NCBI GenBank assembly: GCA_964609855.1
Contig: CAZSTB010000002.1
Coordinates: 15,541-79,540, forward strand
Direction: 5' to 3'
Source: an uncultured Bdellovibrionales bacterium
GTDB lineage: Bacteria > Patescibacteriota > Minisyncoccia > Moranbacterales > GWC2-37-73
Length of the DNA: 64,000 nucleotides
The notes beneath the pieces were generated by a model. That model saw only the letters and a list, made by a program, of their open reading frames with translations. It did no database searches and was not told the DNA's origin. The position numbers were made by a program, and so were the translations under genes. How positions within the stretch are numbered: the stretch's first letter is position 1; each line of letters starts with the position of its first letter. Shown here piece by piece: positions 1 to 64,000 of the stretch.

Positions 1-236
1 GCGAGGTCAGTTGCCATTGAAGAAGTTGAAATAGCAGCTCCGCATCCCAATGTTTCAAACTTAACATCTTTAATTATCTCCTTGCCCTGTTTGTTTTTTT
101 TAACCTTGATATACATACGCATGATATCTCCACATTTTGGATTTCCGACAGTTCCCATTCCGTCTGGATTCTTCATGCTTCCTTGATTATGCGGCTTAGT
201 AAAGTGATCTAAGACTTTTTTTGAATATTTTTGCAT
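1..236 (-). CDS. iscU: Fe-S cluster assembly scaffold IscU/NifU-like (N-terminal part; gene runs off the 5' edge of the window)
   Basis: Hand translation of the reverse complement from the ATG at 236..234 gives MQKYSKKVLDHFTKPHNQGSMKNPDGMGTVGNPKCGDIMRMYIKVKK...ETLGCGAAISTSS, the conserved IscU/NifU N-terminus including the cluster-ligand Cys. It lies directly downstream of the cysteine desulfurase on the same strand. It is absent from the ORF track because it is truncated. Confidence 0.7.
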   Translation of the reverse strand, partial: MQKYSKKVLDHFTKPHNQGSMKNPDGMGTVGNPKCGDIMRMYIKVKKNKQGKEIIKDVKFETLGCGAAISTSSMATDL

Positions 237-329
237 AATTATAATTTATATAAACATGTTAGCATTCAAGCATTTAAACATTGAATGTATTTATGTTCGT
301 ATGTTAACATGATAAAATGTTAAAATGAT

Positions 330-1553
330 TTATTGGAAATCAGCTAGCACATTGCCTGAAATTTTTCTAAGACGCTTAACAACTTCTTTAAGTTTTTCAA
401 TTAAGATGTCCAACTCTTTTTTTGTTGTATATTTTCCCAGTGTAACTCTGAGGCTGCCGTGGGCTTGCTCATGCTTGAGTCCGAGCGAAAGTAATACATG
501 AGAAGGGTCTAATGCGCCAGAGGAGCAGGCAGAGCCTGTGGAGGCAGCGATTCCATCTAAATCTAGTGAAAGTATCAAACCTTCACCCTCAACATCGTCA
601 AAGCGGAAATTAGCGTTATTGGGAGAACGTTTTTCTTGGCTGCCGTTCAAGTATGATTTTGGAATTTCTTTAAGAACCCGCTTAATGAGATAATCCCGCA
701 ATTCCTCAATTTCTTTAATTTTTTTAGCGGTCGCAGGAGTCTTTATCAAGTTAATTGCCTCCCCTAAACCGACAATTGCTGGCACGCTATGTGTTCCTGC
801 TCGCAGTCTGTATTCTTGATCTCCGCCATCCTGAACCCTTTTTATAGGAGTGTTTTTCCTGACATACAAAAGGCCGATACCCTTAGGGCCATAAATCTTA
901 TGTGCCGACATGGAGAGTAAATCCACGCCTAAGTAATCAACATCGCAATTAAAATAATTTATCGCTTGGGTAGCATCGCTGTGAAAGATGATTTTCGGTT
1001 GTTTGTTTTGCAGACGTCCTTCATTGATGACTTTAAGCTCTTTTCCAATCTCTGCAACCGGCTGTAGCGTTCCAATCTCATTATTGACATACATAACACT
1101 TACCAAGATAGTGTTAGGTTTAATCGCGGCTTTAATGTCCTTTATTGAAATCAAACCGTTTTTATCTGGAGCAATAAATGTCACTTCGGCAAGACCATCT
1201 TTTTCAGCAAATTTGCATGCATCAAGAACACAGTGATGTTCAAATTTTGTTGTAATAATGTGTGGTTTTTCGCCTTCTTTTCTGGAAATTGAATAGAAAG
1301 ACCTAAGCGAGCCTTTTACAACGAGATTATTACTTTCTGTAGCGCCAGATGTAAAGATGATTTCAGATGGCGATGATCTGAAGAAAAGTGCCGCTTTAGC
1401 TCTAGCAGTATCAACAGCTTCCAGCGCATCTTGACCGAATCCATGAACACTCATAGCATTACCGAAATTCTCATTGAAAAACGGTAGCATTATTTCTAAA
1501 ACTTTTTTATCAACAGGTGTCGTTGCCGCGTAATCGAGGTAAATTTTTTTCAT
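330..1553 (-). CDS. iscS: cysteine desulfurase (IscS/NifS family, PLP-dependent)
   Basis: The 407-aa protein starts MKKIYLDYAATTPVD, has the class-V aminotransferase layout, the PLP-lysine region SMSAHKIYGPKG, and a C-terminal active-site Cys loop ASTGSACSSG. Confidence 0.9.
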   Translation of the reverse strand: MKKIYLDYAATTPVDKKVLEIMLPFFNENFGNAMSVHGFGQDALEAVDTARAKAALFFRSSPSEIIFTSGATESNNLVVKGSLRSFYSISRKEGEKPHIITTKFEHHCVLDACKFAEKDGLAEVTFIAPDKNGLISIKDIKAAIKPNTILVSVMYVNNEIGTLQPVAEIGKELKVINEGRLQNKQPKIIFHSDATQAINYFNCDVDYLGVDLLSMSAHKIYGPKGIGLLYVRKNTPIKRVQDGGDQEYRLRAGTHSVPAIVGLGEAINLIKTPATAKKIKEIEELRDYLIKRVLKEIPKSYLNGSQEKRSPNNANFRFDDVEGEGLILSLDLDGIAASTGSACSSGALDPSHVLLSLGLKHEQAHGSLRVTLGKYTTKKELDILIEKLKEVVKRLRKISGNVLADFQ

Positions 1554-1566
1554 CCTTATAATATTT

Positions 1567-1657
1567 TTGTCATTCTCGCGAAAGCGGGAATCCAGTTGTA
1601 ATTTAAATCGCTAGAAATAAATACGGGCTGGATCCCGGATCAAGTCCGGGATGACAA
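1567..1657. repeat. MITE/REP-like structured element A, bounded by TTGTCAT...ATGACAA and containing the hairpin ATCCCGGA-TCAAG-TCCGGGAT
   Basis: The 9-nt terminal inverted repeat and an 8-bp perfect stem are seen directly in the sequence. It sits between the Rrf2 regulator and iscS. Confidence 0.5.
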
Positions 1658-1668
1658 TGAAGAAGTTA

Positions 1669-2058
1669 TTATTTTACTAAATCGTTTAATTTAATTTTAT
1701 TTAAAGTCTTTTTTATCTGAAGTCCTAGTGTAATCCAAACAATACTAGAAGGACACTTGTGTTGACTTGCGCAAAACTTTCCAGCGCATCTCATTGGAGC
1801 AATCTCTCCATCAAGAATTTCAATTATTTCATCCACGGAAATTTTCTTCGGCTCTCGCACTAGAACATACCCGCCCATTTTACCCTTTGTACTTTCCACA
1901 ACATTTCCGTCTCTCAATTTTCCCATCAGACGTTCGAGATATTTTTGCGAAATCGCTTCCTCATTTGCAATCTCACCGATTGATTTCTGATTTGGATAAC
2001 ACTGAGCCAAGTTGGTCATTGCTTTGAGGCCATATTCGGCTTTTGTTGAAAATCGCAT
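1669..2058 (-). CDS. Rrf2-family transcriptional regulator (IscR-like)
   Basis: MRFSTKAEYGLKAM...GEIA is the Rrf2 N-terminal wHTH signature, and the gene sits at the head of an iscS-iscU operon. The ORF track extends to 2079, but the MRFSTK start at 2058 matches family N-termini. Of the three Cys typical of IscR, only CAGKFCASQHKC is present. Confidence 0.8.
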   Translation of the reverse strand: MRFSTKAEYGLKAMTNLAQCYPNQKSIGEIANEEAISQKYLERLMGKLRDGNVVESTKGKMGGYVLVREPKKISVDEIIEILDGEIAPMRCAGKFCASQHKCPSSIVWITLGLQIKKTLNKIKLNDLVK

Positions 2059-2072
2059 ATATATTTTGATGG

Positions 2073-2155
2073 TTGTCATCCTGAACTTGTTTCAGGATCT
2101 CGTTCAGGCTTGTTTGCCCCCTTCTGAATTCCAGATCTCTTGTACAGCATGACAA
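2073..2155. repeat. MITE/REP-like structured element B (TTGTCATCC...GCATGACAA) with hairpin ATCCTGAA-CTTGT-TTCAGGAT and nested GATCT/TTCAG inverted repeats
   Basis: Seen directly. It is the same family as element A but with compensatory stem changes, and it abuts the start codon region of the Rrf2 gene. Confidence 0.5.
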
Positions 2156-2295
2156 TGCTTATTAATCCCTACTTATTTAGTATGCTTTAAATATATCCGA
2201 TACTTAAATTGCTGTCAACTGTTGCTTGTTTTCTATTAAAATGGTAGTATTTTATGAAGTTGTTTGTTACCACCAACCAAAAGGAGAGTGATCTA

Positions 2296-2679
2296 ATGAA
2301 AGGCGATAATGAGGCATTTGAAACCCTAATGCAAGAAATGTTGAACAGAAAGTTCGTTATTTCGCGTGTTGATTCTTTTGTAGATGTATTCACTGCTTAC
2401 AATAAGAACTACTGGGAAAGAAATACACTTATCATAGTGCAAGTAAGCAGAGAGGGAAACATCCTAGTGCTCTTAAGCGGTACCTCCATCAGGAATCTCA
2501 GTCAAAAGCAAATAGATGCAGTGATGTGTGAATATATGGAACATTTCGACCTAAATGATGATGGCCAACTGCTCCATGTCATGCACCTTGATGCCAATGA
2601 TGCCCCTGATGCACGCGAGATTGATCGCGTAGCCAACATAACCACAAGAGCATACAGCCTTGCGGCAACAAACGGTTAA
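2296..2679 (+). CDS. hypothetical protein (no recognisable domain)
   Basis: The ORF has an AAGGAG Shine-Dalgarno about 8 nt upstream of the ATG at 2296; the track's upstream M at 2254 lacks an RBS. A hairpin terminator follows at about 2705-2740. Confidence 0.5.
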   Translation: MKGDNEAFETLMQEMLNRKFVISRVDSFVDVFTAYNKNYWERNTLIIVQVSREGNILVLLSGTSIRNLSQKQIDAVMCEYMEHFDLNDDGQLLHVMHLDANDAPDAREIDRVANITTRAYSLAATNG

Positions 2680-2740
2680 CACATAATACGGTGTTTTCAA
2701 AATCAAAAGGTCGGTAGCAATTTGCTCCTGGCCTTTTATC

Positions 2741-2768
2741 TTGCCCTCCATCCCCTATTTGTTATAAT
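2741..2768 (+). promoter_or_regulatory. sigma70-like promoter (TTGCCC-16-TGtTATAAT, extended -10) for the nuclease gene
   Basis: Read directly from the sequence; it lies about 60 nt upstream of the ATG at 2829. Confidence 0.4.
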
Positions 2769-2828
2769 GAATAATAAGTAAAAATAACCTAAAAGCTAGA
2801 GGCTAACTACTGAAAGCAAATTTAATCT

Positions 2829-3959
2829 ATGCGAATTTCATATTCAGCGCTCGAATCATTTAAAAATTGCTCCCTGAAATACAAATTTCAAAATATTGAT
2901 AAGATTAAAGAACCGAAATCCAAGGAAGCAGTTTTTGGAACACTTATTCATGCAACCTTAAAATTCATTCACGCGCCGCAACTTATTCCGCCAAAATTAG
3001 AGGAAGCTTTAGATTATTTCTCCAAAAACTGGAACAGTGATGTTTTTGAGGATGAGTTGGAAGACAGAAATGCTTTTGCACAGGGTGTGGCCATTATCCA
3101 GGATTATTATAAAAAAAATAACCCGTCAGATTTCACAATCGTGGATCTTGAGAGTCGTTTTCAGATAGAAATTGAGGACAAGGAAAGGCATTCTTCGCAT
3201 ATAATCTCGGGTATTGTCGATCGCATAGATAAAACTGAGGACGGATATGAGATTATCGATTATAAGACTACTAAGAAAATGCCTTCACAGGAAAAAGTGG
3301 ACGAGGATCTTCAGCTTTCCGTTTATCTGAATGCATTTTTAGCTCGCTATCCCAAAGAAGCTGACAAATTGGATAAAGTTACGGTAAGTCTATATTATCT
3401 CAAGCATGGCGTAAAATTGAGCTCTACAAGAACCTTAGCACAATTACAAAATGCCAAACAGCTTTTCTTGGACGTAATTGCGGAAATAGAAAAGGGAGAA
3501 TTTGTTCCAAATGTTACACCACTGTGTGATTGGTGCGGTTTTCAAAAATTTTGTCCGATGTGGAAGCATAAATTTAAAGATGAACGAAAAATTGATACCG
3601 AGGAGGTAAACGCCGCAATCAGCGACTACATCAACTTAAAGTCTGCCATCACATCCACGAAACTGCAGCTCATGCAGCTTCAGGAAAAAATTGCGAAATA
3701 TATGGAACAAGAGGGTGTAGAACGGGTCTTTTCTGAAGAAGGTATAATTGCGCAAACTTTGCGTAAAACCTATAAGTACGATGAGAAACAATTGAGAGAA
3801 ATTCTTGAGCCCATAGATAAATGGGAATCTGTCTTGAAAGTTGATGGCATAGCGCTTAAAGGAATTATGGGTGTGCTTTCGCCAGGTGTCAGACAAGATG
3901 TTGAAAGAGCAAGAGTTTTAGATAAACAGTCTAAGAGCTTGACTGTAAAGAAAAAATGA
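2829..3959 (+). CDS. PD-(D/E)XK nuclease, Cas4/RecB-like, with a C-terminal Cys cluster and a ~130-aa C-terminal extension
   Basis: It has the motif IVDRIDKTEDGYEIIDYKTTKK (D...EIIDYK core), followed by CDWCGFQKFCPMW (a three/four-Cys Fe-S-type cluster as in Cas4/AddB). An extra helical tail continues to residue 376. Confidence 0.75.
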   Translation: MRISYSALESFKNCSLKYKFQNIDKIKEPKSKEAVFGTLIHATLKFIHAPQLIPPKLEEALDYFSKNWNSDVFEDELEDRNAFAQGVAIIQDYYKKNNPSDFTIVDLESRFQIEIEDKERHSSHIISGIVDRIDKTEDGYEIIDYKTTKKMPSQEKVDEDLQLSVYLNAFLARYPKEADKLDKVTVSLYYLKHGVKLSSTRTLAQLQNAKQLFLDVIAEIEKGEFVPNVTPLCDWCGFQKFCPMWKHKFKDERKIDTEEVNAAISDYINLKSAITSTKLQLMQLQEKIAKYMEQEGVERVFSEEGIIAQTLRKTYKYDEKQLREILEPIDKWESVLKVDGIALKGIMGVLSPGVRQDVERARVLDKQSKSLTVKKK

Positions 3960-4011
3960 TTCAGATCAATTGATTCCTTAACAATGCAATATTATCTCAA
4001 GGGGGTGTACA

Positions 4012-4419
4012 ATGTCTAAGCGCATCAAAAAAAGAAAATGTAGGAGTATGACGTTTAGAAGGATAAGAACTGGCAAGAAAAGAACAGTAAAGCAACAGGA
4101 AATTATTCAAGAAAAAGACTACAGGTTTATTTATCGTAAAAAATATTACTTTAACTACCTTTTATTTCCATTGCTCATTGTTCTTATTTTTGTAGTTTCT
4201 GCCAACAAGACTTCATCTGGCTTTTTAACTTCCATGAAGCTTCTGGCACTTTCCGCAATGGGCTTTTCGATTTATATGAATTATCTGAATCGTGTAAGGA
4301 AAGATAAGGTTAACAATCTGATAAATTTCGAATTAGCGGCAACGATTACGACTTTTATAAGCTATTTCGGATTAGCCTGTAGCGCCATATTGATTGCCTG
4401 TATTATCATTTTTGCGTAA
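4012..4419 (+). CDS. small membrane protein with a highly basic N-terminus (KRIKKRKCRSMTFRRIRTGKKR) and 2-3 TM helices
   Basis: The ORF lies just downstream of the nuclease, and hydrophobic segments are evident. No family is recognised. Confidence 0.45.
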   Translation: MSKRIKKRKCRSMTFRRIRTGKKRTVKQQEIIQEKDYRFIYRKKYYFNYLLFPLLIVLIFVVSANKTSSGFLTSMKLLALSAMGFSIYMNYLNRVRKDKVNNLINFELAATITTFISYFGLACSAILIACIIIFA

Positions 4420-4541
4420 CAATTTTTTGAAGATTACTAAAATTAAGAGGTCTGATGATAAAGGTTTAATTTCCATTATTTGACCAAGCTAAATTAGATA
4501 AGAAAACTAAGAGGCACTCGCCACTAGTGAGCAACAAAAAA

Positions 4542-4566
4542 AGCTGATCAACTGATCAGCTTTTTA
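4542..4566. terminator. bidirectional rho-independent terminator (AGCTGATCA-AC-TGATCAGCT palindrome flanked by A-run and T-run)
   Basis: Perfect palindrome with poly-A on one side and poly-T on the other, lying between convergent genes. Confidence 0.6.
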
Positions 4567-5274
4567 AAATTTCACATATTTCTCCCAACATTCATACAGA
4601 GCCTTGGTGGCTCGCAGATCGCCCACGTTGTAGCGCGCAATATCTAAAAATCTTTGCTCTTTAAAAAGCATTCCTACATCATCTCCGGTAATCCCTTCAT
4701 TCTTTGGACTCTTAATACCAAATGCTCGCGACCAAAGATGCAGATTCCCTTTTCTTCTCACGCTCCCATAAAAAGTTAATTGATCAAGTAAATCAACATG
4801 TCTAGCATTTCGTGGCTGACTGGTGAGATAGCGATTTGCCATCAAATTCTTCGTAGGACGAATACCGCAAATCGCACTTCGCACCGTTAAAAATGGAACA
4901 TCAAATCCCCGTCCATTAAAGCTAATGAACTCGTCATATTTTTCAACCAGATTCCAGAATTGAACAAGCATTTCTTTTTCACCCAAAACTCGATACTTTA
5001 TATTGCCCTCATCGAAATTGGTAATATTGCCGTCAGGTGCCTGGAAATAAACGATGCCCTTATCTCTCTCAATATCGTAAACACCAATTGCCACAATTTG
5101 TCCTGTAAGCGGAGAAAAACCTAGACCGTTTTTTACTTCTGTTAGGCTCTTTTCATAGTCTTCTTCACCTTCAGATTCTTTTTTTATCCAACGGGTAAGA
5201 ACATCTTGAGTCGTCTGATCAAGCGTGTCAAAATCTTCCCCAATTGTTTCGATATCAAAAACTATCTTTCCCAT
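4564..5274 (-). CDS. DnaQ-fold 3'-5' exonuclease related to the PolB exonuclease domain (COG3298-like)
   Basis: The N-terminal FDIETIG acidic Exo-I motif, the Exo-II-like FNGRGFDVPFL region, and a size of about 236 aa all fit this family. Confidence 0.7.
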   Translation of the reverse strand: MGKIVFDIETIGEDFDTLDQTTQDVLTRWIKKESEGEEDYEKSLTEVKNGLGFSPLTGQIVAIGVYDIERDKGIVYFQAPDGNITNFDEGNIKYRVLGEKEMLVQFWNLVEKYDEFISFNGRGFDVPFLTVRSAICGIRPTKNLMANRYLTSQPRNARHVDLLDQLTFYGSVRRKGNLHLWSRAFGIKSPKNEGITGDDVGMLFKEQRFLDIARYNVGDLRATKALYECWEKYVKF

Positions 5275-5385
5275 AAATTGAATTTTCTTAATTATAGCAT
5301 ATGATAGCTATTGTTTTCATTTTTGTGGTAAAATGTGGATGACTTTTTTGTTCTTACACAAGTGAATCATACAAGGAGATGAATC

Positions 5386-5967
5386 ATGGTAAACCTAATG
5401 GAAGATATTAGAATGTGGTACTCATTTTTGAGCAATTCCCCGGTTTCAATCGTAGCAAAAAAATATTTTTTCGATGGCAAGAGCTACGTAGGCGGTGAGA
5501 TAGTTCGCGCCAGTCACGCAAAAGCTGAACATCATGATAGAAAAATTGAAGAAATTCTTGGTCTTACAGATTTTGATTTATTGCCGCTAGAACAAGCTAA
5601 TAAGATTCTTGCGGATGATATTCAAGTCATGCTAACTAAGAAGCCTATTAAATATAGGGTTGAAAGCGTTACGCATAAAAACGGTAAAACCGTTTGGAAA
5701 TCGGTATCAAAGTGGCCAATGATGCACGGAGATTTTCCCTACGGTGTGCTTGGTATTTCCATCGATATCACCGAGCAGGTAGAAACAGAAGAACGTTTAA
5801 AACTGCTCAATGTTCAGGTTGAAAAATTACTTTTCACGATCAAAGCACCTCTTGAAAAGTTAGATTTAATCCTAAGGAAATTACGGTGTCAAAAATTTGA
5901 ATTTGCAAAAAGGATTTCTGAAGCCGTTAATCTTATCAGGGCAATTGAAAAAAAGAATCAGGTTTAA
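5386..5967 (+). CDS. PAS-domain-like protein
   Basis: The central region (…GKTVWKSVSKWPM…GVLGISIDITEQ) resembles a PAS/PAC fold. There is no output domain. Confidence 0.4.
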   Translation: MVNLMEDIRMWYSFLSNSPVSIVAKKYFFDGKSYVGGEIVRASHAKAEHHDRKIEEILGLTDFDLLPLEQANKILADDIQVMLTKKPIKYRVESVTHKNGKTVWKSVSKWPMMHGDFPYGVLGISIDITEQVETEERLKLLNVQVEKLLFTIKAPLEKLDLILRKLRCQKFEFAKRISEAVNLIRAIEKKNQV

Positions 5968-5984
5968 CTGCTTTCTTATCATGG

Positions 5985-6016
5985 AAAACAGCCTTTCAAA
6001 TGAAAGGCTGTTTTAA
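5985..6016. terminator. bidirectional hairpin terminator (AACAGCCTTTC-AAA-TGAAAGGCTGTT + TTTT)
   Basis: Seen directly; it lies between convergent genes. Confidence 0.55.
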
Positions 6017-6101
6017 AAAGTTTATTTTTTGAATTGGCAACAATGTAAAAGTTTTGTACCGCTAAAAGGGTCCGATGCTCGCCCAGGCTCTTAATACCTT
6101 T

Positions 6102-6794
6102 TTATTTAATCGTCGTACCAATGAATTTCTCTTCGTCTAGATACTTTTTGAAATTATTTAAATTTTTACCATTCAAGATTACCACTTCCATTCCCTCTTG
6201 GCCTGCCATCTTTGAAGCTACTGGATCAAAGGGAAGATTTGAACTTGGGTTCCATTCATCACCGACTATTTTTTGAAATTCTGGCCAGGAGATATTTTCA
6301 ATCTTCTTAGCATCTTCATTAAATCTCGGGTCTTTATCACAGACATAGTCAATATTGGAAAGATTTGCAATTTTAGTTGCGCCAAATTGCTTAGCTAACA
6401 AAACCGCAATGTAATCAGTAGAATTTCCTGGTCTATATCCAGCTGCAATCAAGATGGACTCCTTTGCCTTCAGAAAACTTTCCAAGTCGTAAGGATTTTT
6501 ATTGATTGTTGGATGAGCGTGCTTCTTGAAGATAGTTCGTAAGAAATGTGCATTTAGTCTGGTCGCATGGATTCCTATCCAATCCTTGTCTTCACTATCG
6601 ATGTTGCCAATCTGCACACCAGCTTCAACATACTTTCTAGCAAGTCTTCCGCCACCAGTAATGATAATGAACCTATAACCGTTTTCGATTTCTTGCTCAA
6701 TTAGTTGTTTGAAATCCTTAACAAATTGCCAATCAATCTCTTCCGGCACAATAAGCGACCCACCAAGTGAAATGATAACTGTTTTTTTATTCAT
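6102..6794 (-). CDS. pyrH: UMP kinase, archaeal type (amino-acid kinase family)
   Basis: ISLGGSLIVPE, FIIITGGGRLARKYVE, GIHATRLNA and AGYRPGNSTDYIAVLLAKQFGA match archaeal PyrH motifs (GGSVLVPE / VVGGGKLARKYIE / GIQITRANA / GGTHPGHTTDAVAALLAE) rather than the bacterial form. Confidence 0.8.
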   Translation of the reverse strand: MNKKTVIISLGGSLIVPEEIDWQFVKDFKQLIEQEIENGYRFIIITGGGRLARKYVEAGVQIGNIDSEDKDWIGIHATRLNAHFLRTIFKKHAHPTINKNPYDLESFLKAKESILIAAGYRPGNSTDYIAVLLAKQFGATKIANLSNIDYVCDKDPRFNEDAKKIENISWPEFQKIVGDEWNPSSNLPFDPVASKMAGQEGMEVVILNGKNLNNFKKYLDEEKFIGTTIK

Positions 6795-6860
6795 TGCAGT
6801 TTAGGAAAAAATATTACTTTTTCAATTTTAGCATCATCGAAACGATGAATCAATTGAGCG

Positions 6861-7562
6861 CTAAATTCTATCTGGATAATTAGAGAATATTCCGTCAACT
6901 CCTATTTTTTTCATTTTTTCTATATCTTTCAGGTTGTTTACTGTATAAACAAACACCTTAAAGCCACTCTTTCTCATCAAATGAATTTTTTTTATTGAAA
7001 CTGCGCTAAGTTCCATATTGATAACATAAGCATTCAATTTGCCAGCAATATCCAAAATATTTTCAAGCCTGTATTTTAAAAATCCTTTAATTCTTCTTTT
7101 GGCTAAAATTCCGATTCTTATTTCGCTATTTATTTGCCGAAACTTTTCAAGCTCATTCCAATTAAAAGAAGAAACGATGAAATCCTCCACTGACCAATTC
7201 TTCTCCGTAATGTATTGCTTGATTATATCAGCAACAGGTTTCACACAATCGCAGCATTTAAGTTCAATATTTACTTTTACGCGCCTATTGATTAAATTCA
7301 AAACCTCAGATAAGGTCGGAATTTTTTCGCCCCCACTTACGCTGCATAACTTCAATTCTTTTAGCGAAAAGTCTTTCACTAAACCTCGGCCGTCAGTTGT
7401 TCGGTCCACTGAAAAATCATGAATCACTACGACCTCCCCGTCTCTACTCAATTGCACGTCGAACTCAACCATATCAACCTTTAAATCAATGGCCCTGGAA
7501 AATGATGCAAGTGTATTTTCTGGCGCATAGCCGCAAGCTCCGCGATGTCCAATCTTAAGCAT
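6861..7562 (-). CDS. glycerophosphodiester phosphodiesterase (GDPD family)
   Basis: The HRGACGYAPENT…MVEFDVQLSRDGEVVVIHD signature is present. The likely start is MLKIGHRG at 7562, which avoids overlap with the upstream gene. Confidence 0.75.
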   Translation of the reverse strand: MLKIGHRGACGYAPENTLASFSRAIDLKVDMVEFDVQLSRDGEVVVIHDFSVDRTTDGRGLVKDFSLKELKLCSVSGGEKIPTLSEVLNLINRRVKVNIELKCCDCVKPVADIIKQYITEKNWSVEDFIVSSFNWNELEKFRQINSEIRIGILAKRRIKGFLKYRLENILDIAGKLNAYVINMELSAVSIKKIHLMRKSGFKVFVYTVNNLKDIEKMKKIGVDGIFSNYPDRI

Positions 7563-7878
7563 TTCTATATTTATTGATGTGTTCATCTGCCTGCGCTTTT
7601 GTTTCATGCAATTTAGTAATTGTTTGATTTATTTCATCCTTGATTCCGAGAAACATTCCCAAGCCTTTCTGAAGTTCATCCAGACCTTTTTGATATTTTT
7701 CTATCACGTCCGTACTCGCATTTTCGCCGACTTGTTTTTCTAGAAGTTCCTGCCCGATTTGCATGTGGTTTTCTATTTCTTCAATTTCTCCATTAATTTT
7801 TTTTAAATCTTGCGCCAGTCTTTCATTTATTTCTTCAAAAGTTTTAGGTTGCTCGCTATTGTCCATAATTTTTTTCAT
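7555..7878 (-). CDS. small coiled-coil protein
   Basis: Heptad-rich sequence with no recognisable domain. Confidence 0.35.
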   Translation of the reverse strand: MKKIMDNSEQPKTFEEINERLAQDLKKINGEIEEIENHMQIGQELLEKQVGENASTDVIEKYQKGLDELQKGLGMFLGIKDEINQTITKLHETKAQADEHINKYRNA

Positions 7879-8477
7879 TTCTTTAATGCTAAAGTGAACC
7901 ATTCTTTCCCACGCGAAGTAAATTTGTTCTCATAAACTGTTTTAAATTTCTTGCCAGCTACATTTTTGATATCCTCTGGTAAATAATAATAGAAGACTCG
8001 TTTTCCGTATTCATCATCTTTTATCACCTCCCTGTATGCACCATATTTCAGAGAGATATAAATAACCCCACCCTTATTTAATTTCTCGTAGATTTGTTGA
8101 AAGATATTCTTAAGAGCTTCTTTATTGAAATGCGAAAGTGATACAAAAGAATAAACTATATCAATTTGCTGCAAGGAAAAAAATTCGAAATCTTCCGCGT
8201 CAATAATAATAAAGCTGCCATGAGGTGCAGTTTGGCGTGCAAGTTTAATCATGGAATATGAGCTGTCGATACCTATATACTGATTTGTTCTCTCTAAAAT
8301 TTCTCTTGCATCCCTACCGTTACCGCAACCGATTTCCAAGACGAAAGGATTGAATTTCCCAACAAAATAAAAAGCTCTATCTATGTCTTCAATGCGAGGA
8401 CCAACACAATTAAATTCCACAGCCATTAAGTCTGCACTTTTGTCGTAGGTTTCTTGTGTGATCAGCTTTTTGTCCAC
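7875..8477 (-). CDS. class I SAM-dependent methyltransferase
   Basis: Motif I VLEIGCGNGRD is present. Confidence 0.75.
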   Translation of the reverse strand: MDKKLITQETYDKSADLMAVEFNCVGPRIEDIDRAFYFVGKFNPFVLEIGCGNGRDAREILERTNQYIGIDSSYSMIKLARQTAPHGSFIIIDAEDFEFFSLQQIDIVYSFVSLSHFNKEALKNIFQQIYEKLNKGGVIYISLKYGAYREVIKDDEYGKRVFYYYLPEDIKNVAGKKFKTVYENKFTSRGKEWFTLALKK

Positions 8478-8559
8478 ATCGTTGAAATTAAAATTTCATC
8501 TGAAACATTGCTTGATCTGAAACAAATTTATTTTAAAGCTTTTTTGAAAAATATACAAA

Positions 8560-9036
8560 TTAAACTGCATCTCCATTTTCCAAATATGCAACCGTGTTAT
8601 TCTCTAAAGCAAAAAAGCAATGTGGAATCCTTTTTATTTTTCTTGGGCCGAATAATTTCGAGGCTTCTTCCATAGTCACAAATTTGAAATCAAGCAATTC
8701 AGTCTCCTGTAGCCTTATATTGCCAATTTGTTCACTATTCAACATCCCACCAAAAAACACAAACTTCAAATTATCACCTTCAGTAGTTTTACTGTAATCG
8801 AGGCACAGCATTTTCTGGATTTCAATATCTAAACCTATTTCCTCTTTTATCTCACGAATCGCGCCATCCTTTGGGGATTCGCCAGATTCAACAGTTCCGC
8901 CTGGCAAAAGCCATTCGTCTTTATAGTTTGGTTTCACAACCAACATTTTGTTTTCTTCATTCAAAAACAGCACATCTGCCCCCATCGGCTTTTTCGCTAA
9001 ACTATTGTAATAATCCTTTTTTGATAATAATTCCAT
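8560..9036 (-). CDS. NUDIX hydrolase
   Basis: Nudix box GGTVESGESPKDGAIREIKEEIGL is present. Confidence 0.8.
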   Translation of the reverse strand: MELLSKKDYYNSLAKKPMGADVLFLNEENKMLVVKPNYKDEWLLPGGTVESGESPKDGAIREIKEEIGLDIEIQKMLCLDYSKTTEGDNLKFVFFGGMLNSEQIGNIRLQETELLDFKFVTMEEASKLFGPRKIKRIPHCFFALENNTVAYLENGDAV

Positions 9037-9059
9037 AGATTTTATATATTTTATATATT

Positions 9060-9671
9060 TTATATATTTAATTCATCTTCTCTGATGCCAGAATTTTTTT
9101 TCAACCAAAGCTTCAAGGCATCAATTGTTTTATTCCACTGCTCAAAATAATCAGTAACTGTAATTTTTTTATCATTAATATAGCCGTAATATTCCGTGAA
9201 CTTCGTATCATTTGACCCCACATTAAACATTTCATCAACCGCTAAATGATTATTTGCAAGCAAGTCTTTTAATTCTGCACCTTTTTTTCCACTTAAGTTA
9301 CAAAACTGAAGAGGAATGAAACTTTCCTTAACGCTAAGTGGCAAATAAATATTATCTAAGACTTTCCAAATTTTTTCCATTTTTTCTAGATATTGTTTTC
9401 CAAATAATAGGTATTTAGTTGCTATTTCGACATGATTAGAATTTCTAATCAATGTAGCATATTCACCTCTTTCGAATGAGATAAATGAGCATTGCTTTTC
9501 ATCACTTAGCGTAAAACGTAAGCTTTTAATATCGATCAATAGCCCAGCAACTACTTCTAATTGCTTCTCCTTTATTGTTTTTTTTATTCCGTATCGATCA
9601 AAAAGTAATAATGCAATGGATAAGGTTAATAGTGTCGAGATGGCAGAAATTGCATTAAGAAATTCTTGCAT
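9060..9671 (-). CDS. hypothetical membrane-anchored protein
   Basis: N-terminal TM segment with no recognisable family. Confidence 0.4.
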   Translation of the reverse strand: MQEFLNAISAISTLLTLSIALLLFDRYGIKKTIKEKQLEVVAGLLIDIKSLRFTLSDEKQCSFISFERGEYATLIRNSNHVEIATKYLLFGKQYLEKMEKIWKVLDNIYLPLSVKESFIPLQFCNLSGKKGAELKDLLANNHLAVDEMFNVGSNDTKFTEYYGYINDKKITVTDYFEQWNKTIDALKLWLKKNSGIREDELNI

Positions 9672-9943
9672 AAATTATTTTTTATTAATTTTAATTGAAT
9701 TACTATAATAATTACCTTCACACAATTGCAAACTTGAATTTTCTGCATTCCTTTTTGCACCAGGAGCGCGTTTCAAAATTGCAGCGAGAGAGCGTTAAAA
9801 ATTTTCTCAGCAAAAACTCCTTGATGACTTTTTTGCGCGAGGAAATTTAGCGAGCAAGCGCAGTAATTTTGCCAGCGCGAACTTCGTGCGAGAGTTTTCT
9901 TTCCTCCAGGTTTCTTTTGCGGAAAAAGAAATGTGGAATAAAG

Positions 9944-10372
9944 CTACTTGCATTTGCTTTCCGTCCTCCCTTGCCCTATCGCCTCTTCGGCGGTTTTGAA
10001 ACAGACCAAATTTTCAGGTTTCACTCTTTTGGCATAAGAACAGGTTGGTAAATAGAATTTATCCGACGTTCGCGAGCCGACATAGGCGCATTGGGAGGAA
10101 TTAGGATTTAGGTTGTTGTTCTTAGTTTGGGATGCTTGGTTTGCTGCCGTCTTGCTTTCTGGCGCGCCAGGGGTTTCACCTTGGCCTATTGACCCCTGCT
10201 GAGGTGTTTCTAGTGCTTTCTCGATTATAAGGGGCTTTTGCTGCCACTTTTGACCTTGTAGAACGCCAAATTCGTAGGAAATAACTGAAACTAGGCAAAA
10301 ACCGATAATAAGCACTATTTTGTACTCATATTTCAGGAAAAAACCTTTGATTTTGCGGAAGAATTTATGCAT
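9944..10372 (-). CDS. bitopic membrane protein with a C-terminal Ada-like metal-binding (Zn/Cys) domain
   Basis: After an N-terminal TM helix and a low-complexity linker, the tail CAYVGSRTSDKFYLPTCSYAKRVKPENLVCFKTAEEAIGQGRTESKC resembles the Ada N-terminal metal-binding domain pattern (…F..P.C…EN…F…EA…G.R.CK.C). Confidence 0.5.
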   Translation of the reverse strand: MHKFFRKIKGFFLKYEYKIVLIIGFCLVSVISYEFGVLQGQKWQQKPLIIEKALETPQQGSIGQGETPGAPESKTAANQASQTKNNNLNPNSSQCAYVGSRTSDKFYLPTCSYAKRVKPENLVCFKTAEEAIGQGRTESKCK

Positions 10373-10466
10373 AAACCTAGTATATCAAATTCTACAGTTT
10401 TGTCAGTATTTTTTTAAGACTGGATTTCACCCGCTAGAGGATAGGTTTCCGTTAGATTCGTATTAG

Positions 10467-10492
10467 ATCCTGAAACGAGTTCAGGATGACAA
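10467..10492. repeat. solo copy C of the hairpin repeat (ATCCTGAA-ACGAG-TTCAGGAT-GACAA)
   Basis: The stem is identical to element B with a different loop. It lies in the divergent region between the Ada-like gene and rpmA. Confidence 0.45.
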
Positions 10493-10801
10493 AAATGGAC
10501 TAAGTCGATAAAAGCACGAGTTGACATATTTTCCATTTCTGTTAGAATATTCCTTGTAACCGATGGTTTCCAATAATTCAATTGGATGCACTGCGCAAGT
10601 GTATTTTTGCTTAGCCAAGCGAAAACAATTATTATCAAGAAACTTATTTCCCCCGCAGCACTTTCGAAATCTTTCAGTATTTATGGATACTGAATTTTTT
10701 GCAGAAATTGAATGCGGACAAATATTTTAAAATTAATTTTGTCTCAGTAGTCACTGACCAGTTCATTTTGAATTTCGGTTGTTGAATATTGATTATTGAC
10801 T

Positions 10802-11263
10802 ATGGCACATCGTAAAGCCGGTGGGTCTACCCAACTTGGACGAGATTCGATCTCGAAACGACTTGGTGTTAAGATCTTTGGAAATCAGAAAGTAAAAATT
10901 GGAAACATCATCATCCGACAACGTGGAACAAAATATCACCCAGGAGCAAATGTTAAACGTTGCAACGACGATACTTTGATGGCCTTGGTAGATGGAACTG
11001 TTGTTTTCACTTCTAAGAAAGTCAGGAACTTCACAGGACAATTGGTGACTCGTCGATACGTTGGCGTGACCAAATCTGATACACCTGTTGAAATCAAACC
11101 TAAGAAAACCGGAGCTAAGAAAGCTGGAGCAAAACTTAGAGTTAACCTTAAGACTAACGAAGCTGGCAAGAAAAAAGGAGCTTGGAAAGTTGCAAGAAAA
11201 CCTAATATGCGAAAGACTACTCGAAAGCATTTGGTTGCAAGAGAAGCAAAGAAAGCGAAATAG
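10802..11263 (+). CDS. rpmA: ribosomal protein L27 with a ~65-aa Lys/Ala-rich C-terminal extension
   Basis: [31 protein letters not shown]…[15 protein letters not shown] is the L27 core. The track's M at 10796 is a TTG codon; the ATG at 10802 gives the canonical MAH start. The tail is [19 protein letters not shown]…AREAKKAK. Confidence 0.85.
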
Positions 11264-11311
11264 CTTTTTAGGCATTAGCTTCTTAGCTCATTAGGAATAC
11301 GGTATAAAAAA

Positions 11312-11338
11312 GAAACCTCGCAAGGGGTTTCTTTTTTT
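11312..11338 (+). terminator. rho-independent terminator after rpmA (GAAACCTC-GCAA-GGGGTTTC + T7)
   Basis: Seen directly. Confidence 0.6.
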
Positions 11339-11403
11339 GACTATCTAAAAGCATTGGTTTAATATAGTAGTAGTACATTATTTTTGAAAAAATGGAGGCT
11401 TTC

Positions 11404-11832
11404 ATGGAAAAGATGCTTGTGTTGGCTAGTCTGGTTGCATATGTAGTATCGTTAATGTTTTTCCAATTCATGTACTTCATTACCTGGCTTGAAAAGGAAA
11501 TAAAACATGCTGATAAAACACATCCCTGTGAGTCCTGGAAAGTCCCGGCAACAGCGCTTTCGCTAATACTTAACTTGTTCAGTGGAGCATTTCTGATATT
11601 TTTCGCTTCAATGATTCCCCGGCGAATCATTGGCCTGAATCATTCATGGAGGATTATTGCAATTGTCCTGCTGTGGTTCATTTTGGCTGCCATTATTTCG
11701 TGGGTTGCTATAATTATAATGGATAAGGGCAAAATAAAAGCAAGGGAAAGGTGTCAACTCTATCGTGCCATAATTGCCGAAAACGGCTGCAAGAGCGTTA
11801 CGCTGGCCGAATGGCTAAACATAATCTTTTGA
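11404..11832 (+). CDS. small polytopic membrane protein
   Basis: A GGAGG Shine-Dalgarno lies 6 nt before the ATG at 11404, there are 4 hydrophobic segments, and a strong terminator follows. Confidence 0.5.
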   Translation: MEKMLVLASLVAYVVSLMFFQFMYFITWLEKEIKHADKTHPCESWKVPATALSLILNLFSGAFLIFFASMIPRRIIGLNHSWRIIAIVLLWFILAAIISWVAIIIMDKGKIKARERCQLYRAIIAENGCKSVTLAEWLNIIF

Positions 11833-11846
11833 CTTACGTATCAAAT

Positions 11847-11880
11847 AAAACCCCGCCCTGATGAGGACGGGGTTTTTCAT
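11847..11880 (+). terminator. rho-independent terminator (AAAACCCCGCC…GGACGGGGTTTTT)
   Basis: Seen directly. Confidence 0.65.
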
Positions 11881-12013
11881 GCGAGTGAGGATATTTTTAT
11901 CAGAGTGCTTATTTTAACACAATTGCAAAGCAGGTCATTACCAATTGACTTTGAGGGTAAATTTGTCTAATCTGAGGTTAGCTCTTTAAATCAATTTCCA
12001 TAGGAGGATAGTC

Positions 12014-12427
12014 ATGAGAGATCTGTCCGTCACGGTGATAATTTTCGTATTCATGACCTATTTTTGCAATGTAATTGCATATCATAATTCGCGTTACAAA
12101 CTGAATTGGGAATATGATAAGACTAAAGCCGACTTAAAACATCTTTTTCTACTTAATACGATTGCCATTGCGGGCGCATTTGGAGTCTCCTCTGCATTTC
12201 TTACGGTCCAGTTATTCCAAGTTTTTTTCCGAACAACAAATTTTTTTCTACTCTTCCCCTTTTTTATCTCACTTTCTTGTTTGATAATGTTCTTTCTTGC
12301 GCAAGCAGTAAGGCAAGGCTCAGCAAGTGGTCTAGTTCTTGGCGAAAAAAGATTCGAAATGCGACTAATTGAGTTTTTTCGAATTAATCATCATCTTATA
12401 CTAAAAAAGGGAGGGGGTCATGGATGA
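12014..12427 (+). CDS. small membrane protein
   Basis: A TAGGAGG Shine-Dalgarno precedes the gene, which is hydrophobic throughout. Confidence 0.45.
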   Translation: MRDLSVTVIIFVFMTYFCNVIAYHNSRYKLNWEYDKTKADLKHLFLLNTIAIAGAFGVSSAFLTVQLFQVFFRTTNFFLLFPFFISLSCLIMFFLAQAVRQGSASGLVLGEKRFEMRLIEFFRINHHLILKKGGGHG

Positions 12428-12749
12428 GCTGTTCACTGGTTTGATCTATTTTGTTTTCTTCATTGCTGCATGTTTCGGATGTTACGATTCTGCCTATAAT
12501 TATTACCGGAAAGTCAGAAAAAATGAGAAATGCGGTTGGTATTCATTCTCATTCAACGCCGGATTAGTGGTTTTTCAATTGCTAGGCCTGCTATTATCGG
12601 TAAAATTATCGAAGCTTCTGCTGCCAATACTTGGCACAAGGCATGACTTATTATGGACTATGGTAATGATCGCAATGTTCTTCGTGGCAAGCTCTTTGCT
12701 CTTGATTTTCTTTATCCGCAAAGGAAAAAGGAAGGCATTTGAGAATTAG
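12420..12749 (+). CDS. small membrane protein
   Basis: An AGGGAGGGGG Shine-Dalgarno precedes the gene, which overlaps the previous gene by 8 nt (translational coupling). Confidence 0.45.
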   Translation: MDELFTGLIYFVFFIAACFGCYDSAYNYYRKVRKNEKCGWYSFSFNAGLVVFQLLGLLLSVKLSKLLLPILGTRHDLLWTMVMIAMFFVASSLLLIFFIRKGKRKAFEN

Positions 12750-12853
12750 CCAGATTTTTTCAGTAATCAAAAACAACGCCCCATTCCAACGAATGAGGCG
12801 TTTTTGTTTTATGCAATTAAATAGCTGTGCTATTTTAAAGCTTTTTCGTTAAT

Positions 12854-14497
12854 TTACTTTTTCTCGCTTCTTTCTTTTGAAGCTTTTACGAATTCATAAA
12901 ACAAGGGATGAGATTTGAGCGGAGATGATTTGAATTCAGGATGGAACTGCGCTCCAAGGAAGAATGGATGCTCTGATTTAGGAAGTTCTGCGATTTCCAT
13001 CAGAATTCCATTTGGAGATTTTCCTGAAAACACTAAACCTGCTTTTGAAATACGCTCTACATATTTCGGATTCACTTCGTAGCGATGCCTGTGACGCTCT
13101 GAAATCTTGCTTTTTCCATATGCTTTTCCGGCAATAGTTCCCTTTTCCAAAACTGCATCATATGCGCCAAGTCTCATGCTTCCGCCATAATTTTTTTGTT
13201 CCAAATGCTTTTTCTGCTCCGGCATAATGTCTACGATCGGATGTTTAGTATCCGCATTGATTTCGGTTGTATGAGCCTCCTGAAGACCCAAGACGTTGCG
13301 AGCATATTCAATGACTTGAAGCTGCATACCATAGCAGATTCCAAAATAAGGAATTTTATTTTCTCGACAGAATTGGATGGCTTTAATCTTCCCCTCGATT
13401 CCGCGTCCACCAAATCCTCCGGGTACCAAAATTCCATCATATTCGCCAAGCGTTTCTATTTTTTCAGGCTCTTTCTCGAAGACCTCACTGTTGATCCAAT
13501 CCATTTCAACTTTCGTGCCTATCTTGTAGCTTGCATGCTTGATAGCTTCGATGACGCTTATGTATGCATCTGATAAAACAAAGTCACCTGTCCCGAAATA
13601 TTTTCCCACGATACCTATTTTCACTTCGCCCTTGAGATTTTTTACTCGATGAATAAGATCTTCCCATTCTTTGAGGTCAGATTTTTTCGGCTTCAGTCTG
13701 AGTTTCTTGAGAATGATTTTACTTAGATTATCGCGTTCAAAGTTTGTAATAACTTCATAAACACTTTTGGCATCGGGTGCGCTGATCACACATTCCTCGG
13801 CAACTGAACAGAAGTTTGAAATTTTCTCCTTGCGCTTGGCATCCATCGGCATTTCTGATCGAGCCACAATGATGTCAGGTTGCACCCCGGCAGCATTAAC
13901 CGTTCTCACAGCATGCTGAGTCGGCTTTGTTTTCATTTCTCCAACCATGTTAGGGCATGGAACATAACTCACCATCACTGAAAGCACGTCGTCAGGATTT
14001 TTTATTTTCATCATGCGAATTGCTTCCATGAAAAGAATGTTTTCGTATTCTCCAACAGTTCCGCCAATTTCAATAATACTGATTTCCGATTTCGCCTTAT
14101 TTGAGGCATGCACTATACGGTCTATCACTTCCAGGGGAATATGCGGAACAACCTGAACGCATTTTCCAGCGTATTCTAAGTTTCGTTCGCGATGAATCAC
14201 GGATTCATAAACACGTCCGGTTGTCATGTAGTTGTCGCGTGAAAGCGTAATATCCATGAAACGTTCATAGTTTCCCATATCTTGATCTGTTTCATCTCCA
14301 TCATCCAGCACGAAAACCTCCCCATGTTCAGTTGGATTCATTGTTCCAGCATCAACGTTTACATATGGATCTATCTTAAGCGCCGTCACGTTATATCCTC
14401 GAGCTTTTAGAATAGCTCCGATTGAAGATGTTGTGATTCCTTTTCCAACACCGCTCATCACTCCGCCCATCACAAAAATGTATTTCCTATTTTCCAT
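12854..14497 (-). CDS. pyrG: CTP synthase
   Basis: The N-terminus MENRKYIFVMGGVMSGVGKGITTSS…DPYVNVDAGTMNP is diagnostic, and a GATase domain with GICYGMQ is present. Confidence 0.95.
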   Translation of the reverse strand: MENRKYIFVMGGVMSGVGKGITTSSIGAILKARGYNVTALKIDPYVNVDAGTMNPTEHGEVFVLDDGDETDQDMGNYERFMDITLSRDNYMTTGRVYESVIHRERNLEYAGKCVQVVPHIPLEVIDRIVHASNKAKSEISIIEIGGTVGEYENILFMEAIRMMKIKNPDDVLSVMVSYVPCPNMVGEMKTKPTQHAVRTVNAAGVQPDIIVARSEMPMDAKRKEKISNFCSVAEECVISAPDAKSVYEVITNFERDNLSKIILKKLRLKPKKSDLKEWEDLIHRVKNLKGEVKIGIVGKYFGTGDFVLSDAYISVIEAIKHASYKIGTKVEMDWINSEVFEKEPEKIETLGEYDGILVPGGFGGRGIEGKIKAIQFCRENKIPYFGICYGMQLQVIEYARNVLGLQEAHTTEINADTKHPIVDIMPEQKKHLEQKNYGGSMRLGAYDAVLEKGTIAGKAYGKSKISERHRHRYEVNPKYVERISKAGLVFSGKSPNGILMEIAELPKSEHPFFLGAQFHPEFKSSPLKSHPLFYEFVKASKERSEKK

Positions 14498-14685
14498 ATA
14501 CGTTCATTCAATCCTTTAATCATAAAGCAGCTAAACACTAAGGTTTTTACTCTAATGATCGCATGATTGTATGTTAAATGCTTATATATTTAAATGTGTT
14601 TTTATAACAAAAAGTCGCTAAATGCGACCCCTTATTTGCTATTTCAAAAGATACCAATAATATTATTTTCAGTATACACTCTTTT

Positions 14686-15123
14686 TTATGCTTGTTCAAT
14701 AACCACCGTAATTGAAGCGCTAATTCCAAATTCAAAATTTATTTTAACTTTTCTTTCACCTAATTCTCTGATGTGGTCCGGCGCAAGGGCTTTTTCTGGA
14801 ATAGCGAGACCAAGCTTTCTGATTTCCAAGGAAATATCCTTCGGAGTAATTGAGCCGAATAGTTTCTTATCTTTTGCCCTAGCTTTAATAACAATGCGTT
14901 TTCCATCCACTGCAGTCGCTAATTTTTGAATTTCTTGCTTTTCAAGTGCTATTTGCATCTTCTTTTTGTCCTGATCTTGTTTCACCTTAGCCATCTCGGC
15001 GGGTGTTGCGAGCGTTGCTAATTTGCGCGCCAAAAGAAAATTACGCGCATATCCGTCTGGAACATCCTTTATTTGTCCTCGTTTGGCGACATTTTTCACG
15101 TCTTGCAAAAATATTACTTGCAT
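14686..15123 (-). CDS. rplI: ribosomal protein L9
   Basis: [30 protein letters not shown] is the L9 N-domain. Confidence 0.85.
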
Positions 15124-15213
15124 ATCCTTATTGTGTTTATGTTAAATTATTTTTGGCCCAATCTGCCACTTCATCCAATATTAGACCCATTATAACTCGT
15201 CTTTTGAAGAAAA

Positions 15214-15906
15214 TCAAATAACGCACTTAATCTGTTTTTTTTGACGCAAAAACATATACAAAAATAATGCTTGCGAGGCTAAAGTTTTCATCATTTCCAC
15301 ATCTTCAATGTTGTGGCTTGGAGATTTTTTCTTAATTATAATACATGAAAAAATACCATCAATTGCTTTTGGAGAATTAGTCACGATATATTCATCATTT
15401 TGAAAGAAATTTCTTCCACCCATAAACTCCTTGATGGAGAAATTCATAGGAACATCAGGCAGGCTTTTGATTTCTTTTACTATTTCAAGATTCGGAAGAC
15501 CAATGAAGCGCAGGGTGAACTCGTCGCTTTTCCCAAAAAGCTCGATTGCTCCCATTATGGTATCGTAGATTTCATTTTGCTCTTTCAATGAAAGTTGTGA
15601 ACTTTCCGGATAACCAAGCGCAATATTTTCCAAAATATCCAGCTTGCGGTTAATCTCGCCAATATAGGAATAAGAATGCGTTAAATCTTTCGTCATCTGG
15701 TTTACTTGTCTTTGGATTTTTCCTCTTTCTTTGATATTTCTCTTTAATCGTTTTTCTTGAATCAAAAACAGGATGAACCCCAAAGAACCGAGGATCAAAA
15801 TTACAAATTCCTGCACCTGCACCAAGCTAAATGTCGCTGTTCCGCTGCGAACAAATGATGGTATAAAAACTATAAACGTAAAGATGATAAGATAAATCCA
15901 GTACAC
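15214..15906 (-). CDS. hypothetical membrane protein (2 N-terminal TM helices plus a cytoplasmic domain)
   Basis: ORF with hydrophobic N-terminal segments and no recognisable family. Confidence 0.4.
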   Translation of the reverse strand: MYWIYLIIFTFIVFIPSFVRSGTATFSLVQVQEFVILILGSLGFILFLIQEKRLKRNIKERGKIQRQVNQMTKDLTHSYSYIGEINRKLDILENIALGYPESSQLSLKEQNEIYDTIMGAIELFGKSDEFTLRFIGLPNLEIVKEIKSLPDVPMNFSIKEFMGGRNFFQNDEYIVTNSPKAIDGIFSCIIIKKKSPSHNIEDVEMMKTLASQALFLYMFLRQKKQIKCVI

Positions 15907-16070
15907 GTATATTTTAGCTTAGGTAAATTATAAATGTCGCTTAAATCGTATTTTTAATCAATCTAAAATGTCTTGCGCGTTCCGTTTATTGGTTGGTTAT
16001 TGTTGCATATAAAACCAACAATGTCAATCTTATTCAATTAAAAACCCGCTCAGTAAGCGGGCATCTAAAT

Positions 16071-16943
16071 TTAGATATTTTTGCAGTCTTTCAGATATTC
16101 GCGAAGCTTTTCTCCAATCTCTGGATGCTTAAGTCCCATGTGAATTGTCGCCTTAACAAAATTGAATTTGTCACCAGTATCAAGCCATTCGCCATCCAAA
16201 ACTCTTCCGTGCATCGGTTTTTTATTGTTGAGCATAATTTCAAATGCATCCGCAAGACGAATTTCTCCGGATTTTCCTTCCGACATCGTTTCCAGAACCT
16301 CAAACACTTCCGGTGTAATGATGTATTTACCTACTGCGACCAAGTTTGATGGAGCATCTTCCTGTTTTGGTTTTTCTACCATGCCCTTGATCTCATAAGT
16401 ATTCTCATCCAATTTTTCGCCGTCTATCACCCCGAAAGCGCTGACCTGATTCATCGGAACCTCGCTAAGCCCGATAACTGGGTCACCATATTTTTCAAAA
16501 GTATCCATGAGTTGTTTTGAGGCGGGAATTTTACTGTCATAAAGACAATCTCCAAAAATTACCAAAGCCGGTTCCCCATTCAATAGATGTGCGGCTTGCA
16601 AAAGTGCATGCCCATCACCAAGTGGTTTCGGTTGTCGCACATAAGAAAATTTAGCCAAGCCGGAAATTTTTTGAACTGTTTCAAGCAGATCATGCTTATG
16701 CTTTTCCACTAAGGTATCTTCAAGTTCATATGAAATATCGAAATGGTCTTCGATAGCTCTTTTTCCGCGACCAGTCACGAATATGATTTCTTCAATTCCG
16801 GAAGCCACAGCTTCTTCTACCAAGTATTGAATCACTGGCTTATCAACAATCGGAAGCATTTCTTTAGGTTGCGCTTTAGTAGCTGGTAAAAATCTTGTTC
16901 CAAAACCTGCTACTGGTAATATTGCTTTTCTAATTTTTTGCAT
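16071..16943 (-). CDS. galU: UTP-glucose-1-phosphate uridylyltransferase
   Basis: KAILPVAGFGTRFLPATKAQPKEMLPIVDKPVIQY is diagnostic. Confidence 0.9.
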   Translation of the reverse strand: MQKIRKAILPVAGFGTRFLPATKAQPKEMLPIVDKPVIQYLVEEAVASGIEEIIFVTGRGKRAIEDHFDISYELEDTLVEKHKHDLLETVQKISGLAKFSYVRQPKPLGDGHALLQAAHLLNGEPALVIFGDCLYDSKIPASKQLMDTFEKYGDPVIGLSEVPMNQVSAFGVIDGEKLDENTYEIKGMVEKPKQEDAPSNLVAVGKYIITPEVFEVLETMSEGKSGEIRLADAFEIMLNNKKPMHGRVLDGEWLDTGDKFNFVKATIHMGLKHPEIGEKLREYLKDCKNI

Positions 16944-16961
16944 AAAAAATATTTATTTATA

Positions 16962-17606
16962 TTATAATTCTCCTTGCCACTCCTTTGAAAACCTATTAAT
17001 AAATTCTTCCATGTACCGATGCCTTTCAGCGGCCATTTCCTTCGCTGATTGCGTATTCATATCATCCTTGAGTTTTAATAATTTCTCATGGAAATGATGG
17101 ATTGTTGAATTATCAGTAACGGCATCGTCATAAAATCCATTTACATCCACGTTTTGAATCCATAGAGGAATACCATTAGAACCTCCGAAATTAAAAGTTC
17201 TAGCTATGCCAATTGCTCCCATAGCATCGATATTGTCAGCATCCTGCACTATTTGGATTTCAATCGCTTGCTTTTGCTTGCCTTCCCTTGTGAAACTACG
17301 GTCTTCATGCAACTCAATGCAGCGCAATACAAGTTCAATTTTAGTTGCTGGGAATTTTACCCCCTCAAGAATTTTCCTGGCTGCTGTAAGTGTTTCTTTG
17401 GGATAACAGTATTCACCATTTTCTTTCTTCATTACTCTATGTAAATCGTGTAGTAGAACTGCAGCTTCGATAATCTCCATATCACCACCTTCTCTCAATT
17501 GCAACTTATTTGCAATATTTCTTGTTCTATCCGCATGGTCAAAACCATGATTTGCCTTGTCTTCAGAAAATATTTGTCTAACTTTTTTTTCCAATTCAGC
17601 ATTCAT
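16962..17606 (-). CDS. HD-domain phosphohydrolase
   Basis: The HD motif AAVLLHDLHR is present, together with the upstream His. Confidence 0.7.
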   Translation of the reverse strand: MNAELEKKVRQIFSEDKANHGFDHADRTRNIANKLQLREGGDMEIIEAAVLLHDLHRVMKKENGEYCYPKETLTAARKILEGVKFPATKIELVLRCIELHEDRSFTREGKQKQAIEIQIVQDADNIDAMGAIGIARTFNFGGSNGIPLWIQNVDVNGFYDDAVTDNSTIHHFHEKLLKLKDDMNTQSAKEMAAERHRYMEEFINRFSKEWQGEL

Positions 17607-17607
17607 A

Positions 17608-18405
17608 TTATTGCAATCTTTTTTTACTTCTAATTTTCAGTTCCTCATTGAACTCAATGATTGCCTGATCCAAAATTGGATGAAAATCACGGCTGATGCC
17701 TTTTTCTTTCACAATAATACTTGCCTCCAAAAGCGAGTCTGGCGTTCCAGCATCAAGCCATTCACCTTCGAATAAAGTTACTTCCAATTCTTTCTTTTCC
17801 AAATAGGCTCTGTTCACATCAGTAATTTCAATTTCTCCGCGGTCAGAAGGCTTCATGTTTTTCGCAATTTCCACACACTTATTGTCATAAAGATAGAGCC
17901 CTGTCACTGCGTAGTCACTTATCCATTCGGTAGGTTTTTCAATGATCTCAATCGCAATATTATTTTCATCAAATTTTACTACCCCGAATCTTTCGGGATC
18001 AGAAACTTTTTTGGCAAAAACATGCCCGCCACTTCGGAATTCTTTTATTTGCTTGGCAAAATCATCTTCAAAAATATTATCTCCCAAAATCAAAGCGACG
18101 TTATCATCGCCGATATGGTTCTCACCGAGCGTTAAAGCTTCTGCTAAACCCCTAGGGACAGATTGCACCTCAAATGTGACATGGATGCCATGCTTTTTAA
18201 GTAAAGAACCCAAGAGATTCAAGAATTGACCGGAATGTTCAGGAGCAACAATCATCAAAATATCTTTTACACCTGCCTTAATCAAAGTATTCAAAGGATA
18301 AAAAATCATCTGACGATCATAAACAGGCAGAAGTTGCTTAGAGGTTGTCGCCGTCATTGGAAACAATCTAGTTGCAGTACCTCCAGCTAATACAATTCCT
18401 TTCAT
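17608..18405 (-). CDS. rmlA: glucose-1-phosphate thymidylyltransferase
   Basis: MKGIVLAGGTATRLFPMT…SKQLLPVYDRQMIFYPL is present. Starting at MKGIVLAGG (18405) gives the family N-terminus. Confidence 0.85.
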   Translation of the reverse strand: MKGIVLAGGTATRLFPMTATTSKQLLPVYDRQMIFYPLNTLIKAGVKDILMIVAPEHSGQFLNLLGSLLKKHGIHVTFEVQSVPRGLAEALTLGENHIGDDNVALILGDNIFEDDFAKQIKEFRSGGHVFAKKVSDPERFGVVKFDENNIAIEIIEKPTEWISDYAVTGLYLYDNKCVEIAKNMKPSDRGEIEITDVNRAYLEKKELEVTLFEGEWLDAGTPDSLLEASIIVKEKGISRDFHPILDQAIIEFNEELKIRSKKRLQ

Positions 18406-18449
18406 TTTACGTTTACGAGGTTTACACGTTTGGTCAGTCATAATATTTT

Positions 18450-18722
18450 TTATTGCAAATTTATGCGGGTTAACAAATCATCTATCGATACAAATCTTAA
18501 AGCAGTATTGATTATGATAAAAACAAGTGTACCAATTAATATATCAACTGTATAGTGAGTCACTGGAAAAGCTTCTTCAACAGCAGAAACGAAAACACCG
18601 GCCGTTAGCAATGCGAAAAATATTCTTAATTTTCCAGGCTTCCAATCGAGTATTTTTCGAGTTCTTACCAGTATCTGAAATAAAACTTTTTTCATAAACA
18701 TAATCGTCGCAAAGCGACTCAA
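18450..18722 (-). CDS. small membrane protein (possible)
   Basis: The ORF fills the glyA-rmlA gap and has 2 hydrophobic segments. Confidence 0.3.
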   Translation of the reverse strand: MSRFATIMFMKKVLFQILVRTRKILDWKPGKLRIFFALLTAGVFVSAVEEAFPVTHYTVDILIGTLVFIIINTALRFVSIDDLLTRINLQ

Positions 18723-18822
18723 TAATTTAAAATTTTAAATTTGAAATTTCAAATTCCTTGCTGAATCTCATGCTTTATCTTTTATCACTCACTTATTGTG
18801 ATAAATATTGAGATTTGATTAA

Positions 18823-20076
18823 TTACACTATCGGGTATATCGGATATTTCTTGCAGAATTTCACAACCTCTTTTCTGATTTCAGCAAGCATTTTTTCATC
18901 AGCGTGCGCCAGAATGATTTCGTCAATCCAACCTGCAATCATTTTCACTTCAGCCTCTTTCATTCCCCTGCTTGTAATTGCTTGGACTCCAACTCTGATT
19001 CCGCTTGGATCCATTGGAGAGCGAGGGTCATCAGGAATCATATTCTTATTAACTGTAATTCCAGCTTCGTCTAGGGCATGCTCCGCTTCTTTTCCAGTCA
19101 CTCCTTTGCTTCCCATCACATCAATCAGCACCATGTGGTAGTCAGTTCCGCCGAACATTATTTTATAACCCCTCTTGTTCAATTCTTTTTCCAGCACTTT
19201 GGCATTTTTCACAACTTGTTTCGCGTAAGTTTTGAAAGCCGGTTTCAGCGCTTCTGCAAAAGCCACGGCCTTGGCTGCGATATTGTTCATGTGCGGTCCT
19301 CCTTGGAAACCAGGAAAGGCAGATTTATCAATCGCCTTGGCAAACTCAGTCTTACACATGATCATGCCTCCGCGCGGACCGCGCAAAGTTTTGTGCGTTG
19401 TGGTTGTGACGATATCAAAAAATGGAACCGGATTTTCAATTGCCTTTCCAGCAATGAGTCCTGCGATATGCGCAATGTCAAACATGGAGATAGCTCCCAC
19501 CTTTTTTGCGATGTCAGTAAATTTCTTGTAATCAATTTTCCTGGTATAAGCAGAAAATCCAGCAAGAAGAAGCTTGGGTTTGTGCTTCAATGCTAATTTC
19601 TCAAGTTCAACGTAATCAATCTCTCCATTAACTGCCGATTTGTATCCGATGAAATTATAGATCTGCGCAGAGAGTGTGAGAGGATGACCATGCGTCAAAT
19701 GTCCGCCATGAGAAAGATCCATTCCTAGGACCGTGTCTCCTGGTTTCAAAACTGCATTGTATGCAATCATGTTGGCTGGCGCTCCAGAATGAGGTTGGAC
19801 ATTCACATGATCGGCTCCGAATATTTTTTTAGCTCTCTCAATCGCCAAATTTTCAAGAGGATCAGTGAACATCTGCCCGCCGTAGTATCTTTTTCCGGGA
19901 TAGCCTTCGCTATATTTGTTAGTAAAAACACTGCCAAGCGCTTCAAGCACAGCCTTGGAAACATAGTTTTCACTGGCAATAAGCTCCATCCCCTCTTGCT
20001 GACGCTTTTCCTCTCCTGAAATAAGATCGTAAACTTTAGAGTCTTGTTTTCTTAGATTTTTCATGAAAATATTCAT
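18823..20076 (-). CDS. glyA: serine hydroxymethyltransferase
   Basis: LIASENYVSKAVLEALGS…NKYSEGYPGKRYYGG is diagnostic. Confidence 0.95.
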   Translation of the reverse strand: MNIFMKNLRKQDSKVYDLISGEEKRQQEGMELIASENYVSKAVLEALGSVFTNKYSEGYPGKRYYGGQMFTDPLENLAIERAKKIFGADHVNVQPHSGAPANMIAYNAVLKPGDTVLGMDLSHGGHLTHGHPLTLSAQIYNFIGYKSAVNGEIDYVELEKLALKHKPKLLLAGFSAYTRKIDYKKFTDIAKKVGAISMFDIAHIAGLIAGKAIENPVPFFDIVTTTTHKTLRGPRGGMIMCKTEFAKAIDKSAFPGFQGGPHMNNIAAKAVAFAEALKPAFKTYAKQVVKNAKVLEKELNKRGYKIMFGGTDYHMVLIDVMGSKGVTGKEAEHALDEAGITVNKNMIPDDPRSPMDPSGIRVGVQAITSRGMKEAEVKMIAGWIDEIILAHADEKMLAEIRKEVVKFCKKYPIYPIV

Positions 20077-20089
20077 TATATGAAATTAA

Positions 20090-20398
20090 CTAAAATGTCC
20101 AACCGTTCATTGTTGCCATAATAAATAAAAAAGCCACAATTGAAATCACAACATCAAAAGCATCTAGAATGGTCTTATTGTATAATTCTTTTAAAAAAAT
20201 TAATATATACAAAATCGCAGCTAAAATTCCAGGTATCCATAGCAACGCAGCAAGAAGTTTGATATCTGGACAACGACTACTACCTATTAAAAAATCTGAA
20301 TAGCAACTGAATTTTTTCGAAATTAAAAGAAGAGAAATTTCAAGAATTATAAATACACCAAGAAACTTCAAATGTGAATTTGTTTTATAATTTATCAT
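20090..20398 (-). CDS. small membrane protein (possible)
   Basis: ORF in the gap between glyA and rmlD with 3 hydrophobic segments. Confidence 0.3.
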   Translation of the reverse strand: MINYKTNSHLKFLGVFIILEISLLLISKKFSCYSDFLIGSSRCPDIKLLAALLWIPGILAAILYILIFLKELYNKTILDAFDVVISIVAFLFIMATMNGWTF

Positions 20399-20404
20399 TT
20401 TTGT

Positions 20405-21331
20405 TTATTTTTTCAAATATTCCCGGAGTGCCAGCTTATAACTTCGCAGCGGATTTAATTTTGTGTTGATCAAGCTTGAAACGTAAGGTCGGGCTGCTGG
20501 ACGCGGAAATTCATCGCCAGAAACAGGAATCACTTTCGTCTTAAGCTTGGCCATCTTATACAATTCTACAACTGCTTCATACCAGGTGCAAGCATCAGCA
20601 TTTGAAACATGGAAAATTCCAAAAGGTTTTCCTGCCTCAACAATTTCCTTGGTTTTTTTAGCTAAATCAGGCGCATAAGTGAAACAGCTAGTTTCTTCAT
20701 CAACAGCTTTTACTTCGGCATTTTTCTTGCCAACCTCAAGCATTACATCAAAAAAACTCTTCTTGGCGGTTTTAGATTTTGCAGGTTTACCAAAAAGCTT
20801 AGAAAGACGAATTATGTAATATTTTTCTCCATTTTTCTGAACAGCCTCCTCGCCCATTAATTTTGTTTTTCCATAGTTTTGCACGGGTTCAGGAACAGCA
20901 TTTTCATCAAATCCGATCTGTGGCACAAACCCTTCATGCAGTGAGCATGACGAACATGATCCGGCACATCCTGTTGGCTCTGGGATTTCGGGCATTCCTG
21001 AAAAAACATAGTCGGTTGAATAATGAACAAATGTAGCATCAAGCTTTTTTGCTATTTTTGCCAAATATCCAGGAGCTTTTCCATTCAGCAATTTCGCTTT
21101 AGCAAATTCAGCTTTGTCCTTTTCGCAAAGATCCACCGCATTATATCCTGTAGAATTTATGATAATTTCGGGATTCAATTTTGTTATTTTCTCTTTCAAT
21201 TGAGCTTCATCTGTGACATCGATATTTTTTCGATCCCAAGCGGTAACCCTGTAATCCTTGTCATTTTTAAATATCTCAACTAATTCTTGTCCAAGCATGC
21301 CATGGGAACCTATAATCAATATTTTTTTCAT
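20405..21331 (-). CDS. rmlD: dTDP-4-dehydrorhamnose reductase with an internal Cys-rich insertion
   Basis: MKKILIIGSHGMLGQEL…NSTGYNAVD…YSTDYVF…YGKTKLMGE is the RmlD core. About 25 aa (PEIPEPTGCAGSCSSCSLHEGFVPQIGFDENAV) are inserted before the YGKTK motif. Confidence 0.8.
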   Translation of the reverse strand: MKKILIIGSHGMLGQELVEIFKNDKDYRVTAWDRKNIDVTDEAQLKEKITKLNPEIIINSTGYNAVDLCEKDKAEFAKAKLLNGKAPGYLAKIAKKLDATFVHYSTDYVFSGMPEIPEPTGCAGSCSSCSLHEGFVPQIGFDENAVPEPVQNYGKTKLMGEEAVQKNGEKYYIIRLSKLFGKPAKSKTAKKSFFDVMLEVGKKNAEVKAVDEETSCFTYAPDLAKKTKEIVEAGKPFGIFHVSNADACTWYEAVVELYKMAKLKTKVIPVSGDEFPRPAARPYVSSLINTKLNPLRSYKLALREYLKK

Positions 21332-21533
21332 ATATAAAGTCCAATTAATTTTTAATTCTTAATTTTAAATTTTGAATCAATTTCTAATTTCTTAATGATT
21401 AAATATTTCAAACATTCAGGCATTATAATTTCATTCGAAATTTTAAATTCAAACTTATAATTTTCCTTTTAAGTCTGATAATTATCGCAGATATTGGCAA
21501 TTTTGTCCAATTGGCCACAGCATTTAGGGAAAA

Positions 21534-22238
21534 TTATATCTCCAGCATTTTTTCCAAATATGCCTTAACTTCTAATTGCCGCGCAAATGAATTTTCTAAT
21601 TCAAGACTAATATATTCTGGCAAATATTTTTTATATTGCCTCATATAGTCAAGCTCCTCCATGCTTTCAAGCAAATGACTGTCATATTGAAGACCATGTG
21701 GGCAAATCTTATCAATAAAGGCTTTTTCCTTTATTGGTGAAACATGACAACATCCGACTGGAAATTTTTTGAGTCGGAAAATTATGGTTTCATCATAGTC
21801 TTTACTTTGAAGCCTAGAATTATTTTCCCAATGACTGAAATCAAGACAAAAACCCGCATATTCCCCCAGTTCTTTTTCAGTTGGAATCATAATTAAGTTC
21901 TCCACATAAGTCTTCTGGGCATATTCAAGGAATTCTTCTGAAAAATCAAAGCGTGTTCCCATTGGATGGATATTAAAAACAACTGACCTGAACTTTTTTT
22001 CAAAATAATCAATTTCATCCATGGTCATATCGTTTCTCAAATGCACATGTGGAATTTCCAAACCTTCAATTTCTTCAAGCAATCTGTAAAGTTCTTTGCG
22101 ATCTTCAATTCCTAAGAACGTCGGGAAAAGTGCAATCCTTTTGATTCCGAATTTTTTCATTTCTTCCACTTTTCCCCGCCAATTGGAAGCCGGGGTGGTA
22201 GTAAGACCCAATAAGATTTCATGTTTTTTATTATCCAT
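21534..22238 (-). CDS. hypothetical protein
   Basis: ORF with no recognisable family. Confidence 0.45.
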   Translation of the reverse strand: MDNKKHEILLGLTTTPASNWRGKVEEMKKFGIKRIALFPTFLGIEDRKELYRLLEEIEGLEIPHVHLRNDMTMDEIDYFEKKFRSVVFNIHPMGTRFDFSEEFLEYAQKTYVENLIMIPTEKELGEYAGFCLDFSHWENNSRLQSKDYDETIIFRLKKFPVGCCHVSPIKEKAFIDKICPHGLQYDSHLLESMEELDYMRQYKKYLPEYISLELENSFARQLEVKAYLEKMLEI

Positions 22239-22240
22239 AT

Positions 22241-22675
22241 CTATTTAAACAAAGAAAATTTTCCAGTTATTTCTTTTAATTCTTCTGTGGTGCCAAATAA
22301 AACAATGCCATAAAAATCCAATTCTTCTGCGGCTAAGTTTGCTGTCGCATTTATTTGCTCTTGCGATGTGCCAAGAGTCATGGTGCTAGTAAAATCAGTG
22401 AATGGAATTTTTCTTAAAATTGCCTGTTCTCTAACCGTTTTTATTTTGTTTGAATTATCAGCACGAAGAACAATGAAAGGAAAATGAGAAATATCAGGAT
22501 GAATGCCATTGCCCTTATCTCTATATTCAAGTAGACACATATCATTCTTGCTTAATTGCCCACCAGCAAGACCCACACTCATGTGCCCAAGAGCATTCAT
22601 CAGTTGTCCAATTGCTATTTTCTTGTTCAAAATAGCAACGAATCTTTTACTGTTTTCATCTGGTAAAATATGCAT
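22241..22675 (-). CDS. DUF2000-like protein
   Basis: KRFVAILNKKIAIGQLMNALGHMSVGLAGG resembles the DUF2000 N-terminal signature. Confidence 0.45.
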   Translation of the reverse strand: MHILPDENSKRFVAILNKKIAIGQLMNALGHMSVGLAGGQLSKNDMCLLEYRDKGNGIHPDISHFPFIVLRADNSNKIKTVREQAILRKIPFTDFTSTMTLGTSQEQINATANLAAEELDFYGIVLFGTTEELKEITGKFSLFK

Positions 22676-22856
22676 CGTTATTACTATTTATTATTTAAAT
22701 CATGGATCCCCTCCGCGCAGGTATAGCAAGTCAGGGATGATAATTTTTTATTTTGAAAATTTAATCATTGGAAATTGAGATTTGAAAATTCTATGTTTAA
22801 TATATATTTTTCATTTTTTGCAAATACTATCATGCTCGATAGTGTGATAGTGTTTA

Positions 22857-23870
22857 CTATTTTTTATACTGTTTTTGGTAGTATTCTTGATACTCCCCGC
22901 TCTTCACTGCTTTCCACCAAGCCTCATTTTCAACAAACCATTGGACGGTTCTTTTGATGCCTTCTTCGAACGTTATCTGAGGCTCCCAGCCTAGCTCATT
23001 CTTGATTTTATCAAAATTGATAGCATAGCGTTTATCATGACCCTTTCGGTCTTCAACATATTCAATCCAACTCTCATCGCGACAAAGAAGCCCTAGAATT
23101 GTTTTTACAATTTCAATACCCGGCTTTTCACCATTTCCTCCCACACAATATGTTTCTCCAATTTTCCCCTTATGAATAATTGTGTCAATTGCCCGACAGT
23201 GATCTTCAACATGAAGCCAATCCCTAATGGCAGACCCGTCTCCATAAACCGGAATCTTCTTTCCTTCCATTAAATTCGTGATAGCTAGCGGAATCAGTTT
23301 TTCCGGAAAATGATATGGTCCATAGTTGTTTGAACAATTTGAAATGGTCACAGGTAGTCCATGAGTGTGGAAGTAGGCCCTCACCAAGTGATCTGAACCG
23401 GCCTTAGAGGCGCTATATGGCGATCTGGGATCATACGGCGTAGTCTCATTGAAAGGCTCGTCTTGAGGCGCTAGAGAACCAAAAACCTCATCTGTAGAGA
23501 CGTGGTGGAAGCGTTTATTTCCTGCCTTCTTGGCCGCTTCGAGCAAGGTGTGCGTTCCCATCACATTTGTGCGCACAAAGGCCGCTGAGTCCAAAATAGA
23601 GCGGTCTACGTGCGATTCAGCGGCAAAATGAACGACCACGTCAGATTCTGCCACCAATCCATCCACCAACTGGGCATCGCAAATATCCCCTTTCACAAAT
23701 TTGTGTCGAGGATTGCTTTCCAATTCCTTCAAATTCTCAAGATTTCCCGCATAAGTCAGCGCATCCAAATTGATGACCTCATAATTAGGATAAGTTTTCA
23801 AAATGTGATGAACAAAATTGCTGCCGATAAATCCAGCTCCACCGGTTATTAATAGCTTCATAATTTTCAA
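22857..23870 (-). CDS. rmlB: dTDP-glucose 4,6-dehydratase
   Basis: MKLLITGGAGFIGSNFVHH…YxxxK are the SDR motifs, and the length fits. Confidence 0.9.
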   Translation of the reverse strand: MKIMKLLITGGAGFIGSNFVHHILKTYPNYEVINLDALTYAGNLENLKELESNPRHKFVKGDICDAQLVDGLVAESDVVVHFAAESHVDRSILDSAAFVRTNVMGTHTLLEAAKKAGNKRFHHVSTDEVFGSLAPQDEPFNETTPYDPRSPYSASKAGSDHLVRAYFHTHGLPVTISNCSNNYGPYHFPEKLIPLAITNLMEGKKIPVYGDGSAIRDWLHVEDHCRAIDTIIHKGKIGETYCVGGNGEKPGIEIVKTILGLLCRDESWIEYVEDRKGHDKRYAINFDKIKNELGWEPQITFEEGIKRTVQWFVENEAWWKAVKSGEYQEYYQKQYKK

Positions 23871-23915
23871 TTTTCAATGTTCAATTTTCAATGAATTTTC
23901 AATGTTCAATTAATA
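23868..23915. repeat. short imperfect tandem repeat of TTTTCAATG(TTCAA), followed (23930-23975) by inverted ATTGA/ATTGAAAA copies
   Basis: Seen directly in the rmlC-rmlB intergenic region. Confidence 0.5.
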
Positions 23916-23981
23916 AATGTTTGAAAATTTAAAATTGCTCATTGATTGTAAATTGTGAATTGATAATTGAAAATTTTTAAT

Positions 23982-24530
23982 TTAAAATGGTGACTTAAAA
24001 TCTCTAAATAATTGCGCTTTCGCATCTTTTTCTGAAAGAATCGGGTTTTCAACTGGCCAATTTATGTTAAGCGTCTGGTCGTTCCAGCTGATAGCATCTT
24101 CAGTCTCCGGCGCATAATAATTGTCGCATTTGTATTGAAATTCCGTGTTATCTTCAAGAGTTACAAATCCATGAGCGAATCCTCTTGGCACAAATAACAT
24201 CTGAAAATTTTCACTAGATAATGTAAAGCCTTCCCATTTTCCATATGTAGGAGAATCTTTACGAATATCAACAATTACATCAAATACCGAACCCTTTGTC
24301 ACACGCACGAGTTTTGCCTGCGTGAATGGAGCTTTTTGAAAATGCAATCCCCGTAGCACACCTTTCTTGGTAGACATGGAATGATTATCCTGCACCCACT
24401 CCTGACAAATTATACCACCATCTGCTAATTTCTTTTTAGAATAAGTCTCCGTAAAGAAGCCTCTTTCATCTCGAAAAACTTTAGGGGTCAGCAAATATGC
24501 ACCCAATAGTCCTGTTTCTTTTATTTCCAT
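23982..24530 (-). CDS. rmlC: dTDP-4-dehydrorhamnose 3,5-epimerase
   Basis: RGFFTETYSKKK…RGLHFQ…FVPRGFAHGF cupin motifs are present. Confidence 0.9.
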   Translation of the reverse strand: MEIKETGLLGAYLLTPKVFRDERGFFTETYSKKKLADGGIICQEWVQDNHSMSTKKGVLRGLHFQKAPFTQAKLVRVTKGSVFDVIVDIRKDSPTYGKWEGFTLSSENFQMLFVPRGFAHGFVTLEDNTEFQYKCDNYYAPETEDAISWNDQTLNINWPVENPILSEKDAKAQLFRDFKSPF

Positions 24531-24576
24531 AATGAAGTTCTATTAAAATTCTAAGCTATTTCATGATAACTCATTT

Positions 24577-24616
24577 TAAAAAAAAGAAAAAGGGATAGAC
24601 ATCAGCGTCTATCCCT
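24577..24616 (-). terminator. rho-independent terminator (GGGATAGACG-loop-TCTATCCC + T-run on minus strand)
   Basis: Seen directly. Confidence 0.6.
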
Positions 24617-24642
24617 TGAGCTGCGCCGAGTTTCAGCGCTAG

Positions 24643-24819
24643 CTATTCATCATTGTTCCAACCCTCGCTATGATATCGCTGCCGCACAAAGAGTGACATC
24701 ATATCATCTTGTGGCTGGTGCCTTTGTGAAATGTCCGCTGGTGATTCGGACTTGATTACATCGAGAATCAAAATGATGAGCACTAGCAGATAATAGATAA
24801 GATCGCTTTTCTCAATCAT
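24643..24819 (-). CDS. unannotated small membrane protein (58 aa; MIEKSDLIYYLLVLIILILDVIKSESPADISQRHQ…)
   Basis: Found by hand. A GGAGG Shine-Dalgarno lies 7 nt before the ATG, there is one TM helix, and a perfect hairpin+T-run terminator follows at 24577-24616. It is below the 60-aa cutoff of the ORF track. Confidence 0.45.
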   Translation of the reverse strand: MIEKSDLIYYLLVLIILILDVIKSESPADISQRHQPQDDMMSLFVRQRYHSEGWNNDE

Positions 24820-24930
24820 GGAAACCTCCTGGAATCATTTCAAAAGACAACAAAATTGTTAGCTGCGCCCGCTACGCAAAAAACATTTATATTATAGAAG
24901 AATTTCAAGCAACCGCCAAGTCTCCACCGA

Positions 24931-26310
24931 TTACTTGTTTAAGAAATCGCTCATAACCAAATCCTGATTCAAAAGCGTTGAAAAATCGTTTCGGCTACCA
25001 TCAGCATTTATTACATGCACAGCAATCGGCACATCATTTAAACCTGCTTGTTTTTGGATCTTAAAGTCGTATTCGGAATTTTTAATATTTCTAGGTAAAG
25101 TGTAATTTATTTCAACAGTCTTACTGGAATTTATTGGAACTTTCACGATTGAACTGAAAGACTTTTTACCAAATTCGTTTGCAAACTTTGCGCCGTCAAA
25201 ATTCTTGGAATCCTTAAGCCAACTTCCCTCTGGCACGTAGACGCGAAGATAGGTCAGATAATCTCTGGTCATCCAATCTTTTTGGCGCGCCGTGTGATTG
25301 TAGGTTATTTTTAAATTAGCAGTCGGAATTTCTTTGGAATAATCAGCATTGTATTCAATTGAACGGTTAACGTAATAGTCGCTTTTAAAAGCTCCGAGAT
25401 TTGCATCCACAGTCATTAGGTAATCATTACTCCACTGGCTATCAACTTGTCCTGCCCACCCGGATTTTTGAACAATATTTTGCAAATATTCATCATTGAA
25501 ATATAGTTGAATATCTTTTTTATTCAAATCTTGTAAAGTTATTTCTGCTAATTTTATTTTTTCAGACGAGGAAAGCGCAAAAATTCTTTCCTGAATTACT
25601 CTCGCCAAATCAGCCATAATGGATTTTCTTTCCCCTCTGTCTATACCCTGATCTTCGAAAGCTTTTTCAACTTGATATTCCAAGGCAATAACCGCATTTT
25701 CACTGTCGTAAGTTCCGGGATATCCTTCAACTGTGACCGGTCCGGTAATTTCCAGCATTGAAGAAAGCACGTTTGTAGTTACCCCGATTACACCGTCAAA
25801 GCGCTCTTGACCATCGCCCATGTAATAAAATTCTTCAGCTTTTTTTGCATTTACCGCGAAATCAGGAGAAAAGTTTGAATCTCTTAATTTCCAGGATTTT
25901 ATTCCCAAGGTTTCTTTCATGGGGTATGGTGGAGTAACTGTGTCAGGAATTCTGGCATCAAAATTTGAAAGATCATGCGTCTGCGAAAGTGTGATTTTTC
26001 CGTCTTTCATTTTCACGATACCAAAAGCCCCGATAAATCCGCCGCCGGGACGAATTTCCATATTGTTTTGAAAAAGCACTAAAAAGGTTCTTTCAACTCC
26101 ATCTTCTTTCATGAAATAATCAGCCAATGTAGCGACTGCTCCGAATTCTTTTTTCTGCTGCTCATTAAATGGCAAAAAATTTACCGCATTACTTACAGCA
26201 TTTCCAATTCCGACTTTTTTCGTCTCCAAAAATAAATACCAACCGGTCAAAAGAATTGCGGAAACAGTCCAAAATGTAATCCAGAATTTTATAGAATATT
26301 TTTTAGCCAT
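24931..26310 (-). CDS. DUF4012-domain membrane-anchored protein
   Basis: N-terminal TM helix, then the hallmark EIRPGGGFIGAFG motif. Confidence 0.7.
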   Translation of the reverse strand: MAKKYSIKFWITFWTVSAILLTGWYLFLETKKVGIGNAVSNAVNFLPFNEQQKKEFGAVATLADYFMKEDGVERTFLVLFQNNMEIRPGGGFIGAFGIVKMKDGKITLSQTHDLSNFDARIPDTVTPPYPMKETLGIKSWKLRDSNFSPDFAVNAKKAEEFYYMGDGQERFDGVIGVTTNVLSSMLEITGPVTVEGYPGTYDSENAVIALEYQVEKAFEDQGIDRGERKSIMADLARVIQERIFALSSSEKIKLAEITLQDLNKKDIQLYFNDEYLQNIVQKSGWAGQVDSQWSNDYLMTVDANLGAFKSDYYVNRSIEYNADYSKEIPTANLKITYNHTARQKDWMTRDYLTYLRVYVPEGSWLKDSKNFDGAKFANEFGKKSFSSIVKVPINSSKTVEINYTLPRNIKNSEYDFKIQKQAGLNDVPIAVHVINADGSRNDFSTLLNQDLVMSDFLNK

Positions 26311-26346
26311 ATTTTTGCTTGTCGTCTTTTAAAAAGTTGTTGCGCG

Positions 26347-27387
26347 CTAGTCACCTTTGAGTAATTGATTAAGTCTTCTCTTAAGTTCTTCCGGCGTGGG
26401 TTCCCTATTTTCATCTTCTTCTGTAATCTGCTCTGTCTCCAGCTCTTCTTTCTTGGATTTTTCTTCCGGTGCAGCTTGAAATGCATAAGCATCTTCATCT
26501 TGAATCGGTAGATTTGCGGGAGCCTCGGCGGTGACCCTGTGAGCCTTGGGCATTTCAGGAAAATTAGGATAGGTATATTCTGGCATCTCAAATAATTCCT
26601 CCTTGGGTTTTACTTTTTCATTTTCCTCTCGTTCAAGATGCTGCGATGGTTTTTCTATTTCACTTTCAGAATACAACGCAGCTTTTTCTTCCTGGGAATA
26701 CAAATCCTCCAGACCTTTAATTTTTTTTTCTTTCCTGACTGAAAACAAATTGCCTAAATCAATTTTTGGTTTCTTGGCAAAACTGGAAAAAAGCAACTGA
26801 ATCGATTTATCCAAAAGAAATGCCAAACCAAAACCAAGTATTGCGCTTATAATGAAAAACCAAAACCATCCGGCCATAACAGCTGAAGAATTTGGCCCCT
26901 CAATGATGCGCAAGTCTAAATCATGCTTGATGTCATAGTAATTCGCCATAACCCCAAAAAGTGTTTGGGAGGTTTTTTGCGAAAGAAGTTCAGAATCAAT
27001 TCTATTTTCGGCTTTAACTGAAAGCTCCATAACAGTTCCACCCTCAGTGTCCCTTGTTTCAATACTCAGGAATTTATTCCAGTTGGCTTTTCGCTCGTCT
27101 GGTGATGCTGTCTGCGTAACATCCTTAATTGAGGGATTTTCTGCAAGCAGCCTATCATAAAAATTCAATGTTCCTGCTACATATTCCATATTGGAAATTA
27201 TCGCCTCTTTTTGCGAAACTGCTAATTGGGATTTTGGAATAACAAGAATAGACACCGTTGAATTATAAAGTTTGGTGTTTTCCAAAAATAATAAGAAGAA
27301 AGTTATCGTCAAAACAAAACCAGCTGCTATGATTCGCAGCGGTAAATGCTTAGAAGAGTATTTTTTTTTAAGATCCAAAAAATTCAT
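26347..27387 (-). CDS. bitopic membrane protein with PCP/Wzz-like topology (TM-periplasmic-TM) and an acidic low-complexity C-terminal tail
   Basis: Two TM helices (near the N-terminus and MAGWFWFFIISAILGFGLAFLL) flank a ~150-aa domain. The tail is E/K/P-rich. Confidence 0.4.
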   Translation of the reverse strand: MNFLDLKKKYSSKHLPLRIIAAGFVLTITFFLLFLENTKLYNSTVSILVIPKSQLAVSQKEAIISNMEYVAGTLNFYDRLLAENPSIKDVTQTASPDERKANWNKFLSIETRDTEGGTVMELSVKAENRIDSELLSQKTSQTLFGVMANYYDIKHDLDLRIIEGPNSSAVMAGWFWFFIISAILGFGLAFLLDKSIQLLFSSFAKKPKIDLGNLFSVRKEKKIKGLEDLYSQEEKAALYSESEIEKPSQHLEREENEKVKPKEELFEMPEYTYPNFPEMPKAHRVTAEAPANLPIQDEDAYAFQAAPEEKSKKEELETEQITEEDENREPTPEELKRRLNQLLKGD

Positions 27388-27392
27388 ATTTA

Positions 27393-28523
27393 TTATTTTG
27401 ATTTGATAATTTCAGCGTAGACATTGATAGTTTTTTGAACGATGGAGTCCCAGCTGTACATGTTATAAATTTTTTCTTTTGCCATTTTACCGAATTTGCC
27501 GACCACATCGCTCCTACTTAAAAGATACGCGAGTTTGTCTCGTAAATCAACAACGGATTTGGATTTGAATGAAAATCCATCATCTTCCACAACCTCCATG
27601 TTTTCTTTAATATCGCTAACTAGCGGAGTAAGACCGTAACCCATCGCCTCCAGGAGTGCAATAGACATTCCCTCACTCTCAGAAGGCTGCACGAACAAAT
27701 ATGCATGAGAAAATAATTGCTCAAGCGTTTCACCAGTCTGCATACCGGTGAAAATTATGTTTTCACGGCCCTCACTGATCGTGTGCAGATAGCGAACGTA
27801 ATCTTGCGTATGAAATCCATCGCCAACGATCACTAACTTGAAATTATTAGGAACTTGTGAAGTATCCTCAAGTTGCTTGAATGCCTCAATCAAATAATGA
27901 ACTCCTTTGTGCTTGATAAGACGTCCGACAGAAAGAATATACTTCTTATCCTTGAGGTTCCATTTCGATATCGCATCGATTTGCTGCGAATAACTGATAT
28001 CAGCGCCATTAGGAATAACAGTAACTTGAGAATTATATTTCTCTTTGGCGAGAATTTTTAATGATTCACTCACGGCAATAGTCTCATCCGGCACAGTGCA
28101 AGTAATGAATTCTCCCAAGCGCAATCCAAGCCTAGCAAATGCGCCCCATTTCTGATGGTAATAATCCTGACAATGAAAAGTCGCGATTATCGGAGTCTTC
28201 CAAGTGAACATTTTAGGAATCCAGCTGAGAAGTGAAGGACCGATGCCATGAAAATGAATGATATCGTATCCGCAGAAAAGTGAATGTATTGCTGCAAGAA
28301 AAGTATGTGAAATTGCATCCAGATGTTTCGTTCCGATACTTGGAAGATGAATCAGCTGCACACCCTTGTAAGTTTTAAGTTCCTTTTCCGTATAATTGTT
28401 GCGAACATAGACAAAAACCGAATGACCGCTATTAGCCATGCGAACCGCCACTTCCTCGACATGCTTTTCGATGCCGCCGGCAAGTGCTGGTATTCCTTTT
28501 TGTCCTATGAAAGCAATCTTCAT
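27393..28523 (-). CDS. glycosyltransferase family 4
   Basis: MKIAFIGQKGIPALAGGIEKHV… is the GT4 N-domain, and a C-terminal EX7E-like region is present. Confidence 0.85.
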   Translation of the reverse strand: MKIAFIGQKGIPALAGGIEKHVEEVAVRMANSGHSVFVYVRNNYTEKELKTYKGVQLIHLPSIGTKHLDAISHTFLAAIHSLFCGYDIIHFHGIGPSLLSWIPKMFTWKTPIIATFHCQDYYHQKWGAFARLGLRLGEFITCTVPDETIAVSESLKILAKEKYNSQVTVIPNGADISYSQQIDAISKWNLKDKKYILSVGRLIKHKGVHYLIEAFKQLEDTSQVPNNFKLVIVGDGFHTQDYVRYLHTISEGRENIIFTGMQTGETLEQLFSHAYLFVQPSESEGMSIALLEAMGYGLTPLVSDIKENMEVVEDDGFSFKSKSVVDLRDKLAYLLSRSDVVGKFGKMAKEKIYNMYSWDSIVQKTINVYAEIIKSK

Positions 28524-28560
28524 ATGCCTAGAAACTCAAATTATATCTTAATCGGCTGGT

Positions 28561-29553
28561 TTATTTAACGGCTCTAGCTGGAGAAATTGCAGCAAGTTTG
28601 TTTGATTCGATTACTGTGTCGTCCTGTACGGTGAAACCTCCCCAGACATTTAAAGCGCCTGCTCTTTGAACACGGGAAATTCCGAAATTTTCATTTCCAA
28701 TGATTTCTGATTTATTGATGTCGATGCGTCCAGTTTTTCCGTAAGCATTTACCTCCAATCCTTCTCTGCCGTTCTTTTTCATGGAGTTGTTTTTGGTCCA
28801 AATTTCGCTTCCATCCAAAGTCAATTTTACACCGCTTCCTCGGTTATCTTTGAAAGAATTATCTTCGAGCCAAGCTTTTGTTCCGGCTGCCAAATCTATT
28901 CCGTCATTGTCATTATCAGTGATTTCATTGTCAATCATGACAAGCCTACGTTTTTGTGAATAAATTCCGCTTTTTCCATTTTCAGTGATGGTTGAATCAG
29001 TAATACTAACTTTTTCCTTATCAGAGATCTTTCCCTCACCTATTTTTATACCGTCTTTTTCGTTATCTCTTACAATTACTTCAATAATGGAAACCTTAGC
29101 ATTATCCTTTACCCAGATACCATTTTTTCCATCTTTGATGGTAACCTTGTTGATTTCAGTTTTGTCCTTCATGCTAACGACAACTTTATTTTTATTTCTA
29201 GCTTTAATAACAACTTCTTTATCACTAGTTCCGTAAACATTTACTCCGCGTGGAATTTCAATGTTATCGACATATTCACCTTTAGCGATATGCACATCAG
29301 TTCTGCTGTTTGCATGAGCAAGCGCTTCAGAAATAGTATGATATGGATTAGAAGCTGAACCGGTTTCCTTACCTTTTGCGTTTCTGTCTACATAAATGTC
29401 ATTGCGCGAACCAGCAAAAGACAAAGATGGAAGCACAAAAATTGCCAACATTAAGGCGGAGCCTAAAATCTCCATTTTTTGCTTGTTTAAAAGGTTTTTC
29501 ATGTTCTTCATTGCTTTAAAATTAGTTATTAGGAGAACTGTATATAATAGCAA
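28561..29553 (-). CDS. secreted right-handed parallel beta-helix repeat protein
   Basis: A signal peptide is followed by repeated xNGxxGIxVxDN/NxxxG(I/L) PbH1-like ~22-aa units. Confidence 0.65.
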   Translation of the reverse strand: MLLYTVLLITNFKAMKNMKNLLNKQKMEILGSALMLAIFVLPSLSFAGSRNDIYVDRNAKGKETGSASNPYHTISEALAHANSRTDVHIAKGEYVDNIEIPRGVNVYGTSDKEVVIKARNKNKVVVSMKDKTEINKVTIKDGKNGIWVKDNAKVSIIEVIVRDNEKDGIKIGEGKISDKEKVSITDSTITENGKSGIYSQKRRLVMIDNEITDNDNDGIDLAAGTKAWLEDNSFKDNRGSGVKLTLDGSEIWTKNNSMKKNGREGLEVNAYGKTGRIDINKSEIIGNENFGISRVQRAGALNVWGGFTVQDDTVIESNKLAAISPARAVK

Positions 29554-29558
29554 ACTTA

Positions 29559-30806
29559 TCAGGGTTTGTCAATAGCTATGGAATCAGTCTTGATTTCCTC
29601 ATTTTTAACTATTGTTTCTGAAAAAATTGCCGCCAAACTATGCGCATATCTTTCTGGTGCATATTTATCAAGGCGAGCCTTAATCTCTTGTTCGATAAAC
29701 ACTTTTTCGCCGCTTGCAATCTGTTTCACATAAGCTGAAAACTCTTTTTTGGATTTAGCGATAAACCCGCTTATCCCATGCTCAATTATTTCCCCGTATG
29801 CTCCGCTATCAAATGAAACGAAAGGCTTTCCAGCGCTGATAGCTTCCAATGCGACGAGTCCGAAAGTTTCCGGAAGCATTGAGCCGGATACAACACACAT
29901 ACTGCTTCGCATATATTGCGCTAATTCATCCGCGCCGACAAATCCCAGATAAACGATATTCGGATGCATTGTCATTGCAAAGCCAGGCTCCATTTCACCA
30001 GCCAAATAAAGCTTCATACCATCAATCTTAGTAAATATTTCAATTAAAATATCTACGCCTTTTTCTTTTGAAATCTTACCCGCATAAAGTGCGAATTTAT
30101 CAGCGACTGAAAAAGAAACTTTTCTGGAAAGATTACCACGACTCCTCGGCATAAAATGTGGAAGCATCAGAATTTTTTCTGAGGAAATCCCCCAGTCAAC
30201 TAAAACTCTTTTCGTAAATTCGCTAGGCGCAATATAGCAATCAATATTTTTTTCGTAAGTTCCAAGCCAACTATGCCAATACATTTCCGCCATTGCTAAG
30301 AAGCTTTTGGCATAAGAATTTTTAACGCATTTATCCAGAAAACACTGATAATATCTTCTGTTGGCACAGCGCCGATAAGGACTTCCGTTTAAGCGCAAAG
30401 AATGATTAGGATTGATAAGCTTGAAATCATGAACAGTCATAACCACAGGAATGCCGCGTTTTTTTATTTCAAACAGAATTGTCGGATCTAGCTGATGATA
30501 GATATTATGGATATGGACGATATCCGGCGCAAATTCATCAAGTATCGCTTTTATTTTTTTGTGAGCTTCGAAAGAATAAAACATACGCAATACTCCTTTC
30601 ATTTTCTCCAAGAATGTAAAACTTTCAGAATATCCCACTCGAGAAAGAAAGAACTTGCTCCATTCGGAATACTCATTGTCAGCTTGCATCATAGAAAACT
30701 CCGCAACCATGTGTCCATTCTGTTTTAAAAGCGCGCTCACATCCAAAAAGTGCTTATCCGCACCTCTTTTGGCATTATAAAATTTGTTGATTTCTAAAAT
30801 TCGCAT
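29559..30806 (-). CDS. glycosyltransferase family 4
   Basis: The GT4 fold is evident, including the C-terminal E…GFGLVALEA region. Confidence 0.8.
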   Translation of the reverse strand: MRILEINKFYNAKRGADKHFLDVSALLKQNGHMVAEFSMMQADNEYSEWSKFFLSRVGYSESFTFLEKMKGVLRMFYSFEAHKKIKAILDEFAPDIVHIHNIYHQLDPTILFEIKKRGIPVVMTVHDFKLINPNHSLRLNGSPYRRCANRRYYQCFLDKCVKNSYAKSFLAMAEMYWHSWLGTYEKNIDCYIAPSEFTKRVLVDWGISSEKILMLPHFMPRSRGNLSRKVSFSVADKFALYAGKISKEKGVDILIEIFTKIDGMKLYLAGEMEPGFAMTMHPNIVYLGFVGADELAQYMRSSMCVVSGSMLPETFGLVALEAISAGKPFVSFDSGAYGEIIEHGISGFIAKSKKEFSAYVKQIASGEKVFIEQEIKARLDKYAPERYAHSLAAIFSETIVKNEEIKTDSIAIDKP

Positions 30807-30846
30807 ACAGACAATTTTTCAATATTAATTCACAATTTTTTAATCT

Positions 30847-32283
30847 TTAATTAGCCTGGTTTTCTTGCAAGCGCCTCAGTAATCCGAGATTTATCCAGAA
30901 AAATATGCTTAACAGATTCGCTTCCAAATAAGGTTGGAACATAAAGGCAATTATCTGCATAAGCAAGATTCCCATTGCCGCGCTGGATGCAATCTGCCAA
31001 GTGTCATCGCTAAATTTCTTTTTCAGCAGCGGATAGCCCAGGAAAATAATTGCTGCCGCTAGTGATCCAAGACCCATAATTCCCATTTGAACCAATATCA
31101 CCAGAAAAGAATTATGGATATTTCTAATTTCCACAAAGTCATGATATTTTCCTATTTCAACAGAAACTAATTTTCCATAGCCAATTCCAATTAGCGGACT
31201 GCTTACATATTGCTTGATAGATTGCTGCCAAACTGCGCTGCGCCAGATTATGCTCTCATCGCCGCCAGTATTCGTAATTGAGGTAACACGAGAACTGAAC
31301 ATCCCCACGCTGTTCATTAAAGATTCGTAAGCCTCGGAGCGTGGGAATAAGGTCGCACCATAAAAAATAACGACAAGCAAACAAGTTACGATCAAGATAT
31401 AATTAGTTGCATATTTTTTTATTCTTTCGCGCTCAGCCTTGGCAAAAATTACGATTAAAAATATCACCGCGAAAAACAAGCTTATCCACAGATGCCTCAT
31501 CATAGAACCCGCAACGCCCAAGAACCATATCGGAGTCAAAATTAGCAGCCACTTGGAAAATCTATTCCAGCGATAAGCGATGTATACCAAGGATAAGAGC
31601 AGCATCATCGCAAGATAAAATCCGTGTGTAAAAGCCAGCGTTCTGACACCCTCGGTTGAAAGCGGAGTGAAATCAGACCAGAGTCCTTTACCTGTAACGA
31701 TTCCATAAAAAACAAACCAGAGAATTGAAATGGCGCCGGCATATAATGTTGCTGCCAACTCTTTCAGGTGTTTTTGATTGTTAATCAAAATAAAGGTCGC
31801 AAAATATAATAGCGCATAATATGCATAGTTCTTACTACTACTGAAAGTTAAAGATGAGTTGCTATGAAAAACTATCGTGCTCAAAAAGAAATAACTCACA
31901 GACATGGCAATAAAAACAAATATCGCCAAATCGATTTTTTTAAATTTGAAACTCAGCTTGCGCGCCGCAATTTGAAAAGCAATTCCGGCAAGCAATGCAA
32001 AAATGAGCACATCAATCGGATACAGCTTATATTCACTTCGTCCCATCACAATCGGCGCTAAGGTAAAGAATCTTTCAAAAATGAAGGTCAAAAAAATAAT
32101 CGCATACAGTCCAGCTCTGGGATGCAGAAAAGCTGCAGCTGAGCCTACACTCATAGCAACCAAATAAAGCGGCAAATTGAAACCGAAAAAGTAATTTGCC
32201 ATCAAAAACATCCCGACAAAAGCCACAATAAATATTGCGGCGATTAGATCTAGTGAAAGTTTTTTAGATTTTTCGTCTTGCAT
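30847..32283 (-). CDS. O-antigen ligase/polymerase-like (Wzy/WaaL family) polytopic membrane protein
   Basis: About 12 TM helices with a large late loop (…GGDESIIWRSAVWQQSIKQ…), typical of the Wzy_C family. Confidence 0.65.
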   Translation of the reverse strand: MQDEKSKKLSLDLIAAIFIVAFVGMFLMANYFFGFNLPLYLVAMSVGSAAAFLHPRAGLYAIIFLTFIFERFFTLAPIVMGRSEYKLYPIDVLIFALLAGIAFQIAARKLSFKFKKIDLAIFVFIAMSVSYFFLSTIVFHSNSSLTFSSSKNYAYYALLYFATFILINNQKHLKELAATLYAGAISILWFVFYGIVTGKGLWSDFTPLSTEGVRTLAFTHGFYLAMMLLLSLVYIAYRWNRFSKWLLILTPIWFLGVAGSMMRHLWISLFFAVIFLIVIFAKAERERIKKYATNYILIVTCLLVVIFYGATLFPRSEAYESLMNSVGMFSSRVTSITNTGGDESIIWRSAVWQQSIKQYVSSPLIGIGYGKLVSVEIGKYHDFVEIRNIHNSFLVILVQMGIMGLGSLAAAIIFLGYPLLKKKFSDDTWQIASSAAMGILLMQIIAFMFQPYLEANLLSIFFWINLGLLRRLQENQAN

Positions 32284-32463
32284 AAAGATATTTTCGAGTT
32301 TTTTAAATAGTTTTCGCTTTTTAAATCTCCTGCTTTTAAATTTCCGATATATCTCAATTTAATGGCTGATTTTGCTTTAAATTGGGAATTTATTTGAAAT
32401 TTAACGTCTCCAAAAATCGACTTTACTATGACCATCTATTATAGCACATCTAAATGAAATTGT

Positions 32464-32507
32464 AAAGGCCCCACGTTCTCGATGAGAGGTGGGGCCTTTG
32501 GTTTTTT
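32464..32507. terminator. hairpin terminator (AAAGGCCCCAC…GTGGGGCCTTT + T6)
   Basis: Seen directly, immediately 3' of the GC-rich gene block on the minus strand. The T-run is on the plus side, so it may act bidirectionally. Confidence 0.5.
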
Positions 32508-32535
32508 AGCGAACATTGGGAGTCGCTACTTCTCC

Positions 32536-33606
32536 TTAATCCTTATGGCAGTTGGTGCAGACGTTCAGCTTGGCCGACGGGATGTTGAGATGGGCTTTGA
32601 TATCCTTGATATCCTTGTGCATCTCTTCAACCTGCGGCATCAGTTGACCGTTTTTACGCTTGGACTCTCCGAGTTTGTCATGGAGCGAGCGACCTTTTTT
32701 GCTTTCGCCCACGTTCTTGTCGATCCGCTTGACGTGTTTAAGCGTCTTACGGGTCTTTTGTTGTACAGACTTCTCGTCCGGCTCGTCTGACTTATCCGGC
32801 TTGCCGAGCGAGTCGAGCGTGATTCTTGCTTTTTGCTGCAAGGTGCGCTCCTCGACAGGCTCTTCAGGAGTCCACATGCCGACGGACCTTACCAGGTACT
32901 GGACGCCATTCCTGATCTCGACGATGCAGGGCTGGGTGCAGATGCCGCCTTTCCCATCGGGGCAAGGACCTCTGCGTTTGACGGTCTTTCTCGGGTACGT
33001 CGGCGGGGTGACTTTTCTGGGAGCTTCTCTGACGACCGGAGCCTCTCTCACAACAGGAACGTTTCCTACACAAGGGAAGATAACGGGTCTGCCGTCGATG
33101 CCGAGCTCATTTGCTGACGGCACATACGGCGCTCCGGGGCCAACGTACAGCAAGTACGTGCCGCCGGATTTTGCAATGCCGGGGTCAGTAATGCTTCTGG
33201 CGCATGCCAGGTTCTGACCGACCTGGATATTCCTGTCCGGAAGTCCCAGCCAAAGCGTATCAAACCAGTTTGCATCCTTGGCGAAGTTGACTCCACTCTG
33301 ACCGCCCCTGATCACTTCCATAGGGACATCCCAGTACTTCGTCAAACCTTCGGTTCTTGCAAACCTGGTCGGCAAGTTGGGGTCGCAACCCTCGCGCAGC
33401 TTGTCTGCGCAAAAATTGACGGCTTCATCTTGCCACATGTCTTCGGCGCACTGGTAGCGAACCGAATAGCGGACGAACTCCTGGTTGTTCACCAGGACGG
33501 GTTCAGCATTCACCACGGCTCCTTTTGCGAGCCAGAGCGGTTTTGCCTGAGCCGACGTTGACGCTAACATAAGCGCCGCGATTGCCAATAAGATCATCTT
33601 TTTCAT
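32536..33606 (-). CDS. GC-rich secreted Cys-containing protein of unknown function (ends …NVCTNCHKD)
   Basis: Signal peptide MKKMILLAIAALMLASTSAQA. Third codon positions are G/C-biased (about two-thirds G/C in a ~60-codon stretch tallied by hand). Confidence 0.6.
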   Translation of the reverse strand: MKKMILLAIAALMLASTSAQAKPLWLAKGAVVNAEPVLVNNQEFVRYSVRYQCAEDMWQDEAVNFCADKLREGCDPNLPTRFARTEGLTKYWDVPMEVIRGGQSGVNFAKDANWFDTLWLGLPDRNIQVGQNLACARSITDPGIAKSGGTYLLYVGPGAPYVPSANELGIDGRPVIFPCVGNVPVVREAPVVREAPRKVTPPTYPRKTVKRRGPCPDGKGGICTQPCIVEIRNGVQYLVRSVGMWTPEEPVEERTLQQKARITLDSLGKPDKSDEPDEKSVQQKTRKTLKHVKRIDKNVGESKKGRSLHDKLGESKRKNGQLMPQVEEMHKDIKDIKAHLNIPSAKLNVCTNCHKD

Positions 33607-33620
33607 CTGTGGTCTCCTTT

Positions 33621-34778
33621 TCAGTGTTCCATCTGGTCGATGGTTTGACTGGAAATTTGGATGCCGGCAGGTTTGGCACTTTGCTTACCCACCGGAGTTT
33701 CTTTTTTCTGAATCGTTTTGGCGCGCTTTTCAGCGTACCAAGTGGTGATGTCAGGAGTGGCCTCATAGGCAGCAATGATGCCGCCAAAAGGCCCAAGACC
33801 AGTGAACAGATTGGCCGTAAGACCAAGGCTGAACCTGTTCTTGTATTTCACCCTTATCGATGGCGCAAAACCGGTGAAGATGTCTCCGTCTAAGAAACCG
33901 ATACTCGCACCTGCTCCGGAAATAACCTTGTAATCCTTGTTAAGCTTATGTTCCCAGAATATTCCCGGGCCCACGAAGCTGTCATGGTCAAAGATACTTC
34001 CGTCCACCTGCAGCGTCAACCTGTTCTTATGGTTCAGGATATGATCGAACTGCACGTGCGGCGTGAGCATGACGCCATCTTTGCGGTTCATGTCGAACCT
34101 CCAGAGAATTCCCATGTCTGCCTCAAACGAGTTGCGCAGACCAAGACCTCTGTAGTATCCGACATGCGGACCAAGAGCATAGTAGCCCCAATCCGCCCCG
34201 CTGGGAGCGGCGCCGTAATCACCTCGGAGGCTTGCGCCGATACCGAAGTTTTCTGCCTTCTCATATCTTGTGAACCACTGGAGCCATTTCAGGTTTCCCC
34301 AAACGCCCCAGGTGTCGTGTTCGAAGTTCTTCCAGGCTCCGGTCCAGAACGAGACCTCAGGAAAACTTCCCCAAGTCCTTTGCTCTGGATTTTCGAATTC
34401 CGGAAGCGCTTCAGAAGCAGCTGGCGCGGGTTGAACTTCCGCTGGAGGTTCCTCTTTTAACAGAGGAGCTTCGAGCGGTGCAGCAGAAACAGTAGGCGCC
34501 TGCTCCTTAACTTCAGGAACAATCGTCGGCTCCGTCACTTGCTGCTCAACCACGGCAGGCGCTTGTTCCTTAACTTCAGGAATAATCACCGGCTCAGCTA
34601 CTGGCGTCTCAACCACTGCGGGTTGTTGAGGGATACTTTTGCCTCGCGCATATTCTGCGAGAGCAGCGTCCCTTCTTTTTGCTCTGACAGACTGCAGATC
34701 CTTACACGGATCTTCAGCTGCCGCCACGACACTGACCGAAGCCAGCATCAACAATATCGCCATGAGTTTTTTCATCAT
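33621..34778 (-). CDS. GC-rich secreted protein: signal peptide, Pro/Glu-rich tandem repeats (PEVKEQAP x2), then a W/G/Y-rich beta-rich domain
   Basis: MMKKLMAILLMLASVSVVAAA is the signal peptide. The domain has alternating aromatic/glycine patterning. The stop overlaps the downstream gene's start (ATGA). Confidence 0.6.
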   Translation of the reverse strand: MMKKLMAILLMLASVSVVAAAEDPCKDLQSVRAKRRDAALAEYARGKSIPQQPAVVETPVAEPVIIPEVKEQAPAVVEQQVTEPTIVPEVKEQAPTVSAAPLEAPLLKEEPPAEVQPAPAASEALPEFENPEQRTWGSFPEVSFWTGAWKNFEHDTWGVWGNLKWLQWFTRYEKAENFGIGASLRGDYGAAPSGADWGYYALGPHVGYYRGLGLRNSFEADMGILWRFDMNRKDGVMLTPHVQFDHILNHKNRLTLQVDGSIFDHDSFVGPGIFWEHKLNKDYKVISGAGASIGFLDGDIFTGFAPSIRVKYKNRFSLGLTANLFTGLGPFGGIIAAYEATPDITTWYAEKRAKTIQKKETPVGKQSAKPAGIQISSQTIDQMEH

Positions 34779-35770
34779 TTTCTCCTTTTCGCAACTGCTT
34801 GCGCAGCGGGCGTTGGTTTTGTTTCGGTCTTTGCTGGTTCCACCGCGGGTGCGGGTTTTTCGATTTCTCTCTTGGTTTGCAGGGCAGCAATTTCAGCATC
34901 TTTCTTTGCCAGCTCCTCGTTCAATTCGCCGATAAGCGTCTGACGAAGTTGACTGACAATTTCAAACATTGCCGAAGCTTCTGCTCCTGTAATTTCCGAA
35001 TAGAAATCCCAACCTTTTGGCGGAGACTTCACTGTCTCCCAAAGCGTGATGGAAGCCTTTGCAACCATTTCCACCGGGTTAAGTGAGATCACCATCCTGT
35101 TTCGCAGCACAAAGCGTTGGAAACCAGTGTAGCCAGGGTTGATTCTGGCGATTCTCTTCATGTCATCCTCTCCAAGCGGAGAATAGACTTCGCCGTAATC
35201 AGTCTTGTAACGGTTCCAGGACTTAACCTGGGAATAAAACCCCTTTACAAGATGCCGAGTGCCAACAGCAACTCCATATTTTTCAACCAGCTCTGCACGA
35301 TATTTCTTTTCATCATTGAATCGAATGCGATCGATCGGCACTAATTTTCCGCTTGACCAAGTGCAGTCTGTACGCGACGAAAGCGGAATGAACTTTGCGG
35401 ACTTGAAGTCCGAAAATTTTCCATCAATTATCACGAAAGACATGAACTCGCCGCTACGGTAGTTGCCAGCCAACACAAACTGTGCGAAAGCCTCCTCCCC
35501 TTTGGAATTCACACTCCATCCGGGAAAAGAAATTCTGCCAGCGCGCATCTCTCCGCCAATCTGAGAATCAGATATGGGTGCGTCAATGATTGTTACCTCG
35601 CCGCTTTCGATAGCCGGCGTAACCCGAATTCCAACTGCGAGTTCGGGGTAGGTTGTGAGCTGCAAGGGCTTCCCGAAATGGAGCGGCGCTTCTCTGATAC
35701 CCTCAGAGTGGGCGCAACCGAAAATCGGAAGAGCAAAACAAATTGCCAGAACTGCGAACATTTTTCTCAT
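34775..35770 (-). CDS. GC-rich lipoprotein with a C-terminal coiled-coil/Ala-Pro-Lys tail
   Basis: The signal peptide with IFGC lipobox-like cysteine is MRKMFAVLAICFALPIFGCA. The tail is …LNEELAKKDAEIAALQTKREIEKPAPAVEPAK…. Confidence 0.55.
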   Translation of the reverse strand: MRKMFAVLAICFALPIFGCAHSEGIREAPLHFGKPLQLTTYPELAVGIRVTPAIESGEVTIIDAPISDSQIGGEMRAGRISFPGWSVNSKGEEAFAQFVLAGNYRSGEFMSFVIIDGKFSDFKSAKFIPLSSRTDCTWSSGKLVPIDRIRFNDEKKYRAELVEKYGVAVGTRHLVKGFYSQVKSWNRYKTDYGEVYSPLGEDDMKRIARINPGYTGFQRFVLRNRMVISLNPVEMVAKASITLWETVKSPPKGWDFYSEITGAEASAMFEIVSQLRQTLIGELNEELAKKDAEIAALQTKREIEKPAPAVEPAKTETKPTPAAQAVAKRRK

Positions 35771-35902
35771 GGCTAATCTCCTGTATTTTTCAATCCTTTT
35801 AAGTTGTAAAGGTCCAACTCAGCTCAAAACGATTTCGAGCTTACCAGGAGACTCTGATATTACAATCCAGAGTCCCATAATCTACTCAAAATACAATGCT
35901 AG

Positions 35903-36655
35903 TTATTCGTAAATTTTAAAATCGCCCATATTTTCATTACTTTGAAAGTTACCCGCGGTTTCCATTCTTGAGAGTGGTGAGGAATTGATTGGAGACTCAA
36001 CATGCTCAGCCTTGGTTAAGTGAGCGAAAATTGATTTCCTTCGACGACTTTCACCATAAACCAAATACAGCACACTAAGCATGCTACCCAATATGAATCC
36101 TCCGATTGTTGTTGCTAAAATATTTGCAATAGATGGATTCTTTTCTACAACGGGTCCGGATAATACTTTCACATCGATATTCTGACCATCGCCGCGAAAG
36201 AGACTGTTTTTTGTCGTTAGCACTTCCACAACCGACTGCGAAATTGAAATCGCTTTTCGCTGATCATTTTCAAAAATTTCTATTCCAATGATTCCTAAAT
36301 CAGGATTGCGGGAAACTTCGACGATTTTGCTCCATTGTTTGAGTTTTTCTTTTTTATCAAATGGTAGAAATTCCACATTAACTTTTCCAGTCTTTATAAC
36401 CTCATCAATGAAAAGTTCACTGTATACAGCTTCATTCAATATTTTTCCGATATACTCTGCCGATTTGGAAAGCGTATAAAAATCTTGTGCCCCACCTTGA
36501 TTTTGCACAATCAGATAATCAGTACTCACCTTGTAATTTTTCTCCTTTGCTAAAAGCGCAAAGAATGAAAAAGCTGCAATCAGCAAACCGAATAATAAAA
36601 TTATTCCTGCTTTTTTGCTTATTAAGGCCAATATTCGCTTATATTCCATATGCAT
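35903..36655 (-). CDS. polysaccharide co-polymerase (Wzz/chain-length-determinant-like) protein
   Basis: N-terminal TM, ~180-aa periplasmic domain, and a C-terminal TM (TTIGGFILGSMLSVLYLVYG). Composition is AT-rich, like the host genome. Confidence 0.55.
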   Translation of the reverse strand: MHMEYKRILALISKKAGIILLFGLLIAAFSFFALLAKEKNYKVSTDYLIVQNQGGAQDFYTLSKSAEYIGKILNEAVYSELFIDEVIKTGKVNVEFLPFDKKEKLKQWSKIVEVSRNPDLGIIGIEIFENDQRKAISISQSVVEVLTTKNSLFRGDGQNIDVKVLSGPVVEKNPSIANILATTIGGFILGSMLSVLYLVYGESRRRKSIFAHLTKAEHVESPINSSPLSRMETAGNFQSNENMGDFKIYE

Positions 36656-36732
36656 TGATTCATTAAATGATAACTTACTATCTTAGCAGAAAAATCAAAT
36701 TTTGTCAATAGCAGGGCAACTTTAAAATTAAA

Positions 36733-36766
36733 TATAAAAAAAGGCGGGGAGAAATTTCTCCCCGCT
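36733..36766 (-). terminator. rho-independent terminator (GGCGGGGAGA-AATT-TCTCCCCGC + T-run on minus)
   Basis: Seen directly, 3' of the lipoprotein gene. Confidence 0.6.
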
Positions 36767-36777
36767 CATCGCCACTA

Positions 36778-37725
36778 TTAGTAGCGGATAAGTCCGTCGA
36801 CGCTGACGTTTTGCTGTACGCCGTTTACGAAAAACTCACACACGGTTGGATCCGTGTTGAATGAAACGAAAGTTCCGTCCGGCCTCACCAGATAAGGCAT
36901 GCCGGCTCCCGAAGCTTGCGTAGCATTCGCTAGAACCGTTGTCGGCAGAACTAGCGCTGTTACGACGCCAGCTGCAGGATACCAGGAACCGTTATCATTC
37001 CAGGCAATCCTGTACCCAGCGATAACGTTGCCCTGAGCATCCAACACGGTTTCACCCAGGATGCCACTGACGAGATTCAGAAGCTTTCCTGCTGCAATTG
37101 CTGGTGTGATGTCGATTTGTCGCGTGAGCGTGTTGATACTCACTCGGGTTTTCACGATTACAACAGGTGCTGCAGGGTCTATGATAATTGGCGCAGTTCC
37201 CACTGGCTGGACGGCTGCATATAGCAAACCGTCAGCTTTTCTTTCTGCTACCATGCCAGCACCTGCTTTGATTACGAGCCAGTTGGGGTCCGTAATCTGC
37301 GCGAGTTCCGTGCCATCGTCCAACACATAGCTGAAGTTGCCGCCGGACGCGCCAATGGGCTGACCCGCGATTTCCACTGCGAGCGTACTCGGGTCAAATT
37401 GCAGGGCGATTCCCTTGGTGCAGTCATCCCTGTGAAATCCCACCGCGCGGTCGTTCCAGTAGATTTTGTTGACCCTCCCTTTTTCTACAAACACCTCTGC
37501 CACGCCGTTTGAGGCATGAACGAGATACTCGCGAACAATCGCCGGCTTGAAGACGGTTTTATCCGCGTCCACAAGAAGTAATGCCTTTGCTGCGTCCGTT
37601 TCTCCGATGCTCGGTGTGGTTACTGAACTGACTGAACTGGACTTTTCGTCGCCGCCTCCGCCGCCGCATCCCATCAGTGAGACTGCCAAAAATGTCGCTA
37701 CTGCGCCTAAAATTAGCTTTTTCAT
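36778..37725 (-). CDS. GC-rich lipoprotein (lipobox LMGC followed by a Gly-rich linker)
   Basis: MKKLILGAVATFLAVSLMGCGGGGG is the signal peptide and lipobox. Third codon positions are G/C-biased. Confidence 0.6.
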   Translation of the reverse strand: MKKLILGAVATFLAVSLMGCGGGGGDEKSSSVSSVTTPSIGETDAAKALLLVDADKTVFKPAIVREYLVHASNGVAEVFVEKGRVNKIYWNDRAVGFHRDDCTKGIALQFDPSTLAVEIAGQPIGASGGNFSYVLDDGTELAQITDPNWLVIKAGAGMVAERKADGLLYAAVQPVGTAPIIIDPAAPVVIVKTRVSINTLTRQIDITPAIAAGKLLNLVSGILGETVLDAQGNVIAGYRIAWNDNGSWYPAAGVVTALVLPTTVLANATQASGAGMPYLVRPDGTFVSFNTDPTVCEFFVNGVQQNVSVDGLIRY

Positions 37726-37919
37726 ACTACCTCCCTTTTCTTTTTGATTGTTGTATAGCTAAAAACTAGGCCTCCTAAATCAAATTAAATTGTTCAAGTA
37801 CAACCATATAGTATACTCCTAATTTAGATATTTGTCAAGCATGAATAATTATAGCGAATATAAAAAACTTCACTTGAAAGTGAAGTTTTTTAACGCGCGC
37901 TTAGATTTCAAGAATCAGC

Positions 37920-39089
37920 TTATAATTTGACAGCAGTTTTTAACTCTTTCCCTTCACGGTCAATCAACAGTTCGATTTCATCACCCTTTTTAAATTGATT
38001 TATAACATTTGAAAGTGGGTTGTCTAAGTTTATATTTTGCCCGTTAACAGATATAATGATGTCATTTATCTTAAGACCTGCAATCTCAGCCGGAGAATCA
38101 GCAATGATGGCTAAATTTTGTTTTCCAGATGGTGACCATATTAGCGCACCCCTGTCGCGACTGATCTTATTGGCGATTGAATACTCTTTTGTAATGGAAA
38201 CATAATATGCACCAAGCATCGGGCGACTCTCAAAACCTCCACGCAAAACTCTGTCTAATGATTTCTCAATAGCAGCTGCTGGAATCTGAAAATATTTTTC
38301 CTTACCATCAATAGTCAGCATTCCAATTATACCGATAAGTTCCCCACTATACCCAATCACAGGACCTCCGATATATTCCTTTTGCTTTTGGAAATCATCT
38401 TCGAAAACACCCTCTAGTTTCTCAGAAGAAGCTACTGTTTTCCCGGCGAGATTAAAAGTCTTGTCAAGATTACTTAGCAGTCCTGATTCATAGCGGTTTT
38501 GGTATTCTCCAAATGAATTTCCAATTGCCACGATTTTTTTTCCCGGTCTCACGCTTGCGGAATCGGCCAGTGAGATAGCTGTCAAATTAGGTGCATCCAT
38601 CTTAAGATAGGCCAAATTAGAAAATTCATCGATTGCCACCAATTTAGCTTCGTAATAGTTTCCATTGAAAAGAAAAACGCTGTAGTTTGCATCTTCCTCT
38701 ATAATCGAATTACGATAAGTCACAATCATTCCATCGCTGGTAATTATAACGCCGGTACCACTTTGATTTACGGCTTTCAAATTTTTTGCTTGCATATCTT
38801 TTTGCGAGCTGACAGAAACGATATTCACCACAGCATTGGATGGTTGAGATGCAATTTCATTCACCGAGTCATCTTCCTTAATAATCACCTGCTCAGTTTT
38901 ATTGATAACCGTTACATTTTCAGCGGTTCTCTCAAGGAAGCTTATTTTGGATAAAACCTTATTGGTTCTTATGAGGGGCAAAATTTGTTGATCAAAATAG
39001 ACGCCTCCAATACCGCCAACAATAAAGATCAGAAACAGTGCAGCAATAATTTTCAGGGCCTTTTTCATTTTCATCATTTTTTCACTCAT
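37920..39089 (-). CDS. HtrA/DegP-family pseudo-protease (trypsin-like fold + PDZ, catalytic triad lost), membrane-anchored
   Basis: At the three positions where the adjacent true HtrA has TNKHVV / RDVAVIKV / GNSGGPL, this protein has TYRNSI / NLAYLKM / IGGPVIG. The PDZ region is retained. Confidence 0.7.
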   Translation of the reverse strand: MSEKMMKMKKALKIIAALFLIFIVGGIGGVYFDQQILPLIRTNKVLSKISFLERTAENVTVINKTEQVIIKEDDSVNEIASQPSNAVVNIVSVSSQKDMQAKNLKAVNQSGTGVIITSDGMIVTYRNSIIEEDANYSVFLFNGNYYEAKLVAIDEFSNLAYLKMDAPNLTAISLADSASVRPGKKIVAIGNSFGEYQNRYESGLLSNLDKTFNLAGKTVASSEKLEGVFEDDFQKQKEYIGGPVIGYSGELIGIIGMLTIDGKEKYFQIPAAAIEKSLDRVLRGGFESRPMLGAYYVSITKEYSIANKISRDRGALIWSPSGKQNLAIIADSPAEIAGLKINDIIISVNGQNINLDNPLSNVINQFKKGDEIELLIDREGKELKTAVKL

Positions 39090-39121
39090 TTAATTCGTAT
39101 TATAAAAAAAATTATTTACAT

Positions 39122-39976
39122 CTATACTACCGGGAGCCATCTGGCACTTGAAAGCACTACCCCAACCAATATTCCCAGAAAAAGCATGTTCCCAACAACG
39201 CGTTTTTTCGATAGTTCATCCAGGAAATGACTAGCTGCAAGATCCCAGAATACATAATAGAAAATAAGGGTAATCACGCCTGTTGTCAAGTAACCAAAAG
39301 GCCAAAAATTCAAAATCCAAACAATTTCTGCCATCACAAAACCCAGCACCAAGCTGTAATTTAAAACTAACTTCTTATCATCATTTATGAGTAAAAAATA
39401 TTGAAAACTAATTAAAACTGTAATCAGCATCAGCAAAAGCATCAAAATCCAAAGCGAAATACTAAAATTCAAATAGATTCCAAAAGCTACAGAATAAAAA
39501 AGAAAAATTGTGGCGACGCTTGCAGCGGCAATGATTCCTCTGGCTGTTTTGTCCTTTTTGCAGTTTCGAAGTCGATAAATTGCGATATGCATAAAATAAT
39601 ATGCGATCGCTCCCAGAGAAATCAAAAAATGTTCCTGTTTTTCAGATTGTACAAAGTAAAGAATCCCAAACATTGAAGCGACAAATGCAACAGGAATCAC
39701 CGTCATGTTCACGGAGCGACTTAACTTGTAAGCAACTTGAAAAAAATAATAGCCGCCAGAAAAAAGAAACAGTGTTAGCAATGACATTCTGCCGAACGAA
39801 GCTGACATGGAAATTATCTGCTCGCCGATGGAATCATAAGAAATAAATTCGAAAACAATAAGAAAAATCAAACTATAGAGAAATACGGAAACATGAAAAA
39901 ACATGAATATTAATCGTAAATAAATTAGGAAAAAACTCCTTACACGCATTTTCTCATTTTGCGGTAACTCTGTCAA
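39122..39976 (-). CDS. polytopic membrane protein (about 8 TM helices), unknown family
   Basis: Hydrophobic throughout. Its stop lies 33 nt upstream of the pseudo-HtrA start, so the two are probably co-transcribed. Confidence 0.45.
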   Translation of the reverse strand: MTELPQNEKMRVRSFFLIYLRLIFMFFHVSVFLYSLIFLIVFEFISYDSIGEQIISMSASFGRMSLLTLFLFSGGYYFFQVAYKLSRSVNMTVIPVAFVASMFGILYFVQSEKQEHFLISLGAIAYYFMHIAIYRLRNCKKDKTARGIIAAASVATIFLFYSVAFGIYLNFSISLWILMLLLMLITVLISFQYFLLINDDKKLVLNYSLVLGFVMAEIVWILNFWPFGYLTTGVITLIFYYVFWDLAASHFLDELSKKRVVGNMLFLGILVGVVLSSARWLPVV

Positions 39977-40073
39977 AGCAGTGAAAACTGAGATACGATC
40001 AATTTATAATCAGGATTTAAGCTGTCTTGTAAATTTAAAAAAGACTTGGATAAAAATCCAAGTCTTTTAAACG

Positions 40074-42689
40074 CTATTTAGTCAAGACGATTTTCTCATT
40101 TTCCAGATTCACTTTAACGCTGTCACCTTCAATAATTTTTTTCTCAATTATTTCAAGTGCCAACTCATCCAGAATTTCATTCTGAATGATTCTTTTCAGC
40201 GGCCTAGCACCATATGTTGGATCGTATCCCTTGGTCGTAAGATATGTTTTCGCTTCATTGGATACTTTTAACTTTATATTTTTTTCATCCAACCTCTTTT
40301 GCACCAATTTAAGCTGCAATTCAACTATCTGTTGCAGGATTTTCTTATCTAAAGGATGAAATATAATCAAGTCATCGATACGATTTAGGAATTCTGGCTT
40401 GAATTGCTCTCTCAGACTTGCCTGCACCTTGGCCCGCATCTCAGCTTCACTTGGAAGGTCTTCTCTGCGCTCACTTTGAAAACCGAATGATTGCATTTTG
40501 TAAATAATCTCACTACCAACGTTAGAAGTCATGACGATTACGGTATTTTTGAAATTTACCGTGCGTCCTTTGGAATCTGTCAATCTTCCGTCATCCAAAA
40601 TTTGCAGAAGAATATTGAAAACTTGCGGATGAGCTTTTTCAATTTCATCAAACAAAACCACGCTGTATGGCCTTCGCCTGACAATTTCCGTAAGTTGGCC
40701 ACCTTCTTCATAACCGACGTACCCAGGAGGAGAACCGACAATCTTGGCAGTAGAATGCGCTTCCATATATTCGCTCATATCTAATCTCACCAAAGACTTT
40801 GGGTCATTAAATAAAAATTCCGCCAAAGTTCGTGCCAATTCAGTTTTTCCGACCCCGGTTGGTCCTAGGAAAATAAACGAACCGATAGGTCTATTTTCTT
40901 CAGAAATCCCGGCACGCGAGCGTCTGACAGCATTAGAAACTGCTCTGATTGCCTCCTCCTGTCCGATAACTCTTTTCCCAAGTTCTTTCTCCATGTATGC
41001 AAGCTTTTCCAGTTCACCCTCAAGCATTTTGGAAACAGGAATTCCAGTCCAACGAGAAACTACTCGCGCGATATCTTCTTCTGTAACTTCCTCTTTCAAG
41101 ATAGAATTTTCTTTTTGGATTTTACTCAATTTCTTCTCATCTTCCTTAATTTTTTTCTCCAACAATGGAATTTTTCCATAACGAATCTCTGCGACCTTAT
41201 CCAATTCACCTTTGCGCTCAGCGACCTCAGCAAGCGAACGCAATTGATCGATTTCTTTTTTATGCACGCGACTTGAAGTGATCAAATCCTTTTCAGTTCG
41301 CCATTGCAAAGTTAAGCTGTTGGATTTTTCTTTCAGCTCAGCTAACTGCTTATTGATTTGCAATATTTTTCTCCTGGACTCTTTCGCCTTATCTCGTTGA
41401 ATCGCTTTTTTCTCGATTTCCAGCTGCCTGATTTTACGCTCCATTTGATCGATTTCAATCGGCATGGAATCGATCTGCATTCGCAGTGCTGAAGCCGCTT
41501 CATCAATTAAATCTACTGCCTTATCTGGCAAGAATCTATCACTGATATAACGTGATGATAATTTTACGGCTGCTTGCAAAGACGTATCAGTAATCTTTAC
41601 TCCATGATGCAACTCATATTTTTCCTTGATTCCACGTAGAATCGCTAACGAATCATCAACGGAGGGTTCACTAACCAGTACTGGTTGAAATCTTCTTTCA
41701 AGAGCGGCGTCTTTTTCAATATATTTCTGATACTCCTTAGTTGTTGTAGCGCCGATAGTTTTCAATTTTCCACGTGCAAGTGCGGGTTTGAGCATATTTG
41801 ACGCATCTAATGAGCCCTCTGTCGCCCCAGCGCCAACTAGCGTATGCAGCTCATCAATGAATACAATATATTTTCCTGCGGCATGTTCAGTCTCCTTAAG
41901 GATCGCTTTCAGTCGGTCCTCAAATTCACCGCGAAATTTAGCTCCCGCTAAAAGCGCAGCCAAATCCAGCGAAATCAGTTCTTTATCTTTCAAAGTTTCA
42001 GGAACATCACCAGAGGCAATTCGCTGAGCTAATCCCTCAACAATCGCAGTTTTCCCCGTTCCAGCTTCTCCAATAAGCACCGGGTTATTTTTTGTCCTTC
42101 GCGACAACACTTGCATGACGCGACGGATTTCTTCATCTCTTCCAATTACTGGATCCAATTTATCCTGCCTCGCTAAATTTGTAAGATTTATCGTATAGCG
42201 GTCGATCACTTGGAATTTTCCTTCCGGCTCTGGTGAATCAACCCTTTGTGATCCTCTGAGCTGTGAAAGAATCTGCAAAACTACTTCATATGTGACACCA
42301 CTTGCTTCCAACATCTTTTTAGCTGCTGAATTCGATGAAAGTGCCGCCAATAAAAGATGCTCCGTGGACACGAATTCATCATTGATACCATTCATCTCTT
42401 TTTCAGCTTTTTCCAATATTTCAACTAAAGACGGTGTAACTATAATTTGACCTATCACAGGAGCAATTCCCTTGGGATATTTTTGAATTTCTGCCAATGT
42501 GTCCTTTTTTAATTTATCAATATCCAGACCAATCTTAGCCAGTATTGTAGGCACAATGGAACCTTCTTGAGAAACCAATGAATTTAATAAATGGAAAACA
42601 TCAACTTGTTGCTGTCCGAGGGAAAGAGCCAGTTCCTGAGACTTCCGCAGAGCCTCTTGCGACTTTGTTGTAAATTTATTAATATCCAT
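40074..42689 (-). CDS. clpB: ClpB disaggregase (AAA+ chaperone)
   Basis: It has a Clp N-domain, two AAA modules ([16 protein letters not shown]) and a coiled-coil M-domain. The likely start is MDINKF. Confidence 0.95.
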
Positions 42690-42761
42690 AATTGAAATTA
42701 TTCCAAAATACAACATTCAACGCACTATTGGACGAGGTTTGCACGTTGCATTTTGATTAGC

Positions 42762-44084
42762 TTATTGTTTTAACTCTTGTAATTTAACTTTCACATCTTT
42801 TGTTTGTCCTTTGTGCCAGATTTTTAAAGCAATTTCATCGCCGACTTCATATTTTACTATCATATCACCTAACTGATTATCTTTTGTAATCTTTTCTCCA
42901 TTAATTTCTAAAATAATGTCATTTTCGTTAATGCCGGCAATATCTGCAGGTGAGCCTGGAATTACTGCGAAATCAGTCAATTTATTTCCTCGCATAACCA
43001 AAACACCGTAATCGAAGGGCAATTGAGCTTCTCTTTGAACAATTGAATCAACCGCAATATATCTTACTCCAAGGTAAGGAACTGTCACCCTGACTCCTTT
43101 CTCAACCTGGTCAATTATGCGCTTAACTTGATTTACTGGCAATGCGAAACCCACATTTTGAGCTCCTTGCGCAGTAGCAACGTTTATCCCTATTACATTA
43201 CCTTCAATGTCTAAAAGTGGTCCGCCTGAATTTCCTGGATTTATCGCAGCATCAGTTTGGATGATATCAGTCAATCTCTCAGTCTCCCCAACGCGCGAAC
43301 CTGCATTCACATTTCGCTTCAAGCCTGAAACAATCCCCCTGCTCACTGAATTTGAAAATTCTCCCAACGAATTACCGATTGCAATGGTAGTTTGGCCGAT
43401 TTTTAAAGAGTCGGAGTTTCCCAATGGTAAAACTGGAAAATCATTGCCCTCAACCTTAATCACCGCAACATCTCTTACGGGATCTTGAGTTAAAACTTTG
43501 GCAACATATTCCTTGCCATCATTCGTGATTACTTTGTATTCCGCCTGCTTATCGCTCACCACATGCTTATTGGTTAAAATTAGACCATCAGATGTGATGA
43601 AAAATCCGCTTCCTGCCCCAATCTGCTGCTTCTGCTCCCCGTTATCATCATTATTTTCATCTCCGTTTTCAAATCCAAAAAATGGATTAAAAAAGAAAGG
43701 GTTCATAGAACTGGCAACATCTTTTGAAACAATGATGCTGACTACAGCTATCGAAGATTTTTCAACAACATCAATAACAGCTGAATCTTCAATTATAACC
43801 TGCTGCCTACTGACAACCGGATTTAAAGATTCCGATTTAAACATAGGCAAATACTCCCCGATTTTTTGTTCAAATTTTGGAGAAAGTACACTCACAATGC
43901 CAGCGGAAAAAAATCCAAACAGCGCACCAAAAAAGGATGACGCTACAATTGCAACAACCATCAATGCCAAAAGAAATTTTATACTCAGAGCTTTCTCGTT
44001 TTTTTTAATTTCCTTTGGCTTTTCAAAGATTTCTTTTCCTGTTTCCATATTCATGGTTAGAAAATTTATATGAGCCAGGGCCAA
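42762..44084 (-). CDS. htrA: HtrA/DegP serine protease with PDZ domain
   Basis: The catalytic His (TNKHVV), Asp (RDVAVIKV) and Ser (GNSGGPLL) are all present, with an N-terminal TM anchor. Confidence 0.85.
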   Translation of the reverse strand: MALAHINFLTMNMETGKEIFEKPKEIKKNEKALSIKFLLALMVVAIVASSFFGALFGFFSAGIVSVLSPKFEQKIGEYLPMFKSESLNPVVSRQQVIIEDSAVIDVVEKSSIAVVSIIVSKDVASSMNPFFFNPFFGFENGDENNDDNGEQKQQIGAGSGFFITSDGLILTNKHVVSDKQAEYKVITNDGKEYVAKVLTQDPVRDVAVIKVEGNDFPVLPLGNSDSLKIGQTTIAIGNSLGEFSNSVSRGIVSGLKRNVNAGSRVGETERLTDIIQTDAAINPGNSGGPLLDIEGNVIGINVATAQGAQNVGFALPVNQVKRIIDQVEKGVRVTVPYLGVRYIAVDSIVQREAQLPFDYGVLVMRGNKLTDFAVIPGSPADIAGINENDIILEINGEKITKDNQLGDMIVKYEVGDEIALKIWHKGQTKDVKVKLQELKQ

Positions 44085-44159
44085 ATAAATTTTTTCATTA
44101 ATTTTTACTTAAATTTTAAAGTAATTATAATAAAAAATCGATTCGAATTTAAAAATAAT

Positions 44160-44400
44160 AGCAGTCTTTTCCAATACCCTAGGGGAAGCCTTGAGGTACC
44201 TGCCTGCTGGCAGACAGGTTAAACCTTTTGATGTCGTCGCTCCCTGTCTGCCATACCTACGGCAGATAAACCAATAGGGCTCGGAAATTGAAAAGAGCAC
44301 TTTTCTTTTCGCTCGATAATAAAGATTTTTACTCCCTAAAACCCACCCGTTGTAATGGCTGAGATTTGGGAGACCTATTGGTTATACAAGTAGAATTATA
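44160..44400. ncRNA. candidate structured non-coding RNA or leader (GC-rich, several stable hairpins) upstream of htrA
   Basis: The hairpins are ACCTGCCTGC-TG-GCAGACAGGT, CTGTCTGCC…GGCAGATA and CCCTAGGG. GC content is well above the surrounding AT-rich intergenic DNA, and there is no plausible ORF. I found no RNase P or tmRNA core motifs. Confidence 0.2.
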
Positions 44401-44536
44401 TTATTCTTCTGAACTATAATCAAAAATAAGCTTCTACGTTAAAACAATTTATTGTCGAACGAAGTCGAGCGAAACGAAAATTCATTTTCGTTTCGCTCCC
44501 TACCGGTAGGCAGGCTTGCCCCGGGGTTGATGCCTT

Positions 44537-44725
44537 TTATTCTTCGATTGAAATCGCACTAACTGGACAGCTGTCTGCAGCCTCCTGACAGCAAGCAATT
44601 TCTCCGCATTCTTCAACAATTACATGTGATTTTCCGTCCGCTTCCATCTTGAAAGCTGAGGGACAAAGGGATTCGCATGTTCCACATCCGATACATAGAT
44701 CATGATTTACATTTGGTTTTGACAT
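44537..44725 (-). CDS. small [4Fe-4S] ferredoxin
   Basis: CIGCGTCESLCP…C…CPV is the cluster-binding pattern, and the protein is 62 aa. Confidence 0.75.
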   Translation of the reverse strand: MSKPNVNHDLCIGCGTCESLCPSAFKMEADGKSHVIVEECGEIACCQEAADSCPVSAISIEE

Positions 44726-44758
44726 ATTTTTTTATTATAAATAATTATTAATTAATTT

Positions 44759-45850
44759 TTAGAGCAATAATGATGCGTCTCCTTGAGCATTTTCGCGTTG
44801 TAGCTTCTCAAATGAGCGCATTTCCTCTTCAGTAAATTCAACCGTAGCCCCAAGCGAATTCCATTGAAATTCTTTCATAGGCAAAACAACATCTAAATCT
44901 TTCTTTTCGCGCTCCAGCCAATCAGCAAAGGTTTTCTTAGCGACGAATATTTGTCTAATTTTGACTGTTTCTTCCTCTTCAGTCTTTTTTCTCTCCTCTA
45001 CATCAACTATATGAAATCCGACAGAACTTTCGATGACGGAGTTCTTCTCCGAAACTTTCCCGGAAAATAAAGCTTCTTGTAGTTCAACTAAAACCTGATC
45101 TTTATTTACCCACCCCAACTCTCCATTTTTTTCCTTAGAGAACCCCTCCGAATGACTACGCACAACTTCGGAAAATTCTTTTCCAGCATTCAATGCAAGC
45201 TGAGCTTGCTTTATTTTATCTTCTGCCTGCTTATTTAAAAGTGCATTCTCAGAAAAAACAGATTCCGCCAAAGCCTCGCTGTACATACTTGGAAGAACTA
45301 TTTTAATTTTGAAATCTTCCATATCCCATCCATAAGATTTCATCAAATCTTCTTTCACCTGGTCGGCAGTTCCAAATTCATTTAACTTTTGTGCAACTTT
45401 CTTATCAACATCTACTTGCGAAATTTTAATTCCACGCTTCTTAGCTAAGATTTCAATCGCACGATCTTCAATCATCTTATCTAAAACTTCCCGTTGTTTT
45501 ATTTTCAGTCTTTTTTTACCAATTTCTGTTGTAAAATCTACACGTAATCCTTCTTGGGAAAAATTTTGCATTCGGTAAAATCTTTCCACTGAATTCATGT
45601 TGCTTTGGAGGTCTTTGAGATAAACTGGGTGTCTCCAGTCCACAATTGCAGCCGGAAAAGGAATTACGATGGATATTTTTGCAGCAATCTTTTGTCCGAT
45701 TTCAGTATCTGTACCATATGCCAAAACACTTCCTAAGCCTATCATGAAAAACACTAAGATTAGAAAGGCATAAACCATCGTTGAAACAGAAACCTTAATA
45801 GCCTTTTCTCCGTCTTTTATGGTGAGTATTTTCTTTTGTTTTTTTTTCAT
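44759..45850 (-). CDS. membrane-anchored parvulin-type peptidyl-prolyl isomerase (PrsA/SurA-like)
   Basis: N-terminal TM helix, then the PpiC-type region EFSEVVRSHSEG…ELGWVNKDQVLVELQEALF…GFHIV. Confidence 0.65.
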   Translation of the reverse strand: MKKKQKKILTIKDGEKAIKVSVSTMVYAFLILVFFMIGLGSVLAYGTDTEIGQKIAAKISIVIPFPAAIVDWRHPVYLKDLQSNMNSVERFYRMQNFSQEGLRVDFTTEIGKKRLKIKQREVLDKMIEDRAIEILAKKRGIKISQVDVDKKVAQKLNEFGTADQVKEDLMKSYGWDMEDFKIKIVLPSMYSEALAESVFSENALLNKQAEDKIKQAQLALNAGKEFSEVVRSHSEGFSKEKNGELGWVNKDQVLVELQEALFSGKVSEKNSVIESSVGFHIVDVEERKKTEEEETVKIRQIFVAKKTFADWLEREKKDLDVVLPMKEFQWNSLGATVEFTEEEMRSFEKLQRENAQGDASLLL

Positions 45851-45866
45851 ATCCAGAATCAGTTTT

Positions 45867-46250
45867 TTAATATTTAAAGAAAAGATTCCACCATTTCAGG
45901 TAATTTGGTGTGACAATCTCATCTGGCAACTCTTTCAAATCATCGACTATCAACTGTTCTTGTTCAGTAACATTAGGCTTTATAACAACAACTTTTTCAT
46001 CAGGTTTTTGAAGATTTAACTTCTCCTTGGCAACTTTCTCTTGAAATTCGGACGTTTGCAGATAAGCAATTTTTTGTGAAAGTGCAGTATTCTCGCCTTG
46101 AATTCGCTGAGCATTAAGCTTCAATTCTTCAACTTCTTTTTCAATTTTTCGGGAACGATAAGCCTCTTGAAAAGCATTTGTGGATATGGTAGCAGCCAAA
46201 ATTATACCAGCAATAAAGAAAACCGCGATAAAAGAAAATTTTGTTTTCAT
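45867..46250 (-). CDS. FtsB/DivIC-like septum formation initiator
   Basis: N-terminal TM followed by a coiled-coil (…EVEELKLNAQRIQGENTALSQKIAYLQ…) and a short extracytoplasmic tail. Confidence 0.5.
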   Translation of the reverse strand: MKTKFSFIAVFFIAGIILAATISTNAFQEAYRSRKIEKEVEELKLNAQRIQGENTALSQKIAYLQTSEFQEKVAKEKLNLQKPDEKVVVIKPNVTEQEQLIVDDLKELPDEIVTPNYLKWWNLFFKY

Positions 46251-46460
46251 TTGTGTTGTTTTAAACTAATTGCCGATAAAAAGCGATGAGACTGATAATC
46301 CAATCATTGAAACAATACCCAGGATTGAGATTACTACCCACATTATTTTAGCTCTTCGTTTTCTTTTTTTATGACTCATTTTTTAAATTCTATATGATTT
46401 AATTCCCATTTAACAATAATAGCATTTTATCAAAAATTGGAAAAATTCACAACTCTGAAA

Positions 46461-48251
46461 CTATCTCTTAAGTACTGCCAGATAAGCTTCGGAAGGAACT
46501 TGGACTTTCCCGATGTTCTGCATTTTTTTCTTACCTTTCTTCTGCTTATCCAACAGTTTATTTTTTCTGGTCACATCCCCACCATAAAGTTTCGCGATTA
46601 CATCTTTGCGGAATGGTCGGATTGTTTCGCGTGCAATAATCTTAGCTCCAATAGAAGCCTGCACTGGAATCACGAAGTTTTGGCGAGGAATTGCGCCTGC
46701 CAATTTTTCAACGATTCTCTTTCCCTCTCTGTGTGCCCAATCCCTGGGAACGATTCGTGATAATGCTTCCACGGCTTCGCCAGCTAAAAGTATATCCAAC
46801 TTAATCAAATCAGATTTACGATAGCCTATAACATCGTAGCTCATAGATGCATATCCGGATGATACGCTTTTAAGATCATCATGAAAATTTACAATGATGT
46901 CCATCAAAGGAACTTCGAAACTTAAGAGAATACGTTCAAGATCTATATATTCAGTATTCAGATATGCGCTGCGTAGTGTGCCCATTAATTCCATAATCGA
47001 TCCCAGATACGTGGCTGGCGTGATAATATCCAGTTTTACATATGGCTCAAAAATCTCATTGAGCTGTGAAGGATCTGGCATCTGCGTAGCGCTATAAATC
47101 TTTTTCAGTTCATCGTTTCCTTTCAGAGTAATTTCATAGACTACGCTTGGCGTTGTAATTGTTGGAGAAAAATCAAATTCCCGCTCAAGTCTCTCCCTGA
47201 TAATTTCCAAATGCAGCAATCCTAAAAATCCACAACGGAATCCTTTTCCAAGTGCCAGATTACTTTCAGGTTCAAAAACAAATGACGCGTCGTTCAACTT
47301 CAATTTCTCCAACGCATCGCGCATGGCATTGTAGGCATCGCCTTCAATTGGATAAAGTCCCGCATATACCATCGGACGAACTTCCTTATATCCTGGTAGA
47401 CTCTGCACCAAGGCTCTGTCACCCTCAACAGTAATTGTATCTCCCACGCGACAAAATTCCACGCTCTTAAGTCCGGTTGCAATATATCCAATATCGCCGG
47501 CAGTCAGCATTTCTGTTGGTGAAAATTCAGGCTTAAAATATCCGACTTCAATCACTCCTGATTCTTTTTGCGTTGCCATCATTCGAATTTCATCGTCACG
47601 CTTTACATGGCCGTCAACTATTCTCACGTAAGCAAGCACTCCTTTGTAGGTATCATATTTAGAATCGAAAATTAACGCGCGCAGGGGTTTTTCAGAATCT
47701 CCAATTGGCGCTGGAATTTTTTCCACAATTGTTTTTAAAATTTCCTCCACACCGATTCCGGTTTTACCAGAGGCTTCCAAAATCTCTTCTTCTTTGCAGC
47801 CTAAAATATGCATGATTTCTTTTTTGGTTTTTTCCACGTTAGCATTTGGAAGATCAACCTTATTCACAACGGGGATTATCTCCAAATCCTGTTCGATTGC
47901 CAAGTAAAGATTTGAGAGTGTCTGAGCCTGCACGCCTTTGGTGGCGTCCACTAGGAGCACAGCACCCTCAACTGCAGCTAACGACCTGGAAACTTCATAA
48001 CCGAAATCAACATGTCCTGGCGTATCTATAAGATTCAAAACATATTCCTGCCCATCATAACTGTAGTTCATCCTCGCTGGCTGCAATTTAATCGTAATTC
48101 CACGTTCACGCTCAAGATCCATCTGATCCAATAATTGTTCCTTCATCCTTCTCTTATCAACTGTGTTTGTCACCTCTAAAAGACGATCAGCTAAGGTGGA
48201 TTTTCCGTGATCAATATGCGCAATTATGCAAAAATTTCTAACGTTTTTCAT
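46461..48251 (-). CDS. lepA: elongation factor 4 (LepA)
   Basis: The N-terminus NFCIIAHIDHGKSTLADRLL is diagnostic. It is a full-length GTPase with the LepA C-terminal domain. Confidence 0.95.
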   Translation of the reverse strand: MKNVRNFCIIAHIDHGKSTLADRLLEVTNTVDKRRMKEQLLDQMDLERERGITIKLQPARMNYSYDGQEYVLNLIDTPGHVDFGYEVSRSLAAVEGAVLLVDATKGVQAQTLSNLYLAIEQDLEIIPVVNKVDLPNANVEKTKKEIMHILGCKEEEILEASGKTGIGVEEILKTIVEKIPAPIGDSEKPLRALIFDSKYDTYKGVLAYVRIVDGHVKRDDEIRMMATQKESGVIEVGYFKPEFSPTEMLTAGDIGYIATGLKSVEFCRVGDTITVEGDRALVQSLPGYKEVRPMVYAGLYPIEGDAYNAMRDALEKLKLNDASFVFEPESNLALGKGFRCGFLGLLHLEIIRERLEREFDFSPTITTPSVVYEITLKGNDELKKIYSATQMPDPSQLNEIFEPYVKLDIITPATYLGSIMELMGTLRSAYLNTEYIDLERILLSFEVPLMDIIVNFHDDLKSVSSGYASMSYDVIGYRKSDLIKLDILLAGEAVEALSRIVPRDWAHREGKRIVEKLAGAIPRQNFVIPVQASIGAKIIARETIRPFRKDVIAKLYGGDVTRKNKLLDKQKKGKKKMQNIGKVQVPSEAYLAVLKR

Positions 48252-48380
48252 ATTTTATAGTTACCACTTTCTTGTTAGGTATTTCAAAGCTTACAATATC
48301 TATCATAGCCTTAGATTGAGAATTAATCAAGAAAAAAGGGACTTCAGCGTTTACGCCAAAGTCCCCAGCATTTTTCAACC

Positions 48381-48833
48381 CTACTCATACAATTGTAAAG
48401 CTCTTCTTTCATTGTCAGTACTTTCATTAAAGGACGCTTCACAAGTGACCCGCCGATGCGAGATGTTCATATCGAGAATATGACCACTGTTGATGAGTCT
48501 GAATTTCACTATTGACCCACCGGGGTCTTCGCCGATCCACCCATAATTAGTGAGGAGTATCACTTTCCCCCTACTGAGTTTGTTAGCTCTCGAGCTTATT
48601 TTTTCCAGCCACTCCTCCGAAATAGTATGCCCGTCAGCTATTTCCTCAAATCTTTTTCGCACAATCAATCTGGGAAATTTCTCCAGATTCGCGCAAGTAA
48701 AGTTTGCGATATCTATCGCCAGAGATTCGTCGATTTCCTCAAACTGATCCCTGTAGACCCAGTTTGAGTCATTGAAAGCAAAAACTTCCTGGGAAAACAT
48801 GAGCAGCATGAAGAAAAAAAGCACTCTCGCCAT
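48381..48833 (-). CDS. secreted hypothetical protein
   Basis: It has a signal peptide (MARVLFFFMLLMFSQEVFA). Confidence 0.4.
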   Translation of the reverse strand: MARVLFFFMLLMFSQEVFAFNDSNWVYRDQFEEIDESLAIDIANFTCANLEKFPRLIVRKRFEEIADGHTISEEWLEKISSRANKLSRGKVILLTNYGWIGEDPGGSIVKFRLINSGHILDMNISHRRVTCEASFNESTDNERRALQLYE

Positions 48834-48934
48834 TGCATCCTCCGTTTAATTCAATTGCGTCCGAAGACGTTTTTAGGAACATTGACACTAATTATCCATT
48901 ATACTACTAAATTCAATCCTTGTCAATACCACTG

Positions 48935-50635
48935 CTAAATTCCTGTTACCTCAGCGGTATCCTCCCCAATAGTTTTCTTTGCCTTGAAAATTTTCCTTGT
49001 AACTGACTCAGTGAATTGAAAAAATTCTTTCACTTCAAGATAATAACTAGCTAAGGCGAAAGCTGCCACGCCGGTAGTGCCAGCAATTAGCATCTGAGTA
49101 AGAACTTCAATAAAGGTGTCTAGTTCTCCGCTTGTGCCGACAATTTTCTTAGCAATCTGCGCTGCCAATCCTCCAATCAATGATGCGGCAATTATTCTAA
49201 TAGTTGAATCTAAAATTAATTTACCGTCGATATTTGGCAACCTGCGCCTCAGAAAGAATAAAAGCAAAAACATATTCACGATACTTGAAAGGGAAAATGC
49301 AATTGCCAGACCAAACACAGGATTCCAACTTAAAGCTAAACTACTGCCGTCTAATAAATTTTGGAAACCTAAAACGGTACCAGGCCTTAACAGTAAAATA
49401 ACAGTCGTAATATTTATGGCTTCACTGACCACAGCGATATAAAGTGGGATCTTGGTATTTTGCAAAGCATAAAAAGCACGCGTCAAAAGAGGCAGAAGTG
49501 ACTGCGCGAACAAACTTGCAACCATCAGAGCGAGCACCTGAAAAGTTAAGATAGTGTTGTCCCAATTGAATTTTCCTGATCCTAAAAACACGCGTACTGT
49601 CTGCGCGCGTAGCACGAAAAGGAATACACTGATGGGAATCACAAAGAAAAGAATTTGTCTGAAAGTCTTAGAAAATATTCTAATAAACTGATTCTCATCC
49701 TTACGCGCAGCCAGAGCACTTAATGTAGGAAATACGGCTATGGAAAAAGAAACCCCAAAAAGACCCAGTGGACCGCTTTGAATATTATTAGCAAAATTAA
49801 ATACTGCCAGACTTCCGGTTGCCAAAGTGGATGCAAAAATCGTGATAATCGTAAAGTTGATCTGACTTACGGCAATAGTGAGTGTCCGTGGAATCATCAG
49901 CCTTAAAACCTTACGAACACTCTTATTACGCCATGCTGTAAAAAACATCGGTTTAAAATGAAAACCTGAAATTTTTACCGAAGGATATTGCACCAACATA
50001 TGCAAAAATGCGCCCAACACTATTCCCCACGCCAACCCGATTGGTCCCATCGTCTTAACGAAAAATAGTGCGCCGATTATAATTCCAGCATTATAAAAAA
50101 TCGGTGCGATGGAATAAACCAGGAATTTCTTATAAGAAACTAACGCTCCCCCAAAAATACCGCTAATTCCCAGCAGGAAAGGGCTTAAAAACATGATTCT
50201 AGTCAATGTCACTGTCAGTTCAAGTTTTTCGCCGCTATATCCAGGAGTAATAAACTTCATTAAAAACGGCGCAAACACAACCAACAGCAGCGAAGCTACG
50301 CCAGTAATTAATATCTGCAGACTCAAAATTCCGGAAGAAAGATCCCAAGCCTCGTCCTCCTTTTTTTCCGCAACTAGTTGCGTGAAAACAGGAATAAAAG
50401 CTGCACTCAATGCTCCAACAATCATGAGATTATAAATCAAATCTGGAATTCTAAATGCTGCGTAATAAGCATCCAGTGTATCACCAGCCCCAAATTGTCC
50501 CGCCAGAATGCGATCGCGTAAAAGTCCCAAAAGTCTGCTTGCAACGCCAGCCAATGAAATTATGAAAGCAGCAGCTGCTACGGATTGCGTCGGCCGTTCG
50601 TTTAAAATCTTATTATTTACGAATTTCTTTATCAC
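48935..50635 (-). CDS. murJ: lipid II flippase MurJ
   Basis: AAFIPVF, a 14-TM MOP-superfamily profile, and LLGLLRDRILAGQFGAGDTLDAYYAAFRIPDLIYN at the N-terminus. Confidence 0.85.
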   Translation of the reverse strand: MIKKFVNNKILNERPTQSVAAAAFIISLAGVASRLLGLLRDRILAGQFGAGDTLDAYYAAFRIPDLIYNLMIVGALSAAFIPVFTQLVAEKKEDEAWDLSSGILSLQILITGVASLLLVVFAPFLMKFITPGYSGEKLELTVTLTRIMFLSPFLLGISGIFGGALVSYKKFLVYSIAPIFYNAGIIIGALFFVKTMGPIGLAWGIVLGAFLHMLVQYPSVKISGFHFKPMFFTAWRNKSVRKVLRLMIPRTLTIAVSQINFTIITIFASTLATGSLAVFNFANNIQSGPLGLFGVSFSIAVFPTLSALAARKDENQFIRIFSKTFRQILFFVIPISVFLFVLRAQTVRVFLGSGKFNWDNTILTFQVLALMVASLFAQSLLPLLTRAFYALQNTKIPLYIAVVSEAINITTVILLLRPGTVLGFQNLLDGSSLALSWNPVFGLAIAFSLSSIVNMFLLLFFLRRRLPNIDGKLILDSTIRIIAASLIGGLAAQIAKKIVGTSGELDTFIEVLTQMLIAGTTGVAAFALASYYLEVKEFFQFTESVTRKIFKAKKTIGEDTAEVTGI

Positions 50636-50686
50636 AAATTTTTTAGTTTAAATATTACGCTATAATATCCTAGCAGCATAACCTGG

Positions 50687-53600
50687 TCAATTCTTTTCAA
50701 AGACCAGTCCAAGAAATTTATCCGTTTTCAGCTCAGTTTCCAACTTAGCTTGAAAATTTCCTGAATTGGCATTTTGAGGAAAACTCCATTTAACCTGGTA
50801 ATCAGAAGGGTATTCAACGACCGAAGAAAAAGCGCTGCCAAAACTTCCGGACTGTTTTTGAACTGCCAGTGAATATGAGTCGATCTGCTGCTTTTCACCG
50901 ATGGATACATTGAAAATCTTAAATGGCAATAAATATTTATATGTGATTGTCATACTTTCTCCAGGACTCACATAAGTCCAATTTGCAAAAACAGTTTTCT
51001 CATTTTCGTCATAAATATGAGTACCGGTTTCTTCGTCGATTATTTCAGTTTTTTCCAGCCGAACAACGTCGTCATCCCGCTTAAATCCAAGCGCGTCATA
51101 ATCTAAAGGTTGATTGTTTATTTCACGTGTCTGACCAGTTGCTTCAAGTAGTTTACTTCCCCTTGGAAGATATACTCGCATATAATTCGCATTCACTTTA
51201 TTAAACCACTCATATGGCGAATTTCCGCCATTATGCTTTCTAGTAATTTTAACTTCGTCAATCACACTTCCGTCTTCTTGAATTTTAGCAGCATGCTCAA
51301 TTCTTTCCTCAATCACAGCATCTGTCTTAAAACCGTTTATATTTGCATTTATCACGCTCAAATAATCTTTAGATGCAGGAATCACTTCTCCCGACCATCC
51401 TTGCTCTGAAATAAGTTGCTGCAGTTCAGCATTTTGAGAATAAAAAAGAATATGCTTCTCTTGTAGTCCAGATAAGAAAGCATCCGCCGTCCTGGAAATC
51501 GTGTCCAAGTTCTTATTATTTAAAAGTTTCTCTAAAATCAAGGGTGCTAAATCCGATAATATTTTCTTAGGCTTATTTTCCTGCTTATCATAATCAACCT
51601 CAACTTCATGTTGAGTGAGCTCCAAGAAATTCTCACTATCCAGCGTTACAGCATATTCCGACATTTCAATCGGTCCAGTTATCTTTAAAAGTTTTTCCAT
51701 CACAGTCGGAGTTATCGTAATGACGCCATCGGCGGTCGGGCCACCAGTTTTCTCATAAAAATAGATTGCTTTCTTTGCGGACATAGGAAAATCAGCAAAC
51801 CAATTGCTATCGTGCATACTCCAATTTGCGCTAATTTTCTGAATCGGAGCTGGTGGGACGATGCGGTCTTTTAATTGCCCATCAGGATTGAAAATTCCAT
51901 CTATAAAAAATTTCTTCACATGACCATTGGCGATATCCAAAAGTCCGTAACTGCCGATGAATCCACCTGTGGCGCGCATCTCGGAATTATTTTGAAATAA
52001 AAATAGATATTTCCTTGGTCCGTTTCCACCGAGCAAATCGACAAATATGTGATTATTACTGGAGAACAAACCAAGCATCATTCGGATTTCCGGCAATTGT
52101 TGCTTCAGCAGCAAAAATTTGTCACGTTTGTCTTCTGGCAAATCATCAATTGCAACCTTGTCGATATTTTCTTGCGCGTAATCAAGCTCAATCTTAGCAA
52201 CTGCAACATTTTTATCCACATCCTGAAAAACTTGCAGAAATGAAAGTTCCGCATCAGCTACGGGATTTTTTAATTGGGCGGACACTTTTGCGACATCACT
52301 CAGTGCTTTTCCGGCAGCTGCGAAATGTTTCCCAGCCTCAACAGCATTTTTTCCGGAAGAAATCTTTGAAGCAAACGGAACATAACGCGCAGCATCCAAA
52401 AGCACGCCGCCCATGTCATTAACCTGCTGAAAGCCGTCAGAAAAATTAGCATATGCCAAATCAAATTTCTGTGATGATTGTTCAAAATTTTGATTCGCAA
52501 TATCAGCAACAGCAGCATTTAGGTTCGAGAGTCCATCTTCACTTACACCCAGCACTCTTCCTTTCAAGCCGAATCCCTTACTTGCAAAAGAAATTCCACC
52601 AACACCCAATGATGCAACCATGGCAACAAATAAAAAGACTGCTAACGACCTCTGCAAATCAAAGCGAAATCCGAAACCTGCCCCTGAAAACATATCTTTC
52701 CAAGTAAAAAAATTATCTAATTTTTCCGTGCGCTTGCAGCCATTTTTTTTGCGCTTACTGAAAAGCAAACTTTTTTCAGGCTTTTTTTGAGCATCGGCAT
52801 TTATAGCTTTGGCATACTTTTCCGCCAAAATTCTTTCTTGCTCTCTTTGTTCTCGTTCTGCTAATACATAAGCCTCATTTTCTCTTCTTAGGCGTGCATT
52901 CTCAGTAGCCGCAATTCTCAACCTCTCTTGTTCCAGCAAAGCCTCTTTGCGTATCTGTTGCTCCCTCAAAGCCAGTTGTTGATTCTTCTCAGCAATTAAA
53001 GCTGCTTCCTTTTCCCTGTTTTCCATTTGGATTCTCTCACTTTCCAGTTGCTGCTGTTCGAAAATTCTTTGTTGACGCTCTATTAAGAGTTTGCGTTGCT
53101 GCTCTTTCTCTTGTCGCTGCAAAAAAGCAGACTGCTCAAATTGTTCTCGTTCCAATTGTAATCGCTCACCTTGAGCCCTGCGAACTAATTCCAACTCTTT
53201 TTCTTGTTTCTCAAGCAGCTTCCTTTCCTGCTCTCTTAACTGCTGAAGTTTGCGCCTTTCTGCAAGCAACAGCTCATCACGCTGTTTGTTTGCTCGCATG
53301 ATTTTTTGATTTTCCAATTGTTGCTGCTCAAGAACCCGCTTTTGATTTTCAATTAAAAGCTTATGCTCATCATCTCTCTGCCTGCGCTGCATCTCCCTAG
53401 CTTCACCTCTCTTACGAAAATCATTTAACAATTGAGCTTCTTGTATGTGCCGATAATTTGATTGTGCAGCGGGCTGAAAGTAATCATCATCATTTATATC
53501 AAAGATATCTTCCGGCATAATCGGCATCCTTTCATTTTCAGGCAGGTCGTAGTCAGCAGCAAAGGTACTGATCTTTCCACTATGATCAGCCTCGCAAAAA

Positions 53601-53728
53601 TTTTCCTCATAGCAGTGACTTTCTGAATTCTCCAGCCCAATAGCATTAATTTTTTTCCAATCTAAATCGCCCGCTTCATTCACGGGCCTCACATCAAACA
53701 TTTGAGGAATAATTTTATTTTTTGACAT
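50687..53728 (-). CDS. large DUF4012 protein with a cytoplasmic ~210-aa E/R/Q/K-rich single-alpha-helix-like region, one TM helix and an extracytoplasmic DUF4012 domain
   Basis: The SEMRATGGFIGSYG hallmark is present. Residues ~95-305 are highly charged heptad-less repeats (…EQQQLENQKIMRANKQRDELLLAERRKLQQLREQERKLLEKQEKE…). The TM helix is LAVFLFVAMVASLGVGGISFA. Confidence 0.7.
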   Translation of the reverse strand: MSKNKIIPQMFDVRPVNEAGDLDWKKINAIGLENSESHCYEENFCEADHSGKISTFAADYDLPENERMPIMPEDIFDINDDDYFQPAAQSNYRHIQEAQLLNDFRKRGEAREMQRRQRDDEHKLLIENQKRVLEQQQLENQKIMRANKQRDELLLAERRKLQQLREQERKLLEKQEKELELVRRAQGERLQLEREQFEQSAFLQRQEKEQQRKLLIERQQRIFEQQQLESERIQMENREKEAALIAEKNQQLALREQQIRKEALLEQERLRIAATENARLRRENEAYVLAEREQREQERILAEKYAKAINADAQKKPEKSLLFSKRKKNGCKRTEKLDNFFTWKDMFSGAGFGFRFDLQRSLAVFLFVAMVASLGVGGISFASKGFGLKGRVLGVSEDGLSNLNAAVADIANQNFEQSSQKFDLAYANFSDGFQQVNDMGGVLLDAARYVPFASKISSGKNAVEAGKHFAAAGKALSDVAKVSAQLKNPVADAELSFLQVFQDVDKNVAVAKIELDYAQENIDKVAIDDLPEDKRDKFLLLKQQLPEIRMMLGLFSSNNHIFVDLLGGNGPRKYLFLFQNNSEMRATGGFIGSYGLLDIANGHVKKFFIDGIFNPDGQLKDRIVPPAPIQKISANWSMHDSNWFADFPMSAKKAIYFYEKTGGPTADGVITITPTVMEKLLKITGPIEMSEYAVTLDSENFLELTQHEVEVDYDKQENKPKKILSDLAPLILEKLLNNKNLDTISRTADAFLSGLQEKHILFYSQNAELQQLISEQGWSGEVIPASKDYLSVINANINGFKTDAVIEERIEHAAKIQEDGSVIDEVKITRKHNGGNSPYEWFNKVNANYMRVYLPRGSKLLEATGQTREINNQPLDYDALGFKRDDDVVRLEKTEIIDEETGTHIYDENEKTVFANWTYVSPGESMTITYKYLLPFKIFNVSIGEKQQIDSYSLAVQKQSGSFGSAFSSVVEYPSDYQVKWSFPQNANSGNFQAKLETELKTDKFLGLVFEKN

Positions 53729-53784
53729 TCTTGAGAATTTACCGTTTTGGAAATTTATGAATGCAATTTTTTAATTTTTCTGAA

Positions 53785-54903
53785 CTATTCGGACAAGTAT
53801 GTATCCAGAGTCTGCTGCGCCATCTTTTCCCAACTGTATTCTTTTATTTTTTCATATCCCCGCTCAGCCAAAACAGTCGCAAGGTTCTTGTCGTTTAAAA
53901 CATTTTCAATACCATGTGACAAGCTTTCAATATTTTCCGCGTCAACCCAATGCGCAGCATCGCCTAAAATTTCTTTCATGCATGGCTTGTCCGAAGATAC
54001 TACCGGCGTGCCTTTTGCCATTGCCTCAAGCGGCGGTAATCCAAATCCCTCATATAGCGAAGGGAAAACGTATAGCGAAGCGAAGCGATAAAGAACATCG
54101 AGATCCTGATCAGTAACATAACCTAAAAAGTGCACGTTAGAAATGCCTTTTATAGATGTAAATTTTTGAAGTTTTGAATAAAAATAATCTTCCTTACCAA
54201 CTAATGCTAACTGCATATTTGGAAATTTTTCAGAAATTTTTTCAAAAGCCTCAATTAATCGCTCTAAATTTTTATGCGGATAAGCATTACCAACATAAAG
54301 TAAGTACGGTTTAATTATACCATATTTTTCTAAAACGCGCTGGGGTGAGCCGAGAGAAATTCTGCAATGTCCATCGCAAGCTTCATACGTTACCACAATT
54401 TTATTTTTCGCCTTTTCATATTCCGAAATTATATCGTTCTTGGTGAACTGAGATACGGTAATAATCTTTTGCGCTCTTGCTATCGCGCTAGCAATGGTCA
54501 GCTTATAAGCGACATATTTGAACCAATACCAAATCGGATTCAGCGTCGTACCGCGCAGTGTTGGAAAATGAACTAAAATAAGGTCGTGAATTGTCAGCAC
54601 AAATTTCTTGCGATATAAAAGCGGAACATTAAAATGAGGAAAATGCATTAAATCCAAGCCCTGTCTGGCGAGCAGTTGCGGGAAAAATATCTGTTCCGAA
54701 AAAGTGTACCAGCGATAGTCTGCCAGAACCTTAGTGAAATTTTTATTAAATGGTTGGTATTCGTCAAAATTTTCTTTACGCAAAAAAATCACATACTGAT
54801 TTTCATGGTCAATATGTTCTAAATTTTCAATAAGTTTTTGAGTATAGCGACCAAGGCCTTTCCCGATTGAACCAAAAAAACGCGCATCTATTCCAATTCT
54901 CAT
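53785..54903 (-). CDS. glycosyltransferase family 4
   Basis: MRIGIDARF… is the GT4 N-terminus, with the C-terminal E…GFGLPPLEAMA region. Confidence 0.85.
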   Translation of the reverse strand: MRIGIDARFFGSIGKGLGRYTQKLIENLEHIDHENQYVIFLRKENFDEYQPFNKNFTKVLADYRWYTFSEQIFFPQLLARQGLDLMHFPHFNVPLLYRKKFVLTIHDLILVHFPTLRGTTLNPIWYWFKYVAYKLTIASAIARAQKIITVSQFTKNDIISEYEKAKNKIVVTYEACDGHCRISLGSPQRVLEKYGIIKPYLLYVGNAYPHKNLERLIEAFEKISEKFPNMQLALVGKEDYFYSKLQKFTSIKGISNVHFLGYVTDQDLDVLYRFASLYVFPSLYEGFGLPPLEAMAKGTPVVSSDKPCMKEILGDAAHWVDAENIESLSHGIENVLNDKNLATVLAERGYEKIKEYSWEKMAQQTLDTYLSE

Positions 54904-55080
54904 ATATCTGCTAGAAAGAATAAAACCAATATTAATCACTATTAAATTTTAACATTATTTCGGTAGAAAAAAAAGTACCCAAGCGCTTAATCTGCAAGCA
55001 TTGTATAAAAAATGGCAATGAATTCTCATCGCCATAATTTACGCACTAAAAAAAGTGTACTGATTCTTCATTTTTATTGC

Positions 55081-56016
55081 TTAAGCAATTTTAGCCTCAA
55101 CTGCCAAGGTCGAAAGTCTCATTTCTCGATAGGAAAGGAAAAGGAATATCCCCAGTAAGATAGTTGTATTTAGTGGCGCAAACCAGAATGGATAATGTTG
55201 ACCCAGTGATTCCAAAACCATAATTGCCCCCAAAACGCCGACTGAATACATCGCACCATTTTTCAAATATGCTAACCTGGTAATGACACCCATTCCACGC
55301 AAAGTAAGCTCTCTCACAACAAATGCGCCGATTCCATTTCCTAGCAAAATCAGCGGGACGGAAACAGTAAAAGCAAATGCACCTATCACTCCGTCAATCG
55401 AGAAAGATGCGTCCAATACTTCCAGATACATAATCTTGCTCCACGCGCTCATATTGGAACTGGCAAGATTTTTTTCCTGCTCTTCCGCATTTTTTTTAAA
55501 ACCGTCAGTAATGAAAAAAGCAGTGCTTCCGATCATTGCTGAAAATGCTAGCACCGGATTTATTTTCAAAGTCACATAAACGATAGTTGTAAGAAAAATT
55601 GAAGAGATCGCATAAAACCATGCGCTGCGCCTGTGAATGAAATGCTCAACAAAAAATGCATACTTTTTCTCCTCCAAAAACAGCCAGGAAAGAAAAATAA
55701 AAAACAAGTACACACCACCACCTATCATTAAGATCGGTCTCGTCTGCTCCACATATGCCAATATTTGCGGATCATTTGAAAAAACGAATGTCCAAACCTG
55801 AGCGATCGAAAGCGCTGGATTCACCATCCACACAATCAAGAATGGCAAAATACCCCTTACTACAAAAACTGCAAAAAACATCCCCCAGAGGAGAAAAAAT
55901 TTGCGAAATTTCTCCGGCATCGTCTTGAGCACATGCGCGTTGACAATTGCATTATCAATACTGCTAATTATTTCAAAAACTATCAAGCCGAAAACTACGA
56001 TAATTGTGCTCAACAT
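55081..56016 (-). CDS. DUF475/TerC-family integral membrane protein
   Basis: ISSIDNAIVNA is present in the first TM, and the protein has about 8 TM helices. Confidence 0.55.
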   Translation of the reverse strand: MLSTIIVVFGLIVFEIISSIDNAIVNAHVLKTMPEKFRKFFLLWGMFFAVFVVRGILPFLIVWMVNPALSIAQVWTFVFSNDPQILAYVEQTRPILMIGGGVYLFFIFLSWLFLEEKKYAFFVEHFIHRRSAWFYAISSIFLTTIVYVTLKINPVLAFSAMIGSTAFFITDGFKKNAEEQEKNLASSNMSAWSKIMYLEVLDASFSIDGVIGAFAFTVSVPLILLGNGIGAFVVRELTLRGMGVITRLAYLKNGAMYSVGVLGAIMVLESLGQHYPFWFAPLNTTILLGIFLFLSYREMRLSTLAVEAKIA

Positions 56017-56097
56017 AATTTAAAATTTAGTGTTAATTATTCATCAAAACAACTTATCAAAAACTTTGACTGCATGGAACAATGAGATTCAAAATAG

Positions 56098-57252
56098 CTA
56101 AATTAATTTGGCAAATAATCCCAAGACTTCCCTGGCAGAGGTTCTCCAATTAAATCTTATTGACTGTTGCTGCGACGATTGCGAGAGTTTTTCATGCAAA
56201 CCCCGGTCAAGTAAAACCTCCTTGATGGCAAGAAACAATTCATCAGGCTTATCCGGATCAATCATTATGCCTCCCGCACCCACCACTTCTGGAAGCGAGG
56301 AACAATTTGAAGTGATCACAGGAAGTCCGCATCTCATGGCTTCAAGCACTGGAATTCCAAATCCCTCAAAAAATGAGGGGTAAACGAATAATGATGCTAA
56401 GGTATAAACTGCCGCCTTATCTTCATTGGTGATACAGCTGGTAAAGATTATATCATCAGTAAATTTAGCATCTTTCATTTCATGCAAAATTGAATCTATT
56501 TTCCAACCCCTGCCGCCAGCAATCACAAGTTTATATTTATCCAATTGAGGATTATTCAATTTTCTCAACTGATCGTAAGCCTTGACTATTGCAGGAATGT
56601 TTTTTCTGGGCTCCACTGTCCCGAGATAAAAAATAAAATTAAATGGTAAATGATAACGCTCTTTAGCATCAAGTAGTTTTGGATCATTTCGGTCTAATCT
56701 TTGCATTTCATGGGAAACTGCATTATAAACCCTTTGAATTTTATCTTCAGGAATTTTAAAATTATGCATTAAATCCTGCTTGGTCGAATCAGAAACGGAA
56801 ATTATCTGATCTGCACGTGCGCACAGCGCTCTCGGATTGATAAAGCTGTGCCAAATCCTGCGTTTTAAGGAAAAAGTTTGCTTACAAAGTTCAAATGAAA
56901 GATCGTGTATAGTTAGGACTAATTTGACATTTTTAGAGAGGGAAACAAAGTTAATATTAGGCATAAAGAAAATATCCACCCCTCCAATCATCTTATCAAC
57001 TTGTGGCCAACGAAAATACCAAAAACAAAAATTCAGCAATTTATTGGGCCAATGAAATTGTCTGACTTTAACGTTTTTAAAGTGCGAAAAAATTCGCTCA
57101 TCAAAATGAGTCTTGTTGTAAGAATTTATAAAAAGAATATACTGATTCTTTTGGTCTAATTCAAATATATTTTCTAAAAGATTGATCGTATATTCTTCCA
57201 CACCTGTTCTTTTTCCATCCGTAAGACAACGAATGTCAATTCCAATTCTCAT
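56098..57252 (-). CDS. glycosyltransferase family 4
   Basis: MRIGIDIRCL… is the N-terminus, with the C-terminal FEGFGIPVLEAM region. Confidence 0.85.
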   Translation of the reverse strand: MRIGIDIRCLTDGKRTGVEEYTINLLENIFELDQKNQYILFINSYNKTHFDERIFSHFKNVKVRQFHWPNKLLNFCFWYFRWPQVDKMIGGVDIFFMPNINFVSLSKNVKLVLTIHDLSFELCKQTFSLKRRIWHSFINPRALCARADQIISVSDSTKQDLMHNFKIPEDKIQRVYNAVSHEMQRLDRNDPKLLDAKERYHLPFNFIFYLGTVEPRKNIPAIVKAYDQLRKLNNPQLDKYKLVIAGGRGWKIDSILHEMKDAKFTDDIIFTSCITNEDKAAVYTLASLFVYPSFFEGFGIPVLEAMRCGLPVITSNCSSLPEVVGAGGIMIDPDKPDELFLAIKEVLLDRGLHEKLSQSSQQQSIRFNWRTSAREVLGLFAKLI

Positions 57253-57375
57253 ATTTCTGTCATTGCAAGTTATCAATTTATTGAAAATTCAGTAGTACCA
57301 AATTCGAATTAATCTAATTTCGGCGACTTACCTTCAATCTTTACATCATACCTTAGCTTACTGATTTATGCACTA

Positions 57376-57403
57376 TTGACTTTTATGCAAAAAAACGTAT
57401 AAT
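57376..57403 (+). promoter_or_regulatory. sigma70-like promoter (TTGACT-16-TATAAT)
   Basis: Seen directly, about 60 nt upstream of the small gene at 57465. Confidence 0.45.
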
Positions 57404-57464
57404 TTCATTCTATTGTTCTTTTTAAGTATCTTTAAATGTATTCACTTGAGCAAAGGAGGTTACC

Positions 57465-57680
57465 ATGAGCAGAAAAGAGATTTTAGAAAATCTAGACGCA
57501 TACCTTTACGGCAACCGGACAATAAATTTACTCAAATTCAAAGACGGAAAATGTTTTCAAGCGGACTGCATAATTTTCGCTGAAGATGGCCCGGAAGCTA
57601 AACTTGAAGCGGTAGATGATGAACATCCTGACGGGTATTTTTTCACCATCGAAGATATAGAAGTTCTAAGGGTCTATTAA
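57465..57680 (+). CDS. small acidic hypothetical protein (71 aa)
   Basis: An AAAGGAGG Shine-Dalgarno lies 6 nt before the ATG, and a promoter sits upstream. Confidence 0.45.
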   Translation: MSRKEILENLDAYLYGNRTINLLKFKDGKCFQADCIIFAEDGPEAKLEAVDDEHPDGYFFTIEDIEVLRVY

Positions 57681-57975
57681 ATGGCAATCAAGATGAGAGG
57701 CATTGATCAATGCGACACTTTCTAATACCAGCAATTCCCTCAGGGTTTAGTCATGCGAATTTAACTGAACCTTTTTTCAAATAAAAACTCATTTCAATAA
57801 AAACGTCATACTGCCCATATGCTCGCAGACTTTCAAAATATTAACGTTACATTCTCTAAAAAGTGATTCCTAATCAAAGGAAAAGTGGTCAGTGATGAAA
57901 TATGCCAATCAAAAATCTGTATGAATAGCAGCCTGTCTACGGCATCCAATCATAGTTGAATTAAATACATCTCTA

Positions 57976-58004
57976 TTGACATTAATTCAATATAGATGTA
58001 TAAT
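57976..58004 (+). promoter_or_regulatory. consensus sigma70 promoter (TTGACA-17-TATAAT)
   Basis: Perfect hexamers with 17-nt spacing, about 110 nt upstream of the lipoprotein start. Confidence 0.55.
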
Positions 58005-58112
58005 TAAGTATTGTTGTTGTTTGAAAATTTAGAAATGGCAGTCGTTTTCTGCTATATTTTTTTGCCATGCAGAACAACCACAGCCTCATTTGAGGCAAAA
58101 AAGGAGATCACC

Positions 58113-58901
58113 ATGAAAAAGCTTCTCGCAAGGCTGCTCATCTCCCTCACCCTCCTGACCACCACGCTACTCACAGGCTGCAGCACTTCCAGGCTGGCAG
58201 TTACGCCCGATGAGCTGACGAATTATCGGGGGTTCAGCCAGGAAGCGGTCCTGCGGAAACTCGGCGAACCCACCACGAAATCCAGCGACGGCAAAGGTGC
58301 TGAAATCTGGGAATACAAGTATGAAACCCAGAAGGGCGCAAGCACCATTATCAGGCTAACTTCAATGGGAGTCTTTGGAGGCGCAAATTCGCCGTACGTC
58401 GACATCCTGACATTCACTTTCCGCAACAAGAAAGTCATTACCGAGCCGACAATCCAGACCAATGTGATGAATGCCAGCATGCCGGGAGCAAATCTCGTCA
58501 CTTCCATGATCGGTAGCGGCGCAATTTCAACGGCAGACATGGAAAAAGCTAGGTCTATGGCGCCCGAATCTTTCTCGGCCGAGCTACCAGTCAAGAGCAG
58601 CAAAAAAATGTCGATGCCGGTTGAGACAGAGATCTTGACGGTAAGCGACACAAAGAAATTTACCAAATGCTCCGTGAAAGATGCCCGCGGTAAAATAGGC
58701 ATCAATGCGAAAAAATATGGCTTGGTTGTCGCCGATAAAGATGGGCGCATGATCCTCCTCAAGCCGGGAGGAGAAAAAATAACCACGTCTTTCAAGCAGG
58801 TGAAGAATGATGTGCTGGTTGAACTTTCAGCATCCGGCGGAGCCCTCGCCAGCACCGAACTTTCAAAAGATATCTGCAGCGTTCTCGAAACCTGCAACTA
58901 G
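58113..58901 (+). CDS. GC-rich lipoprotein (lipobox LLTGC)
   Basis: An AAGGAG Shine-Dalgarno precedes the ATG at 58113, and the signal peptide is MKKLLARLLISLTLLTTTLLTGC. The GC-rich codon usage resembles the 32.5-37.7 kb genes. The track's upstream M at 58011 lacks an RBS. Confidence 0.6.
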   Translation: MKKLLARLLISLTLLTTTLLTGCSTSRLAVTPDELTNYRGFSQEAVLRKLGEPTTKSSDGKGAEIWEYKYETQKGASTIIRLTSMGVFGGANSPYVDILTFTFRNKKVITEPTIQTNVMNASMPGANLVTSMIGSGAISTADMEKARSMAPESFSAELPVKSSKKMSMPVETEILTVSDTKKFTKCSVKDARGKIGINAKKYGLVVADKDGRMILLKPGGEKITTSFKQVKNDVLVELSASGGALASTELSKDICSVLETCN

Positions 58902-58914
58902 TCCCGATAACGCC

Positions 58915-58957
58915 AGCCCGCAAATCTCATGATTCAATGAGGTTTGCGGGCTTTTTT
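58915..58957 (+). terminator. rho-independent terminator (AGCCCGCAAA…TTTGCGGGCT + T6)
   Basis: Seen directly. Confidence 0.65.
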
Positions 58958-58979
58958 GTTATCAAAATAATACTTGATG

Positions 58980-60107
58980 TCACTTCTCGCAATTAATTCT
59001 ATGTTCCTCCACTTCTTTTTCAATAAATTCTTTCATTCTTGCTTTGAAATTTTCGCGATTGAATTTAGCAACACGTGAGCTAATATATTCACGATTAAAA
59101 GTTAATTTTTCAAATTTAGATACAGCGCCAATAATATCTTCGGGTGTTTGCTTATCAAAGAAGACGCCCATTTTATTTTCTTCCATATGCTCAGGAACGT
59201 CTCCTCCGCGATAAGCAATTAGTGGCCTACCGGAAGCCAGCGCTTCAATCGCGACGATGCCGAAATCTTCTTCCTGTGGAAATATTACCGCGCTGCAAGT
59301 TTCGTAATATTTTTTAAGTTCTGAATCTTCGACGCGTCCCAAAAATTCAATCGTCGGTCCGGCAATCTTTTTAAGTCTGTCCATCTCAGGTCCGCGACCA
59401 ATAATCTTCAGTGGCAACCTCATCTTATTGAAAGCTTGTATAGCAATGGCATGTCTTTTGTACGCGATCAGCCGTCCGACCATCAAAAAATACCTCTCTG
59501 GCAGTGCAGTGTTATCGTGATCATTACGAACAAAAAAACTCTCCGTATCAACCGGCGGATGAATCACGATGGAATCTTTATGATAATATTTTTTTATTCG
59601 TTTGGCGACAAAATTAGAGTTTGCAATAAATTTATCTACGCGGTCGCTACTGACCTTGTCCCAAAGCCGAATATAATTCATTGCAAAGGGAATCATCATT
59701 TTAATGAAGCGCGGAAAATAAAAATCGCGCGTGTACTTTTGACAATCATCCCAAGCGTATCGCATCGGAGTATGCATGTAGCAGATATGCAGAGTGTCTG
59801 GCTTAGTAATTATGCCTTTAGCATAGCTTGAGGAATCACTCACGACGACATCATAGGACGAGAAATCGAATTGCTCAATTGCGGGCGGCATCAATAGTGG
59901 AAATATCCTGTGCCAAGTCTTCGCAAAAGGAATTTTCTGCAGGTAAGATGTATAGATCAGCTTATCATCAAAAACGCCGTGCATAGCGCTGCTATTATGC
60001 ACAATTGTGTAGATAGGCGCATATGGATATATTTCAGTCAAGCATTCAAGCACGCGCTCAGCTCCTCCATATTGCACCAGATAATCATGAACAAAAGCAA
60101 TTTTCAT
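58980..60107 (-). CDS. glycosyltransferase family 4
   Basis: MKIAFVHDYLVQYGGAERV is the N-terminus, and the GT4 fold is present. Confidence 0.85.
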   Translation of the reverse strand: MKIAFVHDYLVQYGGAERVLECLTEIYPYAPIYTIVHNSSAMHGVFDDKLIYTSYLQKIPFAKTWHRIFPLLMPPAIEQFDFSSYDVVVSDSSSYAKGIITKPDTLHICYMHTPMRYAWDDCQKYTRDFYFPRFIKMMIPFAMNYIRLWDKVSSDRVDKFIANSNFVAKRIKKYYHKDSIVIHPPVDTESFFVRNDHDNTALPERYFLMVGRLIAYKRHAIAIQAFNKMRLPLKIIGRGPEMDRLKKIAGPTIEFLGRVEDSELKKYYETCSAVIFPQEEDFGIVAIEALASGRPLIAYRGGDVPEHMEENKMGVFFDKQTPEDIIGAVSKFEKLTFNREYISSRVAKFNRENFKARMKEFIEKEVEEHRINCEK

Positions 60108-60243
60108 AAAACCTAAATCCTAACTATTAAATCCCAATGAAATTTGAATGACAAAATCTTTTTTTGATTTTTTTCATTTATTAGTCATTGGAAATTTAGA
60201 TTTAGGATTTAATAAATTATTTATAATTGGATAAATCTGTGCA

Positions 60244-61962
60244 TTATAGACTTGCTGGACTTATTTTTGCATCAATCAACATCAACTGAATCCGCTTGTT
60301 TCCATTCCATTCATCTTTTTGAACATTGCAAAGGATATCCACATTGTCATTCAAATTGATATGTGCAAATTTTCCAAAACCGTTGAAACATACCGCTTCA
60401 AAAATTTTCGGGCTACCATCTGAAGGCGAAAGGAATAATTTAATATGTTTTTCGCCGCTGCCAAGGGTGCGCTTTTCTCTGACAATTAATTTGGACATTG
60501 CAAATACCGGCTCTTCATTACCCATCCCGAAAGGCTTAAGTTTTTCTAAGCCCTCTACCAATTCAAAATCGATATCATTGGCATCAATATTTCCATCCAC
60601 TGCAATCTCCTCCTCCAGTTCAATTCCCTCAAGTTGCGCACTAATCAATTGGTTCATTTTTTCATAAAATTTTTCAAGGTTTTCGTTGGAAACTGTTGCT
60701 CCTGCTGCTTGAGCATGCCCTCCAAATTTAACCAATAATTCTTTGCATTGTCCGATTGTTTCAATAATATTAATCTGCGGAATACTTCTAAAAGAACCTT
60801 TACTAACTTCCTGCCCTTTCTGAAAAACTGCGCTTGGCTTGTTGAATTTTTGCGAAATTTTCCCCGCTACCAAACCCACCACTCCAATTGGAAAATGCTC
60901 CCCAACAGCAAAAATAAATTTTTTATCCTTATACAAATTTTGTGCAATTATGCGCACTTCGTCCACGACTTTTTCAGTAATTTTTTGCCTCTCGGTATTA
61001 TTTGCTTCAAGCTCAAGTGCAAAATCTCGGGCACGCACAACATCCGTTTCCACCACTAAATTATAAGCTAGATTGGCATGATTAATACGACCTGCGGCAT
61101 TGATGCGTGGTGCAATATAAAAAGAAACTTTCTTGGTATCAGGGACAGCTGTTTCATCAACAACAATCGAACCTACCATGAACATCTCCCTTAATCCAAC
61201 TCGACGTGTTTTCGAAAGCACAATGAGCCCATATTTAACAAAAAGCCTATTTTCACCGACAAGCGGTACACAATCCGCAATTGTCCCAATCGCCACCAAA
61301 TCTAACATCCACTTGGTCTGCTCGATTTTATCCGGCATTAATTTTTGAAATATTGCTTGAACCACCTTATAAGCTACGCCAACTCCAGCAAGATCTTCAT
61401 AGGGATATTTACTTGCTTGATCGTGCGGATTGATTATAGCTAAAGCTGCAGGAACAACATCTGGAACATGGTGGTGATCCGTAATGATCACATCAATGCC
61501 GAGTTCATTCGCTTTAGCCACTTCAGCGATGTTCGTTATGCCGCAGTCCACGGTAATTATCAAAGAAGCATTTTTTTCTTTTATCTTATCCACTGCAGCT
61601 AAGTTCATACCGTAACCCTCTAGACGTTTATCAGGAATGTATACGAAAGATTCTATGTCTAATCTGTCGAGAGTTTCCTTTATGATTGCGGAAGATGTGA
61701 TACCATCAGCGTCATAATCTCCAAAAATCGCTACTATTTCTTTTTCATCTTGGGCCTGCTTGATGCGGCTGACGACTTTTTCCATGTCGGCAAAAAGAAA
61801 TGGATCATGCGAATCCATTTCATAGCTTGGTGTAATAAAACTTGAAATATCTTTCTCTAACGTTACGCCTCGACTATTGAGCAATTTCACCAGTAAAGGG
61901 TGAAGCTGCAGAGAGCATGTAGTTGATATATCATCAAACTGTTTAAACGACCATTTTGCCAT
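60244..61962 (-). CDS. recJ: single-stranded-DNA-specific exonuclease RecJ
   Basis: The DHH family motifs (GDYDADGITS, ITDHHH) and the DHHA1 C-terminal region are present. Confidence 0.9.
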   Translation of the reverse strand: MAKWSFKQFDDISTTCSLQLHPLLVKLLNSRGVTLEKDISSFITPSYEMDSHDPFLFADMEKVVSRIKQAQDEKEIVAIFGDYDADGITSSAIIKETLDRLDIESFVYIPDKRLEGYGMNLAAVDKIKEKNASLIITVDCGITNIAEVAKANELGIDVIITDHHHVPDVVPAALAIINPHDQASKYPYEDLAGVGVAYKVVQAIFQKLMPDKIEQTKWMLDLVAIGTIADCVPLVGENRLFVKYGLIVLSKTRRVGLREMFMVGSIVVDETAVPDTKKVSFYIAPRINAAGRINHANLAYNLVVETDVVRARDFALELEANNTERQKITEKVVDEVRIIAQNLYKDKKFIFAVGEHFPIGVVGLVAGKISQKFNKPSAVFQKGQEVSKGSFRSIPQINIIETIGQCKELLVKFGGHAQAAGATVSNENLEKFYEKMNQLISAQLEGIELEEEIAVDGNIDANDIDFELVEGLEKLKPFGMGNEEPVFAMSKLIVREKRTLGSGEKHIKLFLSPSDGSPKIFEAVCFNGFGKFAHINLNDNVDILCNVQKDEWNGNKRIQLMLIDAKISPASL

Positions 61963-62047
61963 ACTAGTAATTCGGTAAGATTAGTTATGCTTAAATAACG
62001 CACAAAAAACTATCTCTTTCTTTCTACGGAAGAAAAGCGATCTTTTT

Positions 62048-62626
62048 CTACTTCCCACAGTTTGGACAAACAAATTTTGTTTCAAAAATACGCTCTTTGG
62101 CATTTTTTGTTTTCAAATTGAGCACCAACCTCTCATTACAGTCCAAGCAAAGAAAACCTGGCTGAAAATTAAGCTCCTTAGCTATTCTATTAGCATCTAA
62201 TTCAAAAGTATCAAATCTTAGACGATATTCAGCGCCAGCTTCATCAAACAAAGCTTTTATCCGCTTAACAACCTCAACGGGCCTCGTTGCATCCCGAATA
62301 ATAAAATCCTTGGCGCCAAGCTCCATCGCCCGCTCCATGTCTGTACCACGTCCCATGTGAGAGGAAATTACAACTGGAATATTTGCTGTCATCACGGTTT
62401 TTTTTAAAGCCTCCATCATATCAAAACCATCCATTCTTGGCATAATAATACCGGTAAAAATTACATCCGGAAGGTTGGTGCTTGCTTTATCCAGACCAGC
62501 CAAGCCGTCATTAGCTTCCAGAACCTCAAAGTTTGCGCTTTGAAAAATCTCAGCATACATCTCCCGCAAAACAGCGTCATCATCAACCAAAAGGATTTTC
62601 AATTTTTTTTCTTCCATAATATTCAT
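62048..62626 (-). CDS. response-regulator receiver domain fused to a C-terminal four-Cys zinc-ribbon-like domain
   Basis: The REC domain has LLVDDD, a phospho-acceptor Asp region and DVIFTGIIMPRMDG. The C-terminal ~60 aa contain CLDC…(25)…CPNC. Confidence 0.7.
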   Translation of the reverse strand: MNIMEEKKLKILLVDDDAVLREMYAEIFQSANFEVLEANDGLAGLDKASTNLPDVIFTGIIMPRMDGFDMMEALKKTVMTANIPVVISSHMGRGTDMERAMELGAKDFIIRDATRPVEVVKRIKALFDEAGAEYRLRFDTFELDANRIAKELNFQPGFLCLDCNERLVLNLKTKNAKERIFETKFVCPNCGK

Positions 62627-62706
62627 TACATCATTTGCACGCGAATAACTCCGCGAATACCCTGATGCTCAAATGTTTATACACTTAGATGTTAAGGGTT
62701 TAGCTG

Positions 62707-64000
62707 CTAAATGATTATCTTTATATCAACTGCACTGGCCAATCTACCATCATTATAAATAAAAAGCGGATTAATATCAAATTCTGAAATCTCTAAATTC
62801 TCGCTTGAAAATTCCATCAAGCCCTCAATGATATTTGAAAATTCTTCCAGATCATATGGAGCTTGGCCGCGAGCGCCGGAAAATAAGAATCCAATCTTAC
62901 TTGAAAGCACGTGGGATTTTATTTCTTCGCGAGTCATTGGAGCAATCAGAAAATTAACCATGCGAAAAACTTCAGCATAAATACCACCTAAACCGTAAAC
63001 GATTACCGGTCCGAAGATGTCATCTTTTTTAATTCCCAAAATTAATTCTATTTGTTTTTTCTGCATCGGCTGGATGAGAATTTTTTCTCCAGGAAAATTT
63101 TCTGAAAGTTTGTCGATCGCACTGTCTAATTCTTTCTGGTCAGTGATATTCAAAATAACTCCTTGTCTGTCAGATTTGTGAAGCACCTTATCACTATCGA
63201 TCTTAGCTACCAGCGGAAAAGTCTCAATGAGAGGTTTCTCTCCAACAGAAATTGTCCAATACTGTCCAGCTTCAATGCCATATTGCCGCATAACCTTTGC
63301 CGCCTCATCAAAAAACATAGCTCCGCGCTTTTCTTTTTTAATTTTCGCAATTACTGCACTGACATTTTTTTTGCGCACGGAATTAACTGCTGTTTTTGGT
63401 GAAGATCCAGCTTGTTTTTTAAAAACGCTCCATCTATAATATTTATCCAAACACGCGATCGCACTTTCGGGACTCGAAAAATTAGCAATGCCATCTGCCT
63501 TAAGTTCATCAACTGCCTTTTTCACTCTTTGACCTCCGATAAAAATTGCCAAATTTGTGCTGTTACTTTTAATCTTGTTGCCTATGATTGTTTTTGCGAT
63601 TTTTTCCACCGGCGTTTGCTGCTGAGGTGTTAGAACGGAAATAATACTGCCGAAAGATGAGCCAATGATTTTAAATGCGCTTTGATAGCGGTCATCTCCC
63701 GCATCTCCCAATAAATCGAAAGGGTTTTCCACTGATGCTTCTCCTGGTAGTTCAGTCTTCAAAGCTTCCTTGTCTTTTTTTGACAACTCGCCCAGAATTA
63801 TTTCCTTGCCTTTGAAAGCATCCGTAGTTAAAACTCCCGCACCGCCGGCATTGGTGATCACTGCCACTTTATTATTTTTTGGAGCTGGCGTAAAAGATAT
63901 CAGCGAAATTAAATCGAAAAATTCATCAAGATTATCCGCGCGAATTATTCCTGCTTTTTCAAATGCCACATCCACAATCTCGTCGCTTCCAGCAAGAGCG
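62707..64000 (-). CDS. acetate-CoA ligase (ADP-forming)/acyl-CoA synthetase (NDP-forming) family protein, 5' end beyond the window
   Basis: The CoA-ligase/ATP-grasp arrangement (…VAVITNAGGAGVLTTD…, ATP-grasp C-terminal half) is present. The track's M at 63975 is internal, since the family N-terminal CoA-binding domain is missing. Confidence 0.65.
   Translation of the reverse strand, partial: ALAGSDEIVDVAFEKAGIIRADNLDEFFDLISLISFTPAPKNNKVAVITNAGGAGVLTTDAFKGKEIILGELSKKDKEALKTELPGEASVENPFDLLGDAGDDRYQSAFKIIGSSFGSIISVLTPQQQTPVEKIAKTIIGNKIKSNSTNLAIFIGGQRVKKAVDELKADGIANFSSPESAIACLDKYYRWSVFKKQAGSSPKTAVNSVRKKNVSAVIAKIKKEKRGAMFFDEAAKVMRQYGIEAGQYWTISVGEKPLIETFPLVAKIDSDKVLHKSDRQGVILNITDQKELDSAIDKLSENFPGEKILIQPMQKKQIELILGIKKDDIFGPVIVYGLGGIYAEVFRMVNFLIAPMTREEIKSHVLSSKIGFLFSGARGQAPYDLEEFSNIIEGLMEFSSENLEISEFDINPLFIYNDGRLASAVDIKIII

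Follow-up and report, generated by a model that had tools for sequence, protein, structure and literature searches.

CGTC REPs are small repeats with a terminal CGTC tag, which in many of them is replaced by TGTC (Di Nocera, De Gregorio & Rocco 2013, PMC3733652). Their stems of 8–9 bp have first pairs that are almost always complementary A/T, their loops measure 4 nt (family 1) or 5 nt, and their short tail is mostly CCA. They occur mainly as 'HH' dimers, with the tags outside, which are often heterodimers and have spacers of 20–100 bp. These repeats were found in five phyla, mostly in Alphaproteobacteria, and dRS3 of Neisseria corresponds to CGTC-1. The class has no associated tyrosine transposase (PMC3733652, Table 1).

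A nuclease that acts on repeats of this kind has been described. SsnA, a GIY-YIG enzyme of 94 aa, binds NTS (CGTCATTCCCGCGMAVGCGGGAATCYRG; oriented dRS3) and the related Ssn-related motifs (SRM) as single-stranded DNA and cuts a few nt upstream of the motif (Chenal et al. 2025, PMC11893778). Bases directly 5' of the palindrome are important for cutting, the C directly 3' of it is important for binding, and mutagenesis showed that the sequence of the stem is needed as well as its shape. No RNA binding was observed for SsnA. Genes of the ssn type are typically flanked by the motif, and four Ssn/SRM pairs were demonstrated. An analogy with insertion sequences was raised by the same authors, who did not show mobility (PMC11893778).

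Tagged hairpins in the window and their closest described counterparts

The DNA analyzed here is a stretch of 64 kb, called the window throughout. It contains four hairpins, confirmed as real and clean, of the form TTGTCAT + 8-bp stem + 4–5-nt loop + C. Hairpin 1 (copy 1; 1567–1595, + strand) is TTGTCATTCTCGCGAAAGCGGGAATCCAG, that is, TTGTC-ATTCTCGC-gaaa-GCGGGAAT-CCAG, and is CGTC-1/NTS-like. Its palindrome, found at 1572–1591 by an inverted-repeat scan with one mismatch allowed, has a 4-nt loop and one T.G mismatch. Hairpin 2 (copy 2; 1629–1657, - strand) is TTGTCATCCCGGACTTGATCCGGGATCCAG, or TTGTC-ATCCCGGA-cttga-TCCGGGAT-CCAG; hairpin 3 (copy 3; 2073–2101, + strand) is TTGTCATCCTGAACTTGTTTCAGGATCTC, or TTGTC-ATCCTGAA-cttgt-TTCAGGAT-CTCG; and hairpin 4 (copy 4; 10465–10492, - strand) is TTGTCATCCTGAACTCGTTTCAGGATCT, or TTGTC-ATCCTGAA-ctcgt-TTCAGGAT-CTAA. 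These three have an 8-bp stem and a 5-nt loop. Read on the forward strand, their palindromes are ATCCCGGA-tcaag-TCCGGGAT at 1632–1652 and ATCCTGAA-cttgt-TTCAGGAT at 2078–2098, and ATCCTGAA-acgag-TTCAGGAT at 10467–10487, all three recovered in a scan for perfect inverted repeats. An earlier reading made from the sequence only (hereafter the sequence-only reading) had recognized them as 8-bp stems with 5-nt loops at 1632–1657, 2073–2098 and 10467–10492, and the inverted-repeat scan found all three. The flanks TTGTCAT and ATGACAA that it had described are likewise present on copies 2, 3 and 4.

All four copies carry TTGTC 5' of the palindrome and a C directly 3' of it, and the segments 2073–2100 and 10465–10492 are 96% complementary over 28 nt. 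Copy 4 is a singleton; the spacer that holds it, upstream of rpmA (L27), separates divergent genes. When folded as single-stranded DNA and compared with shuffles, the four hairpins gave z values from -2.5 to -4.5, with z = -2.5 for copy 1 (-5.6 kcal/mol), -3.8 for copy 2 (-8.4 kcal/mol) and -4.3 for copy 3. The combination of GTCAT with a stem of at least 8 bp was observed 4 times in the window versus 0.34 expected, the maximum in 300 shuffles being 3. Searches of the window against Rfam (gathering threshold) and for tRNAs gave no match. The same organism is represented by two independent short-read assemblies, both of which stop exactly at hairpins, one (L001) corresponding to window positions 1632–8773 and the other (L002) to positions 1–2102, as is expected of repeats; hairpins of this type break short-read assemblies. 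A degenerate copy had also been proposed at about 22702–22741. This segment (- strand) has GGATCC...GGGATGAtAA in common with the hairpins, but it was missed by every hairpin scan and formed no stable hairpin, as its fold did not exceed that of shuffles (z = +0.59); it can be regarded as a doubtful relic at best.

Hairpins 1 and 2 make up element A (1567–1657), a 91-bp 'HH' heterodimer with the TGTC tags outside that occupies the spacer between rrf2 and iscS. The element had been taken for one hairpin bounded by terminal inverted repeats; its left end, 1567–1595, is itself a fourth hairpin, so that the element is a dimer. The two full units are separated by a non-conserved spacer of 33 nt (40 nt between palindromes). 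Element B (2073–2155), 83 bp long, is inserted in the 5' leader of rrf2 and consists of hairpin 3 and 57 nt that end in inverted TTGTCATGC. The inverted terminus ascribed to element B is thus present, but its right half (2099–2155) contains no hairpin (z = -0.17, folding versus shuffles). The partner hairpin is decayed or absent, and a decayed partner has no folding support. A 93-bp unit (10400–10492), bounded by TTGTCAG…ATGACAA and close in size to A and B, may have copy 4 as its right end; no hairpin was found at the left end of this possible unit.

The anatomy of the window copies was compared with that of the described families. As in CGTC-1 and CGTC-2 REPs, they have the TGTC variant of the tag (4/4), an 8-bp stem, and A-T and T-A first pairs. 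Other traits shared with CGTC REPs are the loop, 4 nt long in copy 1 and 5 nt long in copies 2–4, the CCA tail on copies 1 and 2, the intergenic location, the lack of a transposase nearby, and the organization of element A as an HH heterodimer with a spacer within 20–100 nt. By contrast, the host is a member of Moranbacteria (Patescibacteria), copies 3 and 4 differ in their CTC/CTA tails and AT-richer stem, and element A joins a loop-4 unit to a loop-5 unit in a 'hybrid' dimer. CGTC REPs number tens to thousands per genome; the density in this one window is modest, at 4 copies per 64 kb.

The published SRM pattern, HGTCWYN(0-2)YYVSBRHN(0-5)WNVSBRGN(0-2)RNCYNB (PMC11893778), was observed twice in the window (copies 1 and 2) versus 0.06 expected; copies 3 and 4, whose TGAA stem is richer in AT, did not match it. 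Copy 1 is one base from an NTS of the CGTCATTCCCGCGMAVGCGGGAATCYRG type, and the GTC 5' and the C 3' of the window palindromes are at the positions critical for cutting and binding by SsnA. Unlike the SRM/NTS systems, the 64-kb window yielded no GIY-YIG/Ssn gene in regular-expression and profile HMM searches, and its copy density is low compared with the >200–300 copies of the genomes highlighted in PMC11893778. As regards the dRS3/NIME arrays of Neisseria (ATTCCC-N8-GGGAAT), copy 1 reads ATTCTC-N8-GGGAAT with the same flanks, and the relative L124 has an exact ATTCCCGCGGAGGCGGGAAT. Membership in dRS3 was nevertheless rejected, since copy 1 departs from the definition by one mismatch and the other copies have other stems; in addition, there are no mosaic RS arrays and the phylum is a different one. 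In their anatomy, the window copies fit CGTC REPs. The proposal of a REP/MITE-like repeat family stands, for a family that was already known: its prior description as CGTC REPs, Neisseria dRS3/NTS and SRM had been missed.

Insertion polymorphism and regulation in the rrf2-iscS-iscU operon

The gene for the Rrf2 regulator (1669–2058, - strand; PF02082) and that for the IscS/NifS cysteine desulfurase (330–1553, - strand; PF00266) flank element A. In a homolog search, the closest homologs of the window IscS were from named Candidatus Moranbacteria/Moraniibacteriota. Two in-frame ATG codons compete as the start of rrf2, one at 2058 and another at 2079 that falls inside hairpin 3 and lengthens Rrf2 by 7 codons. 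The exact 129-aa product beginning MRFSTKAEYG is on record, and no product identical to the 136-aa ORF starting at 2079 is; the start of rrf2 is therefore likely to be the ATG at 2058, outside the hairpin. The sequence-only reading, which had placed an element exactly at the Rrf2 start, is corrected on this point. The practical value of these observations is for annotation: hairpins create spurious start codons and ORFs, of which the 136-aa 'Rrf2' is one example and a 60-aa ORF (1973–2155, - strand), a spurious coding call that reads …EILKQVQDD… through the hairpin, is another. In relatives, Rrf2 has been annotated with lengths of 136 and 140 aa, which suggests that the start-codon artefact occurs there too.

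Orthologous loci of Moranbacteria relatives were compared with the window, as the sequence-only reading had proposed, and the empty sites it had envisaged were found. The rrf2-iscS spacer is 115 nt long in the window, with element A, versus 8 nt, and empty, in L123 and L124/L125, whose IscS proteins are in both cases 88% identical to that of the window. The rrf2 leader is also empty in these relatives and in L126. In L123, L124 and L126 a conserved box abuts the ATG, whose place next to the rrf2 ATG is taken in the window by element B, which separates the two. Since close relatives have empty sites, both A and B are insertions, and the operon that received them, rrf2-iscS-iscU, belongs to a Moranbacteria genome.

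Other relatives showed the rrf2-iscS spacer filled in a different manner. In L126 it holds a different heterodimer, found also in L127, the contig of which begins within the spacer, leaving the rrf2 leader outside. The first hairpin of this heterodimer corresponds to window hairpin 2 except that a C:G pair has become T:A, a compensatory change, and the second is of the ATCCTGAA type, not of the GAAA-loop type. In L128 the spacer contains an unrelated AT-rich inverted-repeat element. Within the same operon, the iscS-nifU spacer of L124/L125 (5237–5352) carries an A-like tags-outside heterodimer formed by the exact dRS3-type ATTCCCGCGGAGGCGGGAAT and ATTCCGGGCTTGACCCGGAAT. Filled, empty and alternatively filled alleles are thus present in one operon, which makes it material for how such repeats move. 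As a separate observation, the rrf2 leader of L128 contains another, different palindromic insert (…TCTCGACTTATCTGCCGAATGGCAGATGCGCTCGAGA…) at 2400–2478, in the place that element B occupies in the window.

Filled sites show about 10–15 extra non-conserved nt on each side, and no clean insertion junctions were seen. No signal of target-site duplication was detected in 66 dimers, nor at the filled sites. A MITE of the DDE type was considered in view of the terminal inverted repeats and was rejected, as target-site duplication was not seen in either set.

Rrf2 regulators bind inverted repeats, and the hairpins adjoin rrf2. On these grounds the hairpins could be operators bound by an Rrf2 dimer that autoregulates rrf2-iscS, an alternative that had been raised for this locus. 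However, both A and B are missing from orthologous loci with an 88% identical IscS, the half-sites differ among copies, and the identical hairpin is found in unrelated contexts in more than 15 phyla (see below). The empty sites in orthologous promoters refute the operator reading, to which we assign a very low probability, and hairpins of this kind are to be counted among the sequences that can be mistaken for operators.

A better candidate lies further upstream. A promoter-like site for rrf2 was identified at 2190–2218 (- strand; TTGACA-17-TATATT, 11/12 matches), and its TTGACA and -10 region are kept in relatives, all of which show upstream of rrf2 the TTGACA and a -10 hexamer followed by ATGTATACTAAATTAGTAGGGATTAAT. 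Right after this hexamer, at 2170–2182 (- strand), the window has the conserved palindrome TACTAAATAAGTA, which in relatives reads TACTAA-A-TTAGTA. It is present in L123, L124, L126 and L128 and is shared by all the Moranbacteria relatives examined. As judged from its sequence, position and conservation, this palindrome fits the role better than the hairpins and is a likely candidate for an Rrf2 autoregulatory operator.

A second possibility is that A and B function as RNA, in the form of transcribed hairpins that would stabilize the upstream mRNA, attenuate read-through or set the expression of rrf2 versus iscS. Both elements are within the transcript predicted from the promoter at 2218–2190, and CGTC REPs are found mainly in spacers of co-directional or convergent genes, RNA roles having been proposed for them (PMC3733652). 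Against this, no intrinsic terminator (GC-rich stem plus U-tract) was found at any hairpin in positions 1–2600, both orientations of the hairpin occur, copy 4 lies in a divergent spacer, and relatives manage without the hairpins. Moreover, the conserved asymmetric tag and the 3' C are what a single-stranded DNA nuclease reads, and SsnA does not bind RNA (PMC11893778). We therefore consider a role as RNA elements unlikely. The most likely status of A and B at rrf2-iscS is that of neutral passengers. They may have side effects on the leader of rrf2, which gains 83 nt between operator and start codon as well as an additional in-frame ATG, and on the RNA between the rrf2 and iscS cistrons.

Distribution across phyla, stem covariation and neighboring GIY-YIG genes

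The distribution of the hairpin was investigated by searching TGTCATCCTGAA-N5-TTCAGGATC in one genome per species (596 Gb). The hairpin was present in at least 120 stretches, which represent more than 15 phyla. With 21 bases fixed, we estimate that about 0.3 matches would be expected by chance in 596 Gb. Among the matches listed, lineages of the CPR were Patescibacteria including Gracilibacteria, Saccharibacteria, Moraniibacteriota and Nomurabacteria, and other lineages included Alpha-, Gamma- and Deltaproteobacteria, Bacteroidota, Elusimicrobiota, Melainabacteria, Spirochaetes, Chloroflexi, Armatimonadetes and Dependentiae. Sequences of 32 nt identical to copy 3 were present in MAGs of Alphaproteobacteria, Gammaproteobacteria and Spirochaetia.

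Among the matches listed, the conserved loops were CTTGT, TTTAT, CTTGA and CTCGT, and the base 5' of TGTC was mostly T, positions further out being random. Random outer flanks indicate that the repeat unit is the hairpin of ~28 nt and not a longer element. In 135 instances of the ATCCTGAA type the tail was C followed by T (79%). Neighboring hairpins in the matches listed were arranged with the tags outside in 64 of 96 pairs, with a typical gap of 8–41 nt, and were mostly heterodimers like element A. The tags-outside heterodimer of element A is the commonest architecture among the at least 120 loci.

Covariation was assessed in hairpins from these loci selected by tag, loop and closing ATC, a selection in which complementarity of the inner stem played no role. 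For stems other than ATCCTGAA, all six inner pairs were complementary in 62 of 86 hairpins, which comprised 15 different arm pairs. In the 67 unique hairpins, 97.4% of cells paired and double changes were found in 6/6 variable pairs, a level reached by 0 of 500 shuffles and nowhere near approached in slid registers. The compensatory difference between CGGA/TCCG and TGAA/TTCA, from which the sequence-only reading had argued for selection on structure rather than sequence, is real. Covariation over the 67 unique hairpins upholds the argument from compensatory changes, but the conclusion drawn from it is too simple: the stems fall into distinct subfamilies that recur, in which tag, loop and 3' C are conserved, and SsnA reads sequence too (PMC11893778). 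The presence of just four copies in 64 kb might suggest chance palindromes in AT-rich intergenic DNA. This explanation is refuted by the shuffle tests, the recurrence across phyla and the covariation, and its probability is negligible.

Genes located next to the hairpins were also analyzed. A GIY-YIG profile was built from four small ORFs beside hairpins and, when used in a search, detected a GIY-YIG ORF in 7 of the 120 loci listed, with PF01541 as a single domain and a length of about 80–105 aa. The five full-length ORFs (L070, L076, L080, L086 and L097) were all bracketed within about 10–40 nt by two tags-outside hairpins; one of these genes, that of L070, is from a Patescibacteria MAG. The label 'Ssn-like' is used here on the basis of the match of the bracketed ORFs to Pfam PF01541, not to cd10448. 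Among the best 120 of 895 homologs of a CPR Ssn-like protein, none was named Moranbacteria. The TGAA-stem variant thus appears to show, in five other genomes, the hairpin-ssn-hairpin arrangement of PMC11893778, and this AT-rich stem variant, which is missed by the published SRM pattern, brackets Ssn-like genes in several phyla.

The identity of the bracketed gene bears on whether the hairpins could be REPs mobilized by a RAYT, a Y1 transposase of the IS200/IS605 type, in the manner of GTAG REPs/REPINs. The window elements do resemble GTAG REPs/REPINs and the BIMEs of E. coli in being small intergenic hairpins with an asymmetric tag, in forming inverted dimers and in lacking target-site duplication. 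Yet their tag is TGTC and not GTAG, no Y1 transposase accompanies them, and the gene found between hairpin pairs encodes a GIY-YIG protein and not Y1. In addition, the arms of the dimers are non-identical, so that no long REPIN hairpin is possible, and the CGTC class is without tyrosine transposase (PMC3733652). Mobilization by a RAYT is hence highly improbable.

Anatomy, cross-phylum recurrence, covariation, GIY-YIG bracketing elsewhere and insertion polymorphism agree in assigning the hairpins to a described family. Our best explanation, in which we place high confidence as a joint statement, is that they are members of the CGTC-tagged REP superfamily (also SRM; Neisseria dRS3/NTS) inserted in a Moranbacteria isc operon. 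CGTC/SRM repeats are thereby extended to Moranbacteria, a modest extension to CPR bacteria.

By analogy with SsnA (PMC11893778), the hairpin would form on single-stranded DNA and be bound by a nuclease of the Ssn family of GIY-YIG enzymes, which would cut the strand a few nt 5' of the tag. The architecture of the short dimers suggests that they could be gene-less derivatives of a hairpin-ssn-hairpin unit, and they might spread in trans or by recombination, without target-site duplication. We propose only tentatively that the hairpin-ssn-hairpin arrangement is a unit resembling an insertion sequence, mobilized by its single-domain GIY-YIG single-stranded DNA nuclease of ~100 aa, with the dimers as its gene-less derivatives. 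If this were true, it would constitute a class of transposons moving via single-stranded DNA, without target-site duplication, and its activity would extend over more than 15 phyla, the CPR among them. The mechanism could in that case be studied on alleles already available in nature, as one and the same junction of the Moranbacteria isc operon is filled in some genomes, empty in others and differently filled in yet others.

Other repeats and features of the window

A second, unrelated family of AT-rich intergenic inverted repeats was observed at 60114–60211 and 22767–22783 of the window and at 2890–3000 of L128 (…AAATCCTAA…CCAATGAAATTT… / …ATTGGAAATTTAGATTTAGGATTTA). Its motif ATTGGAAATTNAGATTT gave 3 matches versus 0.44 expected. 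The rrf2-iscS junction of L128 is filled by an element of this second type, and the junction is therefore hit by two different families of small elements.

The window also contains a long imperfect AT-rich inverted repeat at 23857–23980, with AATTTTCAATG-like units and arms of 55 nt that are 76% complementary, located in the spacer upstream of a GDP-mannose dehydratase-like gene. Between 32001 and 36000 the GC content rises up to 0.49, versus about 0.38 elsewhere, and a 63-bp tandem duplication is found at 34489–34614, within a coding region.

What the first reader, a model, noticed from the sequence alone, without database searches (positions are those of the whole stretch)
2296..5274. Cas4-like Fe-S PD-(D/E)XK nuclease, basic mini-membrane protein and PolB-exo-like 3'-5' exonuclease as a compact DNA-processing module
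A PD-(D/E)XK/Cas4-type nuclease carries a Cys cluster and an unusual ~130-aa helical C-terminal extension. It is followed by a tiny membrane protein with a poly-basic N-terminus. A DnaQ-fold exonuclease of the PolB-exo-related family is convergent, sharing a bidirectional terminator. A domainless 127-aa protein lies upstream.

None of these is a canonical repair gene (no recB/addA partner, no cas genes). Nuclease-plus-exonuclease pairs of this kind recur in defence islands. The module is also bracketed on one side by repeat element B.
Basis: partly seen in the sequence, partly recalled or inferred. Interest (0 to 1): 0.55.

Follow-up and report, generated by a model that had tools for sequence, protein, structure and literature searches.

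The report
Housekeeping Cas4-like nuclease beside repair exonuclease
The four genes exist as described, but they are not a conserved defence module: they are a core DNA-repair-type nuclease of a Moranbacteria (candidate phyla radiation) genome, an exonuclease that is its neighbour only in close relatives, and two lineage-specific small genes.

Summary
All four ORFs and the hairpin terminator are real. The 376-aa protein is a Cas4/AddB-type PD-(D/E)XK nuclease. It has exactly four cysteines in the iron-staple pattern (C14, C233-x2-C236-x5-C242) and the D131/D144-x-K146/Q162-x3-Y166 motifs. Its C-terminal 125 residues are not an odd helical tail. They form an alpha/beta domain that matches Pfam DUF7376 and phage Gp157-like proteins. 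Phage 'Cas4 family exonucleases' of about 400 aa appear to share the same two-domain architecture.

The nuclease is highly conserved across Moranbacteria (55-87% identity). It sits in a housekeeping block: NifU-IscS-Rrf2, then the nuclease, then amino-acid kinase, L27 and CTP synthase. The PolB-exo-like exonuclease is its convergent neighbour in only 10 of 82 species-level loci, all from the closest clade. Elsewhere it lies next to PIF1 helicases, UvrD-nuclease fusions, XseA or unrelated genes.

The 127-aa and 135-aa proteins are near-orphans that occupy variable intergenic slots. No defence genes, cas genes or flanking repeat were found.

Verdict: ordinary repair/recombination genes with clade-limited synteny. 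The defence-island reading is not supported. A looser functional link between this exonuclease family and PD-(D/E)XK nucleases or helicases is plausible.

The parts
330..2079 (-). Context: IscS-like cysteine desulfurase (330-1553) and Rrf2/IscR-like regulator (1669-2079), divergent from the nuclease side
   Evidence: Aminotran_5 at 3e-78 and Rrf2 at 1.7e-31. Rrf2 lies divergent within 1.5 kb of the nuclease in 39 of 82 loci, and IscS within 3 kb in 45 of 82.
2166..2220 (.). Rrf2 promoter/operator region: palindrome CTACTTATTTAGTATG (2169-2184) and a TTGACA -35 box on the minus strand
   Evidence: The same palindrome plus TGTCAA recurs in most of the 15 compact Rrf2-nuclease intergenic regions examined. 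The window copy is at 2169-2184. A promoter-like site at 2218->2190 scores 11/12. The operator role is inferred.
2296..2679 (+). 127-aa protein with no known domain (an alternative start at 2254 gives 141 aa); a lineage-specific insertion between the Rrf2 operator and the nuclease promoter
   Evidence: No Pfam or NCBIfam family. It matches only itself among 5.8 billion proteins. One weak homologue occupies the same position in L015, E=1.3e-5 in a small database. It is absent from the other related loci.
2741..2768 (+). Promoter-like site for the nuclease gene (TTGCCC-16-TATAAT with an upstream TG)
   Evidence: 10/12, extended -10. This is a consensus match only.
2829..3557 (+). Nuclease gene, residues 1-243: Cas4/AddB-type PD-(D/E)XK domain with a 4-Cys iron staple
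   Evidence: PDDEXK_1 at 3.6e-37. Invariant C14, E108, D131, D144, K146, Q162, Y166 and C242; near-invariant C233 and C236. AF2 pLDDT 93.5. Foldseek top hits are the AdnA nuclease domain at 2e-11, ACE1 at 5e-11, AddB, Dna2 and Cas4.
3579..3959 (+). Nuclease gene, residues 251-376 plus stop codon: DUF7376 / phage Gp157-like alpha/beta domain
   Evidence: DUF7376 at 31.9 bits when scanned alone. Of 38 family members, 30 hit DUF7376, 14 hit Mu_Gam-Sipho_Gp157-TOTE and 2 hit Sipho_Gp157. Domain model pLDDT 91.3. No PDB match. BFVD matches include stand-alone phage proteins of 120-160 aa and the C-termini of phage RecB-like exonucleases.
4012..4419 (+). 135-aa membrane protein with a poly-basic N-terminus; a variable insertion between the convergent nuclease and exonuclease genes
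   Evidence: 19 K/R in residues 1-45 and hydrophobic segments. No family match. Divergent homologues occur only in L008 and L009, in the same slot. In 13 other loci that carry the pair, the nuclease-exonuclease gap is 29-2131 bp with differing content.
4538..4565 (.). Bidirectional intrinsic-terminator-like hairpin (12-bp stem, 4-nt loop, A5/T5 flanks) next to the exonuclease stop codon
   Evidence: dG -19.3 and -18.8 kcal/mol; no shuffle out of 200 folded as well.
4564..5274 (-). 236-aa PolB-exo-like DEDDy 3'-5' exonuclease (PF10108/PF13482)
   Evidence: DNA_pol_B_exo2 at 2.9e-17 and RNase_H_2 at 2.1e-12. Exo I/II/III motifs are intact. Weak sequence match to archaeal PolB exonuclease domains. 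7358 homologues found.

Best explanation
The region is an ordinary stretch of a Candidatus Moranbacteria (Patescibacteria/CPR) chromosome, not a dedicated system.

(1) The nuclease. The 376-aa protein is a conserved stand-alone ('solo') Cas4-family nuclease. Its PD-(D/E)XK domain is stapled by a [4Fe-4S] cluster. By analogy with AdnA, AddB and ACE1, it most likely threads single-stranded DNA through a narrow channel to the D-DxK metal site and trims or cleaves ssDNA tails during recombination or repair. Its C-terminal DUF7376/Gp157-like domain most likely mediates DNA-end binding or self-association; this step is inferred. The same domain occurs as a stand-alone protein in phages. Database-annotated Gp157 genes lie in phage recombination modules, and the domain appears to be fused in phage 'Cas4 family exonucleases'.

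(2) The exonuclease. The 236-aa protein is an active-looking DEDDy 3'-5' exonuclease of the PolB-exo-like family. It probably trims 3' ends in repair. In relatives its gene lies next to PIF1 helicases, UvrD-nuclease fusions or XseA.

(3) Their relationship. The two genes are convergent, and the hairpin lies between them. Their adjacency is synteny confined to one sub-clade.

(4) The small genes. The 127-aa and 135-aa genes are fast-evolving, lineage-specific insertions into the two intergenic slots that flank the nuclease.

Shown: domains, motifs, fold, conservation and synteny statistics. Inferred: substrates, polarity, the role of the C-terminal domain, and any cooperation between the two enzymes.
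For: Identity of the nuclease.

C-terminal domain. Phage counterparts: Gordonia phage 'Cas4 family exonuclease', 400 aa, aligning to query residues 3-326 and located among replication/recombination genes.

Core-gene status:
- 120 listed homologues at 71-100% identity, annotated 'RecB family exonuclease' or 'PD-(D/E)XK nuclease family protein' in Moranbacteria.
- At least 500 relatives among GTDB species genomes.
- 5160 clusters at 50% identity with E<=1e-3; many of the best 150 listed align over the full length.

Housekeeping synteny. Rrf2 is present in 39 loci, IscS in 45 and amino-acid kinase in 40, of 82. No helicase or defence gene is among the conserved neighbours. Other window genes are metabolic.

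Exonuclease adjacency and contexts:
- Adjacent in 10 of 82 loci; nine of the ten have nuclease identity >=74%, and the tenth (L027) has 68%.
- Other contexts.
- Among 46 informative metagenomic exonuclease loci, 11 have the solo nuclease, 5 a UvrD-PDDEXK fusion and 2 a PIF1 helicase plus PDDEXK nuclease.
- About 11 of all 80 loci have a PIF1-like helicase directly downstream of the exonuclease.

Orphan status of the small ORFs.

Mechanistic analogy (iron staple, ssDNA-threading channel): PMC12094033.
Against: - No biochemical data exist for this family, so polarity and substrate are unknown.
- Within the closest clade the nuclease-exonuclease pair is retained in 9 of 13 informative species loci. 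About 39 of the top 120 nuclease clusters share a contig length with an exonuclease cluster (an indirect proxy). A real functional coupling therefore cannot be excluded.
- PMC12094033 cites work in which solo-Cas4 enzymes interfere with plasmid DNA. A defence contribution is therefore not impossible.
- Whole genomes could not be scanned, so 'core gene' rests on the number and conservation of hits rather than on a presence/absence matrix.
Confidence: 0.7

Rival explanations
1. The nuclease and the exonuclease form a dedicated two-enzyme DNA-end-resection pair. The Fe-S PD-(D/E)XK nuclease handles 5' strands and the DEDDy exonuclease handles 3' strands. In this clade the pair would stand in for a missing AddAB/RecBCD.
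For: - The convergent pair is retained in 9 of 13 informative close loci and in L087, L091 and L092.
- Relatives of the exonuclease are linked in operons to other PD-(D/E)XK-containing genes. UvrD-PDDEXK fusions lie from a few bp (1 bp in L088) to about 3 kb downstream. An exo-PIF1-PDDEXK operon occurs in L138 and L171.
- PF13482 exonuclease domains are known to be fused to Cas4-like DUF83 domains in COG2251 (PMC3985635).
- No gene in the window is long enough to encode an AddA/RecB-type helicase.
Against: - The genes are convergent and not co-transcribed.
- Adjacency is absent in 72 of 82 loci, while the nuclease stays fixed at the isc locus.
- The exonuclease also occurs without any nuclease nearby: 28 of 46 informative loci, plus the P0354 locus and L089.
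- Adjacency in close relatives can simply reflect shared ancestry.
Confidence: 0.2
2. The four genes are an anti-phage or anti-plasmid defence cassette: a solo-Cas4 effector, an exonuclease and a membrane component, located in a defence island.
For: - Weak PADLOC hits of the nuclease to Cas4 and DruK models.
- Solo-Cas4 enzymes have been reported to interfere with plasmids (cited in PMC12094033).
- The small flanking genes are variable.
- In one relative (L138) an exo-PIF1-PDDEXK operon follows an Eco57I-type restriction-modification gene.
Against: - The neighbours are isc genes, a kinase, ribosomal protein L27 and CTP synthase. This arrangement is conserved across 55-87% identity, which is core-genome behaviour and not that of a variable island.
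- There are no PADLOC hits for the exonuclease, the membrane protein, the 127-aa protein or the PAS protein.
- No cas genes or CRISPR-like repeats were found.
- The nuclease is too conserved and too widespread for a typical defence gene.
Confidence: 0.06
3. The nuclease is a recently acquired phage or prophage gene (an MGE-Cas4), and the surrounding small ORFs are prophage remnants.
For: - The closest annotated counterparts, which appear to share the full two-domain architecture, are phage proteins.
- PHROG phrog_69 'exonuclease' hits at 5.5e-30.
- The flanking ORFs are orphans.
Against: - The chromosomal position is stable across at least 45 species-level genomes.
- GC content matches its surroundings, 0.36-0.38.
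- There are no integrase, structural or other phage genes nearby.
- Identity to phage homologues is only about 23%.
Confidence: 0.03

Closest known systems
Phage 'Cas4 family exonuclease' / 'RecB-like exonuclease' of about 390-400 aa (e.g. Gordonia phage Sticker17 gp41, Tsukamurella phage TIN4, Arthrobacter phage KellEzio)
   Same: These proteins are about the same length. The Gordonia protein aligns over residues 3-326, covering the nuclease domain and the start of the C-terminal domain. The C-terminal domain model matches the C-terminal part of the TIN4 and KellEzio proteins. Together this suggests the same two-domain architecture of a PD-(D/E)XK nuclease followed by a Gp157/DUF7376-like domain.
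   Different: Sequence identity is only about 23%. The phage genes lie in phage replication/recombination modules. Here the gene is a chromosomal, syntenic core gene of a CPR bacterium.
Nuclease domains of AdnA/AdnB and AddB (helicase-nuclease DSB-resection complexes)
   Same: These are the best structural matches: 6ppr_A at E=2e-11 and AddB 4ceh_B at 6e-8. They share the D...DxK and QxxxY motifs and the 1+3 cysteine iron staple.
   Different: The window protein has no helicase domain and no adjacent helicase gene. NCBIfam addB/addA scores are 30-32 bits against cutoffs of 486-861. It also carries an extra C-terminal domain.
[quoted passage not shown]
   Same: A stand-alone Fe-S Cas4-family nuclease of similar core size. 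Foldseek E=5e-11, with TM 0.63-0.69 normalised to the target. It is an ssDNA endonuclease with a threading channel.
   Different: No Argonaute gene lies nearby. ACE1 (about 270 aa) lacks the Gp157-like domain.
CRISPR-associated Cas4 (TIGR00372 / PF01930)
   Same: Same superfamily, iron staple and catalytic motifs. Foldseek hits to SSO0001 and to type I-C Cas4.
   Different: TIGR00372 scores 33.9 bits against a cutoff of 65. No cas1/cas2 genes or CRISPR array are in the window. The protein is larger and has an added domain.
Sipho_Gp157 (PF05565) / DUF7376 (PF24091) / Mu Gam-Gp157-like TOTE domain (PF22709)
   Same: The C-terminal 125 residues match these profiles and share a fold with stand-alone phage proteins, including one annotated 'Siphovirus Gp157' and SPO1 gp34.36. 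In Firmicutes phages, Gp157 genes occupy the same slot as Mu Gam homologues, upstream of erf-ssb recombination modules (PMC8093625).
   Different: Here the domain is fused to a nuclease. No solved structure or biochemical function was found in the searches made here. The Gam-related match covers only the long helix.
PolB-exonuclease-like stand-alone exonucleases (PF10108/COG3298; PF13482/COG3359, YprB-like)
   Same: The 236-aa protein passes both Pfam cutoffs. It has all three Exo motifs. It aligns weakly to archaeal PolB exonuclease domains.
   Different: It has no polymerase domain and no TPR extension. The family is predicted, but not shown, to be a 3'-5' exonuclease (PMC3985635).

Membership tests
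Cas4 family in the broad sense (Fe-S PD-(D/E)XK nucleases, PF12705/PF01930) | RecB-type catalytic motifs D...(D/E)xK and QhxxY | tested here: met
   D131, D144-Y-K146 and Q162...Y166 are invariant in 65 homologues. PDDEXK_1 at E=3.6e-37.
Cas4 family in the broad sense (Fe-S PD-(D/E)XK nucleases, PF12705/PF01930) | One N-terminal and three C-terminal cysteines (C...CX2CX5C iron staple) | tested here: met
   Cysteines occur only at 14, 233, 236 and 242. They are invariant or nearly invariant. Actual cluster binding cannot be tested here.
Cas4 family in the broad sense (Fe-S PD-(D/E)XK nucleases, PF12705/PF01930) | Fold similarity to solved Cas4/AddB/AdnA nuclease domains | tested here: met
   AF2 model with pLDDT 93.5. 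Foldseek probability 1.00 to 6ppr_A, 9iab_A, 4ceh_B, 8d3l_J and 4ic1.
Cas4 family in the broad sense (Fe-S PD-(D/E)XK nucleases, PF12705/PF01930) | Metal-dependent ssDNA nuclease activity | not testable with these tools
   Requires purified protein.
CRISPR-associated Cas4 in the strict sense | Passes the equivalog model TIGR00372 | tested here: not met
   33.9 bits against a cutoff of 65.
CRISPR-associated Cas4 in the strict sense | Encoded with cas1/cas2 next to a CRISPR array | tested here: not met
   No array-like repeats in the 64-kb window. Neighbours in 82 loci are isc genes, a kinase and a DUF2062 protein.
AddB / AdnA-type helicase-nuclease subunit | N-terminal (pseudo)helicase domains and a paired addA/adnB gene | tested here: not met
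   The protein is 376 aa with no helicase domain. addB/addA models score far below cutoff. No helicase is among the conserved neighbours.
Known anti-phage defence systems (PADLOC-DB 2.0) | Component proteins match system models and co-occur with the other components | tested here: not met
   Only weak Cas4 (E about 5e-9) and DruK (1.5e-3) hits for the nuclease. Nothing for the four other proteins.
DUF7376 / Sipho_Gp157-like domain | Profile match above the Pfam gathering score | tested here: met
   31.9 bits against a cutoff of 27 for residues 250-376 scanned alone. 26.5 bits in the full-length protein. 30 of 38 family members match.
PolB-exo-like 3'-5' exonuclease (PF10108 / PF13482) | Profile match above cutoff and intact DEDD(y) Exo I-III motifs | tested here: met
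   63.5 bits (cutoff 24) and 47.7 bits (cutoff 22). D7/E9, D125 and Y215/D219 lie within the FDIET, FNGRGFD and YNVGD motifs.
Conserved gene module (operon-like unit of the four genes) | Same gene set and order retained across related genomes | tested here: not met
   The exonuclease is adjacent in 10 of 82 loci. The membrane protein has homologues in 2 loci and the 127-aa protein in 1.

The most novel reading that the evidence does not exclude
The solo Cas4-family nuclease fused to a phage Gp157-like domain is a phage-derived, domesticated core end-resection enzyme of Moranbacteria. It would replace the AddB/RecB nuclease function in these reduced genomes. It would act in trans with the PolB-exo-like exonuclease and with PIF1- or UvrD-type helicases. 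Its expression would be tied to Fe-S cluster supply through the conserved divergent Rrf2/IscR operator that it shares with the isc operon.
Probability: 0.15. Interest if true: 0.45.

Novelty: new member of a known kind. Interest (0 to 1): 0.2.

Why it matters
The finding matters mainly as a negative result. A nuclease next to an exonuclease, with small unknown genes between them, looks like a defence cassette when read from sequence alone. Comparative context shows it is core-genome synteny.

Two modest positive points follow.
- A widespread family that joins a Cas4-type nuclease to a Gp157/DUF7376-like domain has, in the searches made here, no solved structure for the C-terminal domain and no experimental characterisation. 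It is shared by CPR bacteria and apparently by phages, and it is a reasonable candidate for the poorly understood recombination and repair toolkit of reduced-genome Patescibacteria.
- The PolB-exo-like exonuclease family is recurrently linked to PIF1 helicases, UvrD-nuclease fusions and XseA, which points to a repair role.

Tried and rejected
- Rfam scan of the whole window: no hits.
- Foldseek of the isolated C-terminal domain against the PDB: no significant match, best E=0.58.
- Profile search of that domain against PDB sequences: only coiled-coil noise.
- The first attempt at a genome scan with the 65-sequence alignment failed because no stretch was conserved enough. It was redone with 16 sequences.
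- Cluster look-up meant to give taxon names for distant homologues returned almost no names.
- Literature search for DUF7376/PF24091: no papers.
- Sequence search of the exonuclease against the PDB gave spurious top hits to designed Kelch-like repeat proteins. Only the weak PolB matches are meaningful.
- Weak Pfam hits of the 127-aa protein (Type_ISP_C at E=0.012) and of the membrane protein (12TM_1 and others) were dismissed because they fall below cutoff.
- A Ku/Mu-Gam homology claim for the C-terminal domain was considered and not adopted, because the PF22709 match covers only the long helix.


Full report
**Observation.** Gene calls on three independent metagenome contigs from the same aquifer sample series give the same four genes.

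The 376-aa protein (2829-3959, +) matches PDDEXK_1 over residues 2-243 (E=3.6e-37). It has exactly four cysteines, at 14, 233, 236 and 242. In an alignment of 65 homologues reaching down to 25% identity, C14, G37, H41, E108, D131, D144, K146, Q162, Y166 and C242 are invariant, and C233 and C236 are nearly so. These positions correspond to the RecB/Cas4 motifs and the C...CX2CX5C 'iron staple'.

The 236-aa protein (4564-5274, -) passes DNA_pol_B_exo2 and RNase_H_2. It carries FDIET, FNGRGFD and YNVGD, which are the Exo I-III motifs of DEDDy exonucleases.

The 135-aa protein has 19 Lys/Arg in its first 45 residues, followed by hydrophobic segments. A 12-bp hairpin at 4538-4565, flanked by A5/T5, folds well on both strands (z = -6.5 and -4.8). 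It abuts the exonuclease stop codon.

Two details did not hold. No repeat element brackets the region. The C-terminal extension is neither purely helical nor uncatalogued.

**The C-terminal domain.** AlphaFold2 on a 65-sequence alignment gave a confident model (pLDDT 93.5). Residues 257-295 form a long helix, followed by a beta-hairpin, three short helices and a final strand. The isolated domain models equally well (pLDDT 91.3).

Scanned alone, it passes the Pfam cutoff for DUF7376 (31.9 bits against 27). Of 38 family members, 30 hit DUF7376, 14 hit the 'Mu Gam/Sipho_Gp157-like' TOTE domain and 2 hit Sipho_Gp157 itself.

No solved structure resembles it. In BFVD it matches many stand-alone phage proteins of 120-160 aa, including one annotated 'Siphovirus Gp157' and SPO1 gp34.36. 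It also matches the C-terminal parts of ~390-aa phage 'PD-(D/E)XK / RecB-like exonucleases'.

A tblastn search of phage genomes finds 400-aa 'Cas4 family exonucleases' of Gordonia phages. They align to residues 3-326 and sit among replication and recombination genes. In Firmicutes phages, Gp157 genes occupy the same slot as Mu Gam homologues, upstream of erf-ssb modules (PMC8093625). The architecture therefore appears to be a known but uncharacterised kind.

**The nuclease domain.** Foldseek against the PDB ranks the AdnA nuclease domain first (6ppr_A, 2e-11). Next come the Argonaute-associated Cas4 enzymes ACE1 (9iab/9iac), then AddB, Dna2, RecB, type I-C Cas4, SSO0001, Exo5 and MGME1. A profile search of PDB sequences agrees.

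In AdnA and ACE1 the D-DxK site lies in a channel too narrow for duplex DNA, through which ssDNA is threaded. ACE1 alone is an ssDNA endonuclease (PMC12094033). I infer the same mode of action here: cleavage of ssDNA tails that some other activity has unwound.

Strict memberships fail. The Cas4 equivalog TIGR00372 scores 33.9 bits against 65, and the AddA/AddB models score about 30 bits against cutoffs of 486-861. There is no helicase domain.

**Conservation and context.** The protein is highly conserved. The 120 listed relatives are 71-100% identical, mostly of the same length, and named 'RecB family exonuclease' or 'PD-(D/E)XK nuclease family protein' from Candidatus Moranbacteria and Parcubacteria. 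An exhaustive profile-free search found 5160 clusters at 50% identity with E<=1e-3, and many of the best 150 listed align over the full length. A scan of one genome per GTDB species found at least 500 relatives.

I compared 82 non-redundant loci carrying the gene.
- An Rrf2 regulator lies divergently within 1.5 kb in 39 loci.
- IscS lies within 3 kb in 45 loci.
- NifU lies just beyond in 42 loci.
- An amino-acid kinase lies downstream in 40 loci.
- A DUF2062 membrane protein lies immediately downstream in 33 loci.
- GluRS, a C39 peptidase, ribosomal protein L27 and CTP synthase lie further out.

None of the conserved neighbours is a helicase, cas gene or defence gene. The rest of the window encodes ClpB, LepA, MurJ, SHMT, RecJ, sugar-nucleotide enzymes and glycosyltransferases. 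PADLOC models hit only the nuclease, and weakly (Cas4 about 5e-9, DruK 1.5e-3). This is core-genome synteny and not a defence island.

**The exonuclease as a neighbour.** It lies convergent and within 2.2 kb of the nuclease in only 10 of the 82 loci. Nine of these have nuclease identity >=74%; the tenth has 68%. Among the closest clade, 9 of 13 informative loci keep the pair.

The space between the two stop codons ranges from 29 to 2131 bp. It is empty in about five loci and holds different small ORFs in the others.

The exonuclease family is itself large and conserved (7358 hits) and occurs in other settings:
- directly upstream of a 995-aa UvrD-helicase/PDDEXK_1 fusion (L088);
- among unrelated genes (L089);
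- next to DUF2062 and the kinase, but with glycosyltransferases where the nuclease and isc genes would be.

I also examined 80 metagenomic loci of exonuclease relatives, of which 46 have at least 2.5 kb downstream.
- 11 of the 46 have the solo nuclease in convergent orientation.
- 5 have a UvrD-PDDEXK fusion downstream.
- 2 have a tight exo-PIF1-PDDEXK_1 operon.
- 28 have no such nuclease neighbour.
- About 11 of all 80 loci have a PIF1-like helicase 5-33 bp downstream, and 3 have an HRDC-XseA gene.

The exonuclease is therefore best read as a repair exonuclease that associates loosely and variably with helicases and nucleases. PF13482 domains are also known to be fused to Cas4-like DUF83 domains in COG2251 (PMC3985635). 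This keeps a functional link with PD-(D/E)XK nucleases plausible. It does not make the window's convergent pair a unit.

**The two small genes.** The 127-aa protein matches only itself among 5.8 billion proteins. It has one weak positional homologue, in L015, with E=1.3e-5 in a small database.

The 135-aa membrane protein has divergent homologues only in L008 and L009, in the same slot.

In many relatives the Rrf2-nuclease spacer is only 100-200 bp. In most of the 15 such spacers examined it contains a conserved palindrome (CTACTAATTTAGTATG) and a TGTCAA box, and several also carry a TGCTATAAT-like box. The window keeps the palindrome at 2169-2184. It has a separate promoter-like site at 2741-2768 in front of the nuclease, with the 127-aa ORF inserted between the two. 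Both small genes are therefore lineage-specific insertions into the intergenic slots, not module components.

**Verdict.**
- The domain calls are right.
- The most likely picture is of two independently conserved DNA repair/recombination enzymes: a solo Cas4-family Fe-S nuclease with a phage-type Gp157-like domain, and a PolB-exo-like 3'-5' exonuclease. They are neighbours in one Moranbacteria sub-clade.
- A dedicated resection pair (about 0.2) and a defence role (about 0.06) remain possible but are less likely.
- Interest is low. The residual value lies in the uncharacterised nuclease-Gp157 family and in the recurrent exonuclease-helicase linkage.

Noticed in passing
L093-L172 (e.g. L138:6001-8832; L104:6001-8198; L093:6001-9700; L105:6001-7447): Relatives of the 236-aa exonuclease are often followed, 5-33 bp downstream and on the same strand, by a PIF1-like helicase (about 11 of 80 loci). 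In L138 and L171 a 282-aa Fe-S PDDEXK_1 nuclease follows the helicase. Other loci have a UvrD-PDDEXK fusion (5) or an HRDC-XseA gene (3) downstream. In L138 an Eco57I-type restriction-modification gene precedes the operon.
   Followed up: partly
window 2169-2184, and the Rrf2-nuclease spacers of 15 loci including L005, L030, L048, L055, L064, L070 and L082: A conserved palindrome CTACTAATTTAGTATG, next to a TGTCAA (-35) box, lies between the Rrf2/IscR-like gene and the Fe-S nuclease gene in most of these spacers. It is probably the Rrf2 operator. Its position hints that nuclease expression could be coupled to the isc Fe-S assembly operon.
   Followed up: partly
P0128 (1297 aa), P0149, P0155, P0181, P0202, P0169, P0175, P0206, P0207, P0228: Some metagenomic relatives of the nuclease consist of two to five tandem PDDEXK_1/Cas4-like domains in one polypeptide, with no other Pfam domain.
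   Followed up: partly
window 32536-37725: This block has higher G+C (0.43-0.50, against 0.34-0.40 in most of the window). It holds five consecutive minus-strand ORFs (356, 385, 331, 250 and 315 aa) with no Pfam match, and a 63-nt tandem duplication at 34489-34614.
   Followed up: no
window 1-64000: No Rfam family reaches its gathering score anywhere in the 64 kb, so there are no tRNAs, rRNAs, riboswitches or other known RNAs. GC skew is negative in most 2-kb windows, and most large ORFs beyond 9 kb lie on the minus strand.
   Followed up: no
window 60244-61962 (-): A canonical RecJ 5'-3' ssDNA exonuclease (DHH, DHHA1 and RecJ_OB domains) is encoded about 55 kb from the nuclease. The genome therefore has at least one standard resection enzyme.
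   Followed up: no
window 24931-26310 (-) and 50687-53728 (-): Two DUF4012 proteins (459 and 1013 aa) lie among glycosyltransferase, Wzy-like and MurJ genes. This looks like a large cell-envelope polysaccharide region.
   Followed up: no
window 5386-5967 (+): A 193-aa stand-alone PAS-domain protein occupies the position where relatives have a 360-370-aa PAS plus HATPase_c histidine kinase (L004, L006, L091). It may be a truncated or split sensor kinase.
   Followed up: no

Follow-up and report, generated by a model that had tools for sequence, protein, structure and literature searches.

RESULTS

Genes and features of the locus

The window, which is the whole 64,000-nucleotide stretch of DNA analyzed, has an envelope-related gene context that includes MurJ, two DUF4012 proteins, GT4 glycosyltransferases, Wzy and two HtrA proteins. 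The five genes considered here, named A to E, and the elements around them are as follows.

32467-32496, minus strand: hairpin GGCCCCAC-N14-GTGGGGCC followed by TTTACAATTT, from reading of the sequence; likely the terminator of the C-B-A operon
32503-35894, minus strand: laterally exchanged unit delimited by blastn: the C-B-A operon plus the spacer upstream of it and some 30 nt downstream of the A stop codon
32536-33606, minus strand: gene A, secreted protein; GC 0.549, GC3 0.664
33621-34778, minus strand: gene B, with signal peptide, basic helix, Pro-rich linker, predicted barrel, helix and tail; GC 0.524, GC3 0.549
34494-34616, minus strand: 63-nt tandem repeat in two copies (81% match), which encodes the Pro-rich linker of B
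34775-35770, minus strand: gene C, lipoprotein (lipobox IFG-C), first gene of the C-B-A operon, supported by ORF, Shine-Dalgarno (SD) site and homologues; GC 0.488, GC3 0.494; SD site ACAGGAGA, -7.4 kcal/mol
35903-36655, minus strand: wzz-like (chain-length-determinant-like) gene, weak Wzz Pfam match (E = 0.059); GC 0.363
36744-36765, minus strand: strong intrinsic terminator after D, GCGGGGAGAAATTTCTCCCCGC followed by T7
36778-37725, minus strand: gene D, monocistronic lipoprotein (LMG-CGGGGG); GC 0.534, GC3 0.557; SD site AAGGGAGG, -12.4 kcal/mol
37810-37838, minus strand: promoter-like site upstream of D, TTGACA-17-TATACT (11/12, consensus match only)
48381-48833, minus strand: possible additional member of the class, secreted protein of 150 aa with no Pfam match; GC 0.433, GC3 0.503; SD site of -9.5 kcal/mol
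58113-58901, plus strand: gene E, lipoprotein (LTG-C) on the strand opposite to its GT4 neighbors, with the GC and SD marks of the class; GC 0.513, GC3 0.624 (ATG at 58113 taken as the start); SD site AAAGGAGA, -8.9 kcal/mol

As had been proposed in a sequence-only reading of this DNA, C, B and A form a three-gene operon, in which C and B overlap by their stop and start codons (ATGA) and the gap between B and A is 14 nt. The true start of B is probably the second ATG, at 34775. The putative terminator hairpin of the operon overlaps the -35 box of a candidate Wzy promoter (TTTACA-17-TATAAT, 11/12 consensus match). The earlier view that these genes encode only exported proteins also held, because signal peptides were read in the translations of A and B, and lipoboxes in those of C, D and E. 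Likewise, A to D were said to lack recognizable domains, and none of them matched Pfam, NCBIfam or PHROG.

Gene C encodes a conserved globular domain of about 270 aa, a C-terminal helix (ELNEELAKKDAEIAAL) and a basic Pro/Ala tail; its homologues (n = 17) have a mean column identity of 58%, and there was no sequence match to it in the PDB. The secreted protein A is predicted to consist of an N-terminal beta-sandwich domain (residues 22-180), a Cys-rich segment and Lys/Glu/Gln-rich helical repeats, and it has a nearly invariant C-terminal CxxCH, which occurs as a single motif in 13 of 15 homologues. The presence of this motif beside the barrel of B brought porin-cytochrome complexes into consideration, in which c-type haem, usually in several copies, is attached at CxxCH by a maturation system; no cytochrome domain was found in A by Pfam. 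In gene D the N-terminal half is variable and a C-terminal domain of about 130 aa is conserved. Gene E matched phrog_3135 (E = 3e-6), and its match to the BamE domain was weak and sub-threshold (E = 0.08).

Composition and translation signals of the five genes

The 56 other ORFs of the window have a GC content of 0.380±0.031 (maximum 0.438) and a GC3 of 0.357±0.056 (maximum 0.503), while A to E have values of 0.49-0.55 and 0.49-0.66, which correspond to z-scores of 3.4-5.4 for GC and 2.4-5.5 for GC3. Hence, the higher GC and GC3 earlier noted in A to D and in the fifth gene, E, as well as the AT-rich state of their neighbors, including the wzz-like gene between C and D, were borne out. The GC content changes abruptly at 32.5, 35.8, 36.7 and 37.7 kb, and the step is sharp and coincides with the CDS ends, with GC of 0.30-0.38 in the spacers of the island. 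In the use of C-ending NNY codons all five genes rank within the top 6 of 61; NNC use is 0.52-0.77 in the class versus 0.22-0.39 in the background, and the next-base context offers no explanation for it. The G-ending codons of Lys, Glu and Gln are likewise raised, and in the window both C- and G-ending codons are increased at two-fold and four-fold sites. The codon bias runs through the whole of each gene, affecting conserved as well as variable sites. The composition-normalized dinucleotide signature is also atypical (delta* 85 versus 35±12 in background 5-kb blocks, z = 4.3). A decomposition assigned 54% of the GC excess of the C-B-A cassette in the window to codon choice and the rest to amino acid composition, with Gly, Ala, Pro, Thr and Val more frequent, and Ile, Phe, Leu, Lys and Asn less frequent.

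All five genes have strong SD sites, with predicted pairing of -7.4 to -12.4 kcal/mol. Among the other genes of the window 51 of 56 have no SD site (median +0.4 kcal/mol), so SD-led genes make up 5/5 of the class and 5/56 of the rest. These sites had been described as host-like, which does not agree with their absence from about 90% of the neighboring genes. In nine other genomes the SD strength was -8.65 kcal/mol for the class versus -1.85 kcal/mol (p = 5e-11), and the orthologues of the cassette genes are strongly SD-led in all genomes compared. It has been reported that the anti-SD motif was undetected in about half of Parcubacteria (PMC9297842). Because the wzz-like gene is AT-rich and SD-less, it is placed outside the class. 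It marks the 5′ boundary of the cassette.

Predicted barrel of gene B

The predicted structure of B contains a 12-stranded beta-barrel at residues 136-340, which is preceded by a conserved basic helix (26-46) and a disordered Pro-rich linker (48-128). At the repeat that encodes the linker, related assemblies break or are frameshifted (a gap in L025/L026; L010 and L011 versus L015 and L014). The barrel is predicted to be closed and antiparallel, with 12 long strands, a lipid-facing hydrophobic surface and a polar lumen, and the dyad pattern is present in 12/12 strands. The family-mean Kyte-Doolittle values, which were obtained from the sequences and DSSP strands rather than from model coordinates, are +1.04 on one strand face and -1.14 on the other. 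This model suggests that B folds like a Gram-negative outer-membrane beta-barrel, and it predicts a membrane location; in the literature CPR bacteria are regarded as monoderm. B has no C-terminal aromatic beta-signal, as its last strand (FGGIIAAYEA) leads into a helix (344-355) and a conserved tail of about 30 aa, which carries the motif I.ISEKTIDEM. A PDB profile search with B gave 0 matches at E up to 1, and one distant member of the family gave a sub-threshold match to PF13505 (22 bits versus the cut-off of 28.7). Among about 30 family members scanned, four distant relatives have an N-terminal peptidoglycan-binding LysM domain in place of the anchor helix, and no SLH domain was found in any.

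Among the known systems closest to B is FapF, the Pseudomonas amyloid-secretion channel (PDB 5o65), which is built of a trimeric coiled coil, a disordered linker, a plug helix and a 12-strand barrel. In B, helix 26-46, disordered region 48-128, short helix 131-135 and the barrel are predicted, elements that may correspond to such a layout. Pfam, NCBIfam and the PDB profile search, in which 5o65 was not recovered, gave no sequence homology between the two proteins. The fap operon consists of FapA-E and includes a C39 peptidase, while FapA-, FapB-, FapD- and FapE-like partners are absent around B, and neither Pfam nor NCBIfam gave a match for A, C or D. Additionally, the repeats of A are Lys/Glu/Gln-rich and predicted as helical, not amyloid-like, and FapF ends in an aromatic residue, while B, whose host is a CPR bacterium, runs on past the barrel. 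B can also be likened to autotransporter beta-domains (BrkA 3qq2, Hbp 3aeh, AIDA-I 4mee, NalP 1uyo) and to the 12-stranded channels COG4313, KdgM and NanC, in both cases with sequence identity of 5-11%. In contrast to autotransporters, B has only a helix and a linker of about 110 aa instead of a passenger domain, and neither the C-terminal beta-signal nor a recognized Pfam autotransporter or outer-membrane protein domain. In OmpM/SlpA of diderm Terrabacteria and in the Omp-alpha/beta-barrel toga of Thermotoga, a barrel is tethered to a wall-binding N-terminal module, in a single chain or through a same-operon partner, by a long spacer that crosses a periplasm-like space (10.1101/2021.05.31.446380; PMC10160955). 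The concept is the same as for B, where the wall-binding module in distant relatives is LysM; however, OmpM/SlpA has SLH and a coiled-coil stalk, while the spacer of the B family is Pro-rich and disordered.

Conservation and exchange of the cassette

The gene order HtrA-(lipoprotein)-wzz-(C)-B-A-Wzy-GT-beta-helix is shared by at least 11 Moranbacteria-type genomes (L005-L011, L013, L024 and L025/L026, and in part L023), and wherever the contig of a related genome extends far enough, the wzz-like gene is conserved beside the cassette. All related genomes retrieved carry the cassette at this one locus. Relatives of its proteins were found only in Moranbacteria/Parcubacteria-type contigs, with 30-87% identity, and B has 34 clusters among 1.84 billion representatives. 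The cassette is GC-richer than its own flanks in 10/10 genomes tested, with differences of +0.088 for GC, +0.085 for GC1 and +0.089 for GC2 (each positive in 10/10), and +0.089 for GC3 (positive in 9/10), while wzz, which separates D from C, is AT-rich across all genomes. At two-fold sites a G/C enrichment was seen in 10/10 genomes, with both NNY-C and NNR-G higher in the cassette, while the enrichment of four-fold sites is inconsistent and is absent in four genomes. Amino acid composition adds +0.04 to +0.075 GC in every genome; the codon-choice share of the excess outside the window ranges from -52% to 55%, with no net effect in L005, L010 and L013. Of the two explanations offered in the sequence-only reading, the better supported is that of cell-surface proteins forming a distinct class, subject to different codon selection, because the orthologues are GC-richer than their flanks in 10/10 genomes and SD-led throughout. 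On the other hand, A to D are not the single insertion described there: C-B-A is one unit, D occupies a separate slot for lipoproteins, and E is at a third site. The D slot, between HtrA and wzz, is hyper-divergent, as D is 52% identical to that of L026 while the flanks are about 70% identical, and other genomes carry unrelated CGGGGG lipoproteins in this position.

The abrupt GC changes could suggest an assembly chimera or mis-binned GC-rich contig fragments, but the chance of this is practically negligible. Independent Logan assemblies of SRR446576 and SRR446577 match the window at 100% identity, with L001 covering HtrA-D, and L003 and L004 covering wzz-C-B-A-Wzy-GT. The sole junction that these assemblies do not reproduce is in the wzz-D spacer, where L001 and L003 meet and are estimated to overlap by about 15 nt, and this junction, together with the gene order, is present in other genomes. 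Hence, the GC mosaic is not a chimera.

The comparison of the window with L025/L026 showed 81-83% blastn identity only within 32503-35894 and about 65-68% on either side. The encoded proteins gave the same pattern, with 87% identity for C, 83% for B and 84% for A, versus 70% for TM284, 71% for HtrA, 67% for wzz, 58% for Wzy and 70% for GT in the flanks, and a proxy of synonymous differences was 0.33-0.39 in the cassette and 0.51-0.61 in the flanks. L024 represents a second deep allelic class, with 60-72% identity in the flanks and 30-40% in the cassette. As in replacement cassettes, the locus is fixed and the history of the cassette is decoupled from that of its flanks (L025/L026; L024). These alignments indicate that C-B-A is exchanged laterally as a cassette among Moranbacteria lineages. 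Replacement-type flexible genomic islands and serotype cassettes encode exposed surface structures; O-antigen and capsule loci, which are swapped through recombination within the conserved flanks, are examples. C-B-A shares with them the fixed site between conserved genes, the deep allelic classes (L024), the atypical composition, the swap between lineages (one clear case, the window versus L025/L026) and the location in a polysaccharide/envelope locus. It differs in that it encodes a lipoprotein, a predicted barrel and a secreted protein instead of glycosyltransferases, is GC-richer and not AT-richer than the genome, and has its breakpoints at the operon ends and not inside the flanking genes.

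DISCUSSION

Origin of the genes and of their composition

The lateral acquisition proposed earlier thus stands as exchange of C-B-A among Moranbacteria, but not as import from a diderm neighbor or host, because relatives were found only in Moranbacteria/Parcubacteria-type contigs and at the syntenic locus. A recent acquisition of a surface-protein island from such a source would account for the atypical composition, codon usage and dinucleotide signature, for the strong SD sites and own terminators, and for a fold of B of the type found in Gram-negative outer membranes. We nevertheless consider it very improbable, as known families of outer-membrane proteins were matched below threshold or not at all, and the AT-rich wzz gene splits the island. 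No mobility genes, integrase, tRNA or viral carriers were found by the window tRNA scan and carrier searches, and the flanks have just one repeat, a short 18-nt match in two copies that includes TTTACA, and none that is significant. Hence, of the features of recent genomic islands, atypical composition and codon usage are present, while absence from relatives or variable sites together with tRNA, integrase or repeats was not observed. Because the fold predicted for B is otherwise typical of diderm outer membranes, B may represent ancient diderm heritage.

The explanation that we favor on balance is that A to E are native, lineage-specific envelope genes of this Moranbacteria (Parcubacteria, CPR) genome and not a recent foreign insert, with GC-richness as a property of the class, a synonymous and SD layer linked to expression, and a laterally swapped C-B-A. 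In this explanation C-B-A would be a self-contained operon between wzz and Wzy, inside a large envelope-biogenesis locus, which encodes the lipoprotein C, the putative barrel B hanging by its long Pro-rich linker from the N-terminal anchor helix, and the secreted beta-sandwich and repeat protein A ending in CxxCH. These three, joined by the variable lipoproteins D and E, could form a surface-exposed outer cell layer, in which B would act as a wall-tethered barrel or pore. The GC-richness would combine an amino acid layer, seen in every genome, with a synonymous layer made up of codons ending in G/C, NNC above all; the latter layer is lineage-variable and strongest in the genome of the window. 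The synonymous layer and the SD sites would result from expression-linked selection on abundant envelope proteins, and the contrast would be amplified here because C-B-A with its upstream spacer was swapped, so that this copy would share recent ancestry with a lineage of GC-richer background. In E. coli, the envelope genes ompA, ompC and lpp are codon-biased and highly expressed, and they resemble A to E in the export of their products to the envelope, strong ribosome-binding sites, own terminators and preference for C over U at NNY. The bias of A to E differs in that it includes G-ending codons and is not seen in the one ribosomal protein gene of the window. This gene, encoding L9, as well as those of ClpB and LepA, show no such codon bias, which counts against expression-linked selection, as do the rise of G-ending Lys, Glu and Gln codons, untypical of translational selection, the inconsistent enrichment of four-fold sites across genomes, and the anti-SD motif reported as undetected in about half of Parcubacteria. 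An Akashi-type test showed a weak trend, with odds ratios of 1.20-1.25 at two-fold and 1.01 at four-fold sites (window-only p 0.08-0.29).

The synonymous GC excess could alternatively be residual donor composition, left by repeated import from GC-richer relatives or a GC-rich reservoir with slow amelioration, in which case the strong SD sites and the dinucleotide signature would be donor marks too. We consider this unlikely, though it deserves appreciable weight, given the direct evidence of C-B-A movement between lineages, the GC-richer flanks of the partner lineage L025/L026 (0.40-0.44, GC3 up to 0.58) and a background of L023 that may be about 0.47. The codon-choice share, from none to 55% among genomes, is as expected for differing import times, and its lack in L005, L010 and L013 fits import with amelioration as well as variable selection. 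SD-led genes also look foreign in an SD-poor genome, where, of the others, several are accessory ORFs of small size located on the minority strand. On the other hand, all genomes examined, the GC-richer ones among them, have a cassette above its own flanks, no genome was found with a background matching the cassette at 0.52-0.55, and the family is confined to the Moranbacteria/Parcubacteria-type clade, whose MAG names we take to imply genome GC of 33-45% for Moranbacteria. Also arguing against residual composition are the G/C enrichment of two-fold sites in all ten genomes and the D genes of two lineages, which at 52% identity and synonymous saturation both keep a GC3 of 0.56-0.63, so that the bias persists over long times.

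Still less probable is GC-biased gene conversion, by which surface genes, as recombination hot spots under diversifying selection, would fix AT-to-GC changes at all degenerate sites. The recombinational exchange of C-B-A, the joint rise of C- and G-ending codons at two-fold and four-fold sites in the window, and the gene-wide bias are consistent with it. However, the GC step ends exactly at the CDS ends, the wzz-C spacer has a GC of just 0.38 although it lies within the exchanged tract, and wzz remains AT-rich between D and C. Furthermore, the NNY shift (logit about 1.6) is twice the NNR and four-fold shift (about 0.8), the four-fold sites of four genomes lack enrichment, and the conserved SD sites would be left unexplained.

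Implications for the cell envelope

The barrel fold predicted for B and the swapped C-B-A operon would not be expected in bacteria that are regarded as having no outer membrane. It is possible, though we suggest it tentatively, that some Moranbacteria are not simply monoderm, and have a wall-tethered outer layer with the lineage-specific 12-stranded barrel of B as its core, encoded by an SD-led class rich in G/C-ending codons. If so, B would be assembled without a recognizable beta-signal, and the layer could be toga-like, a remnant of an outer membrane, or a pore in the host membrane at the episymbiotic contact. The genes of the layer would then be a separate translational class in genomes that initiate largely without SD sites, and lineages would exchange the core C-B-A operon with one another as a "serotype" cassette for the surface.

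The cassette and its envelope locus

The GC-rich genes for exported proteins in the window are a genuine finding that goes beyond a plain compositional island. Three of them, C, B and A, form a conserved, self-contained operon led by Shine-Dalgarno (SD) sequences, which lies between wzz and wzy within an envelope locus and encodes a lipoprotein, a predicted barrel and a secreted protein.

GC-rich genes for exported proteins (signal peptides and lipoboxes read from translations) and remaining ORFs of the window; GC3, third-position GC
A: 32536-33606, (-), cleavable signal peptide; GC 0.549, GC3 0.664
B: 33621-34778, (-), cleavable signal peptide; GC 0.524, GC3 0.549
C: 34775-35770, (-), lipobox; GC 0.488, GC3 0.494
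D: 36778-37725, (-), lipobox; GC 0.534, GC3 0.557
E: 58113-58901, (+), lipobox; GC 0.513, GC3 0.624
56 other ORFs: GC 0.380±0.031, GC3 0.357±0.056

The sequence-only reading had raised the possibility of a chimera at the junctions. HtrA-D (contig L001) and wzz-C-B-A-Wzy-GT (contigs L003 and L004) were recovered independently, with identical proteins, in Logan assemblies of the runs SRR446576 and SRR446577, and the agreement of these assemblies together with the synteny rules out chimeric assembly. The order HtrA, lipoprotein slot, wzz, (C), B, A, Wzy, GT and beta-helix protein recurs in at least 11 distinct genomes, whose locus proteins are 30-87% identical in amino acids to those of the window. 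The homologues (22 of B, 14 of A and 17 of C) are solely on contigs named Candidatus Moranbacteria, Parcubacteria or "uncultured bacterium ACD", and when 1.84 billion representative proteins were searched with a profile, only 34 relatives of B were found. In two public MAGs labeled "uncultured Bdellovibrionales bacterium" (L006, CAYVME010000008.1; L007, CAZMNQ010000008.1) this Moranbacteria-type locus is complete and its order unchanged, and L006 and the ACD contig AMFJ01002925 are nearly identical; both Bdellovibrionales labels are probably wrong.

The approximately 40 kb around the cassette are an envelope-biogenesis locus, which contains genes for MurJ (48935-50635), two DUF4012 proteins (24931-26310 and 50687-53728, one product being 1013 aa long), two HtrA paralogues (42762-44084 and 37920-39089), a PrsA-like protein and GT4 glycosyltransferases, as well as rfb-type genes. 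Taken whole, the window is a large envelope super-locus with at least five GT4 glycosyltransferases, and it also includes Wzy, dTDP-sugar genes, a beta-helix protein and the wzz-like gene. Nearly all genes of the super-locus share a strand, and the cumulative GC skew declines steadily through the window.

Two layers of GC-richness

The GC content per 1 kb of the window is mostly 0.31-0.45, with peaks at 33-35 kb (0.53), 37-38 kb (0.47) and 58-59 kb (0.48). The GC of A-E exceeds that of the 56 other ORFs by z = 3.4-5.4, and GC is 0.363 in the wzz-like gene that separates C from D. The step in GC is abrupt and located at the CDS ends, and the internal spacers of the region have GC of 0.30-0.38. 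All synonymous families in A-E are shifted toward G/C, with the largest shift from NNY to NNC codons: the C-ending share rises from background to A-E from 0.25 to 0.68 for Asn, from 0.24 to 0.59 for Ile and from 0.30 to 0.63 for Phe; Ala codons are almost unshifted. The next base was ruled out as the source of NNC use. The dinucleotide signature, normalized for base composition, is also atypical (delta* 85 versus 35±12, z = 4.3). Among amino acids, Gly, Ala, Pro, Thr and Val are increased and Ile, Phe, Leu, Lys and Asn decreased. A secreted 150-aa protein encoded at 48381-48833 (-), with no match in Pfam, has marks intermediate to the A-E class (SD -9.5 kcal/mol, GC3 0.503, NNY-C 0.46).

To compare the cassette with its surroundings, A, B, C and D-like genes were set against their flanks in ten genomes.

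Cassette minus flanks in ten genomes
GC: mean +0.088; positive in 10/10 genomes
GC1: mean +0.085; positive in 10/10 genomes
GC2: mean +0.089; positive in 10/10 genomes
GC3: mean +0.089, range -0.02 to +0.21, the window being the maximum; positive in 9/10 genomes

In all ten genomes the cassette was raised in C at two-fold NNY codons and in G at Lys, Glu and Gln codons, and the direction at four-fold sites was inconsistent. When the cassette proteins were re-coded with flank codon usage, amino acid composition alone contributed +0.04-0.075 GC in every genome. Codon choice accounted for 54% of the excess in the window, which rules out a cause in amino acids only there, for 35-55% in six genomes and for none in three. 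The D protein of the window shares 52% aa identity with that of L026, a contig of a partner lineage, and the synonymous sites of the two genes are saturated. The fact that GC3 of D is nonetheless high in both lineages (0.56 and 0.63, with 0.32-0.46 in adjacent wzz and HtrA) indicates that this bias is maintained or renewed and is not a single decaying relic. GC-richness is a conserved property of the class in two layers, one of amino acids and one synonymous. The suggestion of a distinct class of surface proteins under its own codon selection was broadly right, as the marks of the class recur across genomes.

Strong Shine-Dalgarno sites mark the same genes

Each of A-E is preceded by AAAGGAGA, AAGGGAGG or ACAGGAGA, with energies of -7.4 to -12.4 kcal/mol against the anti-SD. 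Comparable sites are absent before wzz, Wzy, HtrA, GT, ClpB, L9 and LepA, and only 5 of the 56 other genes of the window reach -6, which reverses the earlier description of these sites as host-like. In nine other genomes the mean SD strength was -8.65 kcal/mol for the cassette versus -1.85 kcal/mol for the flanks (p = 5e-11). An anti-SD motif is reported to be detectable in just 48% of Parcubacteria (PMC9297842), in line with the SD-poor background, against which the SD-rich class stands out. Further SD-led ORFs, mainly small, of unassigned function and on the minority (+) strand, are at 2254-2679, 4012-4419, 5386-5967, 11392-11832, 12014-12427, 12420-12749 and 57465-57680, and the conserved (-) genes are nearly all without SD; SD use in this genome seems to distinguish a minority of genes, possibly accessory ones. 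A strong promoter-like site and an intrinsic terminator accompany D, and A is followed by a GC hairpin which overlaps a Wzy promoter.

Proteins encoded by the GC-rich genes

Searches of Pfam, NCBIfam, PHROGs and PDB profiles gave no family annotation for A-D. The lipoprotein C is well conserved and has a C-terminal helix; no relatives of known structure were detected for it. The TGA stop of its gene and the ATG of B overlap, an arrangement that suggests coupled translation. A has a beta-sandwich N-domain, for which a fold search returned generic Ig-like sandwiches only (Z at most 5.4), as well as helical repeats rich in Lys and, at the C-terminus, a nearly invariant CxxCH. This haem-c attachment motif, in the window within the terminus VCTNCHKD (32536-32565), is present in 13 of 15 homologues and adjoins the barrel gene; no cytochrome domain was detected in A, and the motif might serve as a haem, metal or disulfide site.

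In D, a variable half precedes a conserved C-terminal domain of about 130 aa, and unrelated "CGGGGG" lipoproteins occupy the D slot in other genomes. The N-terminal 110 aa of E match the phage lipoprotein family phrog_3135 (function unassigned; E = 3e-6), a match to the BamE domain was sub-threshold and is not relied on, and the retrieved loci of other genomes contained no relatives of E. This gene is on the strand opposite to its two flanking GT4 genes and is preceded by an 836-nt AT-rich spacer holding a 71-aa SD-led ORF (57465-57680); the segment 57277-58979 is possibly a small inserted module.

The structure of B was predicted with AF2 from an alignment of 22 sequences.

Features of B
N-terminus: signal peptide (AF2/alignment)
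Residues 26-46: conserved basic helix with the motif RAxKRDAxLxxY
Residues 48-128: disordered Pro-rich linker, partly from a 63-nt tandem repeat, then a short helix
Residues 136-340: twelve long antiparallel strands (pLDDT 83-97)
After the strands: helix and conserved tail (AF2/alignment)

In four distant members a LysM peptidoglycan-binding domain replaces the N-terminal helix region, which suggests that the N-terminus of B may anchor to the wall and the linker span to an outer layer. Four homologues (P0008, P0011, P0013 and P0019; columns about 70-190 of alignment A1) contain an additional domain, conserved and about 80 aa long, between helix and linker (…GYPEEISKALA…KNGxLxxGSTLxW…); Pfam gave no match to it, and it may be a further module for wall binding. 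In the linker, whose 63-nt tandem repeat is at 34494-34616 in the window, assemblies of related genomes break or frameshift, as in the gap between contigs L025 and L026; B is split in the GTDB representatives L010 (9977-11204) and L011 (9720-10888) and intact in the metagenome versions L015 and L014.

The predicted fold groups with 12-stranded outer-membrane barrels. The layout is closest to that of FapF, with its coiled coil, linker, plug helix, 12-strand barrel and CxxC-bearing repeat substrate, and the concept resembles the OmpM/SlpA and Thermotoga Omp-alpha/beta tethers. However, B lacks a terminal aromatic beta-signal, has no match to described outer-membrane protein families in Pfam or a PDB profile search, and differs from the FapF, OmpM/SlpA and Omp-alpha/beta systems by their sequence-level and accessory-gene criteria, so that it would represent a new family with a known fold.

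Exchange of C-B-A between lineages

The window was compared gene by gene with L026 and L025, two contigs from one sample, which abut in the repeat-encoded linker of B.

Window versus L025/L026: aa identity (%) and synonymous differences per identical residue
Upstream flank: TM284 70, HtrA 71, D 52, wzz 67; 0.54-0.61
Cassette: C 87, B 83, A 84; 0.33-0.39
Downstream flank: Wzy 58, GT 70; 0.51-0.54

The DNA identity is 81-83% over 35894-32503, from 9 nt past the wzz stop to 33 nt past the A stop, and about 65-68% outside it. In all remaining genome pairs A and C were conserved no better than the flanks, so higher constraint does not explain their identity here. As judged from these sequences, the two C-B-A copies are of more recent common ancestry than their surroundings. 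On contig L024 the flanks share 60-72% identity with its relatives and the cassette only 30-40% with every other; by sequence, this cassette forms a second deep allelic class at the site. In a third class, on L023, a LysM-containing B and then an A-like gene directly follow wzz. At the genomic level C-B-A behaves like a replacement-type surface cassette: its compositional marks are conserved, and the operon has been laterally replaced.

No tRNA genes (ARAGORN), Rfam families at the gathering threshold or integrases were found in the whole window (1-64000), nor were viral carriers, relatives of B, C or E in IMG/VR, or PHROG matches for A-D. The only flanking repeat of C-B-A is an 18-nt direct repeat (83% match; coding strand GGNCCTTTACAAYTT) at 32457-32474 and 35801-35818, just beyond each end; both copies hold a TTTACA -35-like box, yet they bracket the exchanged unit, and they may simply be similar promoters. 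The absence of IMG/VR relatives, PHROG matches for A-D and tRNAs, together with the promoter-like nature of the lone repeat, rules out a phage or mobile-element origin, and the A-E genes are no recent foreign insert. Lateral acquisition, as proposed earlier, holds solely in a modified form, as exchange of C-B-A between lineages.

Origin of the compositional marks

We propose that the products of A-E form an exposed outer layer, in which B would be a wall-tethered barrel or pore. Surface exposure would drive the diversification of D, the A repeats and the B linker, as well as cassette swapping. The amino acid layer of the GC excess would mirror the make-up of extracytoplasmic, barrel and linker-rich proteins, and the synonymous layer and the SD sites would arise from selection linked to high expression. 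In the window the contrast could have been sharpened via exchange with a lineage of GC-richer background (flanks 0.40-0.44).

An Akashi-type test of conserved versus variable sites was just weakly positive for such selection. In the nearest outgroups, synonymous sites are saturated. The synonymous layer could alternatively be made by GC-biased gene conversion, but the spacers inside the exchanged tract are AT-rich, as is wzz, and the shift at NNY sites is twice that at NNR and four-fold sites. Repeated import from GC-richer relatives is the other rival, but no genome was found with a background matching the cassette, and the high GC3 persists in D, both of which argue against pure import. The class provides a natural test of whether synonymous GC is kept up by selection, by biased gene conversion or by transfer.

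CPR/Patescibacteria are regarded as monoderms whose diderm ancestor lost its porins and outer-membrane tethers, and the literature searched described neither beta-barrel envelope proteins nor an SD/GC-marked gene class for CPR. The predicted structure of B raises the possibility, which we regard as rather doubtful, that these Moranbacteria carry a barrel-containing outer layer; the predicted barrel bears directly on the diderm-to-monoderm question. The surface molecules of CPR are almost undescribed, though the surface mediates obligate host attachment. A conserved, confidently predicted outer-membrane-type barrel with a putative wall anchor and partner lipoproteins provides specific targets for cryo-ET, for proteomics and for pore assays in heterologous hosts, and strong SD sites with G/C-rich codons in an SD-poor, AT-rich genome are a simple signature, which could pick out envelope and surface genes across thousands of uncultured genomes.
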